DNA of 62,359 nucleotides, counting the filler, from Coriobacteriales bacterium (GTDB taxonomy: Bacteria > Actinomycetota > Coriobacteriia > Coriobacteriales > UBA8131), in assembly GCA_031263105.1 (NCBI GenBank). It is 5 parts of 5 records of this genome, joined end to end, with 100 filler letters (N's around TTAATTAATTAA, not from the genome) between each part and the next. Parts side by side here need not be neighbours in the genome. Positions count along the whole stretch, not along the records: positions 1 to 13,284 come from JAISGJ010000210.1; 4 more parts are not named here. One strand, given 5' to 3'. Positions 1-62,359 of the stretch are shown here, piece after piece. The number at the start of each line of letters is the position of its first letter. The first letter of the stretch is position 1. The position numbers were made by a program, and so were the translations under genes. The notes under the pieces were generated by a model that did not search any database, was not told the DNA's origin, and saw nothing but the letters and a program-made list of their open reading frames with translations.

Positions 1-528
1 GGGTACCTGGAGCTTGAGAACGCCTCTGTCGTGAAGATGGCCAAGCTCCTCGGCGTGTTCACGGCCATCGACCTCTACTTCTTCGCCTGCGACCTGTTGA
101 CCTCCGGGTTTCCCGGCGGGGAGGGCGGCGAGGTGGTCGCGATGCTTGCCGTCGGCCCTCTTGCGCCCTTCTTCTGGGCGGAGCTCGCCTTTGGGGTCGT
201 CACCCTGCTCGTCGCCTTCATGCCCTCGCTGCGAAGGCCGGGGGCTGTCGTAGGGGTGGCCGTGCTTTCCGTGCTGGCAATCCTCTGCAAACGCATACAG
301 CTGCTGATAGGCGGGTTCCAGCAGCCGAACCTCGACTACGCCGCCCTGACGAGCGGCCCTGCGCTCACCGACGCGGGCGCAGGCCTCGCCGGGCTGGCGC
401 CGGCCCTGGTGTACGTCCCCGCACCCTTGGAGCTCGGCATCGTGACGGGCGTGCTGGGACTCGGCGCAGCGCTGCTGCTCGTGGGGCTGCGCGCCCTGCC
501 GCTCAGGGCGACCGCCGCGCCCAAGTAG
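1..528 (+). CDS. NrfD/PsrC-family molybdoenzyme membrane anchor subunit, 5'-partial
   Basis: Frame open from base 1. Multiple TM helices with FW...G and KRxxLLIGG...YVPAPLELGI motifs typical of NrfD C-termini. Confidence 0.75.
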   Translation, partial: GYLELENASVVKMAKLLGVFTAIDLYFFACDLLTSGFPGGEGGEVVAMLAVGPLAPFFWAELAFGVVTLLVAFMPSLRRPGAVVGVAVLSVLAILCKRIQLLIGGFQQPNLDYAALTSGPALTDAGAGLAGLAPALVYVPAPLELGIVTGVLGLGAALLLVGLRALPLRATAAPK

Positions 529-555
529 CCGGTTCGCGCCGATGAGGGGCCTGCG

Positions 556-927
556 ATGAGGAAGCTCGTCCTCACACTTGCTGTGTTCGCCTTGATGGCC
601 GTCCTCGTCTTTATGGCGGGGACGGCTGCCTCGCCCGAGGGCGCAGCGCTGCCCGAACGCATCACCGCAGAGACGGCGTGCCCCGTTGCAGGCTGCACGC
701 AACCGGACGGCAGCTGCCATGCGGCGGCCCCGGCACCCGAGCCGAACGGCAGCTTCGAGATGCTATGCCCCGTGCGCACAGGGTGCGCCGACGTGTCGTG
801 CCACGCCTGGGACAGGATAGGCGCCACGCGCTCCAAACCCATCGACGCCGCCATGAATCTCTGGATACTTGCACCCGTGGTGTTCACGGCTTTTGGCTGT
901 CATTCGTCCTCCAAAAATACAATCTAG
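556..927 (+). CDS. Small exported Cys/His-rich membrane protein, probably 3'-truncated near 890
   Basis: GAGG RBS, signal peptide, two CPVxxC...CH motifs. The C-terminal hydrophobic segment runs abruptly into AT-rich foreign DNA. Confidence 0.55.
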   Translation: MRKLVLTLAVFALMAVLVFMAGTAASPEGAALPERITAETACPVAGCTQPDGSCHAAAPAPEPNGSFEMLCPVRTGCADVSCHAWDRIGATRSKPIDAAMNLWILAPVVFTAFGCHSSSKNTI

Positions 928-970
928 AAAGCTGCATTGCTTGAGATTACAACTTTTAGAATTGCATTGC
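918..970. promoter_or_regulatory. Two candidate repressor operators TACAA-N9-(T/C)TGCA-TTGC, 30 bp apart
   Basis: 918-940 TACAAtctagaaagCTGCATTGC and 948-970 TACAActtttagaaTTGCATTGC; imperfect palindromes upstream of the repressor gene. Confidence 0.5.
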
Positions 971-1058
971 AAGCGATAAATTGGTATTTTTTTCAAAACT
1001 TCTAGGAATTACGTTTTGAATGGTGGTAAGATACACAACAGAAAGGGAGTTGATAGTC

Positions 1059-1691
1059 TTGAAGTACTCAAACAGACTAAGAGAGGCTAGGAAGAAACTA
1101 GGGTTCAACCAAACCGAGATGGGAGAGTTCCTCGGGACGGTCATGCAAAACTATCAGAAATACGAATACGGCGACCGTCAGCTCCGCTCCGATCAAATAG
1201 CAAAGGTGTGTGGGGCTGTAGGCTGCTCGTCCGATTGGCTCATCATGAACGACAGCCTCCCCAAAGGCGCCATCGTCCCCACGCCCGTCGAGACGGTGCC
1301 CGTCCCCGTCTACGGGCGCATAGCGGCCGGGGAGCCCTTGGAGATGTGCGAGCTCGTCGAGGAGGTGGATGCGCCCGTCACGAAGCGCGAGAGGCACCCC
1401 TACGCGTACTTCCTCATCGTCTCGGGCGACAGCATGAACAACGAGATACTGGACGGGCACCTCGCCCTCATAGACCCGAAGGCGGAGGTCAAGAACGGCG
1501 ACACCGTGGCGGTCAACGTAAACGGCTACGACGCGACGCTGAAGGTCTGGCACAGGACGTCCAACAGCGTCATCCTGTCCCCCAACTCCACCAACCCGGA
1601 GCACAGGGACATCGTGATAGACGAGACGAGCCCCGACGCGCCCAACCTGCGCGTCCTGGGCAAGAAGGTATGGGCGATGTACCCGGAGTGA
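1059..1691 (+). CDS. Phage CI/LexA-like repressor (XRE HTH + S24 autopeptidase)
   Basis: RLREARKKLGFNQTEMGE HTH, RIAAG cleavage site, GDSM catalytic Ser, ATLK catalytic Lys. AGGGAG RBS precedes TTG at 1059. Confidence 0.92.
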   Translation: MKYSNRLREARKKLGFNQTEMGEFLGTVMQNYQKYEYGDRQLRSDQIAKVCGAVGCSSDWLIMNDSLPKGAIVPTPVETVPVPVYGRIAAGEPLEMCELVEEVDAPVTKRERHPYAYFLIVSGDSMNNEILDGHLALIDPKAEVKNGDTVAVNVNGYDATLKVWHRTSNSVILSPNSTNPEHRDIVIDETSPDAPNLRVLGKKVWAMYPE

Positions 1692-1743
1692 GGGGGTGGG
1701 GCAGAAGGCAACAGGCCGTAGGCAAGGAGAAAGGGAGCAAGAC

Positions 1744-2421
1744 ATGAACGAGCAGGGACAGTATCCGCAACCGGCGCAGCAGGGACAGCCTTGGCCGCCT
1801 CCGGCGCAGCCCCCGAAGAAGCCGAAAAGGACGCTGCTTATCGTCCTCATAGTGGTCGGTGCCCTTGTCCTGTGCGGGGCAGTCTCGTCGCTGCTCTCGC
1901 CGTCGACGGATGCGTCGAACGGCAGCGACCCGGATGCGAGCAACGAGGCACCGGCGGCGACGCCCGACCCAGAGCCCGATTTGGAACCTGAACCAGAGAC
2001 AGGGCCGGAACCAGAGCCAGAACCCGAACCGGAAGTCGTTGCGGAAACGGAAGAAGAGTATAAGGCCAAGTGCGAGGAGATTGCCTATACGGACATCATG
2101 AGAAGCCCGGCGTCCTTCGACGGGAAATATGTCGTTTTCACCGGCCGCATCGTCCAGACCGTCAACACCGACCATCTGTTCGGCGACACAGAGTACGGAT
2201 TCAGGGCCTATACGGCAAAAGATGACTATCTCGACGACTACTACGAAGACGCGGTCTATATGTCCTATGTCTACGGCGACGGCGAGCCGCTGTTTCTTGA
2301 GGATGACATCGTGACCGCCTACGGAGTCTGCAAGGGAACCGTCGAGTACGAGACCGTTTTAGGCGATAAGGCAAGCGTCCCGAACATCGAGGCGAAGTAC
2401 ATCGTCCTACAAGGGCAGTAG
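1744..2421 (+). CDS. Membrane-anchored protein with Pro/Glu linker and OB-fold-like (TcdC-like) domain
   Basis: Single TM, (EP)n linker, YTDIMRSPASFDGKYVVFTGRIVQ...EDDIVTAYG motifs. Confidence 0.6.
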   Translation: MNEQGQYPQPAQQGQPWPPPAQPPKKPKRTLLIVLIVVGALVLCGAVSSLLSPSTDASNGSDPDASNEAPAATPDPEPDLEPEPETGPEPEPEPEPEVVAETEEEYKAKCEEIAYTDIMRSPASFDGKYVVFTGRIVQTVNTDHLFGDTEYGFRAYTAKDDYLDDYYEDAVYMSYVYGDGEPLFLEDDIVTAYGVCKGTVEYETVLGDKASVPNIEAKYIVLQGQ

Positions 2422-2490
2422 CCCCGGGGCCGCAGCGGGCGAGGGGGAGGGGGCGCGGAGGGGCCGGAAGGCGGAGAAGAGAGAGGGAGA

Positions 2491-2886
2491 ATGGGCGAGA
2501 AGGACTACGGCAGGTGGATGCCCGTCAAGGCGGGGATACACAACGCCCCGCACCGTCTCATCGGGTACAAGGAGCGCGACATCTGGATATGCAGCCTCGG
2601 AGAGAACATAGGGTTCGAGGAGGACGGGAAAGGCGGCGGGTTCCGTCGCCCGGTGCTTGTCCTGAAGATCTACAACAAGGCGTTCTGCCACGTCGTCCCC
2701 TTGTCCACGACGGACAGGCGGGGCGCCTACTACCACCCGTTCGACGGGCACACGGGAAAGACCAGCGTGGCGCTCCTGAGCCAGTCGAGGGCGGTGGACT
2801 CGGCAAGGCTGAGGCAGAAGGTCGGGTATGCGTCGGAGGGGGACTTCGCCGAGATAAAGCGGAGGCTCATGGAGATCCTGGGCTAG
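2491..2886 (+). CDS. PemK/MazF-family endoribonuclease toxin, no protein antitoxin adjacent
   Basis: IWICSLGENIGFEEDGK...RPVLVLK...VVPLST...SQSRAVDSARL motifs; GGGAGA RBS. Confidence 0.85.
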   Translation: MGEKDYGRWMPVKAGIHNAPHRLIGYKERDIWICSLGENIGFEEDGKGGGFRRPVLVLKIYNKAFCHVVPLSTTDRRGAYYHPFDGHTGKTSVALLSQSRAVDSARLRQKVGYASEGDFAEIKRRLMEILG

Positions 2887-2937
2887 AGAAAGTTCGCCCC
2901 CGCCGAGGCGGGGGCAGTATCCCGAAGGAATTTGTAC
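2886..2937 (-). ncRNA. Candidate ~50-nt small RNA convergent with the mazF-like gene
   Basis: Lies downstream of a near-consensus minus-strand promoter. Folds into UCC-UUCG-GGA and an 8-bp GC stem (2896-2915) followed by GAACUUUCUCU. Confidence 0.55.
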
Positions 2938-2941
2938 GAGG

Positions 2942-2971
2942 ATTGTAGCACGGGAGCGGGGGGCGTGTCAA
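2942..2971 (-). promoter_or_regulatory. Sigma70-type promoter TTGACA-N18-TACAAT with TG extended -10
   Basis: Plus-strand TGTCAA 2966-2971 and ATTGTA 2942-2947, in otherwise very GC-rich DNA. Confidence 0.7.
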
Positions 2972-3034
2972 AGCACACGCACGCCCATGCACGCCCATGC
3001 ACGCCGGCGGACGACAGGAAGGGAGCGGCACGCG

Positions 3035-4123
3035 ATGTCCATACAGGAGTACGCCGACAAGGCGGGGCGGACGCGCTGGCGCGCGCACCTGGAGGTGGGC
3101 AGGCGCCTCGACGGCACGCCGGACCGGCGGTCGAAGGTGTGCGACACGCTCAAGGAGGCGCAGCGGGCGGAGCGGGGGCTCTACATCGTCAGGGACGGGC
3201 TCGCGGGGCGCTCGGACAGGGACACGTTCGGGGCCTACGTCGCCGAGCACTACCTCCCGGCGAAGCGCAGGGAGCTCCGGGGGCTGACCGTCAGGGGGTA
3301 CGAGAGCGTCATCGACAACCACCTCCTGCCCACGCTGGGCGGCCACAGGATGGGCGAGATAAACCGCGCCGTGGTGCAGTCCCTGATCACGGGCCGCAGC
3401 AGCAACAAGGTGGCGAGGAACGCCCGCGACGTCCTGCGGCAGATACTGGGGCACGCCTGCGACAACGGCGTGATCAGGTCGAACCCTGCGGCGGGGAGGT
3501 TCAACTTCCCGGCGAGGGCCGCGACCGACCGCGACAACTCGGGCGCGGTCGTCACCGACCTCTCCGAGCACCGCCGCATCATACGGCTCGCCCGCGACGG
3601 CGGCGAGCCCGTCCTGCCCGTGCTCGTGCTGGGGCTCTGCCTCGGGATGCGCAAGGAGGAGGTGCTGGGCACGGACTGCTCCCACGTGGACCTCGGGGCA
3701 CGGAGGCTCGACGTGCGGCAGTCCTACCTCCACGTGGGCGGGCAGGACAGGCTCGAGCGCCTGAAGAACGAGCACTCGTACCGGACGCTGCCCGTGCCCG
3801 CCCTGGCGCTCGAGCACCTCGCGCCGCTCTGCAGGGACCGGGTCGGCCCCGTGTGCGTCCACAGGGGGCAGCGCATGACGCAGCACCAGGCGCAGAAGCT
3901 CATGCGGGGGTTCGTGGAGAGGCACGGCCTGCCCCGGCTCACCTGCCAGTCGCTCAGGCACTCGTTCGCCACGGCCGCCCTGAAGGCGGGGGTGCCGGTC
4001 GAGCTGGTGTCGAGGATGCTGGGGCACAGCTCCATCACCACCACCTACAACCGCTACGTCAGGCCCACGAAGGACGACGTCATGCAGGTCGCAGAGATGC
4101 TCGACAAGGCGTCCGGCATATGA
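3035..4123 (+). CDS. Tyrosine recombinase/integrase
   Basis: N-terminal arm-binding and SAM-like regions, GMRKEE (R), SLRHSFAT, LGHSSITTTYNRY (H, Y). Confidence 0.95.
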   Translation: MSIQEYADKAGRTRWRAHLEVGRRLDGTPDRRSKVCDTLKEAQRAERGLYIVRDGLAGRSDRDTFGAYVAEHYLPAKRRELRGLTVRGYESVIDNHLLPTLGGHRMGEINRAVVQSLITGRSSNKVARNARDVLRQILGHACDNGVIRSNPAAGRFNFPARAATDRDNSGAVVTDLSEHRRIIRLARDGGEPVLPVLVLGLCLGMRKEEVLGTDCSHVDLGARRLDVRQSYLHVGGQDRLERLKNEHSYRTLPVPALALEHLAPLCRDRVGPVCVHRGQRMTQHQAQKLMRGFVERHGLPRLTCQSLRHSFATAALKAGVPVELVSRMLGHSSITTTYNRYVRPTKDDVMQVAEMLDKASGI

Positions 4124-4228
4124 CGGATAATCTGCCGCATCTATTCACTTTCATGCATAAGGGGGACTGCCCCGGAAAGCCGCTTTGCACATCCGATGCA
4201 CATCGCAACCTGTCTGAGCAGGTGAAGT

Positions 4229-4314
4229 TGGTGTCGGCGGAGGGATTTGAACCCTCACGTCCATTCGGACACTAGCCCCTCAAGCTAGCGCGTCTGCCGT
4301 TCCGCCACGCCGAC
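4229..4314 (-). tRNA. tRNA-Leu(GAG)
   Basis: GTCGGCG/CGCCGAC acceptor stem + ACCA, anticodon arm CTAGC-TTGAGGG-GCTAG, long variable arm, GGTTCAAATCC T-loop. Downstream of secG, as in the secG-leuU arrangement. Confidence 0.97.
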
Positions 4315-4398
4315 ATCTAAACTCTGCGGCCCAGGGCTGCCCAGCCGCCATGCAATCTGCCCTGTAAGAAACATGATCCAACCGCTCCTTCGCCGCAG

Positions 4399-4653
4399 CT
4401 ATGAGGCGATCGAACCCTGGGGGTAAAGCAACATCAAAACGAGGAGGGTGACGAAGAACACGGCCGCGAACACGACGGTGATGCGGTCGAGGTTCTTCTC
4501 CACCAGGCTCGTGCCGGTCGTGTTGTTGTACACGGAGCCTGCGATGATGTCCGAAAGGCCCGTTCCCTTGCCGGAATGGAGCAGCACGAACAGGATCAAT
4601 CCGACACCGGATATGAACCAGATCACGAGCAGGGCTATCAGAAGCGGACTCAA
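4399..4653 (-). CDS. secG: Preprotein translocase subunit SecG
   Basis: Two TMs, VLLHSGKGTGLS and EKNLDRIT motifs. Confidence 0.95.
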   Translation of the reverse strand: MSPLLIALLVIWFISGVGLILFVLLHSGKGTGLSDIIAGSVYNNTTGTSLVEKNLDRITVVFAAVFFVTLLVLMLLYPQGSIAS

Positions 4654-4722
4654 GGTATCACCCTTCCATCAAAAACATGCGGACATGTATGGTACTACAA
4701 ACAGCCCTGACAGGTAAAGGGG

Positions 4723-6039
4723 TCAATACGCCACGGGAAACTCGTCGCCGAACACATCGAGGGCAAGGGTGACGAGAGAGTCGCGTGAGAGCCCCTTAGG
4801 CGCCAGCATATGCTCCTGTGCAAGGTCGTCGGTGTAGTCCCTGAGCAGGTAGGCCTTGTAGCCATGCCAGCCTGGAAGTATCTGGGTCACCGTCGGTCGT
4901 ATCTCGACGTCCTCAAAGGAAAGGCTGCCGTCTACGTCATCGAGACGAATGGTCCATGACGCCATCTCGCCCAACATGCGCTCCGGCTCGTCCTGCGCGG
5001 AGATGAAGTTGCCGAGCGAGTAGATCACCAGGGTCTGGTTGCCCTGCCCGCCCGTTATCATCGTGGTGGGCTGTATCACGTGAGGGTGCGCACCGATGAC
5101 GACATCGACGCCCAGGTCGCTCAGGAAGTACGCAAGCTCGACCTGTCCGTCGCTCGGCACGTGGCTGTACTCGTCGCCCCAGTGCATGCTCACGATCTGC
5201 ACATCGCTGAGCTGCACAAGGCGCTCGACATCCTGTACGATCCTCGGGGTGTCGATGAGGTCGACGAGGTACTCCCCGCCCTCCGGCAGGACAAAGCCGT
5301 TGAGTCCGTAGGTATAGCTCGCCAGACCTATCAGGACTCCGTTCGCCTCGATGACGGTCGGCTGCTGCGCGTCGTCCCACGAGCGATGGGTCCCGGTCTC
5401 GGTCAGGCCGGGGAGGGTGTCGAGGTGCGCAAGCTGCGACCGTATCCCCGCCTCGCCCACATCGAACGAATGGTTGCTGGCCGTGTTTATCCAGTCGAAG
5501 CCCGCCGCCTGCACCGCGTCGAGAATCTCGAAGGGGCTGTTGAAGCAGGGGTAGTCCGCCAAGCCCAGCCCGGTGCCGCCGCAGACGGTCTCCTGATTGA
5601 GGTAGGCCACGTCGGCCTCTTGGACGGTGGCAGCAACGGAGTCGTACATATCGTCGAAGCTGTAGGCGCCGTCTCCCGTCGCATGGCTTTTGTAGATGGA
5701 TGCGTGGATAAGGTTGTCGCCGACGGCGATGAAGCTCACCGTCTTGTGCCGCGTGTCCGACACGGCGTCTTGGGCAGCGCCCTGAGCCGCATCCTGCGCA
5801 GACGCCGCATCGTGCTGAGTGAGCGCGGCCCCCTCGTCGAAGGCGGTTGCCTTGCCTGCCTCGCCCGCATTGTCCGCGAGGCTGAGGCTGTCTGGGTCCT
5901 GGAACGGAGCAGTGCAGGCAACGAGAAGCAGCAGCACCGTGAGCGCCGCCAGCACGGACGCCGCCCGCCGCGCGACAAGGCGGCTCTGCCGCATGCCCCC
6001 GCTCCCCCGCCAAGCGCCCCCTGTACACCTCATGCCCAT
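4723..6039 (-). CDS. CapA-family (PGA_cap) metallophosphoesterase lipoprotein
   Basis: AVGDNLIH, NQET, ASNHSFD, SMHWGDEY, IGAHPHV, YSLGNF motifs; LLVAC lipobox. Start codon uncertain. Confidence 0.9.
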   Translation of the reverse strand: MGMRCTGGAWRGSGGMRQSRLVARRAASVLAALTVLLLLVACTAPFQDPDSLSLADNAGEAGKATAFDEGAALTQHDAASAQDAAQGAAQDAVSDTRHKTVSFIAVGDNLIHASIYKSHATGDGAYSFDDMYDSVAATVQEADVAYLNQETVCGGTGLGLADYPCFNSPFEILDAVQAAGFDWINTASNHSFDVGEAGIRSQLAHLDTLPGLTETGTHRSWDDAQQPTVIEANGVLIGLASYTYGLNGFVLPEGGEYLVDLIDTPRIVQDVERLVQLSDVQIVSMHWGDEYSHVPSDGQVELAYFLSDLGVDVVIGAHPHVIQPTTMITGGQGNQTLVIYSLGNFISAQDEPERMLGEMASWTIRLDDVDGSLSFEDVEIRPTVTQILPGWHGYKAYLLRDYTDDLAQEHMLAPKGLSRDSLVTLALDVFGDEFPVAY

Positions 6040-6278
6040 GCGCCCGCCGTTCTCTCCCTTGTATACTTGACGTGACGATGTGACGATTATACCGCATGGG
6101 AAACCCTTAATATTTCGCCAAGACTTCCATAAGGAAAAGTGACGAGAAACGGCATGGATATTCCACGGGCAGGCCCCTAGACTGGGAGGCTGTGCGGCAC
6201 CTGTGCGGCATGGTCTGTGCACCATGACCTGTGCGACAGGGCCCCATCGGCAGGAGGAACCGAACGAGAGGAGAAGCA

Positions 6279-8918
6279 ATGAGTCCCGATACATCCACGG
6301 CATCACCTTCAGCGCCAGGTATCGATCGGCGCTCCTTTGTCGCCTGGTGCGGCATCCTGGGAGCGGGAGTGGGAGCGGGCGCGGCCTTGAGCGCCTGTAC
6401 GCCCAGCACTGCCCCGAAGGACGGGGAGGAGGACGAGGGAGCGACCGTGCGCGCGTTCGACTACGACACGGTCACGTGGTCGGGCTGCCACGTGAACTGC
6501 GGCAGCCGCTGTCCCCTCAAGGTGTTCGTCAAGGACGGCACCGTCGTCCGCATAGGAAACGACAACGACGGCACGGACGGCTTCGGCCCCGGCGAGCTGT
6601 CGCAGATGCGCTCCTGCGTGCGCGGGCGCACCAACCGTCAGCGCATCTACAACGAGACCCGCGTCCAGAAGCCCCTGCGCCGCGTCGAGGGGACCAAGCG
6701 CGGAGAGGGCAAGTACGAGGAGATCACGTGGGAGGAGGCCATCGCAGACATCGCAAAGACGATGACCGAGATAAAGGAGGAGTACGGCAACGACGCCTTC
6801 TACATCCAGTACGGCACCGGGCAGCTGGGCGGCACCGTCGCGAAGTCGTGGCACCCCGACTCCACGATGTTCGCCCGCCTGATGAACCTTTGGGGCGGCT
6901 ACCTGCGCATGTACTGCGACTACTCGACCGGGCAGATCACCTGGGAGCTTCCTTTGCTCAACGGAGACGCCTGGTCGAACAACGAGGTCACCGACCTCGT
7001 GAACTCCAAGAACATCGTGCTGTTCGGCAACAACCCCGCGAACACGCGCATGAGCGGCTCGGCCATGGTCTACCTCCTCACGCAGGTGCGCCTGCAGAAC
7101 CCCGACGCGCGCATCGTCGTGGTCGACCCGCACCTCTCGGACACCGCCGTGGGCGTGGCGAACCAGTGGGTGCCCATCCGGCCCGGAACCGACATGGCGC
7201 TCGTCTCCGGCATGCTCCATCACCTCCTCAGCTCCGGCAAGCTCGACGAGGCCTTCATCCGTGAGAAGTGCATCGGCTTTTACAGCGACACCTTCGTCGA
7301 GGAGATAAAGCAGGGAGAGCCCCAGGCGCCCACCTTCATGGGGCTCGACACGTCCGGCACCCTCGCCATCACCGAGGACATGTCCTACGAGGCCTACCTC
7401 AGAGGGAGCGGCGCCTACGAAGGCAGCGGCGAGAAGACCCCCGAGTGGGCGGCGGCCATCACCGGCGTCTCCGCAGACGTCATCCGCGGGCTCGCCGACC
7501 TCTACGTCGACGGCCCCACCGCGACCATCCAAGGCTGGGGCCCCCAGCGCCACAGCAACGGCGGCAACAACACCCGGGCGATCGGCCTTATCGCCACGCT
7601 CACCGGCAACGTCGGCATCAGCGGCGGCGGCACCGGTGCGCGGGAGGGCACGGGCGGCGTCTCCTACGCCGTCTCCACGGCGCTCGACTGCTTCCCCGAG
7701 AAGAACACCGTCGAGACCCAGGTCTCGTTCTTCGACTGGTACCAGGCCATCGAGGACTACCGGTCCATGAGCGACACCACCTGGGGCGTGCGCTGGGCAG
7801 GCAAGGACCACGAGTATGCGGAGACCCCCGGCGAGATCACGCTGAAGGCCCCCATCAAGTTCATCTGGAACTATGCCTCCAACGTGATGCTCGGGCAGCA
7901 CGCGGACCTCAACGACTCCCTGCGCATCTACAACCTGCCTGACGAGAAGGAGAGCGGCCTGCGCATGGTCGTGACCGTCGACTGCTATCTGACGCCCACC
8001 GCCCTGGTCTCCGACATCATCCTGCCGGGCACCACCTCCTTCGAGGAGGACGACATCATCACGGGCGGCGGCGGCTGGACCGGCTTCGTGTGCTGCGAGA
8101 GCGCCGCCATCCCGCCGCTGTTCGAGTCGAAGCCCGTGTACGAGATATGCACGCTCCTCGCGGAGCAGCTGGGAATCAAGGACGAGTTCACCGAGGGCAA
8201 GACGCAGCTCGACTGGGTGCAGTGGTGCTACGAGCAGGGCATCGCCGGCGGGGACGAGCTGCCCGCCACCTTCGAGGAGTTCCGTTCGCAGGGGCTCTTC
8301 AAGCAGACCGACACCCACACGCCGGCCGTCGCCACGCACGAGGAGATCGCCACGCCGTCCGGCAAGTACGAGGTCTTCTCGAAGCAGGCATACAACCTCT
8401 CGAAGCAGTGGGACGTCACGGGCGGCGGCTACATCCCCGCCGACGGCCTCGACCAGATAACCGGGCTGCCCATCTATTACGAGAACTTCGAGGGCTTCGG
8501 CGACAGCGCGACCCGGGCGGAGTACCCCTTCCAGCTGATCGGCCACCACGTCAAGACGCGCACGCACTCCTCGTATGGGAACGTCGAGTGGCTGAAGTCC
8601 GTCGCCCCCCAGCAGTGCTGGATAAACGACGGCGACGCCGCAGCCCTGGGTGTTGAGAACGGCGACGACCTCCTCGTCTCGACCAGGCGCGGCAAGACGC
8701 GCATCTCTGCCAAGGTGACCCCGCGCATCATGCCGGGCGTCGTGTCGATCCCGCAGGGCGCATGGTACGAGCCCGAGAGCCGCGACGCTGCCAGCATCGG
8801 CAGCAAGGACGTCCTCGACACGGGCGGCTGCATATCGGTGCTCACCTCGTCACGCCCGACGCCCCTCTCGAAGGGCAACGGCGTCCACTCAAACCTCTGC
8901 AAGATCGAGAAGGCATAA
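6279..8918 (+). CDS. dmsA: DmsA/YnfE-family molybdopterin oxidoreductase catalytic subunit (Tat lipoprotein)
   Basis: DRRSF Tat motif, ALSAC lipobox, CHVNCGSRC Fe-S motif, DYS Mo-ligand serine, RTHSSYGN. Confidence 0.9.
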   Translation: MSPDTSTASPSAPGIDRRSFVAWCGILGAGVGAGAALSACTPSTAPKDGEEDEGATVRAFDYDTVTWSGCHVNCGSRCPLKVFVKDGTVVRIGNDNDGTDGFGPGELSQMRSCVRGRTNRQRIYNETRVQKPLRRVEGTKRGEGKYEEITWEEAIADIAKTMTEIKEEYGNDAFYIQYGTGQLGGTVAKSWHPDSTMFARLMNLWGGYLRMYCDYSTGQITWELPLLNGDAWSNNEVTDLVNSKNIVLFGNNPANTRMSGSAMVYLLTQVRLQNPDARIVVVDPHLSDTAVGVANQWVPIRPGTDMALVSGMLHHLLSSGKLDEAFIREKCIGFYSDTFVEEIKQGEPQAPTFMGLDTSGTLAITEDMSYEAYLRGSGAYEGSGEKTPEWAAAITGVSADVIRGLADLYVDGPTATIQGWGPQRHSNGGNNTRAIGLIATLTGNVGISGGGTGAREGTGGVSYAVSTALDCFPEKNTVETQVSFFDWYQAIEDYRSMSDTTWGVRWAGKDHEYAETPGEITLKAPIKFIWNYASNVMLGQHADLNDSLRIYNLPDEKESGLRMVVTVDCYLTPTALVSDIILPGTTSFEEDDIITGGGGWTGFVCCESAAIPPLFESKPVYEICTLLAEQLGIKDEFTEGKTQLDWVQWCYEQGIAGGDELPATFEEFRSQGLFKQTDTHTPAVATHEEIATPSGKYEVFSKQAYNLSKQWDVTGGGYIPADGLDQITGLPIYYENFEGFGDSATRAEYPFQLIGHHVKTRTHSSYGNVEWLKSVAPQQCWINDGDAAALGVENGDDLLVSTRRGKTRISAKVTPRIMPGVVSIPQGAWYEPESRDAASIGSKDVLDTGGCISVLTSSRPTPLSKGNGVHSNLCKIEKA

Positions 8919-8929
8919 GGAGGCGCCTG

Positions 8930-9538
8930 ATGGAACAGTACGGATTCTATGTGAACACCGAGATATGCACCGGCTGCAAGGCCTGCATGACCGCCTGCTT
9001 CGACCGCAACGACCTGGAGGTTCCCCAGAAGTTCCGCAAGGTCTACGAGTTCGGCGGCGGCGCCTGGGAGCAGGGCGCGGACGGCAGCTTTGCCACTACC
9101 GCGTTCACCTACTACGCCTCCCTCACCTGCTGCCACTGCGACACGCCCGCCTGCGTGGCCAAATGCCCCACCGGCGCCATGCTGAAGAACACGGAGACGG
9201 GCATCGTCAGCATCGACAAGGAGATATGCATCGGCTGCATGACCTGCGAGACGAGCTGCCCCTACAACCATCCCGTCAAGCTGGAAGACAACCTCGCACA
9301 TAAGTGCGTCCTTTGTAGCGACGAGAACGACGAGGGGATACCGGATCCGGTCTGCGCCCTTGCGTGTCCCGTCCGTGCCCTGGAGTTCGGCCTGATGGAG
9401 GATCTGCGCTCGAAGTACGGCGACAACGTGAAGATCGGCGATTTGGGGGACACGACCTCCCCCAACGTCGTCATAGGCCTCCACCGCGATGCCAGCAAGG
9501 GCGGCAAGCGCCTCAACCCGCTCGAGACAAGCCACTGA
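8930..9538 (+). CDS. dmsB: DmsB-like 4Fe-4S dicluster electron-transfer subunit
   Basis: CTGCKAC...C, CCHCDTPAC...CP, CIGCMTC...CPY, KCVLC...CP clusters. Confidence 0.92.
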   Translation: MEQYGFYVNTEICTGCKACMTACFDRNDLEVPQKFRKVYEFGGGAWEQGADGSFATTAFTYYASLTCCHCDTPACVAKCPTGAMLKNTETGIVSIDKEICIGCMTCETSCPYNHPVKLEDNLAHKCVLCSDENDEGIPDPVCALACPVRALEFGLMEDLRSKYGDNVKIGDLGDTTSPNVVIGLHRDASKGGKRLNPLETSH

Positions 9539-9552
9539 CCTTGGGCCTGTCG

Positions 9553-10368
9553 ATGGAGACGGCGAAGGCCTGTCAGGTGCTCTGCGCCTTCTGTTCCCGC
9601 CTGCTATACGAGAGTCCCAGCACCTCTTGGGCAGGGCAGCTGCGCGAGCAGCGCGCCCTGCTTTTGGAGGAGCCGTTCTCGTCCGTCGCGCCGACGGCAG
9701 CAGGCGAGCTCGAGCGCCTGCTTGCCGGGGCGGGCGCGGGCGGCGGGGCGGCGGGCGGCGGGGCTGAGAGCAGCGCGGTGGCAGGCGGCGCGGTGGCAGG
9801 CGGCTGTGCCGGGGGCGAGGCGGGCGGGGCAGATGCTGCCCCTGCGGGCGGCGGGGCGGCGGGCGGCAAGGATGGCGTGAGCGACACCTTCCTCACCGCC
9901 ATCCATCAGGACCACACCTACCTGTTCTACCTCGTGAGCATCAGCCACACCTCGCCGTATGAGTCGGTCTATCGGACGGAGACGCGCGAGATGTTCGGGC
10001 CCACCACACTGGAGGTCCGCGAGCAGTACCGCGAGCAGGGCCTTGCCGTCTCCGCCGAAGGCTCCCTGCCCGACGACCACATCGGCCTCGAGCTCGACTT
10101 CCTGGGACGGCTGTTCGCACGCCTGGCGCAGGAGGCGGAAGCAGGCGACCACGCGGCCGCAGACGCAACCGAAGATACGATCCGCCGCTTCCTGGGCGAG
10201 CACCTGCTCGTGTTCGCGCCCACATACCTCCGCAATCTCCAGGAACGCGCACGAACCCCTTGGTACCGCGCGACAGGCGCACTGACCCAAGCCGTCATCG
10301 ACCTGCTCGCCCGGCAGATGGATGCACAGGCGACCGATGCCCCGGTGGGCGGGGCACCTGCCGACTGA
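9553..10368 (+). CDS. dmsD: TorD/DmsD-family chaperone with a Gly/Ala-rich insert
   Basis: SPYESVY and LPDDHIGLELDFL signature motifs. Confidence 0.88.
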   Translation: METAKACQVLCAFCSRLLYESPSTSWAGQLREQRALLLEEPFSSVAPTAAGELERLLAGAGAGGGAAGGGAESSAVAGGAVAGGCAGGEAGGADAAPAGGGAAGGKDGVSDTFLTAIHQDHTYLFYLVSISHTSPYESVYRTETREMFGPTTLEVREQYREQGLAVSAEGSLPDDHIGLELDFLGRLFARLAQEAEAGDHAAADATEDTIRRFLGEHLLVFAPTYLRNLQERARTPWYRATGALTQAVIDLLARQMDAQATDAPVGGAPAD

Positions 10369-10414
10369 ACCCCACGGGCCGCAGCTACGACCGCACCGCA
10401 GCACCTCAGCTCCC

Positions 10415-10611
10415 ACTGTCATTCCGAGCGCAGCGAAGCGGAGCCGAGGAATCTTCGACTGCCTTGCAGTCGACTGCGGTTTTGGGGATTCCTCGGCCTG
10501 CGGTCGGCTGCTTCGCGTTCCGCGGGCCTGTCGGCCCGTTCTCGCTGAAAACGCGCTGCGTTTTCCGGGCGCTCGAACCCGAAGATCCCTCGGCAGGCTC
10601 GGGATGACAGT
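10415..10611. repeat. Inverted TGTC/CGTC-type REP doublet
   Basis: ACTGTCATTCCGAGC...GAGGAATCT and AGATCCCTCGGCAGGCTCGGGATGACAGT ends. Confidence 0.85.
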
Positions 10612-10668
10612 ACCGTCCCCCTTGCCACGCCGTCCCTGCCCCAGTCCACAGAACGTGAAGGAGAACAC

Positions 10669-12006
10669 ATGATGCGTACAGACAAGACGATGCGAGCCGG
10701 AGGGCGCGGGGCATGGGGGAGAGGGGCGGCGATGGGGCTGGCCGCACTTCTCCTCATCTTCCTTATGGGGCTTGTGGTGCCCCGGACGGCCCTTGGCATA
10801 CCGGAGGGCGGGGCGAGCGCCGACACGCCGGGCACCTATGCCGAGGTCTCGCCCAAGGAGCTGAGGCCGGGGGCGACCATCCAGTTTGCGGTCTCGGGGT
10901 ATCCGGCCGGTGAGGTGCTCAACGTCAAGATCGACGACGGGCTTGGGTACAGCGACCAGACGCAGGAGGGCACCGGCGTGATACATACGCAGGTCATCGG
11001 GGCGGACGGCTCGACCTCCGGCTCGCTGAAACTGCCGAGCGACGTTGCGGAGGGTTGGCATTGGCTGCGCTTCCTGGCTTCCGAGGTGGTTGAGGGCAAG
11101 GGCGTTTTGGGCTATACCAACGGGGCGGGCGCCGCCTCGAACACCGAGCATCCCACGGCGTTCCAGGTCGTCGGCGAGACCTTGGGAGGGGCGACTGCGG
11201 CCGAGAGCGTCGTCGAGGGGTCGTCGCCGAGTCTGGACGATGCGGGCACGGGCACGGGCGGCAGCTCGGGAGGCGCGGGCACGGGGAGCACCACGGGTGG
11301 TTCGAGCGGCGGCACGGGCGGCGGCACGGGCGGCACGGGTGACGGCTCGGGCGGCACGGCGACCGGCGGCACGGGGAGCGGCAGTACCACCGGCGGCACG
11401 GCGACCGGCGGCACGGGGAGCGGCACGGAGACCGGCGGCACCACCGGCACCACCGGCGACGGCTCGGGCGGCACGGCGGGCGCTGCGGGCGGCACGGGCA
11501 GCGCTGCGGGCGGCGGCACCGGCACGGGCACCGACGGCGGCGCGCTGGGCGACGACGGGGAGCCCATGACCGAGGAGGAGGCCGCAGCCGCAGCCGACGC
11601 TGCGCTCCTGAACAAGAACGCGCAGGGCGCTGCGCAGAGCACGGCGGGCAGCCGCATGCTGGGCAACAGTGCCGACTCCACAGGCGCAGGCACCGCCGGT
11701 GCCTTTGGCGGCCTGCCGATTCCCGGCCTCATCACGCTCGGCGCCGCCGTGCTTCTGGGGGTCGCCGCGCTGCTCTTCGTGACGCTGAAGAAGCCCCGGC
11801 CCGTTGCGGCCGTTGCGGCGGCAGGTGTCGGAGCGGCGGGGGCGACCTTGGGCAACGGGGCGTCGGGGACGCCGCCCCCTGCGGCCCCCGCGCCCGCAAC
11901 GGTGCCTGCGGCCGCGCCCGCCGCGCCCGCCCCCACCGCCCCCGAGGCCGCCCCCGCCCCCGACGCTCCGCCGCCTGCCGAGGCCCCGCCCGCTCCGCCC
12001 GCATGA
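10669..12006 (+). CDS. Cell-surface protein: signal peptide, beta-rich domain, Gly/Thr linker, C-terminal TM and Pro/Ala tail; probably iron/heme-uptake associated
   Basis: GAAGGAG RBS; architecture read from the translation; ATGA-coupled to the FecCD permease. Confidence 0.6.
   Translation: MMRTDKTMRAGGRGAWGRGAAMGLAALLLIFLMGLVVPRTALGIPEGGASADTPGTYAEVSPKELRPGATIQFAVSGYPAGEVLNVKIDDGLGYSDQTQEGTGVIHTQVIGADGSTSGSLKLPSDVAEGWHWLRFLASEVVEGKGVLGYTNGAGAASNTEHPTAFQVVGETLGGATAAESVVEGSSPSLDDAGTGTGGSSGGAGTGSTTGGSSGGTGGGTGGTGDGSGGTATGGTGSGSTTGGTATGGTGSGTETGGTTGTTGDGSGGTAGAAGGTGSAAGGGTGTGTDGGALGDDGEPMTEEEAAAAADAALLNKNAQGAAQSTAGSRMLGNSADSTGAGTAGAFGGLPIPGLITLGAAVLLGVAALLFVTLKKPRPVAAVAAAGVGAAGATLGNGASGTPPPAAPAPATVPAAAPAAPAPTAPEAAPAPDAPPPAEAPPAPPA
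11851..11884 (-). repeat. GTAG-type REP copy inside a CDS
   Basis: 34 nt with 2 mismatches to 32708-32741. Confidence 0.75.
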
Positions 12007-13067
12007 GCACGGGTTCCGCCAGCGCAGGTTCCGCCAGCGTCGCCCGCACCCCACGGCTGCCGCTCAGGAGGAGCGCCCGAATCCGATGGGCCGCACTTGT
12101 CGCCACCTGCGGCGTCCTGCTCCTTGCCGTCCTGCTCAGCCTGTCGCTGGGCTCGAAGGACATCCCGCTCGGGCAGACCTGGGCGCTGCTGCTTGCCCCC
12201 GACGGCTCCACGGACAGCACGGTGCTGCACGAGCTGCGGGTGCCGCGCACCTTTATGGCGCTCGTCTGCGGCGCCGCCCTCGGCGTGGCGGGCGCGCTCA
12301 TGCAGTCCCTGACGCGCAACCCCCTGGCCGACCCCGGCATCCTCGGCATCAATGCGGGCGCGAGCCTGGCCGTGGTGCTCTCGGTCGCTCTTATCGGCAT
12401 AGGCTCCATCTTCGTCTACCTGTGGTTCGCCTTCCTGGGCGCCGCCGCCGCCTCGCTCGCCGTCTACCTGCTCGGTGCCGCAGGCAGGCAGTCCGCCACC
12501 CCCACGAGGCTGGCGTTGGCAGGCGTGGCGATAAGCGCGGCGCTCTCGGCGCTCACAGAGGCGGTGGTGCTTGCGGACCAGGCCGTGTTCAACGAGTTTC
12601 GGCTCTGGGTCGCAGGCTCGCTCGAAGGGCGCTCCTTCGACATCCTCCTCGTCGTGCTGCCCTTCGTCGCCGGCGGGCTTTTGCTTGCGCTCCTGCTCGC
12701 CCCTTCGCTCAACGCGCTTGCCCTTGGTATGGAGAAGGGGCGCTCGCTCGGCGTCAACGTCAGGCGCGTGCAGGTGCTCACGATGGTCGCCGTGACGCTG
12801 CTCGCCGGCTCGGCCACCGCAGCGATAGGCCCGGTGGGCTTCGTCGGGTTGGCGGTGCCGTTTCTGGCGCGCGGCCTTGTGGGCTCCGACCAGCGCTGGG
12901 TGACGGCCCTCAGCATCCTTCTGGGCGCGGCCTGGCTCCTGTGCGCCGACGTGATTGCCCGCATCGTCGTGCGGCCCGAGGAGGTGCAGGTCGGCATCGT
13001 CGCCGCACTGCTCGGGGCCCCCTTCTTCGTCGCGCTCGTGCGTCGCAGGAAGATACCGGCGCTATGA
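12003..13067 (+). CDS. FecCD-family iron-siderophore/heme ABC permease
   Basis: LRVPRT, GALMQSLTRNPLADPGILGINAGA, GPVGFVGLAVP, LLGAPFF. Confidence 0.95.
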   Translation: MSTGSASAGSASVARTPRLPLRRSARIRWAALVATCGVLLLAVLLSLSLGSKDIPLGQTWALLLAPDGSTDSTVLHELRVPRTFMALVCGAALGVAGALMQSLTRNPLADPGILGINAGASLAVVLSVALIGIGSIFVYLWFAFLGAAAASLAVYLLGAAGRQSATPTRLALAGVAISAALSALTEAVVLADQAVFNEFRLWVAGSLEGRSFDILLVVLPFVAGGLLLALLLAPSLNALALGMEKGRSLGVNVRRVQVLTMVAVTLLAGSATAAIGPVGFVGLAVPFLARGLVGSDQRWVTALSILLGAAWLLCADVIARIVVRPEEVQVGIVAALLGAPFFVALVRRRKIPAL

Positions 13068-13091
13068 GGGGCGACGTGCGTCAGGGGGGCG

Positions 13092-13190
13092 GTGACAGGA
13101 GGGACGGCACGGTTCGTGACAGTGGGGACGGCACTGTTCCGTCGCGGCCCGCGCATGAGTGTGACAGTGGGGACGGTACTGTTCTGTCAC
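13092..13190. repeat. Cluster of GTGACAG(T)GGGGACGG..CTGTCAC REP-like hairpins
   Basis: Three GTGACAG..GGGACGG units; a related half copy lies at 10607-10620. Confidence 0.6.
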
Positions 13191-13284
13191 GGCCCCCCTG
13201 ACGCACGTCGCCCCTCATAGCGCCGGTATCTTCCTGCGACGCACGAGCGCGACGAAGAAGGGGGCCCCGAGCAGTGCGGCGACG

Positions 13285-13384
13285 NNNNNNNNNNNNNNNN
13301 NNNNNNNNNNNNNNNNNNNNNNNNNNNNTTAATTAATTAANNNNNNNNNNNNNNNNNNNNNNNNNNNNNNNNNNNNNNNNNNNN
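13285..13384. other. Artificial contig linker
   Basis: N run - TTAATTAATTAA - N run. Confidence 0.99.
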
Positions 13385-13439
13385 CGCCCCCCGGCCCCGG
13401 CCCCGGCCCCCCGGCCCCCCGGCCCCGGCCCCGGCCCCG

Positions 13440-13577
13440 GCCCCCACTGTCATCCCGAGCCTGCCGAGGGATCTTCGGCGGGGAAGCAGCCGACCGCAGG
13501 CCGAGGTGCCTTCCGGCCGCAGTCGACCGCTTGCGCGGTCGAAGATCCCTCGGCAGGCTCGGGATGACAGTGGGGGC
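13440..13577. repeat. TGTC-type REP doublet with perfect 38-bp terminal inverted repeats
   Basis: 13440-13477 is the exact reverse complement of 13540-13577. Confidence 0.92.
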
Positions 13578-13814
13578 GTGAGCCGCAGCCAGCAGTGGGG
13601 GCGTGAGCCGCAGCCAGCAGTGGGGGCGTGAGCCGCAGCCAGCAGTGGGGGCGTGAGCCGCAGCCAACAGTGGGGGCGTGAGCCGCAGCCAGCAGTGGGG
13701 GCGTGAGCCGCAGCCAGCAGTGGGGGCGTGAGCCGCAGCCAGCAGTGCGGGCGTGAGCAGTAGCCAGCAGTGGAAGTGTGAGCAGTAACCAGCAGTGGAG
13801 GTGTGAGCCGCAAC
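13568..13814 (+). repeat. 25-bp tandem repeat CAGTGGGGGCGTGAGCCGCAGCCAG, ~10 units
   Basis: Units start every 25 bp from 13568 to 13793; the last three are degenerate; no spacers. Confidence 0.92.
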
Positions 13815-13954
13815 GAGTTCGGCAGCCAAGCACGGTGCGCGAGCGCACATACAGCACGCAGCATGTTGTTTGCTGCTACAATAGTCAGAGTATCTACCAC
13901 GATGACCAGCGGGGCTGCATAAGGCCATAAAGAGAACAGAAGCAAAAGAACAGT

Positions 13955-15991
13955 ATGGACGAACAAGAGAACGATACGGAGGCTGTCCAGCGCCAGCGGA
14001 TTGCCCGGCTGGAGGCCGAGCTTCAGCAGGCCGAATTGGAGAGCAGCCGGAAGAGTGCAGTCATCGGGTCGCGCAACATGCGCATCGACGAGCTGATGCA
14101 GATGCGGCGCGACAAACAGGCGACCATCGACGGGCTGAGGGAGGCCCGCCGCGCCCAGAAGGGGCGCATCGACGAGCTGATGCAGATGCGGCGCGACAAG
14201 CAGGCGACCATCGACGGGCTGAGGGAGGCCCGCCGCGCCCAGAAGAGGCGCATCGACGAGCTGATGCAGATGCGGCGCGAGAAACAGGCCATCATCACCG
14301 AGCTTCGGGAGGCCCGCCGGGCGCAGAAGGAGCGCATAGCAATGCTGGAGGTCGAGCTCGCAGCCGCGAGAGCCGAGCTTGCCGAGAAGGGCGCCGCCAT
14401 CGTGGCCATGCGGGACTCTGTGTCTTGGAGGGCCACCAAGCCGTTACGTGCCATAACGCGACCCTTCAAATCCAGACCTCAGGCAACTGTTGAGACATCT
14501 GGCGATACATGCATGGAGTCCCACGCCTCTTCTGGGCTGACGCAGGAGCCGGAGCGCGAGTCCGACGCTGTGCTGCAATCAGGACAGGCAACCAGGCCCG
14601 CTGTTGCATCGCAACCAGAGACGCAAGCGGATTCCGCTGTCGTATTGTCGCCTGTCCCTCAACCAGAAGTCGCGCCCGCACCCGTACCGAAGACGGATTC
14701 CACGCCGGAAGAGCCCGAGCCAGAAGCAGCGCCCGAGCCAACGCCTGAGCCAGAGCCAGCGCCCAAGTCCGAAGGTTCCTCTGCGCCAGCCCGCGACAAG
14801 AACGGCCCTCCCCTCTACCCGGGCCTTGAGGCGATCCAGGGCCTCGACTTCGAGCCCTACGCCAGCGCCTACCAGGAGGACGTCGACTTCTCCGGCAAGG
14901 AGCCGCCGGTCAAAGCGCTCGCCTTCTACCTGCCGCAGTTCCATGCCATCCCCGAGAACGACGCCTGGTGGGGCGAGGGCTTCACCGAGTGGACGAACAC
15001 CCGCAAGGCCAAGCCCCTGTACCCGGGGCACTACGAGCCCAAGGAGCCGCACGACGACATCGGCTACTACGACCTCAGCGACGTGGAGACCATCAAGAGG
15101 CAGGCTGCGCTCGCTCGCCGCCACGGCATCCACGGCTTCTGCCTCTACTACTACTGGTTCTCCGGCAAGAAACTGCTCGAGAAGCCGCTCGAGCTGATTC
15201 TCGCGCACCCCGAGATCGACATCAACTTCTGTCTGTGCTGGGCAAACGAGAACTGGACCCGCCGCTGGGACGGCCAGGAGAACGACATACTCATCGCACA
15301 GGAATACGACCAAGACGACCCCGAGCGCTTCATCGACAGCATACAGGACGCCCTGCGCGACCCCCGCTACATACGGTCGGAGGGCAGGCCGGTGATCCTC
15401 ATCTACAATCCCCTGCGCGCCAAGGACCTCGGCACCCTCGTCAAGCGCTGGCGCACACGCGCCCACGACCTAGGGATCGGGGCCATCCAAGTATGGATGT
15501 GCCAGTCGTTCGGTATGCCAGCGGACTCGCTCGAGGACGGGCTGTACTTCGACGGCGAGGTGGGGTTCCCGCCCCATTCAACACATCCGCCCGACGGGTC
15601 GACGGGCATCACGATAGAGAATGCGCGATGCAATATCATTCCTTATGAAGAGATAGTGCGGATAAAGACACAGGACATGCAGGAGAAAGCGTCCCGTTCC
15701 CCTTTGTTCGGCATCCCTCAGTATCGAACCGTCACGATGGCCTGGGACAACACGCCGCGCAAGAAGACCGCCTGGCGCTCCCTGTGCGGCTTCTCGCTTC
15801 CACTGTTCCATCGGTGGGTGGGCGAGGCGGTTGAGAACGCGAAACGCAACAACCAGGATTTCATCTTCGTGAACGCCTGGAACGAATGGGGCGAGGGCGT
15901 CTACCTGGAGCCGGACAAGAGGTACGGCTACGCCACCATCAACACCTTCAGCAGGGCCCTGTTCGGCGAAGGGTTCGAGGACAAGGAATAA
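13955..15991 (+). CDS. Coiled-coil + WbsX/GH99-like domain polysaccharide biosynthesis protein
   Basis: AFYLPQFHAIPENDAWWGEGFTEWTN, CWANENWTRRWDG, FVNAWNEWGEG motifs; N-terminal heptad repeats; SVSWRATKPLR helix. Confidence 0.9.
   Translation: MDEQENDTEAVQRQRIARLEAELQQAELESSRKSAVIGSRNMRIDELMQMRRDKQATIDGLREARRAQKGRIDELMQMRRDKQATIDGLREARRAQKRRIDELMQMRREKQAIITELREARRAQKERIAMLEVELAAARAELAEKGAAIVAMRDSVSWRATKPLRAITRPFKSRPQATVETSGDTCMESHASSGLTQEPERESDAVLQSGQATRPAVASQPETQADSAVVLSPVPQPEVAPAPVPKTDSTPEEPEPEAAPEPTPEPEPAPKSEGSSAPARDKNGPPLYPGLEAIQGLDFEPYASAYQEDVDFSGKEPPVKALAFYLPQFHAIPENDAWWGEGFTEWTNTRKAKPLYPGHYEPKEPHDDIGYYDLSDVETIKRQAALARRHGIHGFCLYYYWFSGKKLLEKPLELILAHPEIDINFCLCWANENWTRRWDGQENDILIAQEYDQDDPERFIDSIQDALRDPRYIRSEGRPVILIYNPLRAKDLGTLVKRWRTRAHDLGIGAIQVWMCQSFGMPADSLEDGLYFDGEVGFPPHSTHPPDGSTGITIENARCNIIPYEEIVRIKTQDMQEKASRSPLFGIPQYRTVTMAWDNTPRKKTAWRSLCGFSLPLFHRWVGEAVENAKRNNQDFIFVNAWNEWGEGVYLEPDKRYGYATINTFSRALFGEGFEDKE
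14081..14332 (+). repeat. Three in-frame 84-bp (28-aa) tandem repeats
   Basis: RIDELMQMRRDKQATIDGLREARRAQKx starting at 14081, 14165 and 14249. Confidence 0.95.
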
Positions 15992-16045
15992 CGAGTTAAC
16001 AAGGAAGCCGGTTCTGTGGAGACTTCTGACTGCTTTGGAGGGCAC

Positions 16046-18727
16046 ATGGCGTTCACCGATTTTCTGAGAAGATGTGTTCGAACCTTTGGCCTGCGCAAGG
16101 ATGCCATGACGGGCGAACAGGCTATCAGGACCTCGCCTCTTTTTGACCACGCGTGGTATGTGAGGCATTACGAACCGGATGGGCTGGATGCCGATACAGG
16201 TGCGGCCGCCCATTACCTGAACGTCGGATGGAAGCTGGGCTATGACCCCTCGCCGCAGTTCTCGACACAGGAGTACCTCCGGGCGAATCGCAGCGTCGCA
16301 AAGGACGGGGCGAACCCCCTCCTGCACTACGAGCTGTTCGGTCGCTCTGAGGGCAGGAAGCTCTACACAAAATACTACGGACTTATCGTCGAAAGCGGCC
16401 TTTTCGACAGGGAGTGGTACGAGCGCAGCTACGCTCTCCCAAAGGGCATCGATGCAATCAGGCATTATTTGGATACAGGTGCCGATTTGGGCTATGCCCC
16501 CTCCGCTGAATTCTCCTCCATCGCCTATCTGGCAAGCAACCTCGGTGTCCTTCGCAAGGGGAGGAACCCGCTCCTCCACTACATACAGCATGGCCAAAAG
16601 GAGGGGCGCAAGATTCCCGAGGAGAAGTACCGCCTGCCGCCGCATCCCTCTGAGCATCTGGGGCAACGAGAGAAGGAGAAGCTTCGCGCACTCGCCCAAC
16701 AGCAGGCCGAGGAGGCAAGAGACCTGCAGGACAGGCGGATTGTGCAGGAGTACTCCCGGAGCACCAAGAAGCTCATCGTCTTTCTTGTTCCGCCTGTCGA
16801 CGCAACAAGCGGAGGGAGCATGCCCCTCTGTTCGTTTGCGCGTGTGACGCGCGAGCTGTCGGACATCCATGGGAGCCAGGTCATCGTCGCGACGGTTCCT
16901 TCGATTAACACGTTCGCAGACTACGCAATGTTCGACGCAGGGTTCGACATATACCGTTTCGAGCAGCTGAGCGAGTATTTTACCGACTTGGACGAGCTGC
17001 AGATACATATTCCCGAACAGTTCTGCAGAAGTTTCCTTATCCGTCTTTCAGCACAAAGCGTGGTCTGGCTCGAGCGTATTCCTGTCAGACGGGCGAACAT
17101 CTTCAATCAGAACATCCAGCTGCTTCCCACTGTCGTCGTCATCGACTATCTGAAGCGCTTCTTCACTGAGACCATCATGACCGCTGTGCATCGGCAGCAC
17201 TGCAGCCGCCAGCTGCGCAGCAGCTACGATGTCTCGCTCCACTTCCTTTCGATAGATAATCTGGTGAAGTGCCCGCAGAGGCCGCCAAACGAGAAGGAGC
17301 CGCTTCTGCTTTATTCGTTCGACCGCAATCCATACAAGGACGCTATCCTCGACTCGATACGAGAGAAGCACCCCGACCTTGAGCTCAGGGAGATAGAGAA
17401 TCTGAAGTACGAGGACTATTTGGATGTCCTGTCGCGCGCCAAGTGGATGATTGCGTTCAGGGAGGGAATCGACGGGTACTTCCTCGAAAGCGTTCGGAGC
17501 GGCGCGATTCCCTTTACGACATATAAGCTCGACTTTTTTGACGACCGTTTTGACGGGTTGCCTACCGTATACAGGACCTCTACTGACATGTTGGAAAAGA
17601 TTGCTGACGACATCGCACGCTACGATGCCCCTGATGCCTTCTCTGCGCTTTCGAAGCGTTTGATCGAGATCGATTCCGTGGCGTATGACAACGACGAGTA
17701 TCGCGAGAACATCCGGCAGTTCTATCTGGGCAACTATACCCTGCCGATCGAGGAGGCCCATGCGCTGCAGAAGCGCAACTTCGAGGAGCGGCCTCTCATA
17801 TCTGTCGTTATGGCGACCTATAACGGCGAGCGCTTTCTTGAGGGGCAATTGGCAAGCCTCAGCAGACTCACCTACGAGAACATCGAAATCGTCATCAGTG
17901 ACGACGGATCGACCGACGACACCATGGCCATCCTCTGGGCGTTCCCGTTCAAACATCCTGTGACGATCGTCACCAATTCGGGCACCCATGGCTTGGTCGG
18001 GAACTACAACAATGCCATGAGCCTCGCCAAGGGGGAGTACTGGGCCCTCTGCGACCAAGACGACATCTGGTGTGCCAACAAGCTCGAGACGCTTTTGGCG
18101 CGCATCGAAGGCTACGATCTGGTGCAGGGAAAGCTCCGTGCCATTGATAGCGACGGAAGGCGGCACGAGAGCATCGTCATGCGTCGAGCATACGAGGCTG
18201 ACCGCAGCAAGCAGTATCACTTTGCCCAGTTTATCTTTGAGAACCCCAGTCTTGGATGCGCTGCGCTCGTCAGAGCCGATTTCATGAGAGAGATTCTGCC
18301 TATTCCCGAGGATGCGATGTTCCACGATTGGTGGATTACCCTGAACGCGATAAAGCGCAACGGGATTTGCTATACGGACAAAGAAGTCGCGCAGTACCGC
18401 CAATATGGAGAGAACACCTCCCATACGTTTTTCCATACTCCAGGATACAACCAACGGCTTCTTCGCCTTAACAGCCTCATCATGGAGCGTCTGGGCGACA
18501 AGTTGACCGAACAAGAGCGTGCTCTCCTGCACATCAACCGCAACTGGTATTGGTTGTTTGAGCGTTTCTCAAGCCTCATGCCGCAACAGGTACGCCCTTA
18601 TTTCCGTTCCAATAGGCATGCGCTCACCGACGGCGCGCTCGCCTCCATTCAGAACACGATAACGCAGGCGCTGAAAGGGGAGGATTCAGATACGGGAGAC
18701 AAGGTGACGTTCCCATTCACAACTTGA
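16046..18727 (+). CDS. Multidomain glycosyltransferase (FDxxWY modules + GT-B-like domain + GT2)
   Basis: ISVVMATYNGERFL, SDDGSTD, CDQDDIW, FHDWW; GGAGGG RBS. Confidence 0.9.
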   Translation: MAFTDFLRRCVRTFGLRKDAMTGEQAIRTSPLFDHAWYVRHYEPDGLDADTGAAAHYLNVGWKLGYDPSPQFSTQEYLRANRSVAKDGANPLLHYELFGRSEGRKLYTKYYGLIVESGLFDREWYERSYALPKGIDAIRHYLDTGADLGYAPSAEFSSIAYLASNLGVLRKGRNPLLHYIQHGQKEGRKIPEEKYRLPPHPSEHLGQREKEKLRALAQQQAEEARDLQDRRIVQEYSRSTKKLIVFLVPPVDATSGGSMPLCSFARVTRELSDIHGSQVIVATVPSINTFADYAMFDAGFDIYRFEQLSEYFTDLDELQIHIPEQFCRSFLIRLSAQSVVWLERIPVRRANIFNQNIQLLPTVVVIDYLKRFFTETIMTAVHRQHCSRQLRSSYDVSLHFLSIDNLVKCPQRPPNEKEPLLLYSFDRNPYKDAILDSIREKHPDLELREIENLKYEDYLDVLSRAKWMIAFREGIDGYFLESVRSGAIPFTTYKLDFFDDRFDGLPTVYRTSTDMLEKIADDIARYDAPDAFSALSKRLIEIDSVAYDNDEYRENIRQFYLGNYTLPIEEAHALQKRNFEERPLISVVMATYNGERFLEGQLASLSRLTYENIEIVISDDGSTDDTMAILWAFPFKHPVTIVTNSGTHGLVGNYNNAMSLAKGEYWALCDQDDIWCANKLETLLARIEGYDLVQGKLRAIDSDGRRHESIVMRRAYEADRSKQYHFAQFIFENPSLGCAALVRADFMREILPIPEDAMFHDWWITLNAIKRNGICYTDKEVAQYRQYGENTSHTFFHTPGYNQRLLRLNSLIMERLGDKLTEQERALLHINRNWYWLFERFSSLMPQQVRPYFRSNRHALTDGALASIQNTITQALKGEDSDTGDKVTFPFTT

Positions 18728-18886
18728 CTCTGAGTAAGACAGTGGGGGTGTGAGCGGTACCCGGTGCCGACCCGTCTGCCAGCCCTCACGTCGAAACGAT
18801 GTGGGAAACGAAGTGCTTACTGCTACAATACGGTATGTTGAACGACAAAGGGAACAGAAGCAAAAGAAAAACAATAGGGAGACTAC

Positions 18887-21322
18887 ATGGCGTTTACGGG
18901 GTTTTTAAACAGATGCGCTCGGGCCCTCGGCCTGCATAGGGGGGGGGGGGGGGGGGGGGGGGCGCCCCACAAAGGGGAGGTAAGTGCCGATGAACAGGCT
19001 ATCAGGACTTCGCCTCTTTTTGACCATGAGTGGTATGCGCGACAGTATGAACTGCATGAGCTGGATACCGACACAGACGCAGCAGCCCATTACCTGAACG
19101 TCGGATGGAAGCTGGGCTACGCCCCTTCCGCCGGGTTCTCTTCCATTGCCTATTTGATATGCAGCCTCGATGTCCTGCGCACGGGGATGAACCCGCTCCT
19201 CCACTACATGCAGTACGGTCACAAGGAAGGGCGCAGGGTTCCCGAGGAGAAATATCTTCTGCCACCGAACCTCCCCGCACATCTGGGGAAGCGGGAGAAG
19301 GAGAAAATTCGTGCATCCGTTCAGCAGCAGGTCGAGCAGGCAAGGGTGCTGCAGGACGCAAGGATCGTGCAGGAGTATCCCCGAGACACCAAGAAGCTCA
19401 TCGTCCTCCTTGTTCCGCCTGCCGACATAATAAACGGTGGCTGCATGTCCATCTGCTCGATCGCGCACGTGACGCGCGAGCTGGCGGATGTCCATGGGAG
19501 CCAGGTCATTGTCGCGACGACCCCCTCGATCAACACGTTTGCGAACTACACGATGTTCGATGCGGGCTTCGACATATACCGCTTCGAGCAGCTGAACGAG
19601 TACTTCACCGATTTGGACGAGGTGCAGATACACATCCCGGAGAACCACTGTGTGGAACTCCTTCGTCGCATCTCGGCGCAAAGCGTGGCTTGGCTCGATC
19701 GCATCCCCGTCAGACGGGCGAACATCCTCAACCAGAACATCAAGCTGCTCCCCGATGTCATCATCGTCGACTACCTGAAGCGCTTCTTCACTGAGACCAC
19801 CATGACCATTGCGCATCAGCAGTACTGCACCCGTCAACTGCGCAGCAGCTATGACCTTTCGGTTCATTTCCTCTCGACGAGCAATCTGGTGGAGTACCAC
19901 TATAGGCCACCACATGAGAAGGAGCAGCTTTTGCTCTACTCGCCGGACGAGAGTCCTTATAAAGACGCTGTCCTTGACTCGATACGAGAAAAGCACCCCG
20001 AGCTTGAGCTCAGGGAGATAAAGGCGATGAATTACGGGGACTACCTGGCCACCTTGTCGCGGGCCAAATGGATGATCACGTTTGGGGAGGGGGTCGACGG
20101 CTACTTTCTCGAAAGTGCCAGGAGCGGCGCGATTCCCTTTGCGGTGTACAATTTCGACTTCTTCGACGACCGTTTCGACGGCTTGCCCACCGTGTATGAG
20201 ACCTATGCCGACATGCTGGAGAAGATTGCCAGCGACATCACGCGCTACGGAGACCCCGAAGTTTTCTCTGCGCTTTCAAGGCAGCTAATCGAACTTGACT
20301 CTGTGGTGTATGACGACGACGAGTATCGCGAGAACATCCGGCAGTTCTATCTGGGCAACTACACCCTGCCTATCGAGGAGGCCCATGCGTTGCAAAGGCG
20401 CAACCTCGAGGAGCAGCCTCTCATCTCCGTCGTTCTGGCGACCTATAACGGCGAGCGCTTCCTTAAAGGGCAGCTGACAAGTCTCAACAAGTCTACCTAC
20501 AAGAACATTGAGATTATCATCAGCGACGATGGGTCGACCGACGCCACCATGGACATCCTCAAGGCGTTTCCGTTCAAGCATCCTGTGACGATCGTCACCA
20601 ATTCAGGTACTCATGGTCCCGTGGGGAACTTCAACAACGCCATGAGTCTTGCCAAAGGGAAGTACTGGGCCCTCTGCGACCAAGATGACATCTGGTATGC
20701 CAAAAAGCTCGAGACGCTCTTGGCGCACATCGAAGACTACGATGTGATACAAGGGAGGCTCCGTGCCATCGACAGTGACGGACAGCAGCACGAAAGCGCC
20801 GCCATACGTCGGATGTATGAGACCGACCGAAGCAGGCAGTACCGCTTTGCCGACTTTGTTTTTGAAAGTCCTATTCTTGGAAGTGCTGCACTTGTCAGGG
20901 CCGACCTCGTGAGGGAGCTCCTCCCCATTCCCGATGAGGTGATATTCCACGACTGGTGGATCGTTTTGAATGCGATAAAGCGCAATGGAATCTGTTACAC
21001 AGACAAAGAGGTCATCAAGTACCGCCAGCATGGGGAAAATGTCGCCTATATGTTTTTCAATACTCCCGGGTTTCATCAACGGCTCCTTCAGCGCAGCAGG
21101 CTCATCGCGGAACGCCTGGGTGACAGGCTGAGCAGGCAGGAGCGCGTGCTTCTGGCACTCAGCCGTAATTGGTACGGGATGTACGAGTGTTTCTCAAAGG
21201 TAATGCCCCAGTGGGTGTATCCCTATTTCCACTCCAACACGCATGCACTCACCGGCAAAGCGCTTGCCTCCATCCAAGAGACAGCAGCGCAGATGTTGAA
21301 AGAGGGTGCCGGTGAGGATTGA
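18887..21322 (+). CDS. Paralogous multidomain glycosyltransferase with an in-frame G24 tract
   Basis: Co-linear with 16046-18727 but has one FDxxWY module; G run at 18939-18962. Confidence 0.9.
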   Translation: MAFTGFLNRCARALGLHRGGGGGGGAPHKGEVSADEQAIRTSPLFDHEWYARQYELHELDTDTDAAAHYLNVGWKLGYAPSAGFSSIAYLICSLDVLRTGMNPLLHYMQYGHKEGRRVPEEKYLLPPNLPAHLGKREKEKIRASVQQQVEQARVLQDARIVQEYPRDTKKLIVLLVPPADIINGGCMSICSIAHVTRELADVHGSQVIVATTPSINTFANYTMFDAGFDIYRFEQLNEYFTDLDEVQIHIPENHCVELLRRISAQSVAWLDRIPVRRANILNQNIKLLPDVIIVDYLKRFFTETTMTIAHQQYCTRQLRSSYDLSVHFLSTSNLVEYHYRPPHEKEQLLLYSPDESPYKDAVLDSIREKHPELELREIKAMNYGDYLATLSRAKWMITFGEGVDGYFLESARSGAIPFAVYNFDFFDDRFDGLPTVYETYADMLEKIASDITRYGDPEVFSALSRQLIELDSVVYDDDEYRENIRQFYLGNYTLPIEEAHALQRRNLEEQPLISVVLATYNGERFLKGQLTSLNKSTYKNIEIIISDDGSTDATMDILKAFPFKHPVTIVTNSGTHGPVGNFNNAMSLAKGKYWALCDQDDIWYAKKLETLLAHIEDYDVIQGRLRAIDSDGQQHESAAIRRMYETDRSRQYRFADFVFESPILGSAALVRADLVRELLPIPDEVIFHDWWIVLNAIKRNGICYTDKEVIKYRQHGENVAYMFFNTPGFHQRLLQRSRLIAERLGDRLSRQERVLLALSRNWYGMYECFSKVMPQWVYPYFHSNTHALTGKALASIQETAAQMLKEGAGED

Positions 21323-22409
21323 CGTAACCAAGACCTATCTCCCGCCGCTTGAGGAATACGTCAGCCTTTTAGAGGATATCTGGGAGTGCGGGCACATCAC
21401 GAACGGCGGCGCGTTCGTTCGCGAACTCGAGCAGGGACTCTCCGAGCGCTTCGATACGCGTTATGTCGCGGCTGTGGCAAACGGAACGCTTGCCCTGCAG
21501 TTGGGGCTTGATGCCTTGGGAATCACCGAAGGCGAGGTCATCACCACTCCCTTCACCTATGTGGCAACGGTTTCCTCCATCCTCTGGCAAAGATGTCGCC
21601 CGGTCTTTGCTGACATAGACCCTCAGACCCTCAATATGGATCCACAGAGGCTTGAGCGGCTCATCACCTCAAGGACGCGTGCCATCCTGCCGGTCCATGT
21701 GTTCGGCATCCCCTGCGCAGTCGACGAGATAGCCGCCATCGCCCAGGACAAACAGCTTCCCGTTATCTATGATGCCTCCCATGCGTTCGGGGTGCGTTAC
21801 AGGGGGAGATCCCTTCTCTCCTATGGCGACCTCTCGACCTGCTCGTTCCATGCGACCAAGCTCTTCCACACCGCTGAAGGGGGCTGTGTTGCAACCGATG
21901 ACAGCACGGTCTTCGAGAGGATCGAGCTTGTTCGTCGCTTCGGGCATAACGACGACGACCATAGCCGTCTCGGGATAAATGCCAAGCTCTCAGAGCTCCA
22001 TGCCGCCTTGGGCCTCGTCAATCTGCGCCACCTTCCGAAGCTTGTCGAGGCCCGCAGGCAGCTCAGCGATCGCTACGACGCGCGTTTGGCGGCAAGCCTC
22101 CGGGCCGGTCTTCTGCAACGCCCCCTCATTCCTGCCGAGACCACGTATAACTACGCGTATTATCCTATTCTGACCGCCTCTGAGGGGCAGGCGCGTGGCA
22201 TCCTCGACACCTTGGCGAGGCAGGACATCTTCCCTCGACGCTACTTCTACCCTTCGCTGAACCGGTTGCCCTATGTGCTGACAAGCGATGCCTGTCCCGT
22301 CTCTGACGATGTGTCCCGTCGTATCCTGTGCCTGCCCCTCTCTCACGCCCTCACGGAGTCTGAACAGGATATGATATGCGAGGGCATCTTGGAGGTTGTC
22401 GGACGATGA
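21312..22409 (+). CDS. DegT/DnrJ/EryC1/StrS sugar aminotransferase (VioA-like)
   Basis: VTKTYLPPLEEY, NGTLAL, YDASHAFG, SFHATKLFHTAEGG. Confidence 0.92.
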   Translation: MRIDVTKTYLPPLEEYVSLLEDIWECGHITNGGAFVRELEQGLSERFDTRYVAAVANGTLALQLGLDALGITEGEVITTPFTYVATVSSILWQRCRPVFADIDPQTLNMDPQRLERLITSRTRAILPVHVFGIPCAVDEIAAIAQDKQLPVIYDASHAFGVRYRGRSLLSYGDLSTCSFHATKLFHTAEGGCVATDDSTVFERIELVRRFGHNDDDHSRLGINAKLSELHAALGLVNLRHLPKLVEARRQLSDRYDARLAASLRAGLLQRPLIPAETTYNYAYYPILTASEGQARGILDTLARQDIFPRRYFYPSLNRLPYVLTSDACPVSDDVSRRILCLPLSHALTESEQDMICEGILEVVGR

Positions 22410-23113
22410 AGCTGGCTTTGATGCAACCGTATTTCTTTCCGTACTTGGGCTACTTCTCCCTCATCAGGGATGCGGACGAGTTTATCTTCTTCGATACCGT
22501 CCAGTACATGAGGAAGGGCTGGGGCAACCGGAACAGGATACTCCATCCCAAGGGCGGCGCGAACTATATCACGGTTCCCATCAAGAAGGCCCCTCGTCAG
22601 ACTGCGATAAGGGACATCCATGTCGACCATACGGCAGACTGGAGCAAGGATATACTGGCAAAGCTCGAAACCTATAAAAAGAAGGCCCCGCACTACCAAG
22701 AGGTTGTTGCGCTCATACGGGAGTGTTTCGACAAGCCCTCAGAGCTGTTGTCCGCACTTAACATCCACAGCACAGTCTTGACCTGTGAGTACATCGGCCT
22801 TCCCCTTAAGTCGCAGGTATGGGGAGAGATGAGCGTGGCGATTGACGAGGTGACGGCTCCGGACGAATGGGGCTTGAACGTGACAAAGGCACTGGGGTTC
22901 GATGCCTACACCAACCCTCATGGGGGGACAGAGTTCTTTGACAGAGAAAAGTATGCACAGGAGGGCATCGACCTCACCTTTGTGAAGAACCGGCTGACCC
23001 CCTATTCGCAGCGCAGGGACTCCTTCGAGCCGGGCCTGTCCATCATCGACGTGCTCATGTTCTGCTCGCCGGAGGAGACCCGTGTGCTCATCGACGACTA
23101 TGAGCTGTTGTAG
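22406..23113 (+). CDS. WbqC-family protein
   Basis: MQPYFFPYLGYF...NRNRI...LSIIDVLMF. Confidence 0.93.
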   Translation: MKLALMQPYFFPYLGYFSLIRDADEFIFFDTVQYMRKGWGNRNRILHPKGGANYITVPIKKAPRQTAIRDIHVDHTADWSKDILAKLETYKKKAPHYQEVVALIRECFDKPSELLSALNIHSTVLTCEYIGLPLKSQVWGEMSVAIDEVTAPDEWGLNVTKALGFDAYTNPHGGTEFFDREKYAQEGIDLTFVKNRLTPYSQRRDSFEPGLSIIDVLMFCSPEETRVLIDDYELL

Positions 23114-23129
23114 CAAGGGAGGCTTATTG

Positions 23130-24116
23130 ATGCCCTCGGAGCAAGCTGCAGCAGAAATCGGTGGCTATCCCTCGTTCGAGGCTTCCGGGCACCACCCTCT
23201 GAATCCTCGCGCTTTGATGCTCAATACTGCCAGGAACGCCATCGAATACGTCATCCGTGCGCGCGGTTACACCCGTCTGCTCCTGCCAAGGTGGTGCTGT
23301 GCCGCCTTGCTGACTCCCGCCAGCAGGCTCGGCGTGCCTGTCGACTGGTATGCGGTGGACTCCTCCCTGATGCCTCAGCTTCCTGCCGCAGTGCCGCGCG
23401 GCACCGTTGCCCTCGTCACCAACTATTTCGGCCTGCTTTCGCCGGAGGACGTACAGCGTATCGCACGTGAGGCCCAGGAGGAGCACGAAGGCCTGTCCGT
23501 CCTCATAGACAACTCGCAGGCTTACTTTGAGCCTCCCTTGCCCGGCTTGGACACGGTGTACTCCTGCCGTAAGTTCTTCGGGGTTCCTGACGGTGCCCTG
23601 CTGTTCTCCGATGCCGTCCTTGCGGACGAGTTGGAGTCCGACGAGTCCTTCAACCGCTTTGCCTACCTGTTCAAGCGGCTCGATTGTGGGGCGCAGGCGG
23701 GATACGCTGATTTTCAGGCAAACGAGAGCCTGCTTGACGACGTGCCGCTCAGATATATGAGCAGGAGCACCAGACAGGTTCTTCAGTCCCTGAACCGGGA
23801 ACAGGCGCGTCTTGCCCGGGAGGCGAACTGGCGCATTCTCCATGAGGCCCTGAAGGGGCGCAACCGCCTCTCCTTTGAGCGGATGCCTCCCGGGCCGCTG
23901 TGTTATCCCTTCCTCACCTCTGAGGGCCCCCGCCTGCGCGAGCGCCTGATAGTCCAAGGTGTTTTTGTTCCCACCTATTGGGCGGATGCGCTGAAGCGCT
24001 TGGGCGAGACCGATATTGAGTACGATTTTGTGGAGAACATCGTGGCGCTCCCGCTCGATCAGCGCTATGGGGCGGCGGACATGGAGCGGATAGTAGATTT
24101 GATCGAGCGACGTTGA
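23130..24116 (+). CDS. DegT-like PLP-fold protein (divergent)
   Basis: EIGGY, TNYFG, DNSQA, SCRKFFGVPDGA, LPLDQRY. Confidence 0.75.
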   Translation: MPSEQAAAEIGGYPSFEASGHHPLNPRALMLNTARNAIEYVIRARGYTRLLLPRWCCAALLTPASRLGVPVDWYAVDSSLMPQLPAAVPRGTVALVTNYFGLLSPEDVQRIAREAQEEHEGLSVLIDNSQAYFEPPLPGLDTVYSCRKFFGVPDGALLFSDAVLADELESDESFNRFAYLFKRLDCGAQAGYADFQANESLLDDVPLRYMSRSTRQVLQSLNREQARLAREANWRILHEALKGRNRLSFERMPPGPLCYPFLTSEGPRLRERLIVQGVFVPTYWADALKRLGETDIEYDFVENIVALPLDQRYGAADMERIVDLIERR

Positions 24117-24136
24117 GCGGATGGAGGCAATGGCCC

Positions 24137-25489
24137 ATGACAGGCAGTGGCGCCGAGAAGGGCGGGCAGAGGGACGGGAGGGGGAACGGGCTGGGAGACG
24201 AGAAAATTCGCGTCCTTATTTTCCCTGCGGGGGCGGAGAACGCGCTCGATATATTCGATGCTCTGCGCTACAGCTTGCGCATCGAGGTGTTCGGGGCATC
24301 GGGGAAGTCCGACCACGCGTCCTTTGTCTATCCAGAAGGCAGCTACTTCGAGGGCGACTATTATCTCACCGATGCGGGGTTTATCGACACCTTCAATTCA
24401 CTGATCGACGAGAACGCCATCGATGTTGTGATTCCCACGCATGATACCGTCGCCCTGTTCCTTGCCCAGCACCGCGGTGTCCTGAACGCCTGCGTCCTCA
24501 CCTCAAGTGCGGACACCGCGCTTGTGTGCAGGGAGAAGCGCCGAACCTTTGCCGCTTTTGCCGAAGAGGATTTCTGCCCGGCTGTCTATGGCGATGAGAC
24601 CGATGTGCCGCCAGGTGCCTTTCCGGTGTTCCTCAAGCCGAATGTCGGAGAGGGGGGCAGAGGCACGGTTTTCGCTGCTGACGCATCAGCCGTAAGGCAC
24701 GCCCGCTCGGCGGATCCCGACCTTGTGATTTGCGAGTACCTTCCCGGCGAGGAGCTGACGGTCGATTGCTTCTCCGACCGCAAGGGGCACCTGCATTTCG
24801 TTGGGCCGAGGCAACGCGACCGCATCCAGATGGGCATCTCCTTCCGTTCGCACACGCTGCCTCTAAGCGAGGACATCCAGGCGATTGCCGAGCGCATAAA
24901 CACACGGCTCGACCTGTTCGGCGGCTGGTTCTTCCAGCTGAAGCAGGCATCAGACGGTCGCTACAAGCTCATGGAGGTCGCCTGTCGTCATGCGGGCACC
25001 ATGGCGCTGTACCGCCACAAAGGGGTCAACTTCGCGCTTCTGGGTGTATTGGAATGTATGGGAATAGACACCGAGGTCATCGAGAACCCCGGAACGCTCG
25101 CCCTTGACCGTTGCCTCCGTGCACGCTATGCCTTCGACTTCTCCTATCAACACGTCTACCTCGATTTCGACGACACCCTTGTCATCGATGGCCAAGTGAA
25201 CAGAACGGCGATTGCATTCCTCTATCAGTGCGCGAACAACAAGAAAGAGGTGACCCTGCTCACGCGCCACGCACGGGATATCCGTCAGAGTCTAAAGAAG
25301 TATCGGATAGATCCCGGCCTCTTCGTTGACATCGTCAGCTTGGATTGGGGGCAGAACAAAGTGGACTTCATACGAATTGTGGACTCAATCCTGATAGACA
25401 ACAGCTTCGCCGAGCGGAAGTCCGCCTCCGATGCCTTGGGCATCCCCGTGTTCGATGTCGATGCCGTCGACGCGCTGCTCTTGCCGTAG
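24137..25489 (+). CDS. ATP-grasp protein with C-terminal HAD-like domain
   Basis: FLKPNVGEGGRG, EYLPGEELTVDC, FQLK...LMEV; YLDFDDTL and IDNSFAER. Confidence 0.85.
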   Translation: MTGSGAEKGGQRDGRGNGLGDEKIRVLIFPAGAENALDIFDALRYSLRIEVFGASGKSDHASFVYPEGSYFEGDYYLTDAGFIDTFNSLIDENAIDVVIPTHDTVALFLAQHRGVLNACVLTSSADTALVCREKRRTFAAFAEEDFCPAVYGDETDVPPGAFPVFLKPNVGEGGRGTVFAADASAVRHARSADPDLVICEYLPGEELTVDCFSDRKGHLHFVGPRQRDRIQMGISFRSHTLPLSEDIQAIAERINTRLDLFGGWFFQLKQASDGRYKLMEVACRHAGTMALYRHKGVNFALLGVLECMGIDTEVIENPGTLALDRCLRARYAFDFSYQHVYLDFDDTLVIDGQVNRTAIAFLYQCANNKKEVTLLTRHARDIRQSLKKYRIDPGLFVDIVSLDWGQNKVDFIRIVDSILIDNSFAERKSASDALGIPVFDVDAVDALLLP

Positions 25490-25494
25490 GCGAT

Positions 25495-25732
25495 GTTACT
25501 CGAACCCAAGGATTCCTCGGCTTCGCTCGGAATGACAGCGGGGTGTCAGTAACTGGGGTTACTGGTCCCAGGGTGCCAATTCCCCTCCCTCGGCGGGATG
25601 CCCCGAAGGGGCGGGGTGGTTCAAGGGCCGCGAGTCCGTTCCTGCCGCAGGTAAACCACCCCGCCCCCTGCGGGGGCACCCCTCCGAGGGAGGGGAATTG
25701 GCACCCGGCTGGCGACAGTGTCAGTAACTAAC
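25495..25732. mobile_element. MITE-like element with GTTAC.../...TAAC ends and 8-bp TSD TAGGCGAT, carrying two REP types
   Basis: TAGGCGAT at 25487-25494 and 25733-25740; internal TGTC half-REP and CCCCTCCC-type doublet at 25571-25706. Confidence 0.8.
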
Positions 25733-25828
25733 TAGGCGATTGCCCGTGTCATAGAGAGTGGCATTTCTCAACGATGCAGACAACAGGTATACTGTAGTTT
25801 TCCTATATCCGAGGCAGAAAGATCGAGG

Positions 25829-27487
25829 GTGTTGAAAGAAAAACTAGCGCAACTGCGTGCCCGGTTGGCGTTCAGGCGGCAGGTGCGTTGTGTCAGCAGA
25901 TCGCGACTCTTCGATCAAGAGTGGTATGTCGCGCAGAATCCCGAGGCGGCGTTGTGGCCGGGAGGCCCGGCGGCGCATTATCTGAACGTCGGGTGGGAGC
26001 AGGGCTGCGACCCCTCCCGTGCGTTCTTGAATGCGTCATATCTGCACCTCAACCGCGACGTGGCGAAGGCGCACTGCTGCCCCCTCCTGCACTATGAGGA
26101 ACATGGCAGGGCCGAGGGACGCAAGTACACGAATGCGCTGCGAAACAGCTACAAGACGCTTTCGCACGAGCGTGCTCGCGAACGCAGGCAGGGGCGACGG
26201 GAGTGTGCGCAGGACATACGGGAGAACAAGAACGCCCGGATTCTCGTCGTTCTTCATCTGTTCTACGAGGCCAGTTGGGTGGAAATCAGGGAGTACCTCA
26301 AGAACCTCAAGCCCTACCGCTACGACCTTGTCGTCTCCTACTGCGAGGGCTTCCTTTCCGAGAAGGCGCTGGATGCGGTGCGGGCCTTTATGCCGAATGT
26401 CACCTTGGTCTGCCGCGAGAACACGGGCGCCGACGTGAGGCACTTCTACGAGCTGCTGAAATCTGTGGATTTGGACGCCTACGACATCGTGTTCAAGCTC
26501 CACTCCAAAGGCACGAAGCGCAAAAGCTTCTTCATCTACAAGCAGCTCTTCATCAGGCGCGACTGGTTCCTCTACCTCTACGAGGGCATTCTGGGCGCGG
26601 TCACCGCTCACAAGACGATAGCGACCTTGATGCGGGAGAACAAGACCGGCATGATGGCGGCGGCGAACCTGATAGTCGAGGATCCTCCCCATAAGAAGAA
26701 GCTGGTCCACGCTTGCATGGCGGAGTGGGGCGTTCCCATCCCCAAGGAGTACCGCTTCGTCGCGGGCACCTGCTTCGCCGTGCGCGCGAAGCTGCTCAAG
26801 CCGCTCCAGGCGCTCGACGTTGACTTCGAGAGGAAGGGAGTTTTCAGTCCGGACCACGTGTTGGAGCGCATCTACTGTCTAGAGGTGCTCAATGTCGGCT
26901 ATGAAATCACCGGCAACCCCGTTATGGAGGATATCTACCAGCGAAGGAACAAAAACTCGGAGGCCCTCTCGGCCTTCTCCACCGAACGTCTCTATGACGA
27001 CGAGCGCTTCGTTGTTGACGAGGAGTTTTTCCATATGACCTTGGACAACCGGTTCATGGGGAAATACGAAATGGTGGAGATGCCCTTGAAGAATCTTCGC
27101 AGAGGGTATCCTCCGAAAATGCGGGAGCATTTCGGTCATCCGCCGGAGCCGGTGAAGATTCCTGATACCGAGCCCTACCAATACCTCCTTAACAACGACA
27201 AGGAAACCTATCGCGTCTACTGCGAGTGGCATCAGGACAACCATCTGCCATTTATGACGGAAGAGCGCTTCGATGCACTCGTCAGGAGCATCAAGGAGAA
27301 TGGTTTCGATCCCAAGTACCCTGTCGTTGTCAGCGCAGACAACGTCATCATAGACGGGCAGCATCGAGCCTGTTGCCTGTACCACGAGAAGGGCGGCGAC
27401 TTCATGGTCCCGGTGCTGCGGATACACCTCATCACTCGCACCAAGGCCCTGCAACGCATACGGGAGGCAGATGAGGCAGGGGACTGA
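25829..27487 (+). CDS. RgpF-like rhamnan synthesis protein with N-terminal FDxxWY module and C-terminal ParB/Srx-like domain
   Basis: LHLFY, ENTGAD, KLHSK, FVAGTCF, DHVLER; LVRSIKENGF...IIDGQHR. Confidence 0.8.
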   Translation: MLKEKLAQLRARLAFRRQVRCVSRSRLFDQEWYVAQNPEAALWPGGPAAHYLNVGWEQGCDPSRAFLNASYLHLNRDVAKAHCCPLLHYEEHGRAEGRKYTNALRNSYKTLSHERARERRQGRRECAQDIRENKNARILVVLHLFYEASWVEIREYLKNLKPYRYDLVVSYCEGFLSEKALDAVRAFMPNVTLVCRENTGADVRHFYELLKSVDLDAYDIVFKLHSKGTKRKSFFIYKQLFIRRDWFLYLYEGILGAVTAHKTIATLMRENKTGMMAAANLIVEDPPHKKKLVHACMAEWGVPIPKEYRFVAGTCFAVRAKLLKPLQALDVDFERKGVFSPDHVLERIYCLEVLNVGYEITGNPVMEDIYQRRNKNSEALSAFSTERLYDDERFVVDEEFFHMTLDNRFMGKYEMVEMPLKNLRRGYPPKMREHFGHPPEPVKIPDTEPYQYLLNNDKETYRVYCEWHQDNHLPFMTEERFDALVRSIKENGFDPKYPVVVSADNVIIDGQHRACCLYHEKGGDFMVPVLRIHLITRTKALQRIREADEAGD

Positions 27488-27559
27488 GGATGATTACGCC
27501 CAAGTCGTTTCTGTCAGGCCCCTTGTTCGCCTTAATTCCGATTGTGATACACTGGAGTC

Positions 27560-27608
27560 AGTAAACCCGCCGGCCTCTGTTTCATGCTCACTGGCGGGTC
27601 TTTATTTG
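27560..27608 (+). ncRNA. Candidate abiF-type leader/antitoxin RNA hairpin
   Basis: Follows TGATACACT extended -10. Stem ACCCGCCGG 27565-27573 pairs with CTGGCGGGT 27591-27599, 17-nt loop, U-rich tail, directly upstream of the Abi_2 gene. Confidence 0.55.
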
Positions 27609-27615
27609 GAGGGAC

Positions 27616-28710
27616 ATGGAATACACGAAGCAGTCACTGACATTTGACGAGCAGGCCGATCTCATCATCGGCCGAGGTATGATTTGCAACCGAGATGAAC
27701 TTATCTCTTGCTTGAAAAATGTCGGCTACTACCGCTTGAGTGGTTATTGGTACGACTTTAGGAATCTGGAGGGCTCATTTAAGCCGGGGACTGAATTCTC
27801 GGTCGTATGGAACACCTACGCATTCGACAGACAATTCAGGCTGTTGGTGCTCGATGCGACCGAGCGAGTCGAGATTTGTCTTCGTGCGCAGCTGGCCTAT
27901 GGGCTATCGCAGGCTGGCGGCGCATTCGGGTACTTGGATTCCGCAAATCTTCCCCGACTCGATTCAAAACAATACGACCACTTCATCAACAAGTGTCTTG
28001 AAAAGCACAGGCATTCCCGCGAGCGGTTTATTGAGCACTTCAAGACGAAGTACGGGGATGCACACAAGCTTCCACCTTACTGGGTGCTGGCGGGAACCAT
28101 GGATTTCGGACAGGTGCTCACCTTGTATCGTGGAGCTCCGGTTGATATCAGAAACCGTATTGCCCAGCAAATGACGGTAAGCGCCAAGGTATTGGAATCT
28201 TGGCTTGTATGTCTTAACACTGTCCGCAACATCTGTGCGCATCACGGCAGACTGTGGAATCGGGTATTGGGCACTCGGCCTGTTATACCCCATGACAAAC
28301 AATGGCATGAGCCATATGAGATACTTCCTGACAGAATGTTCGGTGCCTTGTCTGTCCTCAGTCATTTGCTTGGGACTATTGCCCCACAAAGTGAATGGCA
28401 TCTGCGCTTACTTGCTCTTTTCGATGAGTACCCCACGATTCCAAAAATGCATATGGGGTTCAAAGCGGGATGGCAGACTTCTCCGCTTTGGGAGAAATGG
28501 CTTTACCTCGACGATATCGGCAACGTTAACGGTCGGTCCCTTGAGGCCGAGGTGCGGCAGATTATAACCCGTGCCGCCAATGCCGACCGCATGGGAGAAG
28601 GTGTTGCGCAAATCGACCTAGGTACCCAGATACAAGCGATTTTCAAGGGTTCGGGCGAAGGGCTTGAGCTTCCGGCCCGCGACGAGGCCCAACGTGAGGT
28701 CGTCCTATGA
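27616..28710 (+). CDS. Abi_2 (AbiD/AbiF) HEPN protein fused to a FitA/VapB-like C-terminal tail
   Basis: VGYYRLSGY, YAFDRQFR, LPPYW, RNICAHH (RX4H); tail NGRSLEAEVRQII...GLELPAR. Lower GC than flanks. Confidence 0.85.
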   Translation: MEYTKQSLTFDEQADLIIGRGMICNRDELISCLKNVGYYRLSGYWYDFRNLEGSFKPGTEFSVVWNTYAFDRQFRLLVLDATERVEICLRAQLAYGLSQAGGAFGYLDSANLPRLDSKQYDHFINKCLEKHRHSRERFIEHFKTKYGDAHKLPPYWVLAGTMDFGQVLTLYRGAPVDIRNRIAQQMTVSAKVLESWLVCLNTVRNICAHHGRLWNRVLGTRPVIPHDKQWHEPYEILPDRMFGALSVLSHLLGTIAPQSEWHLRLLALFDEYPTIPKMHMGFKAGWQTSPLWEKWLYLDDIGNVNGRSLEAEVRQIITRAANADRMGEGVAQIDLGTQIQAIFKGSGEGLELPARDEAQREVVL

Positions 28711-29075
28711 TCATCCTGGACACCAATGTCGTCTCCGAAATGATGAAGGACAACCCTCATCCGGCGGTAGCGGACTGGTTCAAGGGTCAGGACAACAGCC
28801 AGATATATATCACGGTGCTGACGGTTGCGGAGATCAAGTACGGTATCAGCCTGTTGCCAGAAGGCAGACGAAAGAAGACCTTGGACTTCGACGTGTCACA
28901 TATGTTCAACACGGTCTTCAAGGACAGGATACTGCCGTTCGACTGCGACGCCGCCTATCGGTATCCGGTGATTCACCAGCACCGGAAGGCGGTAGGCAAG
29001 ACCATGACGGTGATGGACGCCGAACTGGCAGCTATCTGCACAAGCAACGATGCGACTCTGGCCACACGGAACACT
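28707..29075 (+). CDS. VapC/FitB PIN-domain toxin, 3' end lost at a G16 run/REP
   Basis: MIILDTNVVSE, AEIKYGI, ILPFD, DAELAAI, LATRNT; ATGA-coupled to the upstream gene. Confidence 0.88.
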
Positions 29076-29090
29076 GGGGGGGGGGGGGGG

Positions 29091-29123
29091 GCTCGGGATG
29101 ACAGTGGGGGTGTGAACTGTAAC
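29091..29123. repeat. Right end of TGTC-REP/GTTAC element
   Basis: GCTCGGGATGACAGTGGGGGTGTGAACTGTAAC. Confidence 0.8.
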
Positions 29124-29181
29124 GCGATATCGGCAACAGGTATAATGGGGCTTTCCTACAATCGGAGCAGAGAGACCGAGG

Positions 29182-30855
29182 GTGTTGAAAGAGAAGCTGA
29201 AGCAACTACGTGCCCGGCTGGCGTTCAGGTGGCACACGTATCGCATACGCAGGTCGCGGCTTTTTGACCGGGAGTGGTATGTCGAGCAGGCCCCCGAGGC
29301 GGCATCGTGGCCGGGAGGGCCGGCGGCGCACTACCTGAGCGTGGGGTGGGAGCAGGGCTTCGACCCGTCCCCCCAGTTCTCGAACGCCGTCTACTTCGAG
29401 CTCAACAGCGATGTGGCCCAGCTGCACCACTGCCCCCTTCTGCACTACGAGCTGCATGGCAAGGCGGAGGGGCGCAGGTACACGAAGGCCGCGAAGAACG
29501 TCTACAAGGCGCTCCGCATCAGGCGTGCGTGGGAGCGCAGGCGTGGGCGGCGGGAGTGTGCGCAGGGCATACAGGAGAACCAGGGCGCACGGATACTCGT
29601 CATCCTCCACCTGTTCTACGAGGCCAGCTGGGCAGAGATCAAGGAGTACCTCAAGAACCTCGGGCCCTACCGCTACGACCTCGTCGTCTCCTACTGCGAG
29701 GGCTTCCTCTCCGAGAAGGCACTCGACAGCGTGCGGGCGTTCAAACCAGGGGTCGCCCTGATCTGCCGCGAGAACACGGGTGCCGACGTGCGACACTTCC
29801 ACGAACTGCTGAAGGACGTGGATCTGGATGCCTACGACATCGTGTTCAAGCTCCATTCCAAGGGCACGAAGCGCAAGCCCTTCTTCATCTACGGGCAGCT
29901 CTTCGGCAGGCGCGACTGGTTCCTCTACCTCTACGAGGGCATTCTGGGCGCGGTCACCGTCCACAAGACGATAGCGACCCTGATGCAAGAGAACAGGACC
30001 GGCATGATGGCGGCGGCGAACCTGATAGTCGAGGATCCTCTCCACAAGAAGAAGCTGGTCTACACGTACATGGAGAAGTGGGGCATCCCCATACCCGAGA
30101 CGTACCGCTTCGTCGCGGGCACCTGCTTCGCCGTGCGCGCGAGGCTGCTCAAGCCGCTCCAGGCGCTCGACGTGGACCTTGAACGGAAGGGCGTGTTCAG
30201 CCCCGACCATGCGCTGGAGCGCATCTACTGCCTGGAGGTGCTCAACGCCGGCTACGAGATCACCGGCAACCCCGTCATGGAGGAGCACTACAGGGAGAGG
30301 AACCGGTACGCGGGCTTCCTCCACGCCCTCTCCACGGAGCGGCTGTATGAGGACGAGCGCTTCACCCTCGACGAGGAGTTCTCCTACATGGCTCTGGACA
30401 ACCGCTTCATGGAGGGATACGAGATAGTCGAGATACCCCTGAGCGACCTCCGCAGGAGCTATCCTCCGAAGATGCGGGAGTATTTCGGGCATCCGCCGGA
30501 GCCGGTGGAGATCCCCGAGACCGAGCCTTACCAGTACCTCCAGCATGGCGACAGGGAGACCTACCGCGTCTATTGCGAGTGGCATCAGGAGAACCACAAG
30601 CCCTACATGACGGAGGAGCGCTTCGACGCGCTTGTTGCGAGCATCCGGGAGAACGGCTTCGACGACAGGCACCTCATCGTCGTCAACGCGAACAACGTCA
30701 TCAAGGACGGGCAGCACCGGGCCTGCTGCCTGTACTACACCGAGGGCGGCGACTTCATGGTGCCGGTGCTGCGGATATACTCCCTCTCTCGTGGCCAGGC
30801 CCTACGACGCGCGCGGGAGGCGCACCGCGAGAGCCTTCAGGGGCCTCAAGGTTGA
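29182..30855 (+). CDS. Second RgpF-like/ParB-domain paralog
   Basis: Co-linear with 25829-27487, including the upstream leader. Confidence 0.82.
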   Translation: MLKEKLKQLRARLAFRWHTYRIRRSRLFDREWYVEQAPEAASWPGGPAAHYLSVGWEQGFDPSPQFSNAVYFELNSDVAQLHHCPLLHYELHGKAEGRRYTKAAKNVYKALRIRRAWERRRGRRECAQGIQENQGARILVILHLFYEASWAEIKEYLKNLGPYRYDLVVSYCEGFLSEKALDSVRAFKPGVALICRENTGADVRHFHELLKDVDLDAYDIVFKLHSKGTKRKPFFIYGQLFGRRDWFLYLYEGILGAVTVHKTIATLMQENRTGMMAAANLIVEDPLHKKKLVYTYMEKWGIPIPETYRFVAGTCFAVRARLLKPLQALDVDLERKGVFSPDHALERIYCLEVLNAGYEITGNPVMEEHYRERNRYAGFLHALSTERLYEDERFTLDEEFSYMALDNRFMEGYEIVEIPLSDLRRSYPPKMREYFGHPPEPVEIPETEPYQYLQHGDRETYRVYCEWHQENHKPYMTEERFDALVASIRENGFDDRHLIVVNANNVIKDGQHRACCLYYTEGGDFMVPVLRIYSLSRGQALRRAREAHRESLQGPQG

Positions 30856-32692
30856 GCGAGAAGTCCTCCCGCTTCAAGGTGAGGTGGGGGTTGTAGTAGG
30901 GGTCGCCCGCCTCGAGCTCGCGGCTCCAGCGCTTCTGGAAGCGTATCGACTCGTTGCGGAAGCGCTTGAGCTTGCTCGCCGTGTCCTCCAGCCCGCGCGA
31001 CTTGGACTCATGGTGGTACAGCTCGGCGAAGGGGGTGAAGACGTTGAGGTAGCCCCTCTGCCGGAACCTCATGCACAGGTCGATGTCGTTGAAGGCCACC
31101 ACGAAGTCCTCGTCGAAGCCCCCGACCTCCCAGAACACCTCCCGGCGCACCATGAGGCAGGCCCCGGTGACGGCCGAGACGTTCTGGGCGAGCTGTAGGC
31201 GGCTCACATAGCCGGGGTCGTCCCGCTGGAAGTACTTATGCGCATGGCCCGCCGCGCCGCCTATCCCGACGATGACGCCTGCGTGCTGGACGGTGCCGTC
31301 GGGGTACAGGAGGCGCGCTCCGACGGCGGCAACGTCCCTGCGCTGGGCGAACATGAGCATCTCCTGGAGCCAATCGGGGCTTATGACCTCCGTGTCGTTG
31401 TTGAGGAAGAACAGCACCTCGCCTGCGGCCTCGTGCGCCGCGAAGTTGTTGATGGCGGAGAAGTTGAAGGTTCCCTCGTAGGTGAGCACCCTTGCGGAGG
31501 GAGGGGCGTCGGGGGCGCCGCCCTCTGCCCACCAGTCCGCGACGCGCTGCGACAGCTCCTCGTAGAAGGCGAAGGTCTCCTCCTCCGTGCTGTTGTTCTC
31601 GACGATCACCAGCTCATAGTTGCGGTACGTGCTCTTGGTGACGATGCTCCTCAGGCACAGCTCCAGGTCCTCCCGATGGTCCTTGTTGGGGATGACGAGG
31701 GAGACAAGCGGCTCCTCGCGCAGCTCGTATTCAATGTGGTAGACGGTGGGCAGGCTCGCGTCCTTTGCTTGGCCGGGCAGTCCGAGGCGCGTCAAATGCC
31801 CGTCGAGCGCCCGCTTGGCGGCTGCGACGGCATAGCCCTTCGCCTCCACGCCGGCTGCGACCGACCGCTCGTGCGCCCTCCAGTAATATAGGACCTGTGG
31901 GACGTGGCAGATGCACTGCGCCTGCTCGCTCAGGCGCAGGATGTAGTCGTAGTCCTGCGAGCCGTCGCAGCTGCCGTCGAACAATCCCACGCGTTCCTGG
32001 AGCGCTCGGCTGAACACGAGGAAGTGGCAGATGTAGTTGTAGCTTCTCAGGGTATCGGGCGAGAAGGCGGGCTTGAAGTTCGCAAAGTATGCGTCCTCGG
32101 GCACCTTGCTGAAGGTGACCTCGTCGCTGTAGAGCAGGTCGGCCCCGTGGGCCTCGATGGCCTCCATCACGGCATAGAGCGCCGAGGGGTGGAGGAGGTC
32201 GTCGTGGTCGAGGAGCGCGAGGTAGCTCCCCTGCGCACGCTCCAGGCAGCGGTTGGTGTTGGCGGCTATGCCCTCGTTGGCATCGAGCTTCCCGTACCGG
32301 ATGCGCGCGTCCTTCTCGGCAGAGGCCGCGCAGAGTGCGCCCACGTGCGTGTGGTCGCCGTCGCTGGCATCGGCGAGGCAAAGCTCCCACTGCTCATAGG
32401 TCTGGTTCTGCACGGACTGGATCAGGGCGTCCAGGAACTCCAGCGGGGTGTTGTAGAGCGGCACGAGGATGCTGAAGGTGTGCCGATGGGAGAACGCATG
32501 GGAGCGCTGCCGCGCGGAGGCCGCATCACTGAGCACGAATCCCGTGTCCAGAGGTTCCTGCCTGCGCGTCTTGAGCCTGTTCCTGATGCGCCGGAAGGTG
32601 ATGCGAGGGCCGAACACCTTGAGGCTCCTGAGGACGCGCACCAGGTTGCCGAGGCTGAGCGCACCGCCCGCTCGCGCACTGGGGGCACTCAT
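30755..32692 (-). CDS. Dual-domain GT2 glycosyltransferase (RgpE-like)
   Basis: SILVPLYNTP, LLDHDD, GSQDYD, FNFSAINN, NNDTE, AFNDIDLC, HHESKSRG, DPYYNP. Confidence 0.93.
   Translation of the reverse strand: MSAPSARAGGALSLGNLVRVLRSLKVFGPRITFRRIRNRLKTRRQEPLDTGFVLSDAASARQRSHAFSHRHTFSILVPLYNTPLEFLDALIQSVQNQTYEQWELCLADASDGDHTHVGALCAASAEKDARIRYGKLDANEGIAANTNRCLERAQGSYLALLDHDDLLHPSALYAVMEAIEAHGADLLYSDEVTFSKVPEDAYFANFKPAFSPDTLRSYNYICHFLVFSRALQERVGLFDGSCDGSQDYDYILRLSEQAQCICHVPQVLYYWRAHERSVAAGVEAKGYAVAAAKRALDGHLTRLGLPGQAKDASLPTVYHIEYELREEPLVSLVIPNKDHREDLELCLRSIVTKSTYRNYELVIVENNSTEEETFAFYEELSQRVADWWAEGGAPDAPPSARVLTYEGTFNFSAINNFAAHEAAGEVLFFLNNDTEVISPDWLQEMLMFAQRRDVAAVGARLLYPDGTVQHAGVIVGIGGAAGHAHKYFQRDDPGYVSRLQLAQNVSAVTGACLMVRREVFWEVGGFDEDFVVAFNDIDLCMRFRQRGYLNVFTPFAELYHHESKSRGLEDTASKLKRFRNESIRFQKRWSRELEAGDPYYNPHLTLKREDFSLNLEAPEGSRGAPPARVVGPGHERGSISAAPAP
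31503..31528 (-). repeat. Degenerate GTAG-type REP inside the GT2 gene
   Basis: 26 nt with 3 mismatches to the 32704-32741 copy; encodes AEGGAPDAP. Confidence 0.6.
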
Positions 32693-33561
32693 GGTGTCTC
32701 TGTGCCAGGCGACGGGGCGTCGGGGACGCCGCCCCCTACGGTTGCCGCGTCCGCCGGATTGCCTGCTGTCGCCTTCGCCCTCTCCGCCGCCGCCTCTGCG
32801 CCCACGACCACGCCGTCCACGACCGCGTTGCCTGCGCCTGCCTCGTAGGCCGCGCAGACCTCCCTGGTCGCGCCGTCCATGATCTTCTTGCCCTTCTCGA
32901 TCCAGACCACCCTGCTGCAGAGCTTCTTTATCTGATTGAGGCTGTGCGAGACGATGAGCACCGTCGTGCCTCCCTTGATGAGGTCTTGGATGCGCTGCTC
33001 GCTCTTCTTCCGGAACTTGAAGTCCCCCACGCCCAGTATCTCGTCGACGATCAGTATCTCGGGCTCTATCGTGGTCGCTATGGAGAAGCCCAGCCGCGCG
33101 GTCATGCCCGACGAGAAGTTCTTGATGGGGACGTCCTGGAAGCCCTCGAGCTCGGCGAACTCGATGATGCTGTCGTACTTCTCGGCCATCTGCTTGCGCG
33201 AGAAGCCTAGGACCGCCCCGTTGAGGAAGACGTTCTCGCGTGCGGTGAGGTCGCGGTCGAAGCCTGCGCCCAGCTCGATGAGGGGCGAGACGGCGCCGAT
33301 GCGCGTCACCGTGCCCCGCGTGGGCCGCATGATGCCTGCGATGAGCTTGAGCAAGGTGCTCTTGCCGCTGCCGTTGAGGCCCACGATGCCGAGGATGTCG
33401 CCCTTCTGGACCGAGAGGTCGATGCCGTCCAAGGCAGAGAACACGTCGTAGTGGAGCTGCCGCTTGGCGAGCCGGATGAAGTACTCCTTCAGGCTGTCCA
33501 CCTTGTCCCGGGAGAGCCGGAACTTCATGGTCACATTCTTGATCTCGATTACGGTTTCCAT
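32689..33561 (-). CDS. wzt: Polysaccharide ABC exporter ATP-binding subunit without a C-terminal carbohydrate-binding module
   Basis: GLNGSGKST, FSSGMTARLGF, ILIVDEILGVGD. Confidence 0.93.
   Translation of the reverse strand: METVIEIKNVTMKFRLSRDKVDSLKEYFIRLAKRQLHYDVFSALDGIDLSVQKGDILGIVGLNGSGKSTLLKLIAGIMRPTRGTVTRIGAVSPLIELGAGFDRDLTARENVFLNGAVLGFSRKQMAEKYDSIIEFAELEGFQDVPIKNFSSGMTARLGFSIATTIEPEILIVDEILGVGDFKFRKKSEQRIQDLIKGGTTVLIVSHSLNQIKKLCSRVVWIEKGKKIMDGATREVCAAYEAGAGNAVVDGVVVGAEAAAERAKATAGNPADAATVGGGVPDAPSPGTETP
32704..32741 (-). repeat. GTAG-type REP inside the wzt 3' end
   Basis: Reverse complement is identical over 38 bp to 53332-53369. Confidence 0.88.
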
Positions 33562-33633
33562 GGCTGCCAACCTATCGACGGCCCATCTGCTGCCTGGTTG
33601 CGGTCACAGCCTCCGTGACGGCCGCTTCTCTCC

Positions 33634-34500
33634 CTAGACATGGAGGATGAACCTGTCCTGCGTCCTCTTGAACACCAAGAGGCCGACGGCCAAGGTGCTC
33701 AGCGCGAAGCCAAGGCATATCAGGTTCATGCCAAGGCCGGGGACGACCCCGTACAGCATGACGTCGCGAATATACTCCACATAATACAAAAGCGGATTGA
33801 ACCTGAGGATGGTCTGCATGACCCCCGGTATGATCTCCAAGGGGTAGAGTATGGGCGTGAGGTACATCCACGCGGTGATCCAGATGGCGTACAGGTGCGC
33901 CACGTCCTTGAAGAACACCACCGCCGCGCTGAGGACGAGGCTCAGGCCGAAGCTGAATATGGCGGTATAGAGCATGGGGATGGGGAACAGCAGGATGGTG
34001 GGATGCAGCGGGGTGCGCAGGACCAGGTAGACCAGCGCGACCGCGATGAGGGAGAAGAGCATGTTCACGAATGCGAACGCGCACTTCTCCAGAGGAAAGA
34101 TATAGCGGGGGATATAGACCTTCTTCAGCAGGGACGACGCCGAGCCTATCGAGTTCAGCGAATGGTTGGTCGCGTCGCTCACGAAACCGAAGATGAGGAC
34201 CCCTGTGATGTAGAAGGCGGGGTAGTTCTCCACGCCCACACGGAGTATGTTGGAGAACACCGCGCTCACGATGAGCATGATGAACAGCGGCTGCAGCACG
34301 CTCCAGAGCAGCCCCAGCGTCGAACGCCGGTACTTGACCTTGAGGTCGCGGGAGACCAGGCTGAAAAGCAGGGGACGATACTGCAGAAAGGCCGGCAGGT
34401 ACCGCCGTATCTTGGGGAGAAGGACGAGCATGGCGACCACGAAGACAAGGGTCACCCCCGCCCCTATGACCGCCAGTATGCGCTCCAAGCTGAAGTCCAT
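33634..34500 (-). CDS. wzm: Polysaccharide ABC exporter permease
   Basis: RDLKVKYRRSTLGLLWSVLQP, LLKKVYIP, YLTPILYP, NPL. Confidence 0.95.
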   Translation of the reverse strand: MDFSLERILAVIGAGVTLVFVVAMLVLLPKIRRYLPAFLQYRPLLFSLVSRDLKVKYRRSTLGLLWSVLQPLFIMLIVSAVFSNILRVGVENYPAFYITGVLIFGFVSDATNHSLNSIGSASSLLKKVYIPRYIFPLEKCAFAFVNMLFSLIAVALVYLVLRTPLHPTILLFPIPMLYTAIFSFGLSLVLSAAVVFFKDVAHLYAIWITAWMYLTPILYPLEIIPGVMQTILRFNPLLYYVEYIRDVMLYGVVPGLGMNLICLGFALSTLAVGLLVFKRTQDRFILHV

Positions 34501-34534
34501 CCAGAACCCTCGTAGCTTCTGTTCGTGTGTCCAA

Positions 34535-34753
34535 GGAAGTGCCGATTAATTGCTTGCGCTGCGGGGGCTCACGCGCTGCTTCGCAGCTTCGCCCGAAAAC
34601 AGCCCACTGGGCTGTTTTCCATCTGACGGCCAATTTGCCCCTGCCCTGCGTTGGAGATAACAGACATTACGTGCAGCAGTGCCTGTTATCTCCGCCTTGA
34701 TCAGCGGCAAATTGACTCGTCATCTGGCACACAAGCAATTAATCGGCACTTCC
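34535..34753. mobile_element. MITE with 22-bp perfect TIR GGAAGTGCCGATTAATTGCTTG
   Basis: 34535-34556 is the reverse complement of 34732-34753; a related end occurs at 40534-40553. Confidence 0.8.
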
Positions 34754-34837
34754 CTAGGTGTTTGTGTACCTACCAAGTATACCATTCGGGGTAGGCGAGG
34801 TGGGTTCCCTGACGCAGCGGGATAGGCGAGGTGGGTT

Positions 34838-34978
34838 CCCACTGCCATCCCGGCCCCCACTGCCATCCCGGCCCCCACTGCCATCCCGGCCCCCACTGCC
34901 ATCCCGGCCCCCACTGCCATCCCGGCCCCCACTGCCATCCCGGCCCCCACTGTCATTCCGAGCCCCGCCGAGGAATCT
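34838..34978 (+). repeat. Six 18-bp tandem units CCCACTGCCATCCCGGCC followed by a TGTC REP
   Basis: Units from 34838 to 34945, then CCCACTGTCATTCCGAGC. Confidence 0.9.
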
Positions 34979-34993
34979 TTGGACACGCAGTGT

Positions 34994-35093
34994 NNNNNNN
35001 NNNNNNNNNNNNNNNNNNNNNNNNNNNNNNNNNNNNNTTAATTAATTAANNNNNNNNNNNNNNNNNNNNNNNNNNNNNNNNNNNNNNNNNNNN
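34994..35093. other. Artificial contig linker
   Basis: N run - TTAATTAATTAA - N run. Confidence 0.99.
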
Positions 35094-36132
<1,039 letters not shown>

Positions 36133-36226
36133 GTCGCCGTCGGCTGGGCATCCTGTCGCTTCCTGCACCTGCTATACTCTATCTGACGGTAAAGCCTTGC
36201 CCGGAAAAGCCAGAAAGGCGGCATCC

Positions 36227-36454
36227 TTGTCAAGCACCGAGAGCATAGCTTTGATCATCAAGGTCGAGCAGCTCGGCCTGCTGAAGCAGGCCGCCGGCCT
36301 CACATACCGGGAGGCATCCGAGGTCTTTGACCGCTTCGGTGTCTGGGATTTGGTGGATGCCGCCTACGAGGGGTTCCACGTCCAAGGCGCAAGCGCCACC
36401 TTCGAGGATATCCGCAGCTACCTGCAGGCCAAGGACGCAGGGCTGGCGATATGA
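36227..36454 (+). CDS. DUF3791-like small helical protein
   Basis: AGAAAGG RBS + TTG; F...GVWDLVDAAYEGFHVQG motif. Confidence 0.7.
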   Translation: MSSTESIALIIKVEQLGLLKQAAGLTYREASEVFDRFGVWDLVDAAYEGFHVQGASATFEDIRSYLQAKDAGLAI

Positions 36455-36999
36455 TAACGAGCAGCCAAAACCTCACGCTCTACCATGCAGGAAGTGAGGT
36501 CATCGAGCATCCGGATCTTGGAGTCTGCAGGAAGCAGAACGACTTCGGCCAAGGCTTCTATCTGACGACCAGTCGTGAGCAGGCCGACAGGTTCGTTCGC
36601 ACTGCCATCCGCAAGAGGGGCCAGAACCTTGGCTTCGGCTATGTCAACGAGTACGTCTTGCAGGGTTTCGATGGCATCGAAACCCTAGAGTTCGCATCTG
36701 CGGACGAGCGCTGGCTGCGCTGCATCTGCGCCTATCGGAGATCCGATATCGCCCCAGAGGACACAGCAAGATGGGACATGTACGATGCCATCGTCGGCAA
36801 GGTGGCAAACGATGATACGATGACGACACTGAGCATCTACTTGTTGGGCGGTTATGGCGCATATGGCTCATCGGAAGCCGTCGCCCTAGCCGTCGGCCAG
36901 CTCAAGCCCCAGCGCCTTCACGACCAGGTCTGCCTCAAGAGCCAGGCGGCCATCGGCAGGCTGGTCTGGGTGACTTCTCACAAGGTGGTGCCGTCTTGA
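36451..36999 (+). CDS. DUF3990-family protein (putative ADP-ribosyltransferase-fold toxin)
   Basis: LYHAGS, NDFGQGFYLTT, W, YDAIVGKVAND, DQVCLKS. Confidence 0.8.
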   Translation: MITSSQNLTLYHAGSEVIEHPDLGVCRKQNDFGQGFYLTTSREQADRFVRTAIRKRGQNLGFGYVNEYVLQGFDGIETLEFASADERWLRCICAYRRSDIAPEDTARWDMYDAIVGKVANDDTMTTLSIYLLGGYGAYGSSEAVALAVGQLKPQRLHDQVCLKSQAAIGRLVWVTSHKVVPS

Positions 37000-37235
37000 G
37001 CGACAGATACGTCTTGGCGGCGCGGCTGACAGTCAGCCTGCTTGCGGAGTCCCTGATGCGCCGTCACGCCTGGGACATGAACACCGCGCTCTCCAAGCTC
37101 TCGAAGACAGAAATTTACGAGCGCATCATTGACCATCGGACCCAGCTCTGGACCGAAAATCCCAGCGACCTTGCTAGCATGGTGGATATGGAGCTCAACG
37201 GTGAGGAGGTGCCCGCAGAGATGTTCTTCAAGTAA
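36996..37235 (+). CDS. Small helical protein (DUF3791-like)
   Basis: Coupled to the DUF3990 gene; SKTEIYERIIDHRTQLWTENP resembles the S..Y..L.D..T.LW motif. Confidence 0.6.
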   Translation: MSDRYVLAARLTVSLLAESLMRRHAWDMNTALSKLSKTEIYERIIDHRTQLWTENPSDLASMVDMELNGEEVPAEMFFK

Positions 37236-37535
37236 ATGCTGTTACGTTTCCTTCCTTGCTTCTTTTAGTATGACAATCGCCTCTTGTGCAACAGGTTTGT
37301 CTCTGGCACTCCGTCTGCGCATCGCGCGTCGCGTTGACCCGCACATCTGGTTCCCGTATCATTAGATGGTCGGAAGATAGCCAAAAGGGCAATCCAACTA
37401 GACGGGTTTTGCCAAGGAAGACAGAAGGCACATCGAGGGCGAAGGGCGTGCAATGCTGGAACTGGACGAATTGAATACCCATATCTCGGGATTGGGCGAC
37501 GAGTGTTCTCAAGCGCCTACAGGGGCAGGTGAAAG

Positions 37536-38612
37536 GTGAACAGCATCCTGAAGAAGGACCTCCAGTACATGCTGGACAGCTTTGGGAAAGCGGAGGTGTT
37601 CTCTGACAAGACGATCCTGATAACCGGCTTCGGCGGCTTCCTCGGCTACTATTTCACGCAGTTCTTCCTGCATCTGCCGTCGGTCGGGGTCAAGCCGAAG
37701 AAGCTGATCCTCCTCGACAACTTCATGCTGGGCCGTCCCGCTTGGGTCGACGAGGCGGGGGAAGCCGATTTTATCCAGATCGAACAGTTCGACATTGCAC
37801 ATGGCAGGCCGGAGGAGCATGAGTACTTCCGCGACGTGGACTACGTCATCCACATGGCCTCCATCGCATCGCCGGTGTACTATCGGAAGTTCCCCATCGA
37901 GACGATAGAGGCGAACATCCTCGGCCTGAAGGGCCTTTTGGATTATTACAAGGACGGCGGCCTCAGCGCACTGCTGTTCTTCTCGAGCAGCGAGATATAC
38001 GGCGACCCCGACCCTTCGGCGGTGCCGCTCGACGAGGAGTACAATGGGAACGTCAGCTGCATCGGGCCGAGGTCGTGCTATGACGAGAGCAAGCGCTTCG
38101 GCGAGACCCTGTGCTATTACTATGCGGAAAAGTACGGCATGCCCATCGGCGTGGCGCGTCCCTTCAACAACTTCGGGCCCGGCATGAGCGTGGACGACAA
38201 GCGCGTGCCGGCCGACTTCGCCAAGGCCGTGCTCAACGGCCAGAACATAACCATACTCTCCGACGGGCTTCCCAAAAGGACGTTCTGCTATGTGGCCGAC
38301 GCGATCTGCGGCTACCTCAAGGTCTTGACCCATGGGAGATACGGCTACTTCAACATCGGCATCGAGTCTCCGGAGCTGTCCGTCCGGGAGTTCGCCGCCG
38401 TCTATCAGTCCGTCGCCAAGGAGCTCACGGGCTATGACGGGCAGATACGGTACCAGACATCGAGCGACAAGGACTATCTCACGAACAACCCCAACCGTCG
38501 CTGCCCCAAGATCGAGAAGGCGAGAAGCCTGCTCGGCTACAGCCCGGGCATCGACGTGGAGGAGGGCGTAAGAAGGTTCCTGCTCTACCTGATCGAGGAG
38601 GGAATTCGTTGA
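37536..38612 (+). CDS. NAD-dependent epimerase/dehydratase (UDP-glucuronate decarboxylase-like)
   Basis: TGFGGFLG, ASIASP, SSSEIYGDP, GPRSCYDESKR. Confidence 0.9.
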   Translation: MNSILKKDLQYMLDSFGKAEVFSDKTILITGFGGFLGYYFTQFFLHLPSVGVKPKKLILLDNFMLGRPAWVDEAGEADFIQIEQFDIAHGRPEEHEYFRDVDYVIHMASIASPVYYRKFPIETIEANILGLKGLLDYYKDGGLSALLFFSSSEIYGDPDPSAVPLDEEYNGNVSCIGPRSCYDESKRFGETLCYYYAEKYGMPIGVARPFNNFGPGMSVDDKRVPADFAKAVLNGQNITILSDGLPKRTFCYVADAICGYLKVLTHGRYGYFNIGIESPELSVREFAAVYQSVAKELTGYDGQIRYQTSSDKDYLTNNPNRRCPKIEKARSLLGYSPGIDVEEGVRRFLLYLIEEGIR

Positions 38613-39907
38613 TTGCGGTCATCGGCTTGGGCTTCGTGGGCCTCACCACGGCGGTCGGCTTGGCAGAGAAAACAGGGAGAAAGGTGCGGGGCTACGACCT
38701 CGATGCCCGGAAGGTCGCTGCCATTCGGGGCGGTGAGCTGCCCTTTTACGAGGAAGGCCTCGGGGATGCCCTGAAGAGGCATATCGGCGGGACGTTCGTC
38801 GTCGAGGACGATCTGGGCGAGGTCATCAGGGAGTCCGAGGTCGTCTTCTTTTGTGTCGGGACCCCCTGCGGCGAGGACGGACAGGCCGACCTCGGGATAC
38901 TGAAAAGCGCCATCGACAGCTGCCTGCGCTACGTGGATGGATATAAAACACTGGTGATAAAGTCGACGGTGCCGCCCTCTACGTCCGAGCGTGTGCTGAA
39001 GCCGCTGTTGGAGTCCCGGGGCCTTGTCGTCGGCGACTCCATCGGCCTTGCTAGCAACCCTGAGTTCCTGCGCGAGGGCACGTGCTGGCAGGACTTCACC
39101 GAGCCGGACCGCGTCGTGATAGGATGCTTCGACCGCAAGGACGAGCAGCGCCTCAAGGACGTCTACGCGCCGTTCGGCGCCCCCGTCGAGTGCGTCTCCC
39201 CGACGACGGCAGAGTTCATCAAGTACCTCTCCAACACCCTTCTGGCGACCATGATAAGCTACTCAAACGAGCTCTCGATGATTGCGGACGCGATCGGCGG
39301 CATAGACGTGAAGACTGCCTTTGAGGTGCTTCATAAGGACCGGCGCTGGCTGCCCGACGGCGGCGGCAGCCCCTCGGGCGGCGGCGCGGGCGGCGGTGTC
39401 CTCGCTCCCGTCGCCATGTCCGCCTACGTCTATCCGGGAAGCGGCTTTGGCGGCTACTGTCTGCCGAAGGATACCTCTGCGCTTGCGGCCATCTCTGAGA
39501 GCAGCGGCTGCGACCCCCTCGTCCTGCGGGCCGCGCTCGAGACCAACAGACGCATCAAGCTGCACATCGCGGCGAAGGTCGAGAAGCTGGCGCCCGACAC
39601 GTCCACGCCCATCGGCATACTCGGCCTGTCCTTCAAGCCGAACAGCGACGACGTCAGGGACACGCCGGCCAAGCACCTCATCGAGCAGCTGCTGGCCGAC
39701 GGCTACACGGACATAGTCGCATACGACCCCATCGCAACCGACGTCTTCAAAAGCCACTACGGCTTGCCGATACGCTATGCGGACACACTCGACGAGGTGC
39801 TCGAGTCCTGCGACACGCTGGCCCTTGTCACCGCATGGGACGAGTTCAAGGGCCTCAAGGACAAGGCCCCGACGAAGCGGATCGTCGACGGGCGGTATGT
39901 CCTGTAG
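38609..39907 (+). CDS. UDP-glucose/GDP-mannose dehydrogenase family protein
   Basis: GLGFVG, CVGTP, KSTVPP, SNPEFLREG, GFGGYCLPKD, FKPNSDDVRD. Confidence 0.93.
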   Translation: MIAVIGLGFVGLTTAVGLAEKTGRKVRGYDLDARKVAAIRGGELPFYEEGLGDALKRHIGGTFVVEDDLGEVIRESEVVFFCVGTPCGEDGQADLGILKSAIDSCLRYVDGYKTLVIKSTVPPSTSERVLKPLLESRGLVVGDSIGLASNPEFLREGTCWQDFTEPDRVVIGCFDRKDEQRLKDVYAPFGAPVECVSPTTAEFIKYLSNTLLATMISYSNELSMIADAIGGIDVKTAFEVLHKDRRWLPDGGGSPSGGGAGGGVLAPVAMSAYVYPGSGFGGYCLPKDTSALAAISESSGCDPLVLRAALETNRRIKLHIAAKVEKLAPDTSTPIGILGLSFKPNSDDVRDTPAKHLIEQLLADGYTDIVAYDPIATDVFKSHYGLPIRYADTLDEVLESCDTLALVTAWDEFKGLKDKAPTKRIVDGRYVL

Positions 39908-39936
39908 CGCATAAGGAGGTCTTGCAGCTCAGAGGC

Positions 39937-40262
39937 TCAGTCGTCTTCGGACAGCAGGGTCTGCCACTCGCGGCGCCTGTGGAGGATCCTCAGTATGTTC
40001 ACGGTCAGGGTCTCGTCGTCCACACGGAAAAGACTGTGTAGTTCCGTGCCAGCACCCATCGGATGCCTGTTGAGCGGTGGGGTTCGAACCGTACCGGCGC
40101 TCCGCGCTTCGGCGATTGGTCGAGCGAGAGGCAGGCTGCCTTTATCTCCGAGTAGGCACGTTCGGCTGCCAGCGGCATGAACAGGGTCCCGGAGATGTAC
40201 TCGAACAGCCCGGCGAGGTCCTCTTCGACCCTGTCCGTCAGGCGCACCTCATAGGTCCGCAA
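39937..40262 (-). pseudogene. RelE/ParE-family toxin with a 1-nt frameshift
   Basis: MRTYEVRLT...NYTVF; adding one T to the T4 run (A4 at 40028-40031) restores FRVDDETLTVNILRILHRRREWQTLL. Confidence 0.82.
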
Positions 40263-40521
40263 GGCCGAGCCGCTCCTCGAGGGACGAGAAGGCCTCCTTG
40301 GTAGGCCTTGTCCGCCCGGCGCGCACGTCCGCCATGCCCTCGTCCAAGAGGCGCGAGAGCTCGAAGCGGCCGGCGAGCCTCTCGTACTCGGCGTTTGAGA
40401 GCACGACCAGGTCGTCCCTGCCGTTGCGGGTGATGAACACCGGCTCCTGGTGGGTGTTGCAGAAGTCGGATATCTCTCCGTACTTGTTGCGGAGGTCCGT
40501 GCTCGGTTTGATGACTGCCAC
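40249..40521 (-). CDS. Phd/YefM-family antitoxin
   Basis: IKPSTDLRNKYGEIS...EPVFITRNGRDDLVVLS..EY. Confidence 0.92.
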   Translation of the reverse strand: MAVIKPSTDLRNKYGEISDFCNTHQEPVFITRNGRDDLVVLSNAEYERLAGRFELSRLLDEGMADVRAGRTRPTKEAFSSLEERLGLADL

Positions 40522-40650
40522 GGCTGCCTTCCTCTAGGGAGGCGCCGATTAATCCACTTTCGCGCCGTTTTTAGTCGTGTTATGCCGAGCGCTTCAGCGC
40601 TCGGCACTGTCTTAGTCTCACATCGCGTCCAATTCACGCATCTGGGCGCT

Positions 40651-40750
40651 NNNNNNNNNNNNNNNNNNNNNNNNNNNNNNNNNNNNNNNNNNNNTTAATT
40701 AATTAANNNNNNNNNNNNNNNNNNNNNNNNNNNNNNNNNNNNNNNNNNNN
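40651..40750. other. Artificial contig linker
   Basis: N run - TTAATTAATTAA - N run. Confidence 0.99.
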
Positions 40751-40866
40751 CGGGGCGACGGTGGGGGGGGGGGGGGGCCGGGATGGCAGTGGGGGGCCGG
40801 GATGGCAGTGGTGTCCGTGGAGGGTGTGTCAGTAACCGGGGGCGGAAAGGCTGCTATACTTGCCCC

Positions 40867-42030
40867 ATGGCCGACATCGCAGACAGGGACACCTCACGTA
40901 GCCTGAACAGGCGCATACTCCGCGATATGTCCGACGGCATCATGGTCGTCGATATGTCGGGGCACGTCAGGTTCATGAACGCCGCCGCCGAAGACGTCCT
41001 CGGCGTGGGGTTTTCGCAGCTGTCGGGGCGACCCTTCGCCGCAACCTTCATCACGGACGAGCGAAACGACGCCTTCAGCCAGCTCATAGTGAATGCGACC
41101 TGCGACAAGGACGTCGTCCACCGGGACAGGGTGGACTACTACCTGCCGGATGCGGCGGGGGCGGGCGGGGCGGCGGGCATGGGAGTCAGGTCGTCGTCGC
41201 GGCGGCTCCCTCACGCGGCGGCGGGCGCGGTCAAGGCGGCGGCGAAGGGGGCGGCGACCTGCAGGAGCCTCGACCTCACGGTGTCGTTCGTCTACGACGA
41301 CGGCGGCGGCAAGGAGGGGATCGTCGTGCTCATCGAGGACGTGACCGACCTCGTGAGGGTGGAGCGCGAGAAGCGCGAGGGCATCCAGATATTCAGCTAC
41401 GGGCTCGGCCTCATAGTGGTGTTCCTGTTCCTCTGGCAGGCCCTGAGCGCGTTCATGGAGGTCCCGAACTGGCTCATGGCACGGATCATGGAGCTTCTGA
41501 CGCTCAGCCTCGCGGTCTTCGCGCTCACACGGACCTCCATGACGGTCAAGGACATCGGGGTCATCGCCACGCCCCGCCAGCTGCGCGTCACGCTCGTCAG
41601 GGGCGCGGCCATCGGTGCCGCGATAATCGCGCTCTTTGCCGTGGCCCGCCTCGTCGTCGACCAGGTCATGCCGGACGCGACCGCCTCCATCCCCTTTTTC
41701 GACTGGCACCTCGACGAGATAGCGCAACAGACCTATCCCGTTGTGGTGCCCTTCCAGGAGCTCCTCGCCAAGGGAATCGTCCTCACCGCGCTGCTCCACA
41801 TATTCAACGGCACCAAGAGGATGCTCCCCTTGATACTCGGCTCGTCCCTGCTCTTCGCGGCGATGCACGTCAACTACGGAATCGCGATGATGACAGGCGC
41901 GTTCGCGCTGTGCTTCGCGACCGGGTGGCTCTACCTCAAGGACAGGAACATCTGGGGATGCGCCATCGTGCATTTCTGCCTGGGCTTCTTCGTCACGTGC
42001 TTCGGCTTCGAGCAGCTCTTCCTCATGTAA
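40867..42030 (+). CDS. PAS domain + CPBP (CAAX protease-like) membrane protein
   Basis: ILRDMSDGIMVVD..G.VRFMNAAAEDVLG; QELLAKG, LFAAMH, AIVH. TGCTATACT lies 6 nt before the ATG. Confidence 0.8.
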   Translation: MADIADRDTSRSLNRRILRDMSDGIMVVDMSGHVRFMNAAAEDVLGVGFSQLSGRPFAATFITDERNDAFSQLIVNATCDKDVVHRDRVDYYLPDAAGAGGAAGMGVRSSSRRLPHAAAGAVKAAAKGAATCRSLDLTVSFVYDDGGGKEGIVVLIEDVTDLVRVEREKREGIQIFSYGLGLIVVFLFLWQALSAFMEVPNWLMARIMELLTLSLAVFALTRTSMTVKDIGVIATPRQLRVTLVRGAAIGAAIIALFAVARLVVDQVMPDATASIPFFDWHLDEIAQQTYPVVVPFQELLAKGIVLTALLHIFNGTKRMLPLILGSSLLFAAMHVNYGIAMMTGAFALCFATGWLYLKDRNIWGCAIVHFCLGFFVTCFGFEQLFLM

Positions 42031-42042
42031 AGGAGGGCGGCG

Positions 42043-42897
42043 ATGGGCGCAGCGGGAGAGGCGGCGGGCACAGCGGGGACGATGGGCGCGGCGGTCGGGG
42101 CAGGCGGGGCGTCGGAGACGGCGGGCGTCCTCACGATAGCCCCCTTCAACCCGCTGTGGCTTTCCGTCGTGGCGGGCATCGTCCTCGCGGCGTGGCTTGT
42201 GTGGCTCGCCTTCCGCAAGCGCCCCGAACAGGTGCGCGAGAGGCTGGTGGTCGGGCTTTGCGCGGCAGCAACCGTCCTCTTCCTTTTGGAGAAGCACTGG
42301 CTGTCGCTTGATGCGGAATACCTTGCAACGCAGGTCGGCGGGGGCTTCGATGTGCTGAGCGAGCTGCCCCTCCACCTCTGCAACGTGAACATGCTGCTCA
42401 TGCCTGTCGCCCTGCTGTCGAAGCAGCGCGCGCTGCTGGCGTTCTGCTGCCTCTCCGCCCCTCTGGGCGCGTTCATGGCGCTCGCAACGCCCCTCGCGGT
42501 CTTCTCGGGGTCGAGCCTGCTCCTGCTGCGGAACATCGGGTACTACGGAACCCACTCGCTGCTCGTCGTCGCGGGCCTGGGGCCGCTCACCTTGGGGCTC
42601 TTCCGTCCCGCCTTCCGCGACCTGCTGCCCACGATCGCCCTGTTGCTGGCGGCACAGACGTCCATGCACCTCGTGAACACCGCGCTCAGGCTGAGCGGCG
42701 CGTCCCCGGGCGCGAACTACTTCTTCACCTACGGGCCTGAGAACTCGGGCATCCTGGAGCTACTTTGGGGGCTTGTCCCCGTCCCCTTCGTCTACGAGCT
42801 CCTGCTCCTGCCCGCCGCCCTGGCATACGGGTCCCTGGCGACGGCCCTCATACGGCTCGTTCAACGGGCCACGTCGAGGGGCGAGCCGAAGCGCTGA
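42043..42897 (+). CDS. YwaF/TMEM164-like integral membrane protein
   Basis: SELPLHLCN, conserved His, ANYFF; multiple TMs. Confidence 0.75.
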   Translation: MGAAGEAAGTAGTMGAAVGAGGASETAGVLTIAPFNPLWLSVVAGIVLAAWLVWLAFRKRPEQVRERLVVGLCAAATVLFLLEKHWLSLDAEYLATQVGGGFDVLSELPLHLCNVNMLLMPVALLSKQRALLAFCCLSAPLGAFMALATPLAVFSGSSLLLLRNIGYYGTHSLLVVAGLGPLTLGLFRPAFRDLLPTIALLLAAQTSMHLVNTALRLSGASPGANYFFTYGPENSGILELLWGLVPVPFVYELLLLPAALAYGSLATALIRLVQRATSRGEPKR

Positions 42898-42903
42898 CCG
42901 AGG

Positions 42904-43203
42904 TTACTCGATGCTCAGGATGCGGGAGAAGCCTGTGATGTCGAAGACCTCGCGCACGTCGTCCGAGACGTTGACGAGCGTCAGCGAATGCTCCGCCCCG
43001 CTGGCGATCTTCTGCCCTGAAAGCAGCACCCTCAGTCCCGCGCTGCTCACGTAGTCAAGGCCCTTGCAGTCCACAACGGTGTTCTGCCATTGCTCGCAGG
43101 AGCCCTTGAGGGTTTCCTCCAAGTTCGGGGAGGTCAGGGTGTCGAGCCTGCCGACGAGCCCTATGGACCTCGTGTCACCGTTGTCGTTGATCGTTATCTC
43201 CAC
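42904..43203 (-). CDS. STAS-domain anti-anti-sigma factor
   Basis: GRLDTLTSP, DYVSSAGLRVLL (phospho-Ser), VFDITGF; GAAGGGAG RBS + GTG. Confidence 0.93.
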   Translation of the reverse strand: MEITINDNGDTRSIGLVGRLDTLTSPNLEETLKGSCEQWQNTVVDCKGLDYVSSAGLRVLLSGQKIASGAEHSLTLVNVSDDVREVFDITGFSRILSIE

Positions 43204-43358
43204 TGTCCAACTCCCTTCATAGACAAGCAGGAAGAGCCTCGGCGCGACCGTTCCCGACCCGACCGTTCCCGGCTCGGCCATTCTACCACAACTCTGTCAT
43301 CTCCTCCCTGCTTTTGCTATCCTGTACCAAGCACGAACCAAGCACGAAGCGTCTGAGG

Positions 43359-43539
43359 GTTGCTGTTCACCCCCCACTGTCATCCCGAGCCTGCCGAGGG
43401 ATCTTCGGCCGCGCAAGCGGTCGACTGTGGCCGCAAGGCGCTTCGACCTGCGGTCGGCTGCCTTGCAGCCGAAGATCCCTCGACGGGGCTCGGGATGACA
43501 GTGGGGGGCTCGGGATGACAGTGGGGTGTGAACAGTAGC
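43359..43539. mobile_element. GTTAC-type MITE/REP doublet
   Basis: GTTGCTGTTCAC ... GTGAACAGTAGC ends; flanks GTCTGAGG/GTCTGGGA; duplicated 20-bp end. Confidence 0.75.
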
Positions 43540-43609
43540 GTCTGGGAAGCCGGGGAAGCTGGGGGCAGCCGGGGGAAGAAGCCGGGGAAGCTGGTCGAAG
43601 GAGGCGGTT

Positions 43610-45208
43610 CTGAAGAAGGCAGTTCTTGCCGCGGTCCTTGCGGCGGCCGTCGGCGCACTCGCCACTGTGGCGCTCGTGCTCGGCGGATGCGCGGAGGACC
43701 CGCAAAGCGACATCACGAGCCTCGACGACATCGCCACCGCGCGCATCGCCGTCATCGAGGGCTCCATATACGACCAGCTGACGGAGCAGCTGTATCCCGA
43801 CGCGCCCAAGCTGTACTACAAGACGTCGAGCGACATCATCGCTGCGCTGCGGAGCGGCAAAGTGGACTGCCTGCTCGCAAACAAGGTCGCCGCCGACGAG
43901 ATAATACGGGAGACCGGCGACCTGCGCCACCTCGACGAGTACCTGGGATACGAGGATCTCGCCCCCCTCATATCCCCCTACAAGGAGGGCCTGTGCGAGG
44001 AGATAAACGAGGTCCTCGCCGAGATGAAGGAGGACGGCAGCCTGGAGAGGCTCCAGCAGAAGTGGCTCTACGGGCCCCCCGAGGACGCCGTCATGGGCAG
44101 CTACGAGCTCAGCGGCGAGAACGGCACCCTCTCGCTCGCCACGAGCAGCGACTTCGTCCCGTTCTCGTTCAGGGGCGAGAACGGGGAGATCGCGGGCTAC
44201 GACATCGAGTTCATGATGATCTTCGCCTCCCGCAGGGGCTACGACCTCGAGATCACGGACATAGTCCTCAGCGGGATGCTCGCCGCCATAAGCGTCGGCA
44301 AGTACGATATCGCAGCGTCCGGCATCACCATAACGCCGGAGCGCGCCAAGGCGGTGCTGTTCAGCGACCCCATAGTCCAGGTCCCGATGGTCTGCATGGT
44401 GCGCGACGCCTCTTCCGCCTCCTCGCTGGGGCCCATCGACTCCCTTGGCAAGGGGATGCAAGCGACCTTCGTGCAGGAGGGGCGCTACCGCCTGATGCTC
44501 TCGGGCCTGGGCGTGACCTTGGGCCTCACCGCCCTGTCCGCCGCCCTGGGGACCGCGCTCGGGCTTGCGCTCTTCTCCATGAAGCGCTCCCGGCACCGCG
44601 TGCCCAGGCTGTTCGCAGGCATCGTCGACCGGCTCACGGGCGGGCTCCCTGCCGTGGTGGTGCTGCTCATACTCGCCTATGTGGCGTTCGCCTCCGTCCC
44701 GATAGGGGGCTTCTGGGTCGCGGCCATAGGATTCTCCGTCATATTCGCGTCGGGGTTCTCGGAGACGATGCTCGTCGGGGTCGGCTCCGTGGGCGGCTCC
44801 CAGGCAGAGGCCGCGCTGGCGCTCGGCTTCAAGCGCGGGGAGGCGTTCAGGCTGGTGGTGCTCCCACAGGCGATGCGCACGATAGCCCGGCTCTACGGCG
44901 GGCAGCTGGCAGAGCTTCTGAAGGGCACGGCCATCGTCGGCTACATCGCGGTCGACGACCTCACGCGGACAAGCGACCTCGTCCGCAGCGTGACCTTCGA
45001 GGCCTTCGTCCCGCTCGTCTCGAGCGCGCTCGTCTACCTCCTCGTCATCTGGCTCTTGGTGGCGGCGCTGCGTGCCGTGGAGAGAAGGACGGGCGCCGGA
45101 CGGGCGAGGAGGGCGAGGGCGCAGGTGGAGGCCTTGCGGCAGGAAGCGACGAACAGGGCGGGGGCGGCGGGGGCGGCGGGGGCGCAGGGAGCCGGGGGCG
45201 GGCCGTGA
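43610..45208 (+). CDS. Polar amino-acid ABC substrate-binding/permease fusion lipoprotein, probable CTG start
   Basis: SBP_bac_3 motifs, QAEAALALG EAA loop, LLKGTAIVGYI, LGGC lipobox. Confidence 0.85.
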   Translation: MKKAVLAAVLAAAVGALATVALVLGGCAEDPQSDITSLDDIATARIAVIEGSIYDQLTEQLYPDAPKLYYKTSSDIIAALRSGKVDCLLANKVAADEIIRETGDLRHLDEYLGYEDLAPLISPYKEGLCEEINEVLAEMKEDGSLERLQQKWLYGPPEDAVMGSYELSGENGTLSLATSSDFVPFSFRGENGEIAGYDIEFMMIFASRRGYDLEITDIVLSGMLAAISVGKYDIAASGITITPERAKAVLFSDPIVQVPMVCMVRDASSASSLGPIDSLGKGMQATFVQEGRYRLMLSGLGVTLGLTALSAALGTALGLALFSMKRSRHRVPRLFAGIVDRLTGGLPAVVVLLILAYVAFASVPIGGFWVAAIGFSVIFASGFSETMLVGVGSVGGSQAEAALALGFKRGEAFRLVVLPQAMRTIARLYGGQLAELLKGTAIVGYIAVDDLTRTSDLVRSVTFEAFVPLVSSALVYLLVIWLLVAALRAVERRTGAGRARRARAQVEALRQEATNRAGAAGAAGAQGAGGGP

Positions 45209-45333
45209 AGAATGATATAATGCGGCAGGACGAGACGGAGTCCTTCCGTCTCCGGAGCAAGGCGAGACGACAGGGAAACGGGCAGACCGCACCGACGGCA
45301 CGGGCCGCACGGGGCGGGCATGAGAAGGGTGCC

Positions 45334-46410
45334 ATGATAGAGATACGCGGGCTCAAGAAAGCATACGGCGACCTCGTGGTGTTCGAGGACGTCAACCTCT
45401 CCATATCCAGCGGCGAGGTCATCTCGGTGATAGGGCCCTCCGGCACGGGGAAGAGCACGCTGCTGCGCTGCATCAACCTGCTCGATACGCCCACGTCCGG
45501 CGAGATATACATCGACGACGAGAACATCACGGCGCCCCGTGCGGACGTGTCGGCGCTCAGGCAGAAGATGGGCATGGTCTTCCAGAGCTTCAACCTCTTC
45601 AACCACCTCATGGTCATCGAGAACCTGATGCTCGCCCCCGTCAGGCTCAAAGGCATGAGCAGGCAGCAGGCATACGACAAGGGCATGGGCCTCCTGGAGC
45701 TGGTCGGCGTCGCGGACAAGGCCTTGGAGTTCCCTTCCGAGCTCTCGGGAGGACAGAAGCAGCGCGTGGCGATCGCGCGGACGCTGGCGATGGAGCCGCA
45801 GATCGTGCTCTTCGACGAGCCGACCAGCGCGCTCGACCCGACCCGCGTGAGCGAGGTCCTGAACGTCATACGCCGCCTCGCCAAGGACGGCCTCACCATG
45901 ATGATAGTGACGCACGAGATGGAGTTCGCCCGGAACGTCTCCACACGGGTGCTGTACATGGACGAGAAGGGCATCTACGAGGACGGCAGCCCCGAGCAGG
46001 TGTTCGATGCCCCTGTCCGGGAGAAGACCCGCGACTTCATCCAGCGCGTCAAGAGCTTCGAGTACCGCATAACGTCGCACAGCTTCGACCTGTACGAGAT
46101 GAACGGCGGCATCGAGCAGTTCATGATGAAGAACTACGGCTCGTCGCAGGCGATCAGGCAGGCCCAGCTCATATGCGAGGAGATGCTCGTCAACCTGCTT
46201 TTGCCCGCGCTGACCTCCGTCGACGTCACCTTCACCCTGAAGAAGGAGGACCGCAGCGAGCGCCTTGCGCTGCTGTTCGCGTTCCCTTCGGAGACGGCGT
46301 TCTCGATGGATGCGGGCGACAGCCTCGCGGCGGACATCGTGCGCAACCTCGCCTCCGGCTTCTCGGAGAGCTACGCCGACGGCGAGAACCTGATAACGGT
46401 GGAGCTCTGA
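45334..46410 (+). CDS. GlnQ-like ABC ATPase with C-terminal RsbW-like extension
   Basis: GPSGTGKST, LSGGQKQR, DEPTSALDP; extension LICEEMLVN...LAADIVR. Confidence 0.88.
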   Translation: MIEIRGLKKAYGDLVVFEDVNLSISSGEVISVIGPSGTGKSTLLRCINLLDTPTSGEIYIDDENITAPRADVSALRQKMGMVFQSFNLFNHLMVIENLMLAPVRLKGMSRQQAYDKGMGLLELVGVADKALEFPSELSGGQKQRVAIARTLAMEPQIVLFDEPTSALDPTRVSEVLNVIRRLAKDGLTMMIVTHEMEFARNVSTRVLYMDEKGIYEDGSPEQVFDAPVREKTRDFIQRVKSFEYRITSHSFDLYEMNGGIEQFMMKNYGSSQAIRQAQLICEEMLVNLLLPALTSVDVTFTLKKEDRSERLALLFAFPSETAFSMDAGDSLAADIVRNLASGFSESYADGENLITVEL

Positions 46411-48047
46411 TGGGACGGACGGCAAGGGGACACACGAGACGCACGGCCCTCCTCGCACTGTTCGCGGCGCTCCTCGTGCTGGCGCTCCCGCTGACGGGCC
46501 TGGCGCTTGCGGCGGACGCGGACGATGCGGCGGGCGGGGGCGGCGGTGCCCCGCAGGCCGAGGACACGGCCGCCCCGCAGGCCGAGGGCGCGGCTCCCTC
46601 GGAACGTATCCCGATAACCTCCATCGAGGACATGGCGCATGCACGCGTCGGCATGATAGAGGGGACGATATTCGACATGATGGTCAAGGCGCGCTTCCCC
46701 GAGGCGACGCGCGTCTACCTCAACACCTCGAGCGACATCATCGCGGCGCTGCAAAGCGGCAAGATCGACTGCTTCCTGCAGAACGAGGTCTCCGTGAAGG
46801 CGATGATAGAGACCGTGCCGGGCCTGGGCTACCTCGAGGAGCCGTTCTCGCTCGAGGACTACGGCATGATCTTCCCCAAGGACGCGACGGGGCTTCCCGA
46901 GGAGTTCAACGAGCAGATAGCCCAGCTCTGGGAGGACGGCACGATAGAGGCACTGCGCGTGAAGTGGATGGACGGCCCCGACGAGGGCAAGGTCATGGAC
47001 GAGATAGTGCTCGACGGCACGAAGGGCACGCTGCGCATGGCGACCGACGACGCCAAGCTGCCCTTCTCGTACAGGGACACGGACGGCTACACGGGATACG
47101 ACATCGAGCTCGTCAGCATCGTCGCCAAGCGCCTGGGCTACCGGCTCGACATCAGCGGCATGACCTTCGGCGGCATCATCCCCGCCATAGCCTCGGGCAA
47201 GTACGACTTCGCCTCCGCAGGAATCGCCTACACGGACGAGCGGGCCGAGGCGGTGCGGTTCTCCGATGCCATCTACCACGGCAAGACCGTATGCGCCGTA
47301 TACGACGCGCCCACGGGGGGCGCAGGGCTGTGGCAGGCGTTCATGGCGGGCATCGACAGCACCTTCGTGGTCGAGGACCGCTGGCGCCTGATAACCGACG
47401 GGCTTGCCGTCACGCTCCAGATGACCCTGCTCTCCGTGCTGTTCGGCACGATGCTCGGGTTCCCGCTCTACTTCATGGCACGGTCGCGCTTCAGGGCATC
47501 GCGCATCTTCGTGGCGGTGCTCTCCCGCATCATGGACGGGCTTCCCGAGGTGGTCATCCTGCTGGTGTCCGCCTACGTGATATTCCGTTCGCTTGCGATT
47601 CCCAGCGTCTGGGTCGCGACGATCGCGTTCACGGTGCTGTTCGCCGTGGGCTTTGCGCAGACCCTCGGGGTCGGCGTGGACTCGGTCGACGCCGGGCAGG
47701 TGGAGGCGGCCCGTGCGCTCGGCTTCGAGAACCGCCCCGTGTTCACGCTCATCGTGTTCCCGCAGGCCGCACGGAACGTCATAACGGTCTACGTGGGACA
47801 GGTGACGAAGCTCCTGAAGGCCACCGCGATAGTCGGCTACATCGCAGTCGACGACCTCACGAGGGCGAGCGACATCATACGGAGCAGGACCTTCGACGCG
47901 TTCTTCCCGCTCCTCTCGACGGCCATCGTGTACTTCCTGCTCTCCGCACTGCTGGTGATGCTGCTGCGGGCCGTCCAAAGGCGGCTCGACCCGCAGAGGC
48001 GCAGACGCGTCGTCAAGGGCGTCGAGCCCGGGCCTGCAAGGCCCTGA
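46410..48047 (+). CDS. Second amino-acid ABC substrate-binding/permease fusion
   Basis: Paralogous to 43610-45208; GQVEAARALG. Confidence 0.88.
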   Translation: MGRTARGHTRRTALLALFAALLVLALPLTGLALAADADDAAGGGGGAPQAEDTAAPQAEGAAPSERIPITSIEDMAHARVGMIEGTIFDMMVKARFPEATRVYLNTSSDIIAALQSGKIDCFLQNEVSVKAMIETVPGLGYLEEPFSLEDYGMIFPKDATGLPEEFNEQIAQLWEDGTIEALRVKWMDGPDEGKVMDEIVLDGTKGTLRMATDDAKLPFSYRDTDGYTGYDIELVSIVAKRLGYRLDISGMTFGGIIPAIASGKYDFASAGIAYTDERAEAVRFSDAIYHGKTVCAVYDAPTGGAGLWQAFMAGIDSTFVVEDRWRLITDGLAVTLQMTLLSVLFGTMLGFPLYFMARSRFRASRIFVAVLSRIMDGLPEVVILLVSAYVIFRSLAIPSVWVATIAFTVLFAVGFAQTLGVGVDSVDAGQVEAARALGFENRPVFTLIVFPQAARNVITVYVGQVTKLLKATAIVGYIAVDDLTRASDIIRSRTFDAFFPLLSTAIVYFLLSALLVMLLRAVQRRLDPQRRRRVVKGVEPGPARP

Positions 48048-48074
48048 GCCCGGGCACAGGCACAGGGCGAAGGG

Positions 48075-50057
48075 ATGGGCGAGGACACCCCCATGGCGAC
48101 GGACGGCCATAGCGTGGCGGGCACGGACGGGCCGGCAGGCGCATCGGGCACGGCGGGCGGGCCGGGCGCGGGAAAGACCGGCGACGACCTGTTCATACGC
48201 AACGTCTTCGCGCGCTACCTGGCGGCATCCACCGTCGGCATCGTCGGAAGCTCCATAAGCATCGTCGGGAGCACGGCGGTCGCCGGGGCCGTCCTCGGGG
48301 CCTCGGCGCTGCCCGTGCTCTCGCTCGCACTGCCGTTCTACTACCTGTTCGCAACCGTCGGCGCGATGATAGGGGTCGGAGGCGCACAGGTCTGCGCCCG
48401 CCTCATCGGCTGGCAGCGGCACGAGGAATGCCAACGCGCCTTCAGCCTCGTGTACGTGCTTGCTGCGGCCCTGGGCATACTGCTCACCGTCGTGCTGCTG
48501 CCCTCCATCGATCCCCTCCTCGCCCTGATGGGCGCGCCGCCCGAGCTGCTCGGCCCCTCGCGCAGCTACCTGACCGTGCTGTGCCTGGGCGGCGTGTTCG
48601 TCATCGGGATATACCCCGCCTTCAACATGCTCAGGCTGGACGGGCAGACGACGAGGGCGGCGCTGCTGTTCATGGGGATGGGCGTGCTCACCGTGGCGCT
48701 CGACCTGCTGTTCCTGGCGGGCTTCGGCTGGGGGATCGAGTCCATCGCCGTCGCGACCTGCCTGGCCTACGGGGCCGTCTCGGTCTCGGGGGCGCTGATG
48801 CTGATGCGACGCAGCCTGAACTTCCGCTTCGTGTCGCCGCTGGGCGGCGGGGGCCAAGGTGCGCTCGGGCTGGTGCGCAGCATAGTGGGAACCGGAAGCC
48901 CCAATGCGCTCGAGGACCTTTGCATCGTGGTGCGCACGGCCGTGATAAACAACGTGGCCGCCGTGGCCTTCGGCGCCGTGGCGCTCGGCGCCTACGTCGT
49001 CCTCGACAGCGTGACCATGGTCGCACTCGTGTTCGCTGCCGGCACCTCGGGGGCCGCAATGGCGTTTTTGAGCGTGTTTTGCGCGGAGAAGGACTCGCAT
49101 AACACGATGAAGGTGCTCAAACGCGGCTTCGCCTGGGGCATGCCTGCGATCCTTGCGCTCACGCTCCTCCTCGAGCTGTTCGCGCCCCAAGTGGCCATGC
49201 TGTTCGGCGCGGACGCAGGAAGCGGGCTTGCAGTGTTCTCCACGGCGATACGGGTGTTCGCGGCGGGCCTGCCGCTCCTGTTCTTCAACTACGTGATGAT
49301 AACGGTGTACCAGTCGCAGGGCAGGGTGGCCGCAAGCAATGCGATCGTGCTCCTGCGCGAGCTCGTGGGCCCGCTCCTCCTCATGGGGGCATTGACGGCC
49401 CCGCTCGGCATGGTGGGGATATGGGCGGCCTTCCCCGTCGCCGAGCTCCTGACGACCGCCATGGTGCTGCTCTACGGCCTCGTGTGCAGACGGAGGACGC
49501 CGCACCTCTCCCCCGTGTTCCTCGTCGACCGGCAGGTCGAGAGGGACGGCGAGAGCATCTCGCTCGCCGTGCGCAACGACGCGGAGAGCATCATGTCGGC
49601 AGTGGGGTCCGTAGAGGGCTTCTGCGAGCGCAAGGGCCTCGGCCCCCGCCTCGCCATGGGCATACAGCTGGCCCTGGAGGAGATGTTGGTCGCAATCGGG
49701 GAGAACAGCCTGGCGGGCGCAGCGGGCCACACGATGAACGTCCGCGTCCTGGTGTTGGGAAAAGAGGTCATCGTGCGCATCCGCAGCGGCGGGGCGCGCT
49801 TCAACCCCATAGAGTACGCGGAGCGCCTGAGCGGGGTCCCCCTGCACACGAAGCTCATCGACGAACATGGCGCCGGGGAGACGGTGTCGGTCTTCCGGCA
49901 TGACAAAGGCACGGAGGCGGAGGCGATGCCCGAGCGGGACGTGCCCTTGGAGCTGACGGGCGTCATGATGATACTGAGGATGGCGGAGATGGTCGACTAC
50001 CGTTCCACCTTCGGGGTCAACAACCTCATGATGATACTGCGCGACCGGGGACGGTGA
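48075..50057 (+). CDS. MATE-family transporter fused to an RsbW/HATPase-like domain
   Basis: About 12 TMs, GIWAAFPVAE; C-terminal LALEEM...FNPI...GVMMI...YRSTFGVNNL. Confidence 0.82.
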   Translation: MGEDTPMATDGHSVAGTDGPAGASGTAGGPGAGKTGDDLFIRNVFARYLAASTVGIVGSSISIVGSTAVAGAVLGASALPVLSLALPFYYLFATVGAMIGVGGAQVCARLIGWQRHEECQRAFSLVYVLAAALGILLTVVLLPSIDPLLALMGAPPELLGPSRSYLTVLCLGGVFVIGIYPAFNMLRLDGQTTRAALLFMGMGVLTVALDLLFLAGFGWGIESIAVATCLAYGAVSVSGALMLMRRSLNFRFVSPLGGGGQGALGLVRSIVGTGSPNALEDLCIVVRTAVINNVAAVAFGAVALGAYVVLDSVTMVALVFAAGTSGAAMAFLSVFCAEKDSHNTMKVLKRGFAWGMPAILALTLLLELFAPQVAMLFGADAGSGLAVFSTAIRVFAAGLPLLFFNYVMITVYQSQGRVAASNAIVLLRELVGPLLLMGALTAPLGMVGIWAAFPVAELLTTAMVLLYGLVCRRRTPHLSPVFLVDRQVERDGESISLAVRNDAESIMSAVGSVEGFCERKGLGPRLAMGIQLALEEMLVAIGENSLAGAAGHTMNVRVLVLGKEVIVRIRSGGARFNPIEYAERLSGVPLHTKLIDEHGAGETVSVFRHDKGTEAEAMPERDVPLELTGVMMILRMAEMVDYRSTFGVNNLMMILRDRGR

Positions 50058-50065
50058 GGGGGGCG

Positions 50066-51031
50066 ATGGACGGCACATGCCTCCCGAGAGGCCTGTCCGA
50101 AAAGGGGGCCTTGGGGCCTCTGGGGCTTTTGGGGCCTTGGGAGAAGACCGTGCTCTCGAACGAAGGGGGCGCGCTCCTGCTGGACGTCGCCGGAAAAGGC
50201 GACGTGAGCGAGCTTGCGCTGCTCAACCGCAGCGTCAGGCTCGACATGGCGCACTACGAAACGGTGCTGTCGCACGGCGATGCGGGCTTCGCGCACAGGG
50301 GCGGCTTCTTCAAGGTGATGGACGAGGGGGCCATCGGGCGCTGCGTGGACGATGCGCGCTCCGTCGTCTTCGTGCTGAGGGAGGCGGGAGACGGGAACGC
50401 GGCGACGGGCGGGGCGGGGCGGGGGCGCATCGTCGGGTCGCTTTGGGTGTCGTTGGACGACCCGGGCTTCGACGCGCCGTCGCCCGATCTTGTCGCCTAT
50501 CTCGACGGGCATCCCCTGCTGGCAAAAGCGTTGGCCGAGGGCAGGGTGTGCTACGGCAGGGAGCTCATAGTCGCACGGGACGCACCGAGGGCGGTACATC
50601 CGGGCATGGCGCTCTTCTGCGGGGCCTTCCGTGCAATGCAGGCGGCGGGCTTCGCCTACGCGCTCTCGGAGGTCTACCGGGTCGTGGGCTACCGGGTCGG
50701 CGCGGAGGACTTCGATGCGGACATCGTGAACGAGGCCGCGCTTCGCAGCGTCGCGGATGCCGGGGGGCTTGCCATAGCCCGCAACAGTCCCCGCGTGCTT
50801 GACTTCGACGGGGGACCGGACGTTACAATCGAGCCTGTGGCAGTGCTGTTCGACTTCGCCGTCACGCTGCAACGGCTCGAAAGGCGGCTCTCGGAACAGG
50901 GGGTCGTGACGGCTCCCGTGGTGCCGTCGCCGTCGCCGGGGCCGGGGCCGTCGCCGGGGCACCCGGGCGAAGGGGCCTTGGAGGGGCACGAGGCGCAACC
51001 GGACCGACCAGGAGGAGAGCGTCATGTCTGA
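50066..51031 (+). CDS. Hypothetical protein, possibly GNAT-like fold
   Basis: Operon-coupled; alternating beta/alpha pattern with N.AA.......G near the C-terminus. The fold is a guess. Confidence 0.5.
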   Translation: MDGTCLPRGLSEKGALGPLGLLGPWEKTVLSNEGGALLLDVAGKGDVSELALLNRSVRLDMAHYETVLSHGDAGFAHRGGFFKVMDEGAIGRCVDDARSVVFVLREAGDGNAATGGAGRGRIVGSLWVSLDDPGFDAPSPDLVAYLDGHPLLAKALAEGRVCYGRELIVARDAPRAVHPGMALFCGAFRAMQAAGFAYALSEVYRVVGYRVGAEDFDADIVNEAALRSVADAGGLAIARNSPRVLDFDGGPDVTIEPVAVLFDFAVTLQRLERRLSEQGVVTAPVVPSPSPGPGPSPGHPGEGALEGHEAQPDRPGGERHV

Positions 51032-53885
51032 GACAGGAAAACCGAGGCCGCCCGGCCTGCTCGCCGGGCTCGTCGACAGGCTGCTCGGGGCCAAGGGGGG
51101 CTCCATATCCAAGAAGCTGCTCCGGGCCTTCCTCATCGTGTCGGCCGGCGGGATGATCACCGCCATCGTCGTGGTCGAGCTGATGTTCCAAAGCGTCCTC
51201 GGCGTGACGGAGCAAAGCAACCTCGACATAGGCGAGACGGCGGCGTTGAGCAGCGTCGAGGCCCTCACGGGCACCGTGCTGGCCGACACGGAGACGCTGG
51301 CGCAGGCCAAGGCAGACGTCATCGACGAGTCGATCGGACGCCTGGCCGGCGACCTCAAGACCTTTGCGGACTACGTCGAAGGGCTGTACGCGCGCCCCGG
51401 GGACTACCGGGACGTGCCGTTCGAGCACCTGCGGAACGTCCCCGCCGACACGCTCGCGCTCCAATGGGCGCTCACGCCCGGAATGGTGTCGGAGTCGCAC
51501 TTCGACGTCCGCGACCTGGAGGAGGCAGGGGTGCGGGACGAGACCTACCTGCTCGGCAACATCGAGCATGTGGGCAAGGCGCTGATGTCCGACGAGCCCA
51601 GCATCTCGTCGCTCTACATCACGACGGAAAACGGCATCAACATAGGCTACGACTCCTTCGCGGAGCAGAAGTGGTCCGTCGACACCATCGACCTCAGGGA
51701 GCGGGACTGGTACCTCGGGGCGACAAGGAACGACGGCCTCTACCTCTCGGACACGTACCGCGACTCGTTCGAGCGCGGCCTCAACATCACGATGGCGATG
51801 CCTGTAAAGGGACCCGACGGCAGCTTCAGGGGCGTGGTCGGGGCCGACATCAACATCTCCGACCTCGAGAACATCGTCAAGGAGACGAACGCAGGCATGA
51901 ACGGCTATGCGGTGCTCCTGAACGGCGACACGATAATCTCGGCACCCGGCCTTAACGAGGACAACGAGGACGACCTTGCCTTCTTCCTCGGCAGCGAGGC
52001 CGCAACCATACTCGGGCAGATGGAAGGCGAGCCGTCCGGCTCGGGGGAGACGGAGGCGGCCGGCACGTCCGGAGACGGTCGCACCCATGCCTTCTTCGCA
52101 GTATGGGGCCCGGTCGAGGCGACGGGATGGCAGCTTGTGATACTGGTTCCCCAGACCGACGTGACCGCCCCCTCGGTCGAGCTCCACTCCGACATAACGG
52201 CCATGACGAACGCGGCCGCAGCCTCCGCAAGCGACCGCATCATGCTTGCGAACGTCATCCTCATAGCTGTCGCCGTGCTGCTCGTGACCGTCTCCGTCGT
52301 CACGTCACGCTTTATCTCCAGAAAGATAACCCGCCCCATAACGAAGCTCAGCAAGGACGTGGACGGGGTGGGAACCGGCGACCTCGACTATCGCTCGGAC
52401 ATCGACACAGGCGACGAGATAGAGGCCCTGAGCCACAGCTTCGAACGCATGACGGGACAACTGAAGGACTACATATCCGAGCTGAGCCTCGCGACGGCGG
52501 AAAAGGAGCGCATCAGCACGGAGCTCAACGTGGCCGCCCATATCCAGGCGTCCATGCTGCCGAACACCTTTCCGGCGTTCCCCGACAGCGACGAGTTCGA
52601 CATCTTCGCGACGATGGACGCCGCGAAGATGATAGGCGGCGACTTCTACGACTTCTTCTTCATGGACGGCGGGGCGGAGGGCGAACGCCTCGTCGTGGTG
52701 ATGGCCGACGTCTCGGGCAAGGGCATCCCCGCCGCGTTGTTCATGGTCGTGGCAAGAACCCTCATAAAGAGCAACGCCCAGATGGGCAAAAGCCCCGGCG
52801 AGGTCTTCGGCATCGTCAACGACCTGCTCTCCGAGAACAACGACGCCAGCATGTTCGTCACCGCCTTCATGGGCTACCTCGACTTGGCAAGCGGCGGCTT
52901 CTCCTATGTGAACGCGGGGCACACCCCTACCCTTGTCTCGCGCTCGGGCGCAGGCTTCGAGAAGCTGGAGATGGATCCGGGCTTCGTGCTGGGAGCCTTC
53001 CCGGGCCTTGCGTTCGAGGAGAGGCAGACGGTGCTTGCGGCCGGGGACCGGCTCTTCCTCTACACCGACGGCGTCACCGAGGCGGCCTCCCCGAGCCTGG
53101 AGCTGTTCTCGGAGCAGCGGCTGCTCCGCGTGCTCGACGAGGGCGCGGGAACGGCGGGCGGGGGCGGGGCGGACGAGGCGGCGGGCGGCGGCACCCCCAT
53201 GGCAGAGCTGCTCGCCCACATCAAGCGCGAGATTGACGCGTTCGCTGCCGATGCCGAGCAGGCAGACGACATCACCATGCTCGCCTTGGAGCTGAAGAGG
53301 CTCACGGGCGATGAGGCGGGTGCGGCGGCGGCCGTAGGGGGCGGCGTCCCCGACGCCCCGTCGCCTGGCGCAGCAGCAGCGGGCGCAAGCGGGGACAGGG
53401 CGGCGGCGGGCGCGGAAGAGGGCGGGACAGGCGCGGCTGCGGACGACGGCGCGACCGACACGTCCGAGCTCCGGGTGGCTGCCGAGGACGAACGGCTCCC
53501 CGAGGTTCTCGCCTTCGTCGAGTCCGCCTTCAGGAGCCACGGCTTCACGGAAAGCCAGATAAAGAAGGTCGACATCGCGGCGGAGGAGGTCTTCGTCAAC
53601 GTCGCGCATTACGCCTATGCCGAAGACGCCGCCCAGCCAAAGGGCGATGTCGCAGTCACACTCGGCTTCGACCCCGGCACAGGAGCCGCAACCCTGAGCT
53701 TCAAGGACGGCGGCGCCCCCTTCAACCCCCTCGAACGCCCCGCGCCCGACGTGACCCTCGACGCGTCGGAACGCGCGATAGGCGGGCTGGGCATACACAT
53801 GGTGGTCACCATGATGGACTCGGTCGAGTACGCCTACGAGAACGGCTGCAACGTCCTGACCCTGACCCTCGCCCGCCTCCCGTAG
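51024..53885 (+). CDS. Cache-HAMP-SpoIIE (PP2C) phosphatase fused to an RsbW-like anti-sigma kinase
   Basis: RERDWY, GDEIEAL, GGDFYD, ADVSGKG, YTDGVTE, DDIT; EEVFVNVAHYAY, DGGAPFNP, GGLGIHMV. Confidence 0.93.
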   Translation: MSETGKPRPPGLLAGLVDRLLGAKGGSISKKLLRAFLIVSAGGMITAIVVVELMFQSVLGVTEQSNLDIGETAALSSVEALTGTVLADTETLAQAKADVIDESIGRLAGDLKTFADYVEGLYARPGDYRDVPFEHLRNVPADTLALQWALTPGMVSESHFDVRDLEEAGVRDETYLLGNIEHVGKALMSDEPSISSLYITTENGINIGYDSFAEQKWSVDTIDLRERDWYLGATRNDGLYLSDTYRDSFERGLNITMAMPVKGPDGSFRGVVGADINISDLENIVKETNAGMNGYAVLLNGDTIISAPGLNEDNEDDLAFFLGSEAATILGQMEGEPSGSGETEAAGTSGDGRTHAFFAVWGPVEATGWQLVILVPQTDVTAPSVELHSDITAMTNAAAASASDRIMLANVILIAVAVLLVTVSVVTSRFISRKITRPITKLSKDVDGVGTGDLDYRSDIDTGDEIEALSHSFERMTGQLKDYISELSLATAEKERISTELNVAAHIQASMLPNTFPAFPDSDEFDIFATMDAAKMIGGDFYDFFFMDGGAEGERLVVVMADVSGKGIPAALFMVVARTLIKSNAQMGKSPGEVFGIVNDLLSENNDASMFVTAFMGYLDLASGGFSYVNAGHTPTLVSRSGAGFEKLEMDPGFVLGAFPGLAFEERQTVLAAGDRLFLYTDGVTEAASPSLELFSEQRLLRVLDEGAGTAGGGGADEAAGGGTPMAELLAHIKREIDAFAADAEQADDITMLALELKRLTGDEAGAAAAVGGGVPDAPSPGAAAAGASGDRAAAGAEEGGTGAAADDGATDTSELRVAAEDERLPEVLAFVESAFRSHGFTESQIKKVDIAAEEVFVNVAHYAYAEDAAQPKGDVAVTLGFDPGTGAATLSFKDGGAPFNPLERPAPDVTLDASERAIGGLGIHMVVTMMDSVEYAYENGCNVLTLTLARLP
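53332..53369 (+). repeat. GTAG-type REP inside the SpoIIE-RsbW linker
   Basis: CCGTAGGGGGCGGCGTCCCCGACGCCCCGTCGCCTGGC. Confidence 0.88.
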
Positions 53886-53898
53886 GAAGGAGCATCTG

Positions 53899-55032
53899 AT
53901 GGGGACGTTGCGGGATTTCAAGTTGGAGGTCTACTTCGGCAGACATGAGTTCTCTGCTCCGCATCTGCTGGCACAGTCGGACTGCGAGTCGATGACGGTC
54001 TCCGAGCTGCTGGAGTTCGAACCCGAGGCGGAGCAGCGGCTGAAGGACGCCTGGCTCGGCTACACGGAGGTGCCCGGCGACCCGGAGCTGAGGGACCTGG
54101 TCGCCTCCCTGTACACGACCATGGATGGCGACGACGTACTCGTGCACACGGGCGCCCAAGAGGCCGTCTTTGCCTATATGAGCGTGCTGCTCGAGCCGGG
54201 CGACCATGTGATCAGCATGTATCCGACGTACCAGTCCCTGTACGAGGTGGCGCTCTCACAAGGCTGCGAGGTCTCACGATGGAGCCTGATGGACATGGGC
54301 AACGGATGGACGCTCGATTTCGACGAGCTGAGAGGCCTGCTGAGGCCGAACACGAAGCTGATCGTCGTCAACACGCCCAACAACCCGACAGGCTACACCC
54401 TCAACGAGGAAGAGATCCGAGAGCTGTGCCGAATTGCGTCCGGGCAGGGGATCAACATCTTTGCCGACGAGGTCTACAAGGGCCTGGACCTTGACGGGGC
54501 CAGAAGGCCGTGGGTGGCGGACGTGTACGACAGGGCGACCTCGCTCGGCGTCATGTCCAAGGCCTACGGGCTCGCCGGGCTGCGCATCGGCTGGGTCGCG
54601 AGCAAAGACGCCGCGCTTCTGGACAGACAACTGAGGTTCAAGCACTACATGAGCATCTGCAACAGCGCCCCTTCGGAGTGCCTTGCCGTCATCGCCCTCA
54701 AACAGGGCGACCGGCTGCTCGAGCGCAACAGGGAGATCATCCGGGGGAACCTCGCCCTGGCCGACGCCTTCTTCAAAAGGTGCGGCGGGCTTTTTGCCGA
54801 CCATCCGCCCCAGTGCGGGCCCGTCGCCTTCCACAGGATGAACAAGGAGGTCGATATGGGGGAGTTCTGCGAGGAGCTGGTGCGGAAAAGCGGCGTGCTG
54901 CTGCTGCCCTCGACGGCCTACGAGTATCCCGGCCCCTACTTCCGCATGGGCTACGGCCGCAGGAACTTTGCGGAGTCCCTGCGCGTGTTCGAGGAGCACC
55001 TGACGGAGCAAGGACTCGTTCAGAGAGGCTGA
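53899..55032 (+). CDS. PLP-dependent class I/II aminotransferase
   Basis: NTPNNPTG, DEVY, SKAYGLAGLRIGW. Confidence 0.92.
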   Translation: MGTLRDFKLEVYFGRHEFSAPHLLAQSDCESMTVSELLEFEPEAEQRLKDAWLGYTEVPGDPELRDLVASLYTTMDGDDVLVHTGAQEAVFAYMSVLLEPGDHVISMYPTYQSLYEVALSQGCEVSRWSLMDMGNGWTLDFDELRGLLRPNTKLIVVNTPNNPTGYTLNEEEIRELCRIASGQGINIFADEVYKGLDLDGARRPWVADVYDRATSLGVMSKAYGLAGLRIGWVASKDAALLDRQLRFKHYMSICNSAPSECLAVIALKQGDRLLERNREIIRGNLALADAFFKRCGGLFADHPPQCGPVAFHRMNKEVDMGEFCEELVRKSGVLLLPSTAYEYPGPYFRMGYGRRNFAESLRVFEEHLTEQGLVQRG

Positions 55033-55285
55033 CAGCATCAGGCCACAGGGAGGCCGGCACAGATGGGACGGATGGATTCTCATGATCGTGTTACCGCTCA
55101 CACACTGCCGCCGGGGGCGCGACCGCCGCCGGGGGCAGTGTGGGGCATACTGCATAAAGAACCCTACGGCGGCCGAAGCTCGGCATATACGCTGAACGAA
55201 CCTCTTGGCACGAGGGATGGCCGAGCATTGGGATGATTGCGCGAAAGCAGCAAAGGGAAGCGATTGACGACCAAGCGCTACGGAG

Positions 55286-55441
55286 GTTACTGCTCACACC
55301 CCACTGTCATCCCGAGCCTGTCGAGGGATCTTCGGCCGCGCCAGCGGTCGACCGCAGGTCGAGGGGCCCCCTGGCCTGCCGTTGGACACTGAGTGTCTAA
55401 GGATTCCTCGGCGGAGCCCGGAATGACCGTGAGGGTGTGAC
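55286..55441. mobile_element. GTTAC-type MITE/REP doublet with near-perfect 8-bp TSD
   Basis: CTACGGAG at 55278-55285 and CTACGAAG at 55442-55449. Confidence 0.78.
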
Positions 55442-55459
55442 CTACGAAGATGAGCCGTT

Positions 55460-56227
55460 ATGAGAGACGCGATACAAAACAAGCTGCTGGAGATCGAAGA
55501 GGCCGAGAAGGTCCGCATTGTCTATTGCGCCGAGTCCGGGAGCCGCGCGTGGGGCTTCGCCTCCGCCGACAGCGACTACGACGTGCGCTTCGTCTATGCG
55601 CGGGAACTGCACGAGTACCTGCGCCTCGACCTCGTGCGCGACGTGATTGAATGGGAAAACGACGGGGTCTTCGATATCAGCGGCTGGGATCTGCAAAAGG
55701 CCCTCCGTCTTCTGCGCAACTCGAACCCCACGTTCTTCGAATGGGGGAGCTCCCCCCTCATCTACCGGGAGACCCCTGAGTGGGATGCGGTCAGGGCGGC
55801 AATGGGCGGCTTCTTTCGTGCAAGGCCGGGGGCCTTCCATTATCTCAACATGGCGGGGAGCAATTACCGGAAATACCTGCGGGGCGAAAGCGTGGGGCTG
55901 AAGAAGTACCTCTGCGCGCTCCGTCCCATCCTGGCGTGCAGATGGATCCTCGATCATGGCACTCCCCCGCCGATGCCCTTTGCGGAACTGGTGGAGGCCG
56001 AGTTGGAGCCAGAGGTGCTGCCAGTCGTCGCCCAGCTGCTCGAGTGGAAGGCATCGGCCCCGGAAGCGAAAAAGGGGCCGCAGATCGAGGTTCTGAACGC
56101 CTACATAGAGAAAAGCCTCACAGGGCTCGAGGAGGCGCTATCCGCCCTCCCGACCGAGCCGAAGCCGGGCTGGGACAGTCTGAACTCCCTGTTCCTCTCG
56201 CTGGTCATGCGCGACGGCATTCTTTGA
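55460..56227 (+). CDS. YcgL-like predicted nucleotidyltransferase
   Basis: ESGSRAWGFASADSDYDVRF, WDLQKAL, SNPTFFEW. Confidence 0.9.
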   Translation: MRDAIQNKLLEIEEAEKVRIVYCAESGSRAWGFASADSDYDVRFVYARELHEYLRLDLVRDVIEWENDGVFDISGWDLQKALRLLRNSNPTFFEWGSSPLIYRETPEWDAVRAAMGGFFRARPGAFHYLNMAGSNYRKYLRGESVGLKKYLCALRPILACRWILDHGTPPPMPFAELVEAELEPEVLPVVAQLLEWKASAPEAKKGPQIEVLNAYIEKSLTGLEEALSALPTEPKPGWDSLNSLFLSLVMRDGIL

Positions 56228-56490
56228 TACGACCGGAGCGAGCGCCCGGTCAACGACTCTGGCTGCAGCCGTATGGGCTGCCGGTCCCACCACGCGGAAG
56301 CCCTGCCCGCGCCAGTGTCGTCCGGGCAATCCAGAGTGTTGTCAATCCAATAGAGCTTCTCAATCTCTATGCTGAACATCACCACACCTCCCTTCTTCTG
56401 TGAGCGTTGTTGCCGTGCCTGGAACAATACCTTGGCGCACTCCAAGCGGCTACCGTTGTCCTGATCATTCTATGATATGATATCTGAAAG

Positions 56491-56647
56491 GTTACAGTTC
56501 ACACCCCACTGTCATTCCGAGCTCCGCCGAGGAATCCTTGGACACGCAGTGTCCAACGGCAGGTCAGGGGGCCTCTCGACCTGCGGTCGGCCGCTTGCGC
56601 GGCCGAGGATCCCTCGGCAGGCTCGGGATGACAGTGGGGGCGTGGAC
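56491..56647. mobile_element. GTTAC-type MITE/REP doublet, inverted relative to 55286-55441
   Basis: GTTACAGTTCACACC start; interior is close to the reverse complement of the 55286 copy. Confidence 0.78.
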
Positions 56648-56706
56648 CATAAAGGCAAACCTGCCATTTGCACATGAATTATTGGGTGACCTATCGTGCG
56701 TCGAGC

Positions 56707-57279
56707 TCACAGCACCCATTCGTTCCCGTCCTCGTCATAAAAAGACAGCTGTGCGTCAGACGCGAGCACAATGGCCTGCATATTGACCGCACGAACAGGC
56801 TTTGGCGTGAACACCGCACAAACAGACAGGGTCATCATGCGGTCTTCCGATAGATAGCCGTCTTCGGTCATGTCTATAAATAGAAAAACCGACTCAAAGA
56901 TTCCGCCGGGAGGGATGCTGACTGGGATAGTAACCTTCTCTGCCTTGCAATCGTTCAAGCTGCCATCACTGGGTTTCCAAGGGAAATCTGGCGTCATAGC
57001 TTTAGAGAAATGAACGAAATCGTTAAGTTTCTTACTTTTCCTTCCTGGGCGGCGCATATACACATCCTGTAAAAGAAGGTGCTTGGCACCATGATTGAAT
57101 ATCCTGAGCCCGAGATAGCACTTCGTGACATCGTCATCAATCTGCACCACATTTTTCAAAGGGTCGATGGTGGTAACCTCAATACGTGTCCTTTGGGAGA
57201 AATAGCGAGCAATCTCAATGCTCAGCAAAAGCACGCCTGTCAGACAGCCGATTGCCGCTATCCAAAAAGCATAATCCAT
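56707..57279 (-). CDS. Hypothetical low-GC protein with N-terminal membrane anchor
   Basis: 190-aa ORF, hydrophobic N-terminus, AT-richer than host genes. Confidence 0.6.
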   Translation of the reverse strand: MDYAFWIAAIGCLTGVLLLSIEIARYFSQRTRIEVTTIDPLKNVVQIDDDVTKCYLGLRIFNHGAKHLLLQDVYMRRPGRKSKKLNDFVHFSKAMTPDFPWKPSDGSLNDCKAEKVTIPVSIPPGGIFESVFLFIDMTEDGYLSEDRMMTLSVCAVFTPKPVRAVNMQAIVLASDAQLSFYDEDGNEWVL

Positions 57280-57517
57280 TCTTGATTGCCCACCAACCTT
57301 TGCCCAATAACCGGTGAAGGAGTTTCATCTGGCTATTATCCAGAGAAGTCGGGCTCGCAGCAACCCTTGTTACCAATGATTGACAAAGCTGGCCGCAAAT
57401 CAGAGATGGAGCCGTGCGCCCTCGAGCTCAGTCCCTTCATGAAGGCAGCCAAGCGAGTGTGCTTGCTAGCACGCACGCCTGGCTGGTGCGGGTGGTGATA
57501 GGGGACTTACGCAAAGA

Positions 57518-58223
57518 CCGCATCTCAAGTCCCATAAGAACGTGAGTTTTTCACACGGTTCTACTAATAATCCCGCTCGGTCGCCTTCTTCTTGCGCGGG
57601 CGGCCGCGCTTATGGGTAAACGTCTGCTTGGATACGTAGTCCGGCGCACAGCCCTTCGGGACAGCAAAGCCGAACGCCTCGCATATGCGCACCTGGTCGC
57701 CGACAAACGCCGTGATGTGTCTGGCCCTGCCCCTATGCTCGACACAGCGTATGGGGCGCATCTCGTCTAAGACCTCAAGGGATGACGAGAAGTGCTTGTG
57801 AAGCTCGGTGTCCTCCCAGATGTGGCGCACATAAGAGCCGATTATCATGGAGACGAACAGTATGAACAGCCTTCCGGCCTTGCCTTCCTCAGACCAGTTG
57901 CGCTGGCGGTCTGAGGCCATCTGGCTCTTCATCTGCTGGAAGTGCTTCTCCTGCTCGTCGCGCAGCCTGTAGATGCGGTATGCCTCCATCGCCGTCAGGT
58001 CAAGTGCGTGGGCGGTAATGGCAAAAAAGCCGGATGTCTTTTTTGCGCGCTCAATCTTTTTCTCATTGAGCTTGAAGGACTTGATCACAGACATACCTTC
58101 GACGAAAGCGATCTTGAAGTACCTGCAGGCTCTCTCAAGCGACTTAACGTCATCTATGGACGCACCCGTATCTGCCAGTTCCTCCAACAATGATTTCTGG
58201 CTGTTGACGTCAATGTCGAGCTG
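57518..58223 (-). mobile_element. IS1634/IS4-like element, right end with 5'-partial DDE transposase (stop at 57564)
   Basis: GFFAI, YRLRDEQEKHFQQMKS (Y-R-E-K), GRLFILFVS, KRGRPRK; candidate terminus CCGCATCTCAAGT at 57518. Confidence 0.75.
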
Positions 58224-58323
58224 NNNNNNNNNNNNNNNNNNNNNNNNNNNNNNNNNNNNNNNNNNNNTTAATTAATTAANNNNNNNNNNNNNNNNNNNNN
58301 NNNNNNNNNNNNNNNNNNNNNNN
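58224..58323. other. Artificial contig linker
   Basis: N run - TTAATTAATTAA - N run. Confidence 0.99.
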
Positions 58324-58388
58324 GTCTTCAGTCCGCTCCGCTCTTGACATCTGTCGCTCTTGGCATCCCTTCATCAATGGCTCTGGTG

Positions 58389-58624
58389 GTTCACTGTACA
58401 CACCGTCCTGTCATTCCGAGCGTAGCGCAGCGCAGCCGAGGAATCTTTGGGTTCCCGCGCCCGCAAAACCGTCGGGTGGACTGTTTTCAGCGAGAACGGG
58501 CCGACAGGCCCACGGAGCGCGTCAGCGCCCGACCGGGCCAGTCGGACACTGCGTGTCCAAGGATTCCCACGCTGTGCGCCCTTGCGGGCGCTCCGCTCAG
58601 AATGACAGCAGTGTGAACAGCAAC
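58389..58624. repeat. TGTC-type REP doublet with GTGTGAACAGCAAC end
   Basis: CTGTCATTCCGAGC...GAGGAATCT and GCTCAGAATGACAG; shares TTTTCAGCGAGAACGGGCCGACAGGCCC, inverted, with the 10415 copy. Confidence 0.8.
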
Positions 58625-58642
58625 CACCCACGCGCGACACCG

Positions 58643-60412
58643 TTACCAGGCACCGGAGCTGAGGTTCTTGCCCAGAAGATAGCCGAATGTCGTGCAGGCG
58701 CCGCCGAGGTTGATGCCAGGCACACGGTAGTCGTACACATCGCCATACATATCGCCCACCACGGTGCCGATACCGTACAGCCCCTCGATGGGGTCGTTGT
58801 TGGAGTCGCAGACGTGCATCTGGATGTCCGTGTTCAGGCCCCCGGTAATGCAGAGCGTGTAGGGCTCGTTCTTCACTCCGTAAAACGGCGGGGTCTTTAC
58901 GGGGAGCAGGAAGCGCTTGTTCTTGTGGAACTCGTCGTCGAGTCCCGTCTCGCAGTAGCCGTTGTAGCGTTCGACCTGCGCGAGGAAGGCCTCACGGGGC
59001 AGGCCCAGGCCGTCGGCCAGCTCCTCGAGGGTGTCGGCCTTGACTGCGGTCTCTGCCATGGTGGCGTCAAAGCCGGCGTACTCGTCCGTGGTCGTCCAGT
59101 CGGTGTCTGGGTCGAAGAGGGCGGCCATGGCGTCGTACACCTCCTGGGTGTCGCGCGCATCGCCGCCGACACGGTCGCCCTGCCAAGGTGCGGAGGCGGC
59201 GACCCAGGCATCGTCCCAGACAAGGTAGGCGCAGCCGTCGGGCTGGACACGCTGCGGATAGGGCATGTAGCCATAGGTGCAGTTCTCGTTGCTGTAACGC
59301 AGGCCCTTGTTGTTGACGAGAAGTCCCGGAAAGGTCGTGAGCGCTCCTTCCGCCCACCAGCGACAGGGCAGGACCTCGTCGCCCATCGTGGCGAGCATGG
59401 GGGCGTTGGGGGTGTACTTCTGCCACGCGGCACCGATCCACAGCGCCATCTTGAGGCCCGAGCCGTCGTAGACCCCGCCATTGCCGAATGGCAGCGCGAT
59501 GGGGCAGTACTTGGCCACCATGTCGCGGTCCTGGGAGAAGTCGCCGGTGGCCAGAACCACGCCTTTGGACGCCGTGTAGCGCACGTACTCGCCTTCCTGT
59601 CTAACGACGCAGCCGGTCACGCGGCCCGTGTTGTTGTCCGCACGGTCGAGCTGCACGGCAACCGTGTCGTAGAAGATCCTGCCCTTGCCCTTGACGATCT
59701 CCTCGGCAAGCGCCTCGACCACGATCTGCTGCGAGGCACCGGCCGCCTGATTGCCTTCGGCGACAAAGGAATGCGAGACGTTGAGGGTCTTGAGCGGGCC
59801 GTCGCCGTCTTGCTGGTTGTTCTCGATGACCGTGCTGATCCCGTATGGCACCATCTTGTCCATAAGCCAGTTCAGGGCCATGCCGGACTCGTCGAACACA
59901 AGCCACCACTTGTCCTGGTCGAGACGGAAGCTGTTGGCCGCGAAGATCGACTGGAAGATCGGTTCGATCTCCTCGCGGGTGTAGTCCAGGCCGAGCTCGT
60001 GCGTGAGCCTGGTATTGAAGGCGGCGTTGGAGCCGCCGCGCGACACCGGCCCCGAGCTCTGGGCCACGATGACGACGTCCGTGCCCTCCTCGACAGCCGA
60101 AGCCGCAGTGACCAGTCCGCTCACCCCGGCACCGATAACGAGGATCTCGCAGTCGACGCTACGGGCGATCTCTTCTTCCGGCACGGGGTCCGGTGCGATC
60201 TCGAAACTCCATTTGGCGCCCATGAAGCTCTCGGCGTCGAGGATGAGTCCGCCGCCGCCGCCGCCGCCTGCACTCGCCGCCGCAGGTTCCCGCGACGGGG
60301 CGCAACCGGACAGGCCCAATGCTCCCGTCGCAGCCGTCGCGGCCACTGCCGCTCCCGCCACGCTTGCCCCTTTGAGGAAACTGCGCCTGTCCATCGAGGT
60401 GCCTGTGTCCAT
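58643..60412 (-). CDS. Tat-exported FAD-dependent oxidoreductase (flavocytochrome c/fumarate-reductase flavoprotein family), lipoprotein
   Basis: DRRSFLKG, LSGC lipobox, GAGVSG, LATGDF, ITGGL, IEGLYGIG. Confidence 0.9.
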   Translation of the reverse strand: MDTGTSMDRRSFLKGASVAGAAVAATAATGALGLSGCAPSREPAAASAGGGGGGGLILDAESFMGAKWSFEIAPDPVPEEEIARSVDCEILVIGAGVSGLVTAASAVEEGTDVVIVAQSSGPVSRGGSNAAFNTRLTHELGLDYTREEIEPIFQSIFAANSFRLDQDKWWLVFDESGMALNWLMDKMVPYGISTVIENNQQDGDGPLKTLNVSHSFVAEGNQAAGASQQIVVEALAEEIVKGKGRIFYDTVAVQLDRADNNTGRVTGCVVRQEGEYVRYTASKGVVLATGDFSQDRDMVAKYCPIALPFGNGGVYDGSGLKMALWIGAAWQKYTPNAPMLATMGDEVLPCRWWAEGALTTFPGLLVNNKGLRYSNENCTYGYMPYPQRVQPDGCAYLVWDDAWVAASAPWQGDRVGGDARDTQEVYDAMAALFDPDTDWTTTDEYAGFDATMAETAVKADTLEELADGLGLPREAFLAQVERYNGYCETGLDDEFHKNKRFLLPVKTPPFYGVKNEPYTLCITGGLNTDIQMHVCDSNNDPIEGLYGIGTVVGDMYGDVYDYRVPGINLGGACTTFGYLLGKNLSSGAW

Positions 60413-60669
60413 GTTCGTTCCTTTCTCGCATAGCTTCGTCACCTTGGCGGTCCGTCGGGTCGTGGGACGCCAAGCCTTTCGTGCCATGCAGCCTAGGGCC
60501 GTCCGTCCGCTGTCGCGTCGCCCAAAACAGCGTAAATGGTGCCGGTGCCCGGATACCGCAAAAGGTAGTATACTTGCCTGCCTGTCGTCCGCTTGCCTTC
60601 ATGTGCGTCTGCCGGAGCACAGGTACCAAAGCGAGACGTCCGAGGCGAAAAGGAGATGCGCACAGAGCC

Positions 60670-62211
60670 ATGCCCGAGAAGCGTCCATCGGTTTTTCTGC
60701 ACTTCACCTTTGAGGATGTGGGACTTGGGGCCCTGCTCTTCTTTACCTCGCATATGGTCATCCGAATCATGTATCTCATCGGCACGGGATGCAGCCAAGA
60801 CGACCTTGTCGTGCTCTTCGCCGTCGTGGTGGCCGCCCTTCTCCTTGCCCATCTGGCCTCTCCTTTCCTCATACGCCTCCGCCTTCTGGCTGCGGAATAC
60901 TTTGACGTCCCCGTCGTAAGCATGCTGGCCACGGCGGGAATTGCCCTGATGCTCATCTTCTGCATGCCGTCTGCGGGCATCGCGTTTCTCTTTGTCGGCG
61001 GCTTTCTTGTCGGGTTTTCCTGCGGATGGGCGGTCTCGATCTGGCTGACGACCCATCATGTGCGAGACCCAAGCCCCAGCCTCTTCAAGGCATCGCCGGC
61101 ACTTGTCGTCGCAGTGCTCGCCTATCTTTGTTTTCGGCTGCTCAGCTCCGTCTCCGAGGCTATGGGAGACGGGCTGATGATGGCCTTGCCCCTGATAGCG
61201 ATTGCCTGCATCCTGTGCCGATCCCCAAGAAAGGGCACGGGCAGTGGAGAGAGCTCCGAGACCGGGCTTTCGGGCGGTGGGGGAAAATCCGAGGGCGGTC
61301 ACTCGAAAGACGGGGAAAAGCCCAAGGGCAGGCATTCGGACGCCGGAGAGGAATCCGAGAACAGGCGCGCTCTTTTAGCGCTTGTCGCTGCGGCGGCCAC
61401 GTTCGCCTTTGCCGGAGGGGTTGTCGCACATCTTTCGGGAAAACCCATTCTGCCCATGAGCGCCGAGATCAGCTTTCAGGTGGTCTACGAGCTCATCGCG
61501 GCAGCCTTGATGCTTGGAATCTGTCGGCTTCTCTTTCGTTTCGCGACACGCATGGACTTTCCTCCTTGGACAGGGGCCTTCGTGTTCGCCCTCCTCTGCA
61601 TCCCGCTGTTCTCGGTCGGCCTCCTCATCGGCCTGATCGACCTGCCCAACGCCAGTTCCGGCGTGCTTTGGGAGTGTTCGCTGTGGGTGCTCGTCATCGC
61701 GGTCTTCGCCTACGATATGCGCACTTCCCCCTACGCGGTGAACGGTCTGGGCGTCGCGTTGCTCTTTGAGGCCCTGGTCGTCGGCCAGATGCTGTCGAGA
61801 CTGATGCTCCTCGCAGGATTCGCTTCTCCCGCAGTTGCCCTGTGCGTGGGCTTTGGCCTGGTTTTCTTTGTGGGCGTGGGATTTCAACTGCTCGGCGGCA
61901 GATGCCATGGCGATCGCGCGCCTCGTGCCGCGCACGGCTCCCCTGTCCATGCGGATCCCAAAGGTCCGGGCGCCCCCGGCAGCGCCGCACTCGATACCGG
62001 CGTCATCGAGCGCTATCGGCTGACCCTGCGGGAACTCGAGATCCTCGACCTTCTGGCCCATGGCCGTAGCGTAAAATACGTTGCCGAGGAGCTGACCATC
62101 TCGTATCACACCGCACGCACCCATGCACGCCACATCTACGAGAAACTGAACATTCATTCCAAGCAGGAACTCATCGACTTCGTCGAGCTGCTCGGCCGCC
62201 AGCCGCTTTAG
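60670..62211 (+). CDS. Multi-TM LuxR-family transcriptional regulator
   Basis: About 12 hydrophobic segments followed by LTLRELEILDLLAHGRS...HIYEKLNIHSKQEL. Confidence 0.92.
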   Translation: MPEKRPSVFLHFTFEDVGLGALLFFTSHMVIRIMYLIGTGCSQDDLVVLFAVVVAALLLAHLASPFLIRLRLLAAEYFDVPVVSMLATAGIALMLIFCMPSAGIAFLFVGGFLVGFSCGWAVSIWLTTHHVRDPSPSLFKASPALVVAVLAYLCFRLLSSVSEAMGDGLMMALPLIAIACILCRSPRKGTGSGESSETGLSGGGGKSEGGHSKDGEKPKGRHSDAGEESENRRALLALVAAAATFAFAGGVVAHLSGKPILPMSAEISFQVVYELIAAALMLGICRLLFRFATRMDFPPWTGAFVFALLCIPLFSVGLLIGLIDLPNASSGVLWECSLWVLVIAVFAYDMRTSPYAVNGLGVALLFEALVVGQMLSRLMLLAGFASPAVALCVGFGLVFFVGVGFQLLGGRCHGDRAPRAAHGSPVHADPKGPGAPGSAALDTGVIERYRLTLRELEILDLLAHGRSVKYVAEELTISYHTARTHARHIYEKLNIHSKQELIDFVELLGRQPL

Positions 62212-62359
62212 GGAAGCGATGATCAATCGTTGCACACCGTCTTCCGGCTACTGTTCACACCCCCACTGCCAGGGAGGCGATGGTCAATCATTGCACGCCG
62301 CCTTCCGGCTACTGTTCACACCCCCACTGTCATCCTGAGCGAAGGGGCGAAGCCCCGCA
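62210..62359 (+). repeat. 61-bp tandem duplication ending in a GCTAC-type element end and TGTC REP (runs off the window)
   Basis: 62210-62270 resembles 62271-62331; both contain GCTACTGTTCACACCCCCACTG. Confidence 0.85.

Follow-up and report, generated by a model that had tools for sequence, protein, structure and literature searches.

A MazF-family toxin gene with a convergent, conserved small-RNA gene: a candidate RNA-antitoxin module of bacteria and archaea

A PemK/MazF-subfamily toxin gene in a Coriobacteriales genome is faced, directly past its stop codon, by a small-RNA (sRNA) gene on the opposite strand. The sRNA is probably the toxin's antidote, because toxin and RNA genes are found paired in the same way in bacteria and archaea that are only very distantly related. 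Our best explanation, to which we assign a probability of roughly 0.4, is a two-gene toxin-antitoxin (TA) module consisting of a MazF-fold endoribonuclease and a convergent sRNA antitoxin that the toxin would recognize directly. The DNA analyzed (hereafter the window) is a stretch of 62,359 nucleotides, filler included, from assembly GCA_031263105.1, and the features of the locus are listed in Table 1.

Table 1. Features of the toxin-sRNA locus and its surroundings, in window coordinates
Feature	Position	Strand	Basis or remark
HTH + Peptidase_S24 (LexA/CI-like) repressor	1020..1691	+	Pfam PF00717 and PF01381
Upstream ORF, 241-aa membrane-type protein	1696-2421		69 nt before toxin ORF
G/A-rich leader, including ribosome-binding region, upstream of toxin gene	2413..2490	+	
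PemK/MazF-subfamily toxin gene, 131 aa	2491..2886	+	N-terminal extension and conserved GENIGFEEDGKG...RPVL loop
Predicted sRNA, whole, ~49 nt	2887..2935	-	R1 match and direct alignment
Pyrimidine/U-rich 3' tail	2885..2894	-	Overlaps complement of toxin stop codon
Hairpin P2, 8-9 bp, loop CUCG	2895..2916	-	Terminator-like here; promoter/terminator scan and folding
Hairpin P1, UCC-UUCG-GGA	2920..2929	-	
Single-stranded 5' motif ACAAAU	2930..2935	-	Most conserved part of the RNA
Predicted transcription start, A of ACAAAU	2935	-	Placed by 6-nt spacing after -10 box
Extended -10 box TGC-TACAAT	2942..2950	-	18 nt from -35 box
-35 box TTGACA of sRNA promoter	2966..2971	-	Sequence reading and promoter scan
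Tyrosine integrase	3035..4123	+	Pfam PF00589; divergent from sRNA promoter
tRNA-Leu(GAG)	4229..4314	-	ARAGORN, Rfam tRNA

Results

The toxin and its genomic setting

An earlier reading of this DNA, made from the sequence alone (the sequence-only reading), had described an intact MazF-like ORF behind a 69-nt purine-rich spacer, without an antitoxin ORF on either side and with a near-perfect promoter and a short structured transcript on the opposite strand. Each of these features is present at its place. The ORF is intact and matches Pfam PF02452 PemK_toxin (E 4.2e-14, 53.1 bits against a cut-off of 23.1) and no other Pfam family. A PDB profile search matched MazF (E ~7e-5), and the Arg-Pro and Ser/Thr positions coincide in the alignment. 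An AlphaFold2 model of the toxin (pLDDT 79.2) was compared using Foldseek, and all the matches listed were MazF-family chains at probability 1.0 and TM 0.60-0.75, with no ToxN entry among them; the predicted structure has the MazF/Kid SH3-like barrel fold. Among 20 homologues R53, P54, and S72 are invariant and T74 is nearly so, and in the alignment to E. coli MazF these residues fall on HRP and CTT, where we take their counterparts to be the catalytic-loop Arg29 and Thr52 (the Ser/Thr after strand 3). Judged by its modeled MazF fold and the catalytic-loop positions kept in its sequence, the toxin looks active. The subfamily also carries a conserved N-terminal extension, with a helix at residues 6-17, and a conserved acidic GFE(E/Q)DG loop, both of which classical MazF proteins lack.

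The purine-rich spacer falls within a leader that is ~95% identical to its counterpart in a second copy of the module in this genome (G000:C174). The two copies resemble each other from 2413 onward, and over the whole module (2413-2981) they are 75% identical. Conservation of the leader was absent in other genomes, and many CPR and DPANN toxin genes look leaderless. Pairing of the sRNA in trans with the toxin 5' region was rejected for the latter reason; a match of the CU-tail to the leader, noticed by eye, was likewise set aside, as the leader is genome-specific and the match is missing from the paralogue.

No antitoxin-like ORF was found on either side of the window toxin, whose flanks are the membrane-type protein and the integrase. 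Similarly, the 76 loci with a toxin ORF called have 774 ORFs no farther than 700 nt from the toxin gene; all-against-all BLAST of these gave no cluster with more than four members and none at a fixed position, and no MazE, AbrB, RHH, or other antitoxin family was found among 137 flanking ORFs of toxin loci. The toxin loci examined have no adjacent, co-transcribed protein antitoxin of the type II kind. The S24/HTH repressor is not a conserved partner of the module in relatives, and an integrase occupies the corresponding place in the second genome copy too. The tRNA-Leu(GAG) is a likely integration target; no direct repeat of its end (att) was found in 1-1150.

The sequence-only reading had also called the locus a toxin-sRNA defence module carried in a prophage lysogeny region. 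What stands of this is a conserved sRNA gene tied to a PemK subfamily without a protein antitoxin. The defence label is unsupported, since PADLOC, like NCBIfam, gave no match to the toxin and a collection of 50,697 phage records held no homologue. The prophage label is likewise unsupported: the setting is at most ~3.3 kb of repressor, membrane protein, and integrase by a tRNA-Leu, with no att repeat found, and in most relatives the module sits between housekeeping genes.

The small-RNA gene

The minus-strand promoter, TTGACA-N18-TACAAT with an extended -10, scores 11/12 and is the sole promoter-like site in 900-4700, where shuffled sequences gave a mean of 0.5. From a start at ~2935 the predicted transcript would read ACAAAU, UCC-UUCG-GGA, UACU, GCCCCCGC-CUCG-GCGGGGGC, and GAACUUUCUCU, running into the toxin stop codon (2884-2886). 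The structured transcript proposed by the sequence-only reading is thus recovered, with two hairpins and a predicted fold of -24.4 kcal/mol (z = -3.3; 1 of 200 shuffles was as stable).

To search for relatives of this RNA we used R1, a covariance model trained on CPR copies of the sRNA and therefore CPR-biased. The window sRNA is the best R1 match in its 13.3-kb contig (2936-2891, 11.7 bits, E 0.19, filters off), a weak score because of that training set; the same-genome paralogue scored 15.8 bits (E 0.015). Additionally, the window sRNA aligns directly with the paralogue and with those of two other Coriobacteriia, and it has all the family traits: position, strand, promoter spacing, 5' motif, and two hairpins. 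Nothing relevant to it was found in Rfam 15 at E <= 5, and the element from ten CPR, DPANN, and other bacterial loci gave no Rfam 15 family match at E <= 1. The sRNA is an RNA family absent from Rfam 15. Rfam includes a motif named pemK RNA, which is likewise a structured RNA associated with PemK-family genes.

Recurrence of the gene pair

At least 499 confirmed relatives of the toxin were found, of which the best 80 loci were kept for examination of the sRNA. In 79 of these best 80 the same sRNA gene is convergent with the toxin gene and abuts its stop codon. The check proposed with the sequence-only reading, conservation of the antisense promoter, ACAAAU, and UUCG stem downstream of homologues, therefore came out positive, and such recurrence after homologous toxin genes makes the element more than chance. 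Most of the loci examined belong to CPR bacteria and DPANN archaea. At E <= 1, R1 detects 61 of the 80 primary elements and misses the other 19. Across five CPR genomes (3.7 Mb) it gave six matches at E <= 0.01, and all six abut one of 9 toxin genes; the module is present in these 0.6-0.9 Mb genomes at 1-2 copies each, between housekeeping genes.

Toxin identity reaches 63% between the window's Coriobacteriia genome and DPANN archaea. Second modules lie a few hundred to ~1,100 nt from the first at three loci (L028, L054, L062), and the RNA alone is tandemly duplicated at two (L042 and L069). In one copy (G019) the toxin match is broken over three reading frames, and toxin homologues also occur on plasmids. 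In the literature searched we found no account of the sRNA family or of its link to MazF outside the plasmid pVir, discussed below.

The promoter recurs with the RNA. Of 76 bacterial loci, 66 have a site scoring at least 9/12 in the equivalent position, as against 3% of shuffles, and 62 have a -35 TTGAC there; the distance from the -10 box to the start A is 6 nt here and in 62 of the 76. All eight archaeal (DPANN) loci have instead a TATA box 21 nt upstream of the start A. As read from the sequences, a sigma-70 promoter in bacteria and a TATA box in archaea are both placed to set the start at the same A.

Conservation and covariation of the RNA

Conservation of the sRNA was measured over 84 sequences. 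Within the 5' motif, A2, A5, and A6 are kept in at least 90% and A4 is invariant; in a subgroup of four loci (L046, L064, L070, L080) the sRNA starts UAUAC. P1 has at least 3 bp in 84/84 sequences, in 17 distinct hairpin sequences with two of three pairs changed on both sides, and P2 has at least 4 bp in 82/84, in 69 distinct sequences with all seven model pairs changed on both sides. It is the single-stranded 5' end and P1 that keep their primary sequence; P2 is free to vary, and MAFFT did not align it.

Over both hairpins 99.3% of cells are paired, as against 78% in shuffles and at most 72% in slid controls. Nine of ten pairs change on both sides, with 107 compensatory cells versus 26 in shuffles. 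These counts come from related sequences whose alignment was fitted to the model; read with that limit, both hairpins covary strongly. In minimum-free-energy folds, 54 of 84 first hairpins have UNCG loops and 44 of 66 second hairpins have GNRA loops, compared with a single GNRA or UNCG loop among those 150 on the opposite strand.

The 3' tail is AACUUUUU-like in the Coriobacteriia/Clostridia group and A-rich in most CPR loci, a difference that makes the 3' end of the RNA uncertain. Where an A-rich tract follows P2, as in most CPR loci, the RNA may extend antisense into the toxin gene. P2 was also considered as a bidirectional terminator; this is ruled out for CPR loci, in which the U-tract is on the side opposite to the one a terminator needs, whichever strand is read.

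A related locus on Campylobacter jejuni plasmid pVir

The plasmid pVir of Campylobacter jejuni 81-176 carries a PemK/MazF-family gene (old tag pVir0047, NC_008770.1 30634-31038) that is 35% identical to the window toxin over residues 6-106 (tblastn, E 2e-9) and belongs to the same wider subfamily, having the N-terminal and loop motifs in common with it. No protein antitoxin is annotated at the pVir locus. An sRNA, CJpv3, is recorded there by dRNA-seq and Northern blot as 77 nt from 31119 to 31043 (PMC3656092 Table S12). The published start at 31119 is exactly the one predicted by the promoter-spacing rule. Like the window sRNA, CJpv3 is convergent with the toxin gene, has its own extended -10 promoter, and ends just past the toxin stop, at a distance of 5 nt. 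It differs in having three hairpins and in lacking the ACAAAU and UUCG-P1 signature; the Campylobacterota sRNAs, CJpv3 included, are without ACAAAU and give no R1 match. Shen et al. (2016) reportedly described a CjrA/CjpT 'type I' system on pVir. In two further sources, CjrA on pVir is an antisense sRNA antitoxin and is termed type I (PMC7826846, PMC10470494). The pVir0047/CJpv3 pair is possibly this CjrA/CjpT system.

Discussion

In the explanation that we prefer, the sRNA would be made in excess from its own near-consensus promoter, bound directly by a toxic endoribonuclease, and would neutralize it. MazF-Da cleaves at U^ACAAA (PMC8634880), and the conserved sRNA 5' end, (U)ACAAAU, matches that site; published MazF specificities of the ACA, UACAU, and UACAAA types likewise resemble the motif. 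The predicted RNA starts just past the scissile bond, so ACAAAU would lack the upstream 2'-OH needed for cleavage and could fill the active site, mimicking a product or pseudosubstrate that cannot be cleaved. UUCG-capped P1 would present the motif, and P2 would stabilize or terminate the sRNA. Conservation of the 5' end and P1, together with the MazF-Da-like motif, suggests such direct recognition. Because the two genes converge, the toxin mRNA is probably subject to antisense or transcriptional interference in addition. Several observations weigh against the preferred explanation. The strictly convergent, abutting layout is needless for a purely protein-binding RNA and points to a cis-antisense role; the RNA may run on into the toxin gene in most CPR loci; ACAAAU is missing from the Campylobacterota sRNAs and replaced by a UAUAC start in the four-locus subgroup; and the tandem repeats of known type III antitoxins are lacking. 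A broader form of this explanation we hold only tentatively, namely that a large MazF branch, which counts at least 1,694 clusters when grouped at 50% identity and is the form usual in CPR and DPANN genomes, is neutralized not by MazE but by a single-copy primary-transcript RNA whose pppACAAAU mimics the 3' cleavage product.

The sRNA could instead act in a type I-like, purely antisense manner, pairing with the toxin mRNA at its 3' end or in its 3' UTR, without any RNA-protein contact. The toxin mRNA would then read through P2 and P1, the duplex would be cleaved or decay, and convergent transcription would collide. We consider this possible but rather unlikely. The convergent, abutting layout in 79/80 loci and in four Campylobacterota plasmid loci suits it, as does P2 having no canonical terminator on either strand in most CPR loci, so that sense and antisense transcripts should overlap there. 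Convergent type I systems overlapping at their 3' ends are known (bsrG/SR4, txpA/RatA, par RNA I/RNA II), and CJpv3 adjoins the pVir toxin homologue; if CjrA, described as type I, is from the same locus, it favors the antisense reading. However, complementarity to the opposite strand is automatic, and antisense pairing therefore leaves unexplained why, in Coriobacteriia, CPR, and DPANN alike, the ACAAAU and P1 sequences are kept but P2 drifts. Moreover, the toxin is a 131-aa soluble MazF-fold protein rather than a small hydrophobic peptide, and CJpv3 stops 5 nt beyond the toxin stop, without overlapping the coding region.

It is improbable, in our estimate, that the sRNA is a partner, substrate, or regulator serving some purpose other than neutralization (processing target, cofactor, sensor), the protein being rendered harmless otherwise, e.g., through its N-terminal helix or because a leaderless mRNA yields little of it. 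A conserved N-terminal extension and acidic loop foreign to classical MazF are consistent with such a role, and so are the 1-2 copies between housekeeping genes in each of the five CPR genomes. Against it, the MazF toxin catalytic positions are kept; and the patchy cross-domain spread, with up to 63% identity to DPANN, the nearby second modules, the plasmid homologues, and the frame-split G019 toxin match are more in keeping with a TA module that is mobile and selfish than with a housekeeping ribonucleoprotein. To the reading in which there is no RNA gene at all, the hairpins only ending the toxin mRNA as 3' stem-loops or as its terminator and the promoter match being a coincidence, we give almost no credence. 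P2 does lie just past the stop codon, where a terminator is expected, but 66/76 bacterial loci have the promoter at fixed spacing, a TATA box takes its place in 8/8 archaeal ones, the stable tetraloops are confined to the minus strand, and the plus-strand U-tract precedes the hairpin in CPR loci instead of following it. A minus-strand sRNA was also detected experimentally at the homologous pVir locus (PMC3656092).

The candidate module can be set beside the known TA types. Type III systems (ToxIN, CptIN, TenpIN) likewise combine a protein endoribonuclease with an RNA antitoxin, a role that for the RNA here is predicted. In ToxIN the RNA includes the site that the toxin itself cleaves and remains bound as the product, and known type III antitoxin RNAs are tandem repeats upstream of ToxN-type toxins. 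A tandem-repeat architecture has also been described for type III antitoxins (PMC8860590). Whereas those repeat arrays lie upstream in the same operon, the window sRNA is a single-copy primary transcript, downstream, convergent, and with its own promoter; Tandem Repeats Finder detected no tandem-repeat array upstream of or abutting the toxin gene in 1600-3400. [quoted passage not shown] It shares family, fold, and catalytic-loop positions with the toxins of type II MazEF/PemIK, but a MazE/PemI-type gene is lacking upstream or nearby at the toxin loci examined. As in type I systems, an antisense RNA gene abuts the toxin gene (79/80 loci), though the toxin is a 131-aa MazF-fold protein and not a hydrophobic peptide of fewer than ~60 aa. 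In bsrG/SR4, txpA/RatA, and par, whose toxins are small membrane peptides, a convergent sRNA with a strong promoter ends at or shares the 3' stem-loop of the toxin mRNA. The window module has the same convergent, strong-promoter layout, but its 5' motif is conserved across domains; to our knowledge, the RNAs of those type I systems are not conserved in sequence across phyla.

MazF/PemK proteins are, as far as we know, textbook type II toxins, always accompanied by a protein antitoxin. A large and deeply conserved branch of them paired with a structured sRNA makes types I, II, and III of TA system harder to tell apart. With the activities predicted here, the pair could also serve as a tool, joining a sequence-specific RNase to an RNA inhibitor of ~50 nt that is genetically encoded. 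We know of few regulatory RNAs or TA systems described in CPR bacteria and DPANN archaea, in which this module is abundant and recognizable. With the RNA itself unchanged, the bacterial promoter gives way to an archaeal one, which clearly exemplifies how a selfish module adapts to each of the two domains. If the broader form of our explanation is true, the toxin-sRNA pair would represent a new cross-domain class of RNA antitoxins that bridges types II and III.

A small RNA gene facing the PemK/MazF-family gene

The window joins, by pairs of N runs, several contigs from a draft genome that is 86% complete in 250 contigs; the toxin-RNA module sits on the first contig, at 1-13284 (see table). Between the toxin and integrase genes we found a minus-strand promoter (TTGACA, 18 nt, TGC-TACAAT) that scores 11/12 and is the sole promoter-like site in 900-4700, with a shuffle mean of 0.5. 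The predicted transcript begins with ACAAAU, continues with the hairpin UCC-UUCG-GGA (P1) and, 4 nt further on, a second GC hairpin of 8-9 bp (P2), and closes with a U/C-rich tail that overlaps the complement of the toxin stop codon. The RNA folds at -24.4 kcal/mol (z = -3.3). The sequence-only reading had described this toxin ORF, antisense promoter and hairpin RNA, accurately in every detail. It had also proposed a defence module in a prophage region; no sign of anti-phage defence was seen (PADLOC gave no match, and 50,697 phage records held no homologue), and a prophage setting is not demonstrated, the local setting being no more than about 3.3 kb long, next to tRNA-Leu, and holding an integrase and a repressor; a search there for an att repeat found none.

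Features of the window around the toxin-RNA module
Feature	Position	Strand	Remarks
HTH + Peptidase_S24 repressor	1020-1691	+	
Membrane-type protein	1696-2421	+	241 aa
G/A-rich toxin leader	2413-2490		
PemK/MazF-family protein (toxin)	2491-2886	+	131 aa; Pfam PF02452, E 4e-14
Predicted small RNA	~2935 to ~2887	-	~49 nt
P2 hairpin	2895-2916	-	
P1 hairpin	2920-2929	-	
10-nt direct repeat	2979-3005		
Tyrosine integrase	3035-4123	+	
tRNA-Leu(GAG)	4229-4314	-	secG next after the tRNA
N-run joints	13285-13384, 34994-35093, 40651-40750, 58224-58323		

The same genome carries a second copy (G000:C174, locus L086) in which the order membrane protein, toxin, RNA, integrase is as in the window; across window 2413-2981 the two share 75% identity, and they cease to be similar about 10 nt past the -35 box. 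Their toxin leaders keep about 95% identity while the coding regions have diverged to 56-57% protein identity, which points to gene conversion or a constrained leader. A perfect direct repeat (unit consensus GCACGCCCAT, 2.7 copies), lying between the -35 box of the small RNA and the start of the integrase gene, is missing from the second copy, and could be an operator or a recombinase-binding site for the divergent promoters.

Toxin subfamily, distribution and neighbours

The toxin subfamily is distinct in having an N-terminal extension and an invariant G-x-N-x-GFE-x-DG...RP loop, and a subfamily profile search yielded 1,694 clusters (50% identity) at E <= 1e-10. The profile matched solved MazF proteins at E about 7e-5, with the invariant Arg-Pro and Ser/Thr positions of the subfamily aligning to MazF catalytic positions, and the matches listed for the AlphaFold2 toxin model (pLDDT 79) were exclusively MazF structures, at TM 0.60-0.75. 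Neither NCBIfam nor PADLOC has a model for the toxin. A one-genome-per-species scan gave at least 601 matching stretches and at least 499 confirmed relatives, the best 80 of which were kept; these are mostly from CPR/Patescibacteria and DPANN archaea, with Coriobacteriales, Verrucomicrobiales, Eubacteriales, Deinococcus and Sulfurimonas also represented.

No recurrent neighbour emerged from an all-against-all BLAST of 774 ORFs up to 700 nt from the toxin (76 loci with a called toxin ORF), and no MazE, AbrB or RHH family was found by Pfam among 137 flanking ORFs, where it picks out housekeeping genes. Among CPR loci, the module separates atpG from atpD in L027, L033 and L056 and adjoins atpG in L079; in L039 it separates dnaK from dnaJ. 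These placements lie inside what normally are operons; elsewhere the module is flanked by uvrB, ribosomal protein or tRNA synthetase genes. In the closest relative from Coriobacteriales, the module is directly followed by a gene for a MazG-family pyrophosphohydrolase (L004:2071-3054), an order that recalls the mazEFG arrangement of E. coli and may be a coincidence. At an archaeal locus (L010:1-2073), the module's neighbour is an EF-Tu-type GTPase containing an intein that has a LAGLIDADG domain.

Conservation of the RNA and of its start site

When the 150 nt past each stop codon were read in these best 80 of at least 499 relatives, the same unit was present on the opposite strand in 79, L043 being the only locus without it. 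The unit runs promoter, (U)ACAAAU, short P1, spacer, P2, and a tail reaching the stop-codon complement. The P1 loop is usually UUCG, the spacer is 2-3 nt in most copies and 0-4 in all but one, and the sequence of P2 varies between copies. Two other genomes of the window organism's family also keep the element. An exact pattern drawn from same-family copies, with 20 specified bases and by our own estimate about one chance match expected, had four matches in 596 Gb, all of them directly behind PemK-subfamily genes, two of which (in Nomurabacteria and Saccharibacteria) are only 33-38% identical to the window toxin. A further Coriobacteriia locus (L091, genome G019; reoriented coordinates about 1580-1960) has a toxin gene that looks decayed, its match being spread across three reading frames, and an RNA with P1 and P2 intact and a -35 box that looks degraded.

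No result is more telling than the analysis of the promoters. A sigma-70 promoter scoring at least 9/12 stands at the expected place in 66/76 bacterial copies versus 3% of shuffles, and exactly 6 nt separate the -10 box from the A of ACAAAU in 62/76. In all eight DPANN copies, a TATA box (TTTAAA or TATAAA) replaces the bacterial promoter, exactly 21 nt upstream of the same A. These fixed spacings argue that selection has kept transcription from that A in both domains. On the toxin side, inspection by eye of the 70 nt upstream of the start codons in L001-L080 showed a -10-like box, often with TG, in many CPR genes, its end 6-10 nt from the ATG; in DPANN genes a TATA box stands about 25 nt from the ATG. 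Boxes so near the ATG suggest leaderless toxin mRNAs, which would have no room for an upstream partner.

A covariance model of the RNA (R1), built from ten CPR copies and run on 85 sources, had 69 matches with E <= 1: 61 primary elements of the 80 loci, two in L089 and L092, and six extra copies. Three of the extra copies stand behind another PemK-subfamily gene (hmmsearch E 5e-37 to 9e-52), with which they form a second module a few hundred to about 1,100 nt from the first (L028:2338-2815, L054:4101-4545 and L062:2228-2711); two are RNA-only tandem duplicates with their own promoter (L042:3486-3528 and L069:3595-3637), and one, in L055, fits neither group clearly. In the alignment, which was fitted to R1 and consists of related sequences, 99.3% of cells are paired versus 78% in shuffles (slid controls at most 72%), 9/10 pairs change on both sides, and compensatory cells number 107 versus 26 in shuffles. 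Independent per-sequence folds gave a P1 of at least 3 bp in 84/84 sequences (17 distinct hairpins) and a P2 of at least 4 bp in 82/84 (69 distinct sequences), with a median z-score of -3.9 for the P2 region. Minimum free energy folds of the minus strand have UNCG loops in 54/84 first hairpins and GNRA loops in 44/66 second hairpins, and just one of those 150 loops is GNRA or UNCG on the plus strand, which settles that the element is read on the minus strand. Across five CPR genomes (3.7 Mb), R1 had six matches at E <= 0.01, all abutting one of nine toxin genes and none away from them. No Rfam 15 family matched the element.

Campylobacterota relatives and a published sRNA

By tblastn against plasmids, toxin relatives were found in 15 Campylobacter, Helicobacter and Nitratiruptor plasmid records, including pVir of C. 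jejuni 81-176. Downstream of the pVir homologue, whose gene ends at 31038, an extended -10 box TGATATAAT was placed on the minus strand, which put the predicted start at 31119. In Dugar et al. 2013 (PMC3656092), Table S12 has the sRNA CJpv3 on the pVir minus strand from 31119 to 31043 (77 nt), with the entry "detected on Northern blot". Going by that table and the toxin end, the homologous module is indeed the source of a convergent small RNA that ends at the toxin stop, and our rule for placing the start held at pVir to the nucleotide. The Campylobacterota RNAs keep the overall layout: each has its own promoter and two or three hairpins and stops at the end of the toxin gene, at its stop codon. 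They lack the ACAAAU-P1 signature and are unmatched by R1.

How the RNA may act

The exclusive linkage, the lack of a protein partner, the strong RNA promoter and the intact catalytic positions of the toxin lead us to infer that the RNA is the antitoxin. Direct recognition of the RNA by the toxin is our favoured though tentative reading (probability about 0.4), because only the 5' single-stranded end and P1 keep their primary sequence across phyla and domains, and antisense complementarity needs no such conservation. The 5' motif equals the site U^ACAAA that MazF-Da is described as cutting in PMC8634880. Since its predicted first nucleotide is the A that follows the scissile bond, the RNA would be without the upstream 2'-OH needed for cleavage and could thus be a product or pseudosubstrate mimic.

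The main rival is 3' antisense control in the style of type I systems, a possible but less probable account. It draws on the strictly convergent arrangement and on CPR loci having no terminator after P2. The antisense sRNA CjrA may also speak for it: PMC7826846 and PMC10470494, citing Shen et al. 2016, describe CjrA as a type I RNA antitoxin of pVir with experimental validation, and CjrA/CjpT is a candidate match to this locus. Direct recognition and antisense control may also operate together. A partnership of RNA and protein outside toxin-antitoxin function is unlikely, and that there is no RNA gene at all is highly improbable.

RNA antitoxins are already known, as is the published sRNA at one homologous locus. 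In the literature searched, with subscription journals largely outside it, a large MazF branch using a convergent structured RNA appears undescribed, as do the RNA's conserved 5' motif and two-hairpin structure, the module's dominance in CPR and DPANN genomes, and the way bacterial and archaeal promoters replace one another while the RNA stays unchanged. In one subgroup (L046, L064, L070, L080 and L054:4514-4545) the RNA begins with UAUAC directly before P1, not UACAAAU, and has a P2 of 9 bp; this subgroup could serve to test whether the 5' motif of the RNA and the specificity of the toxin change jointly.
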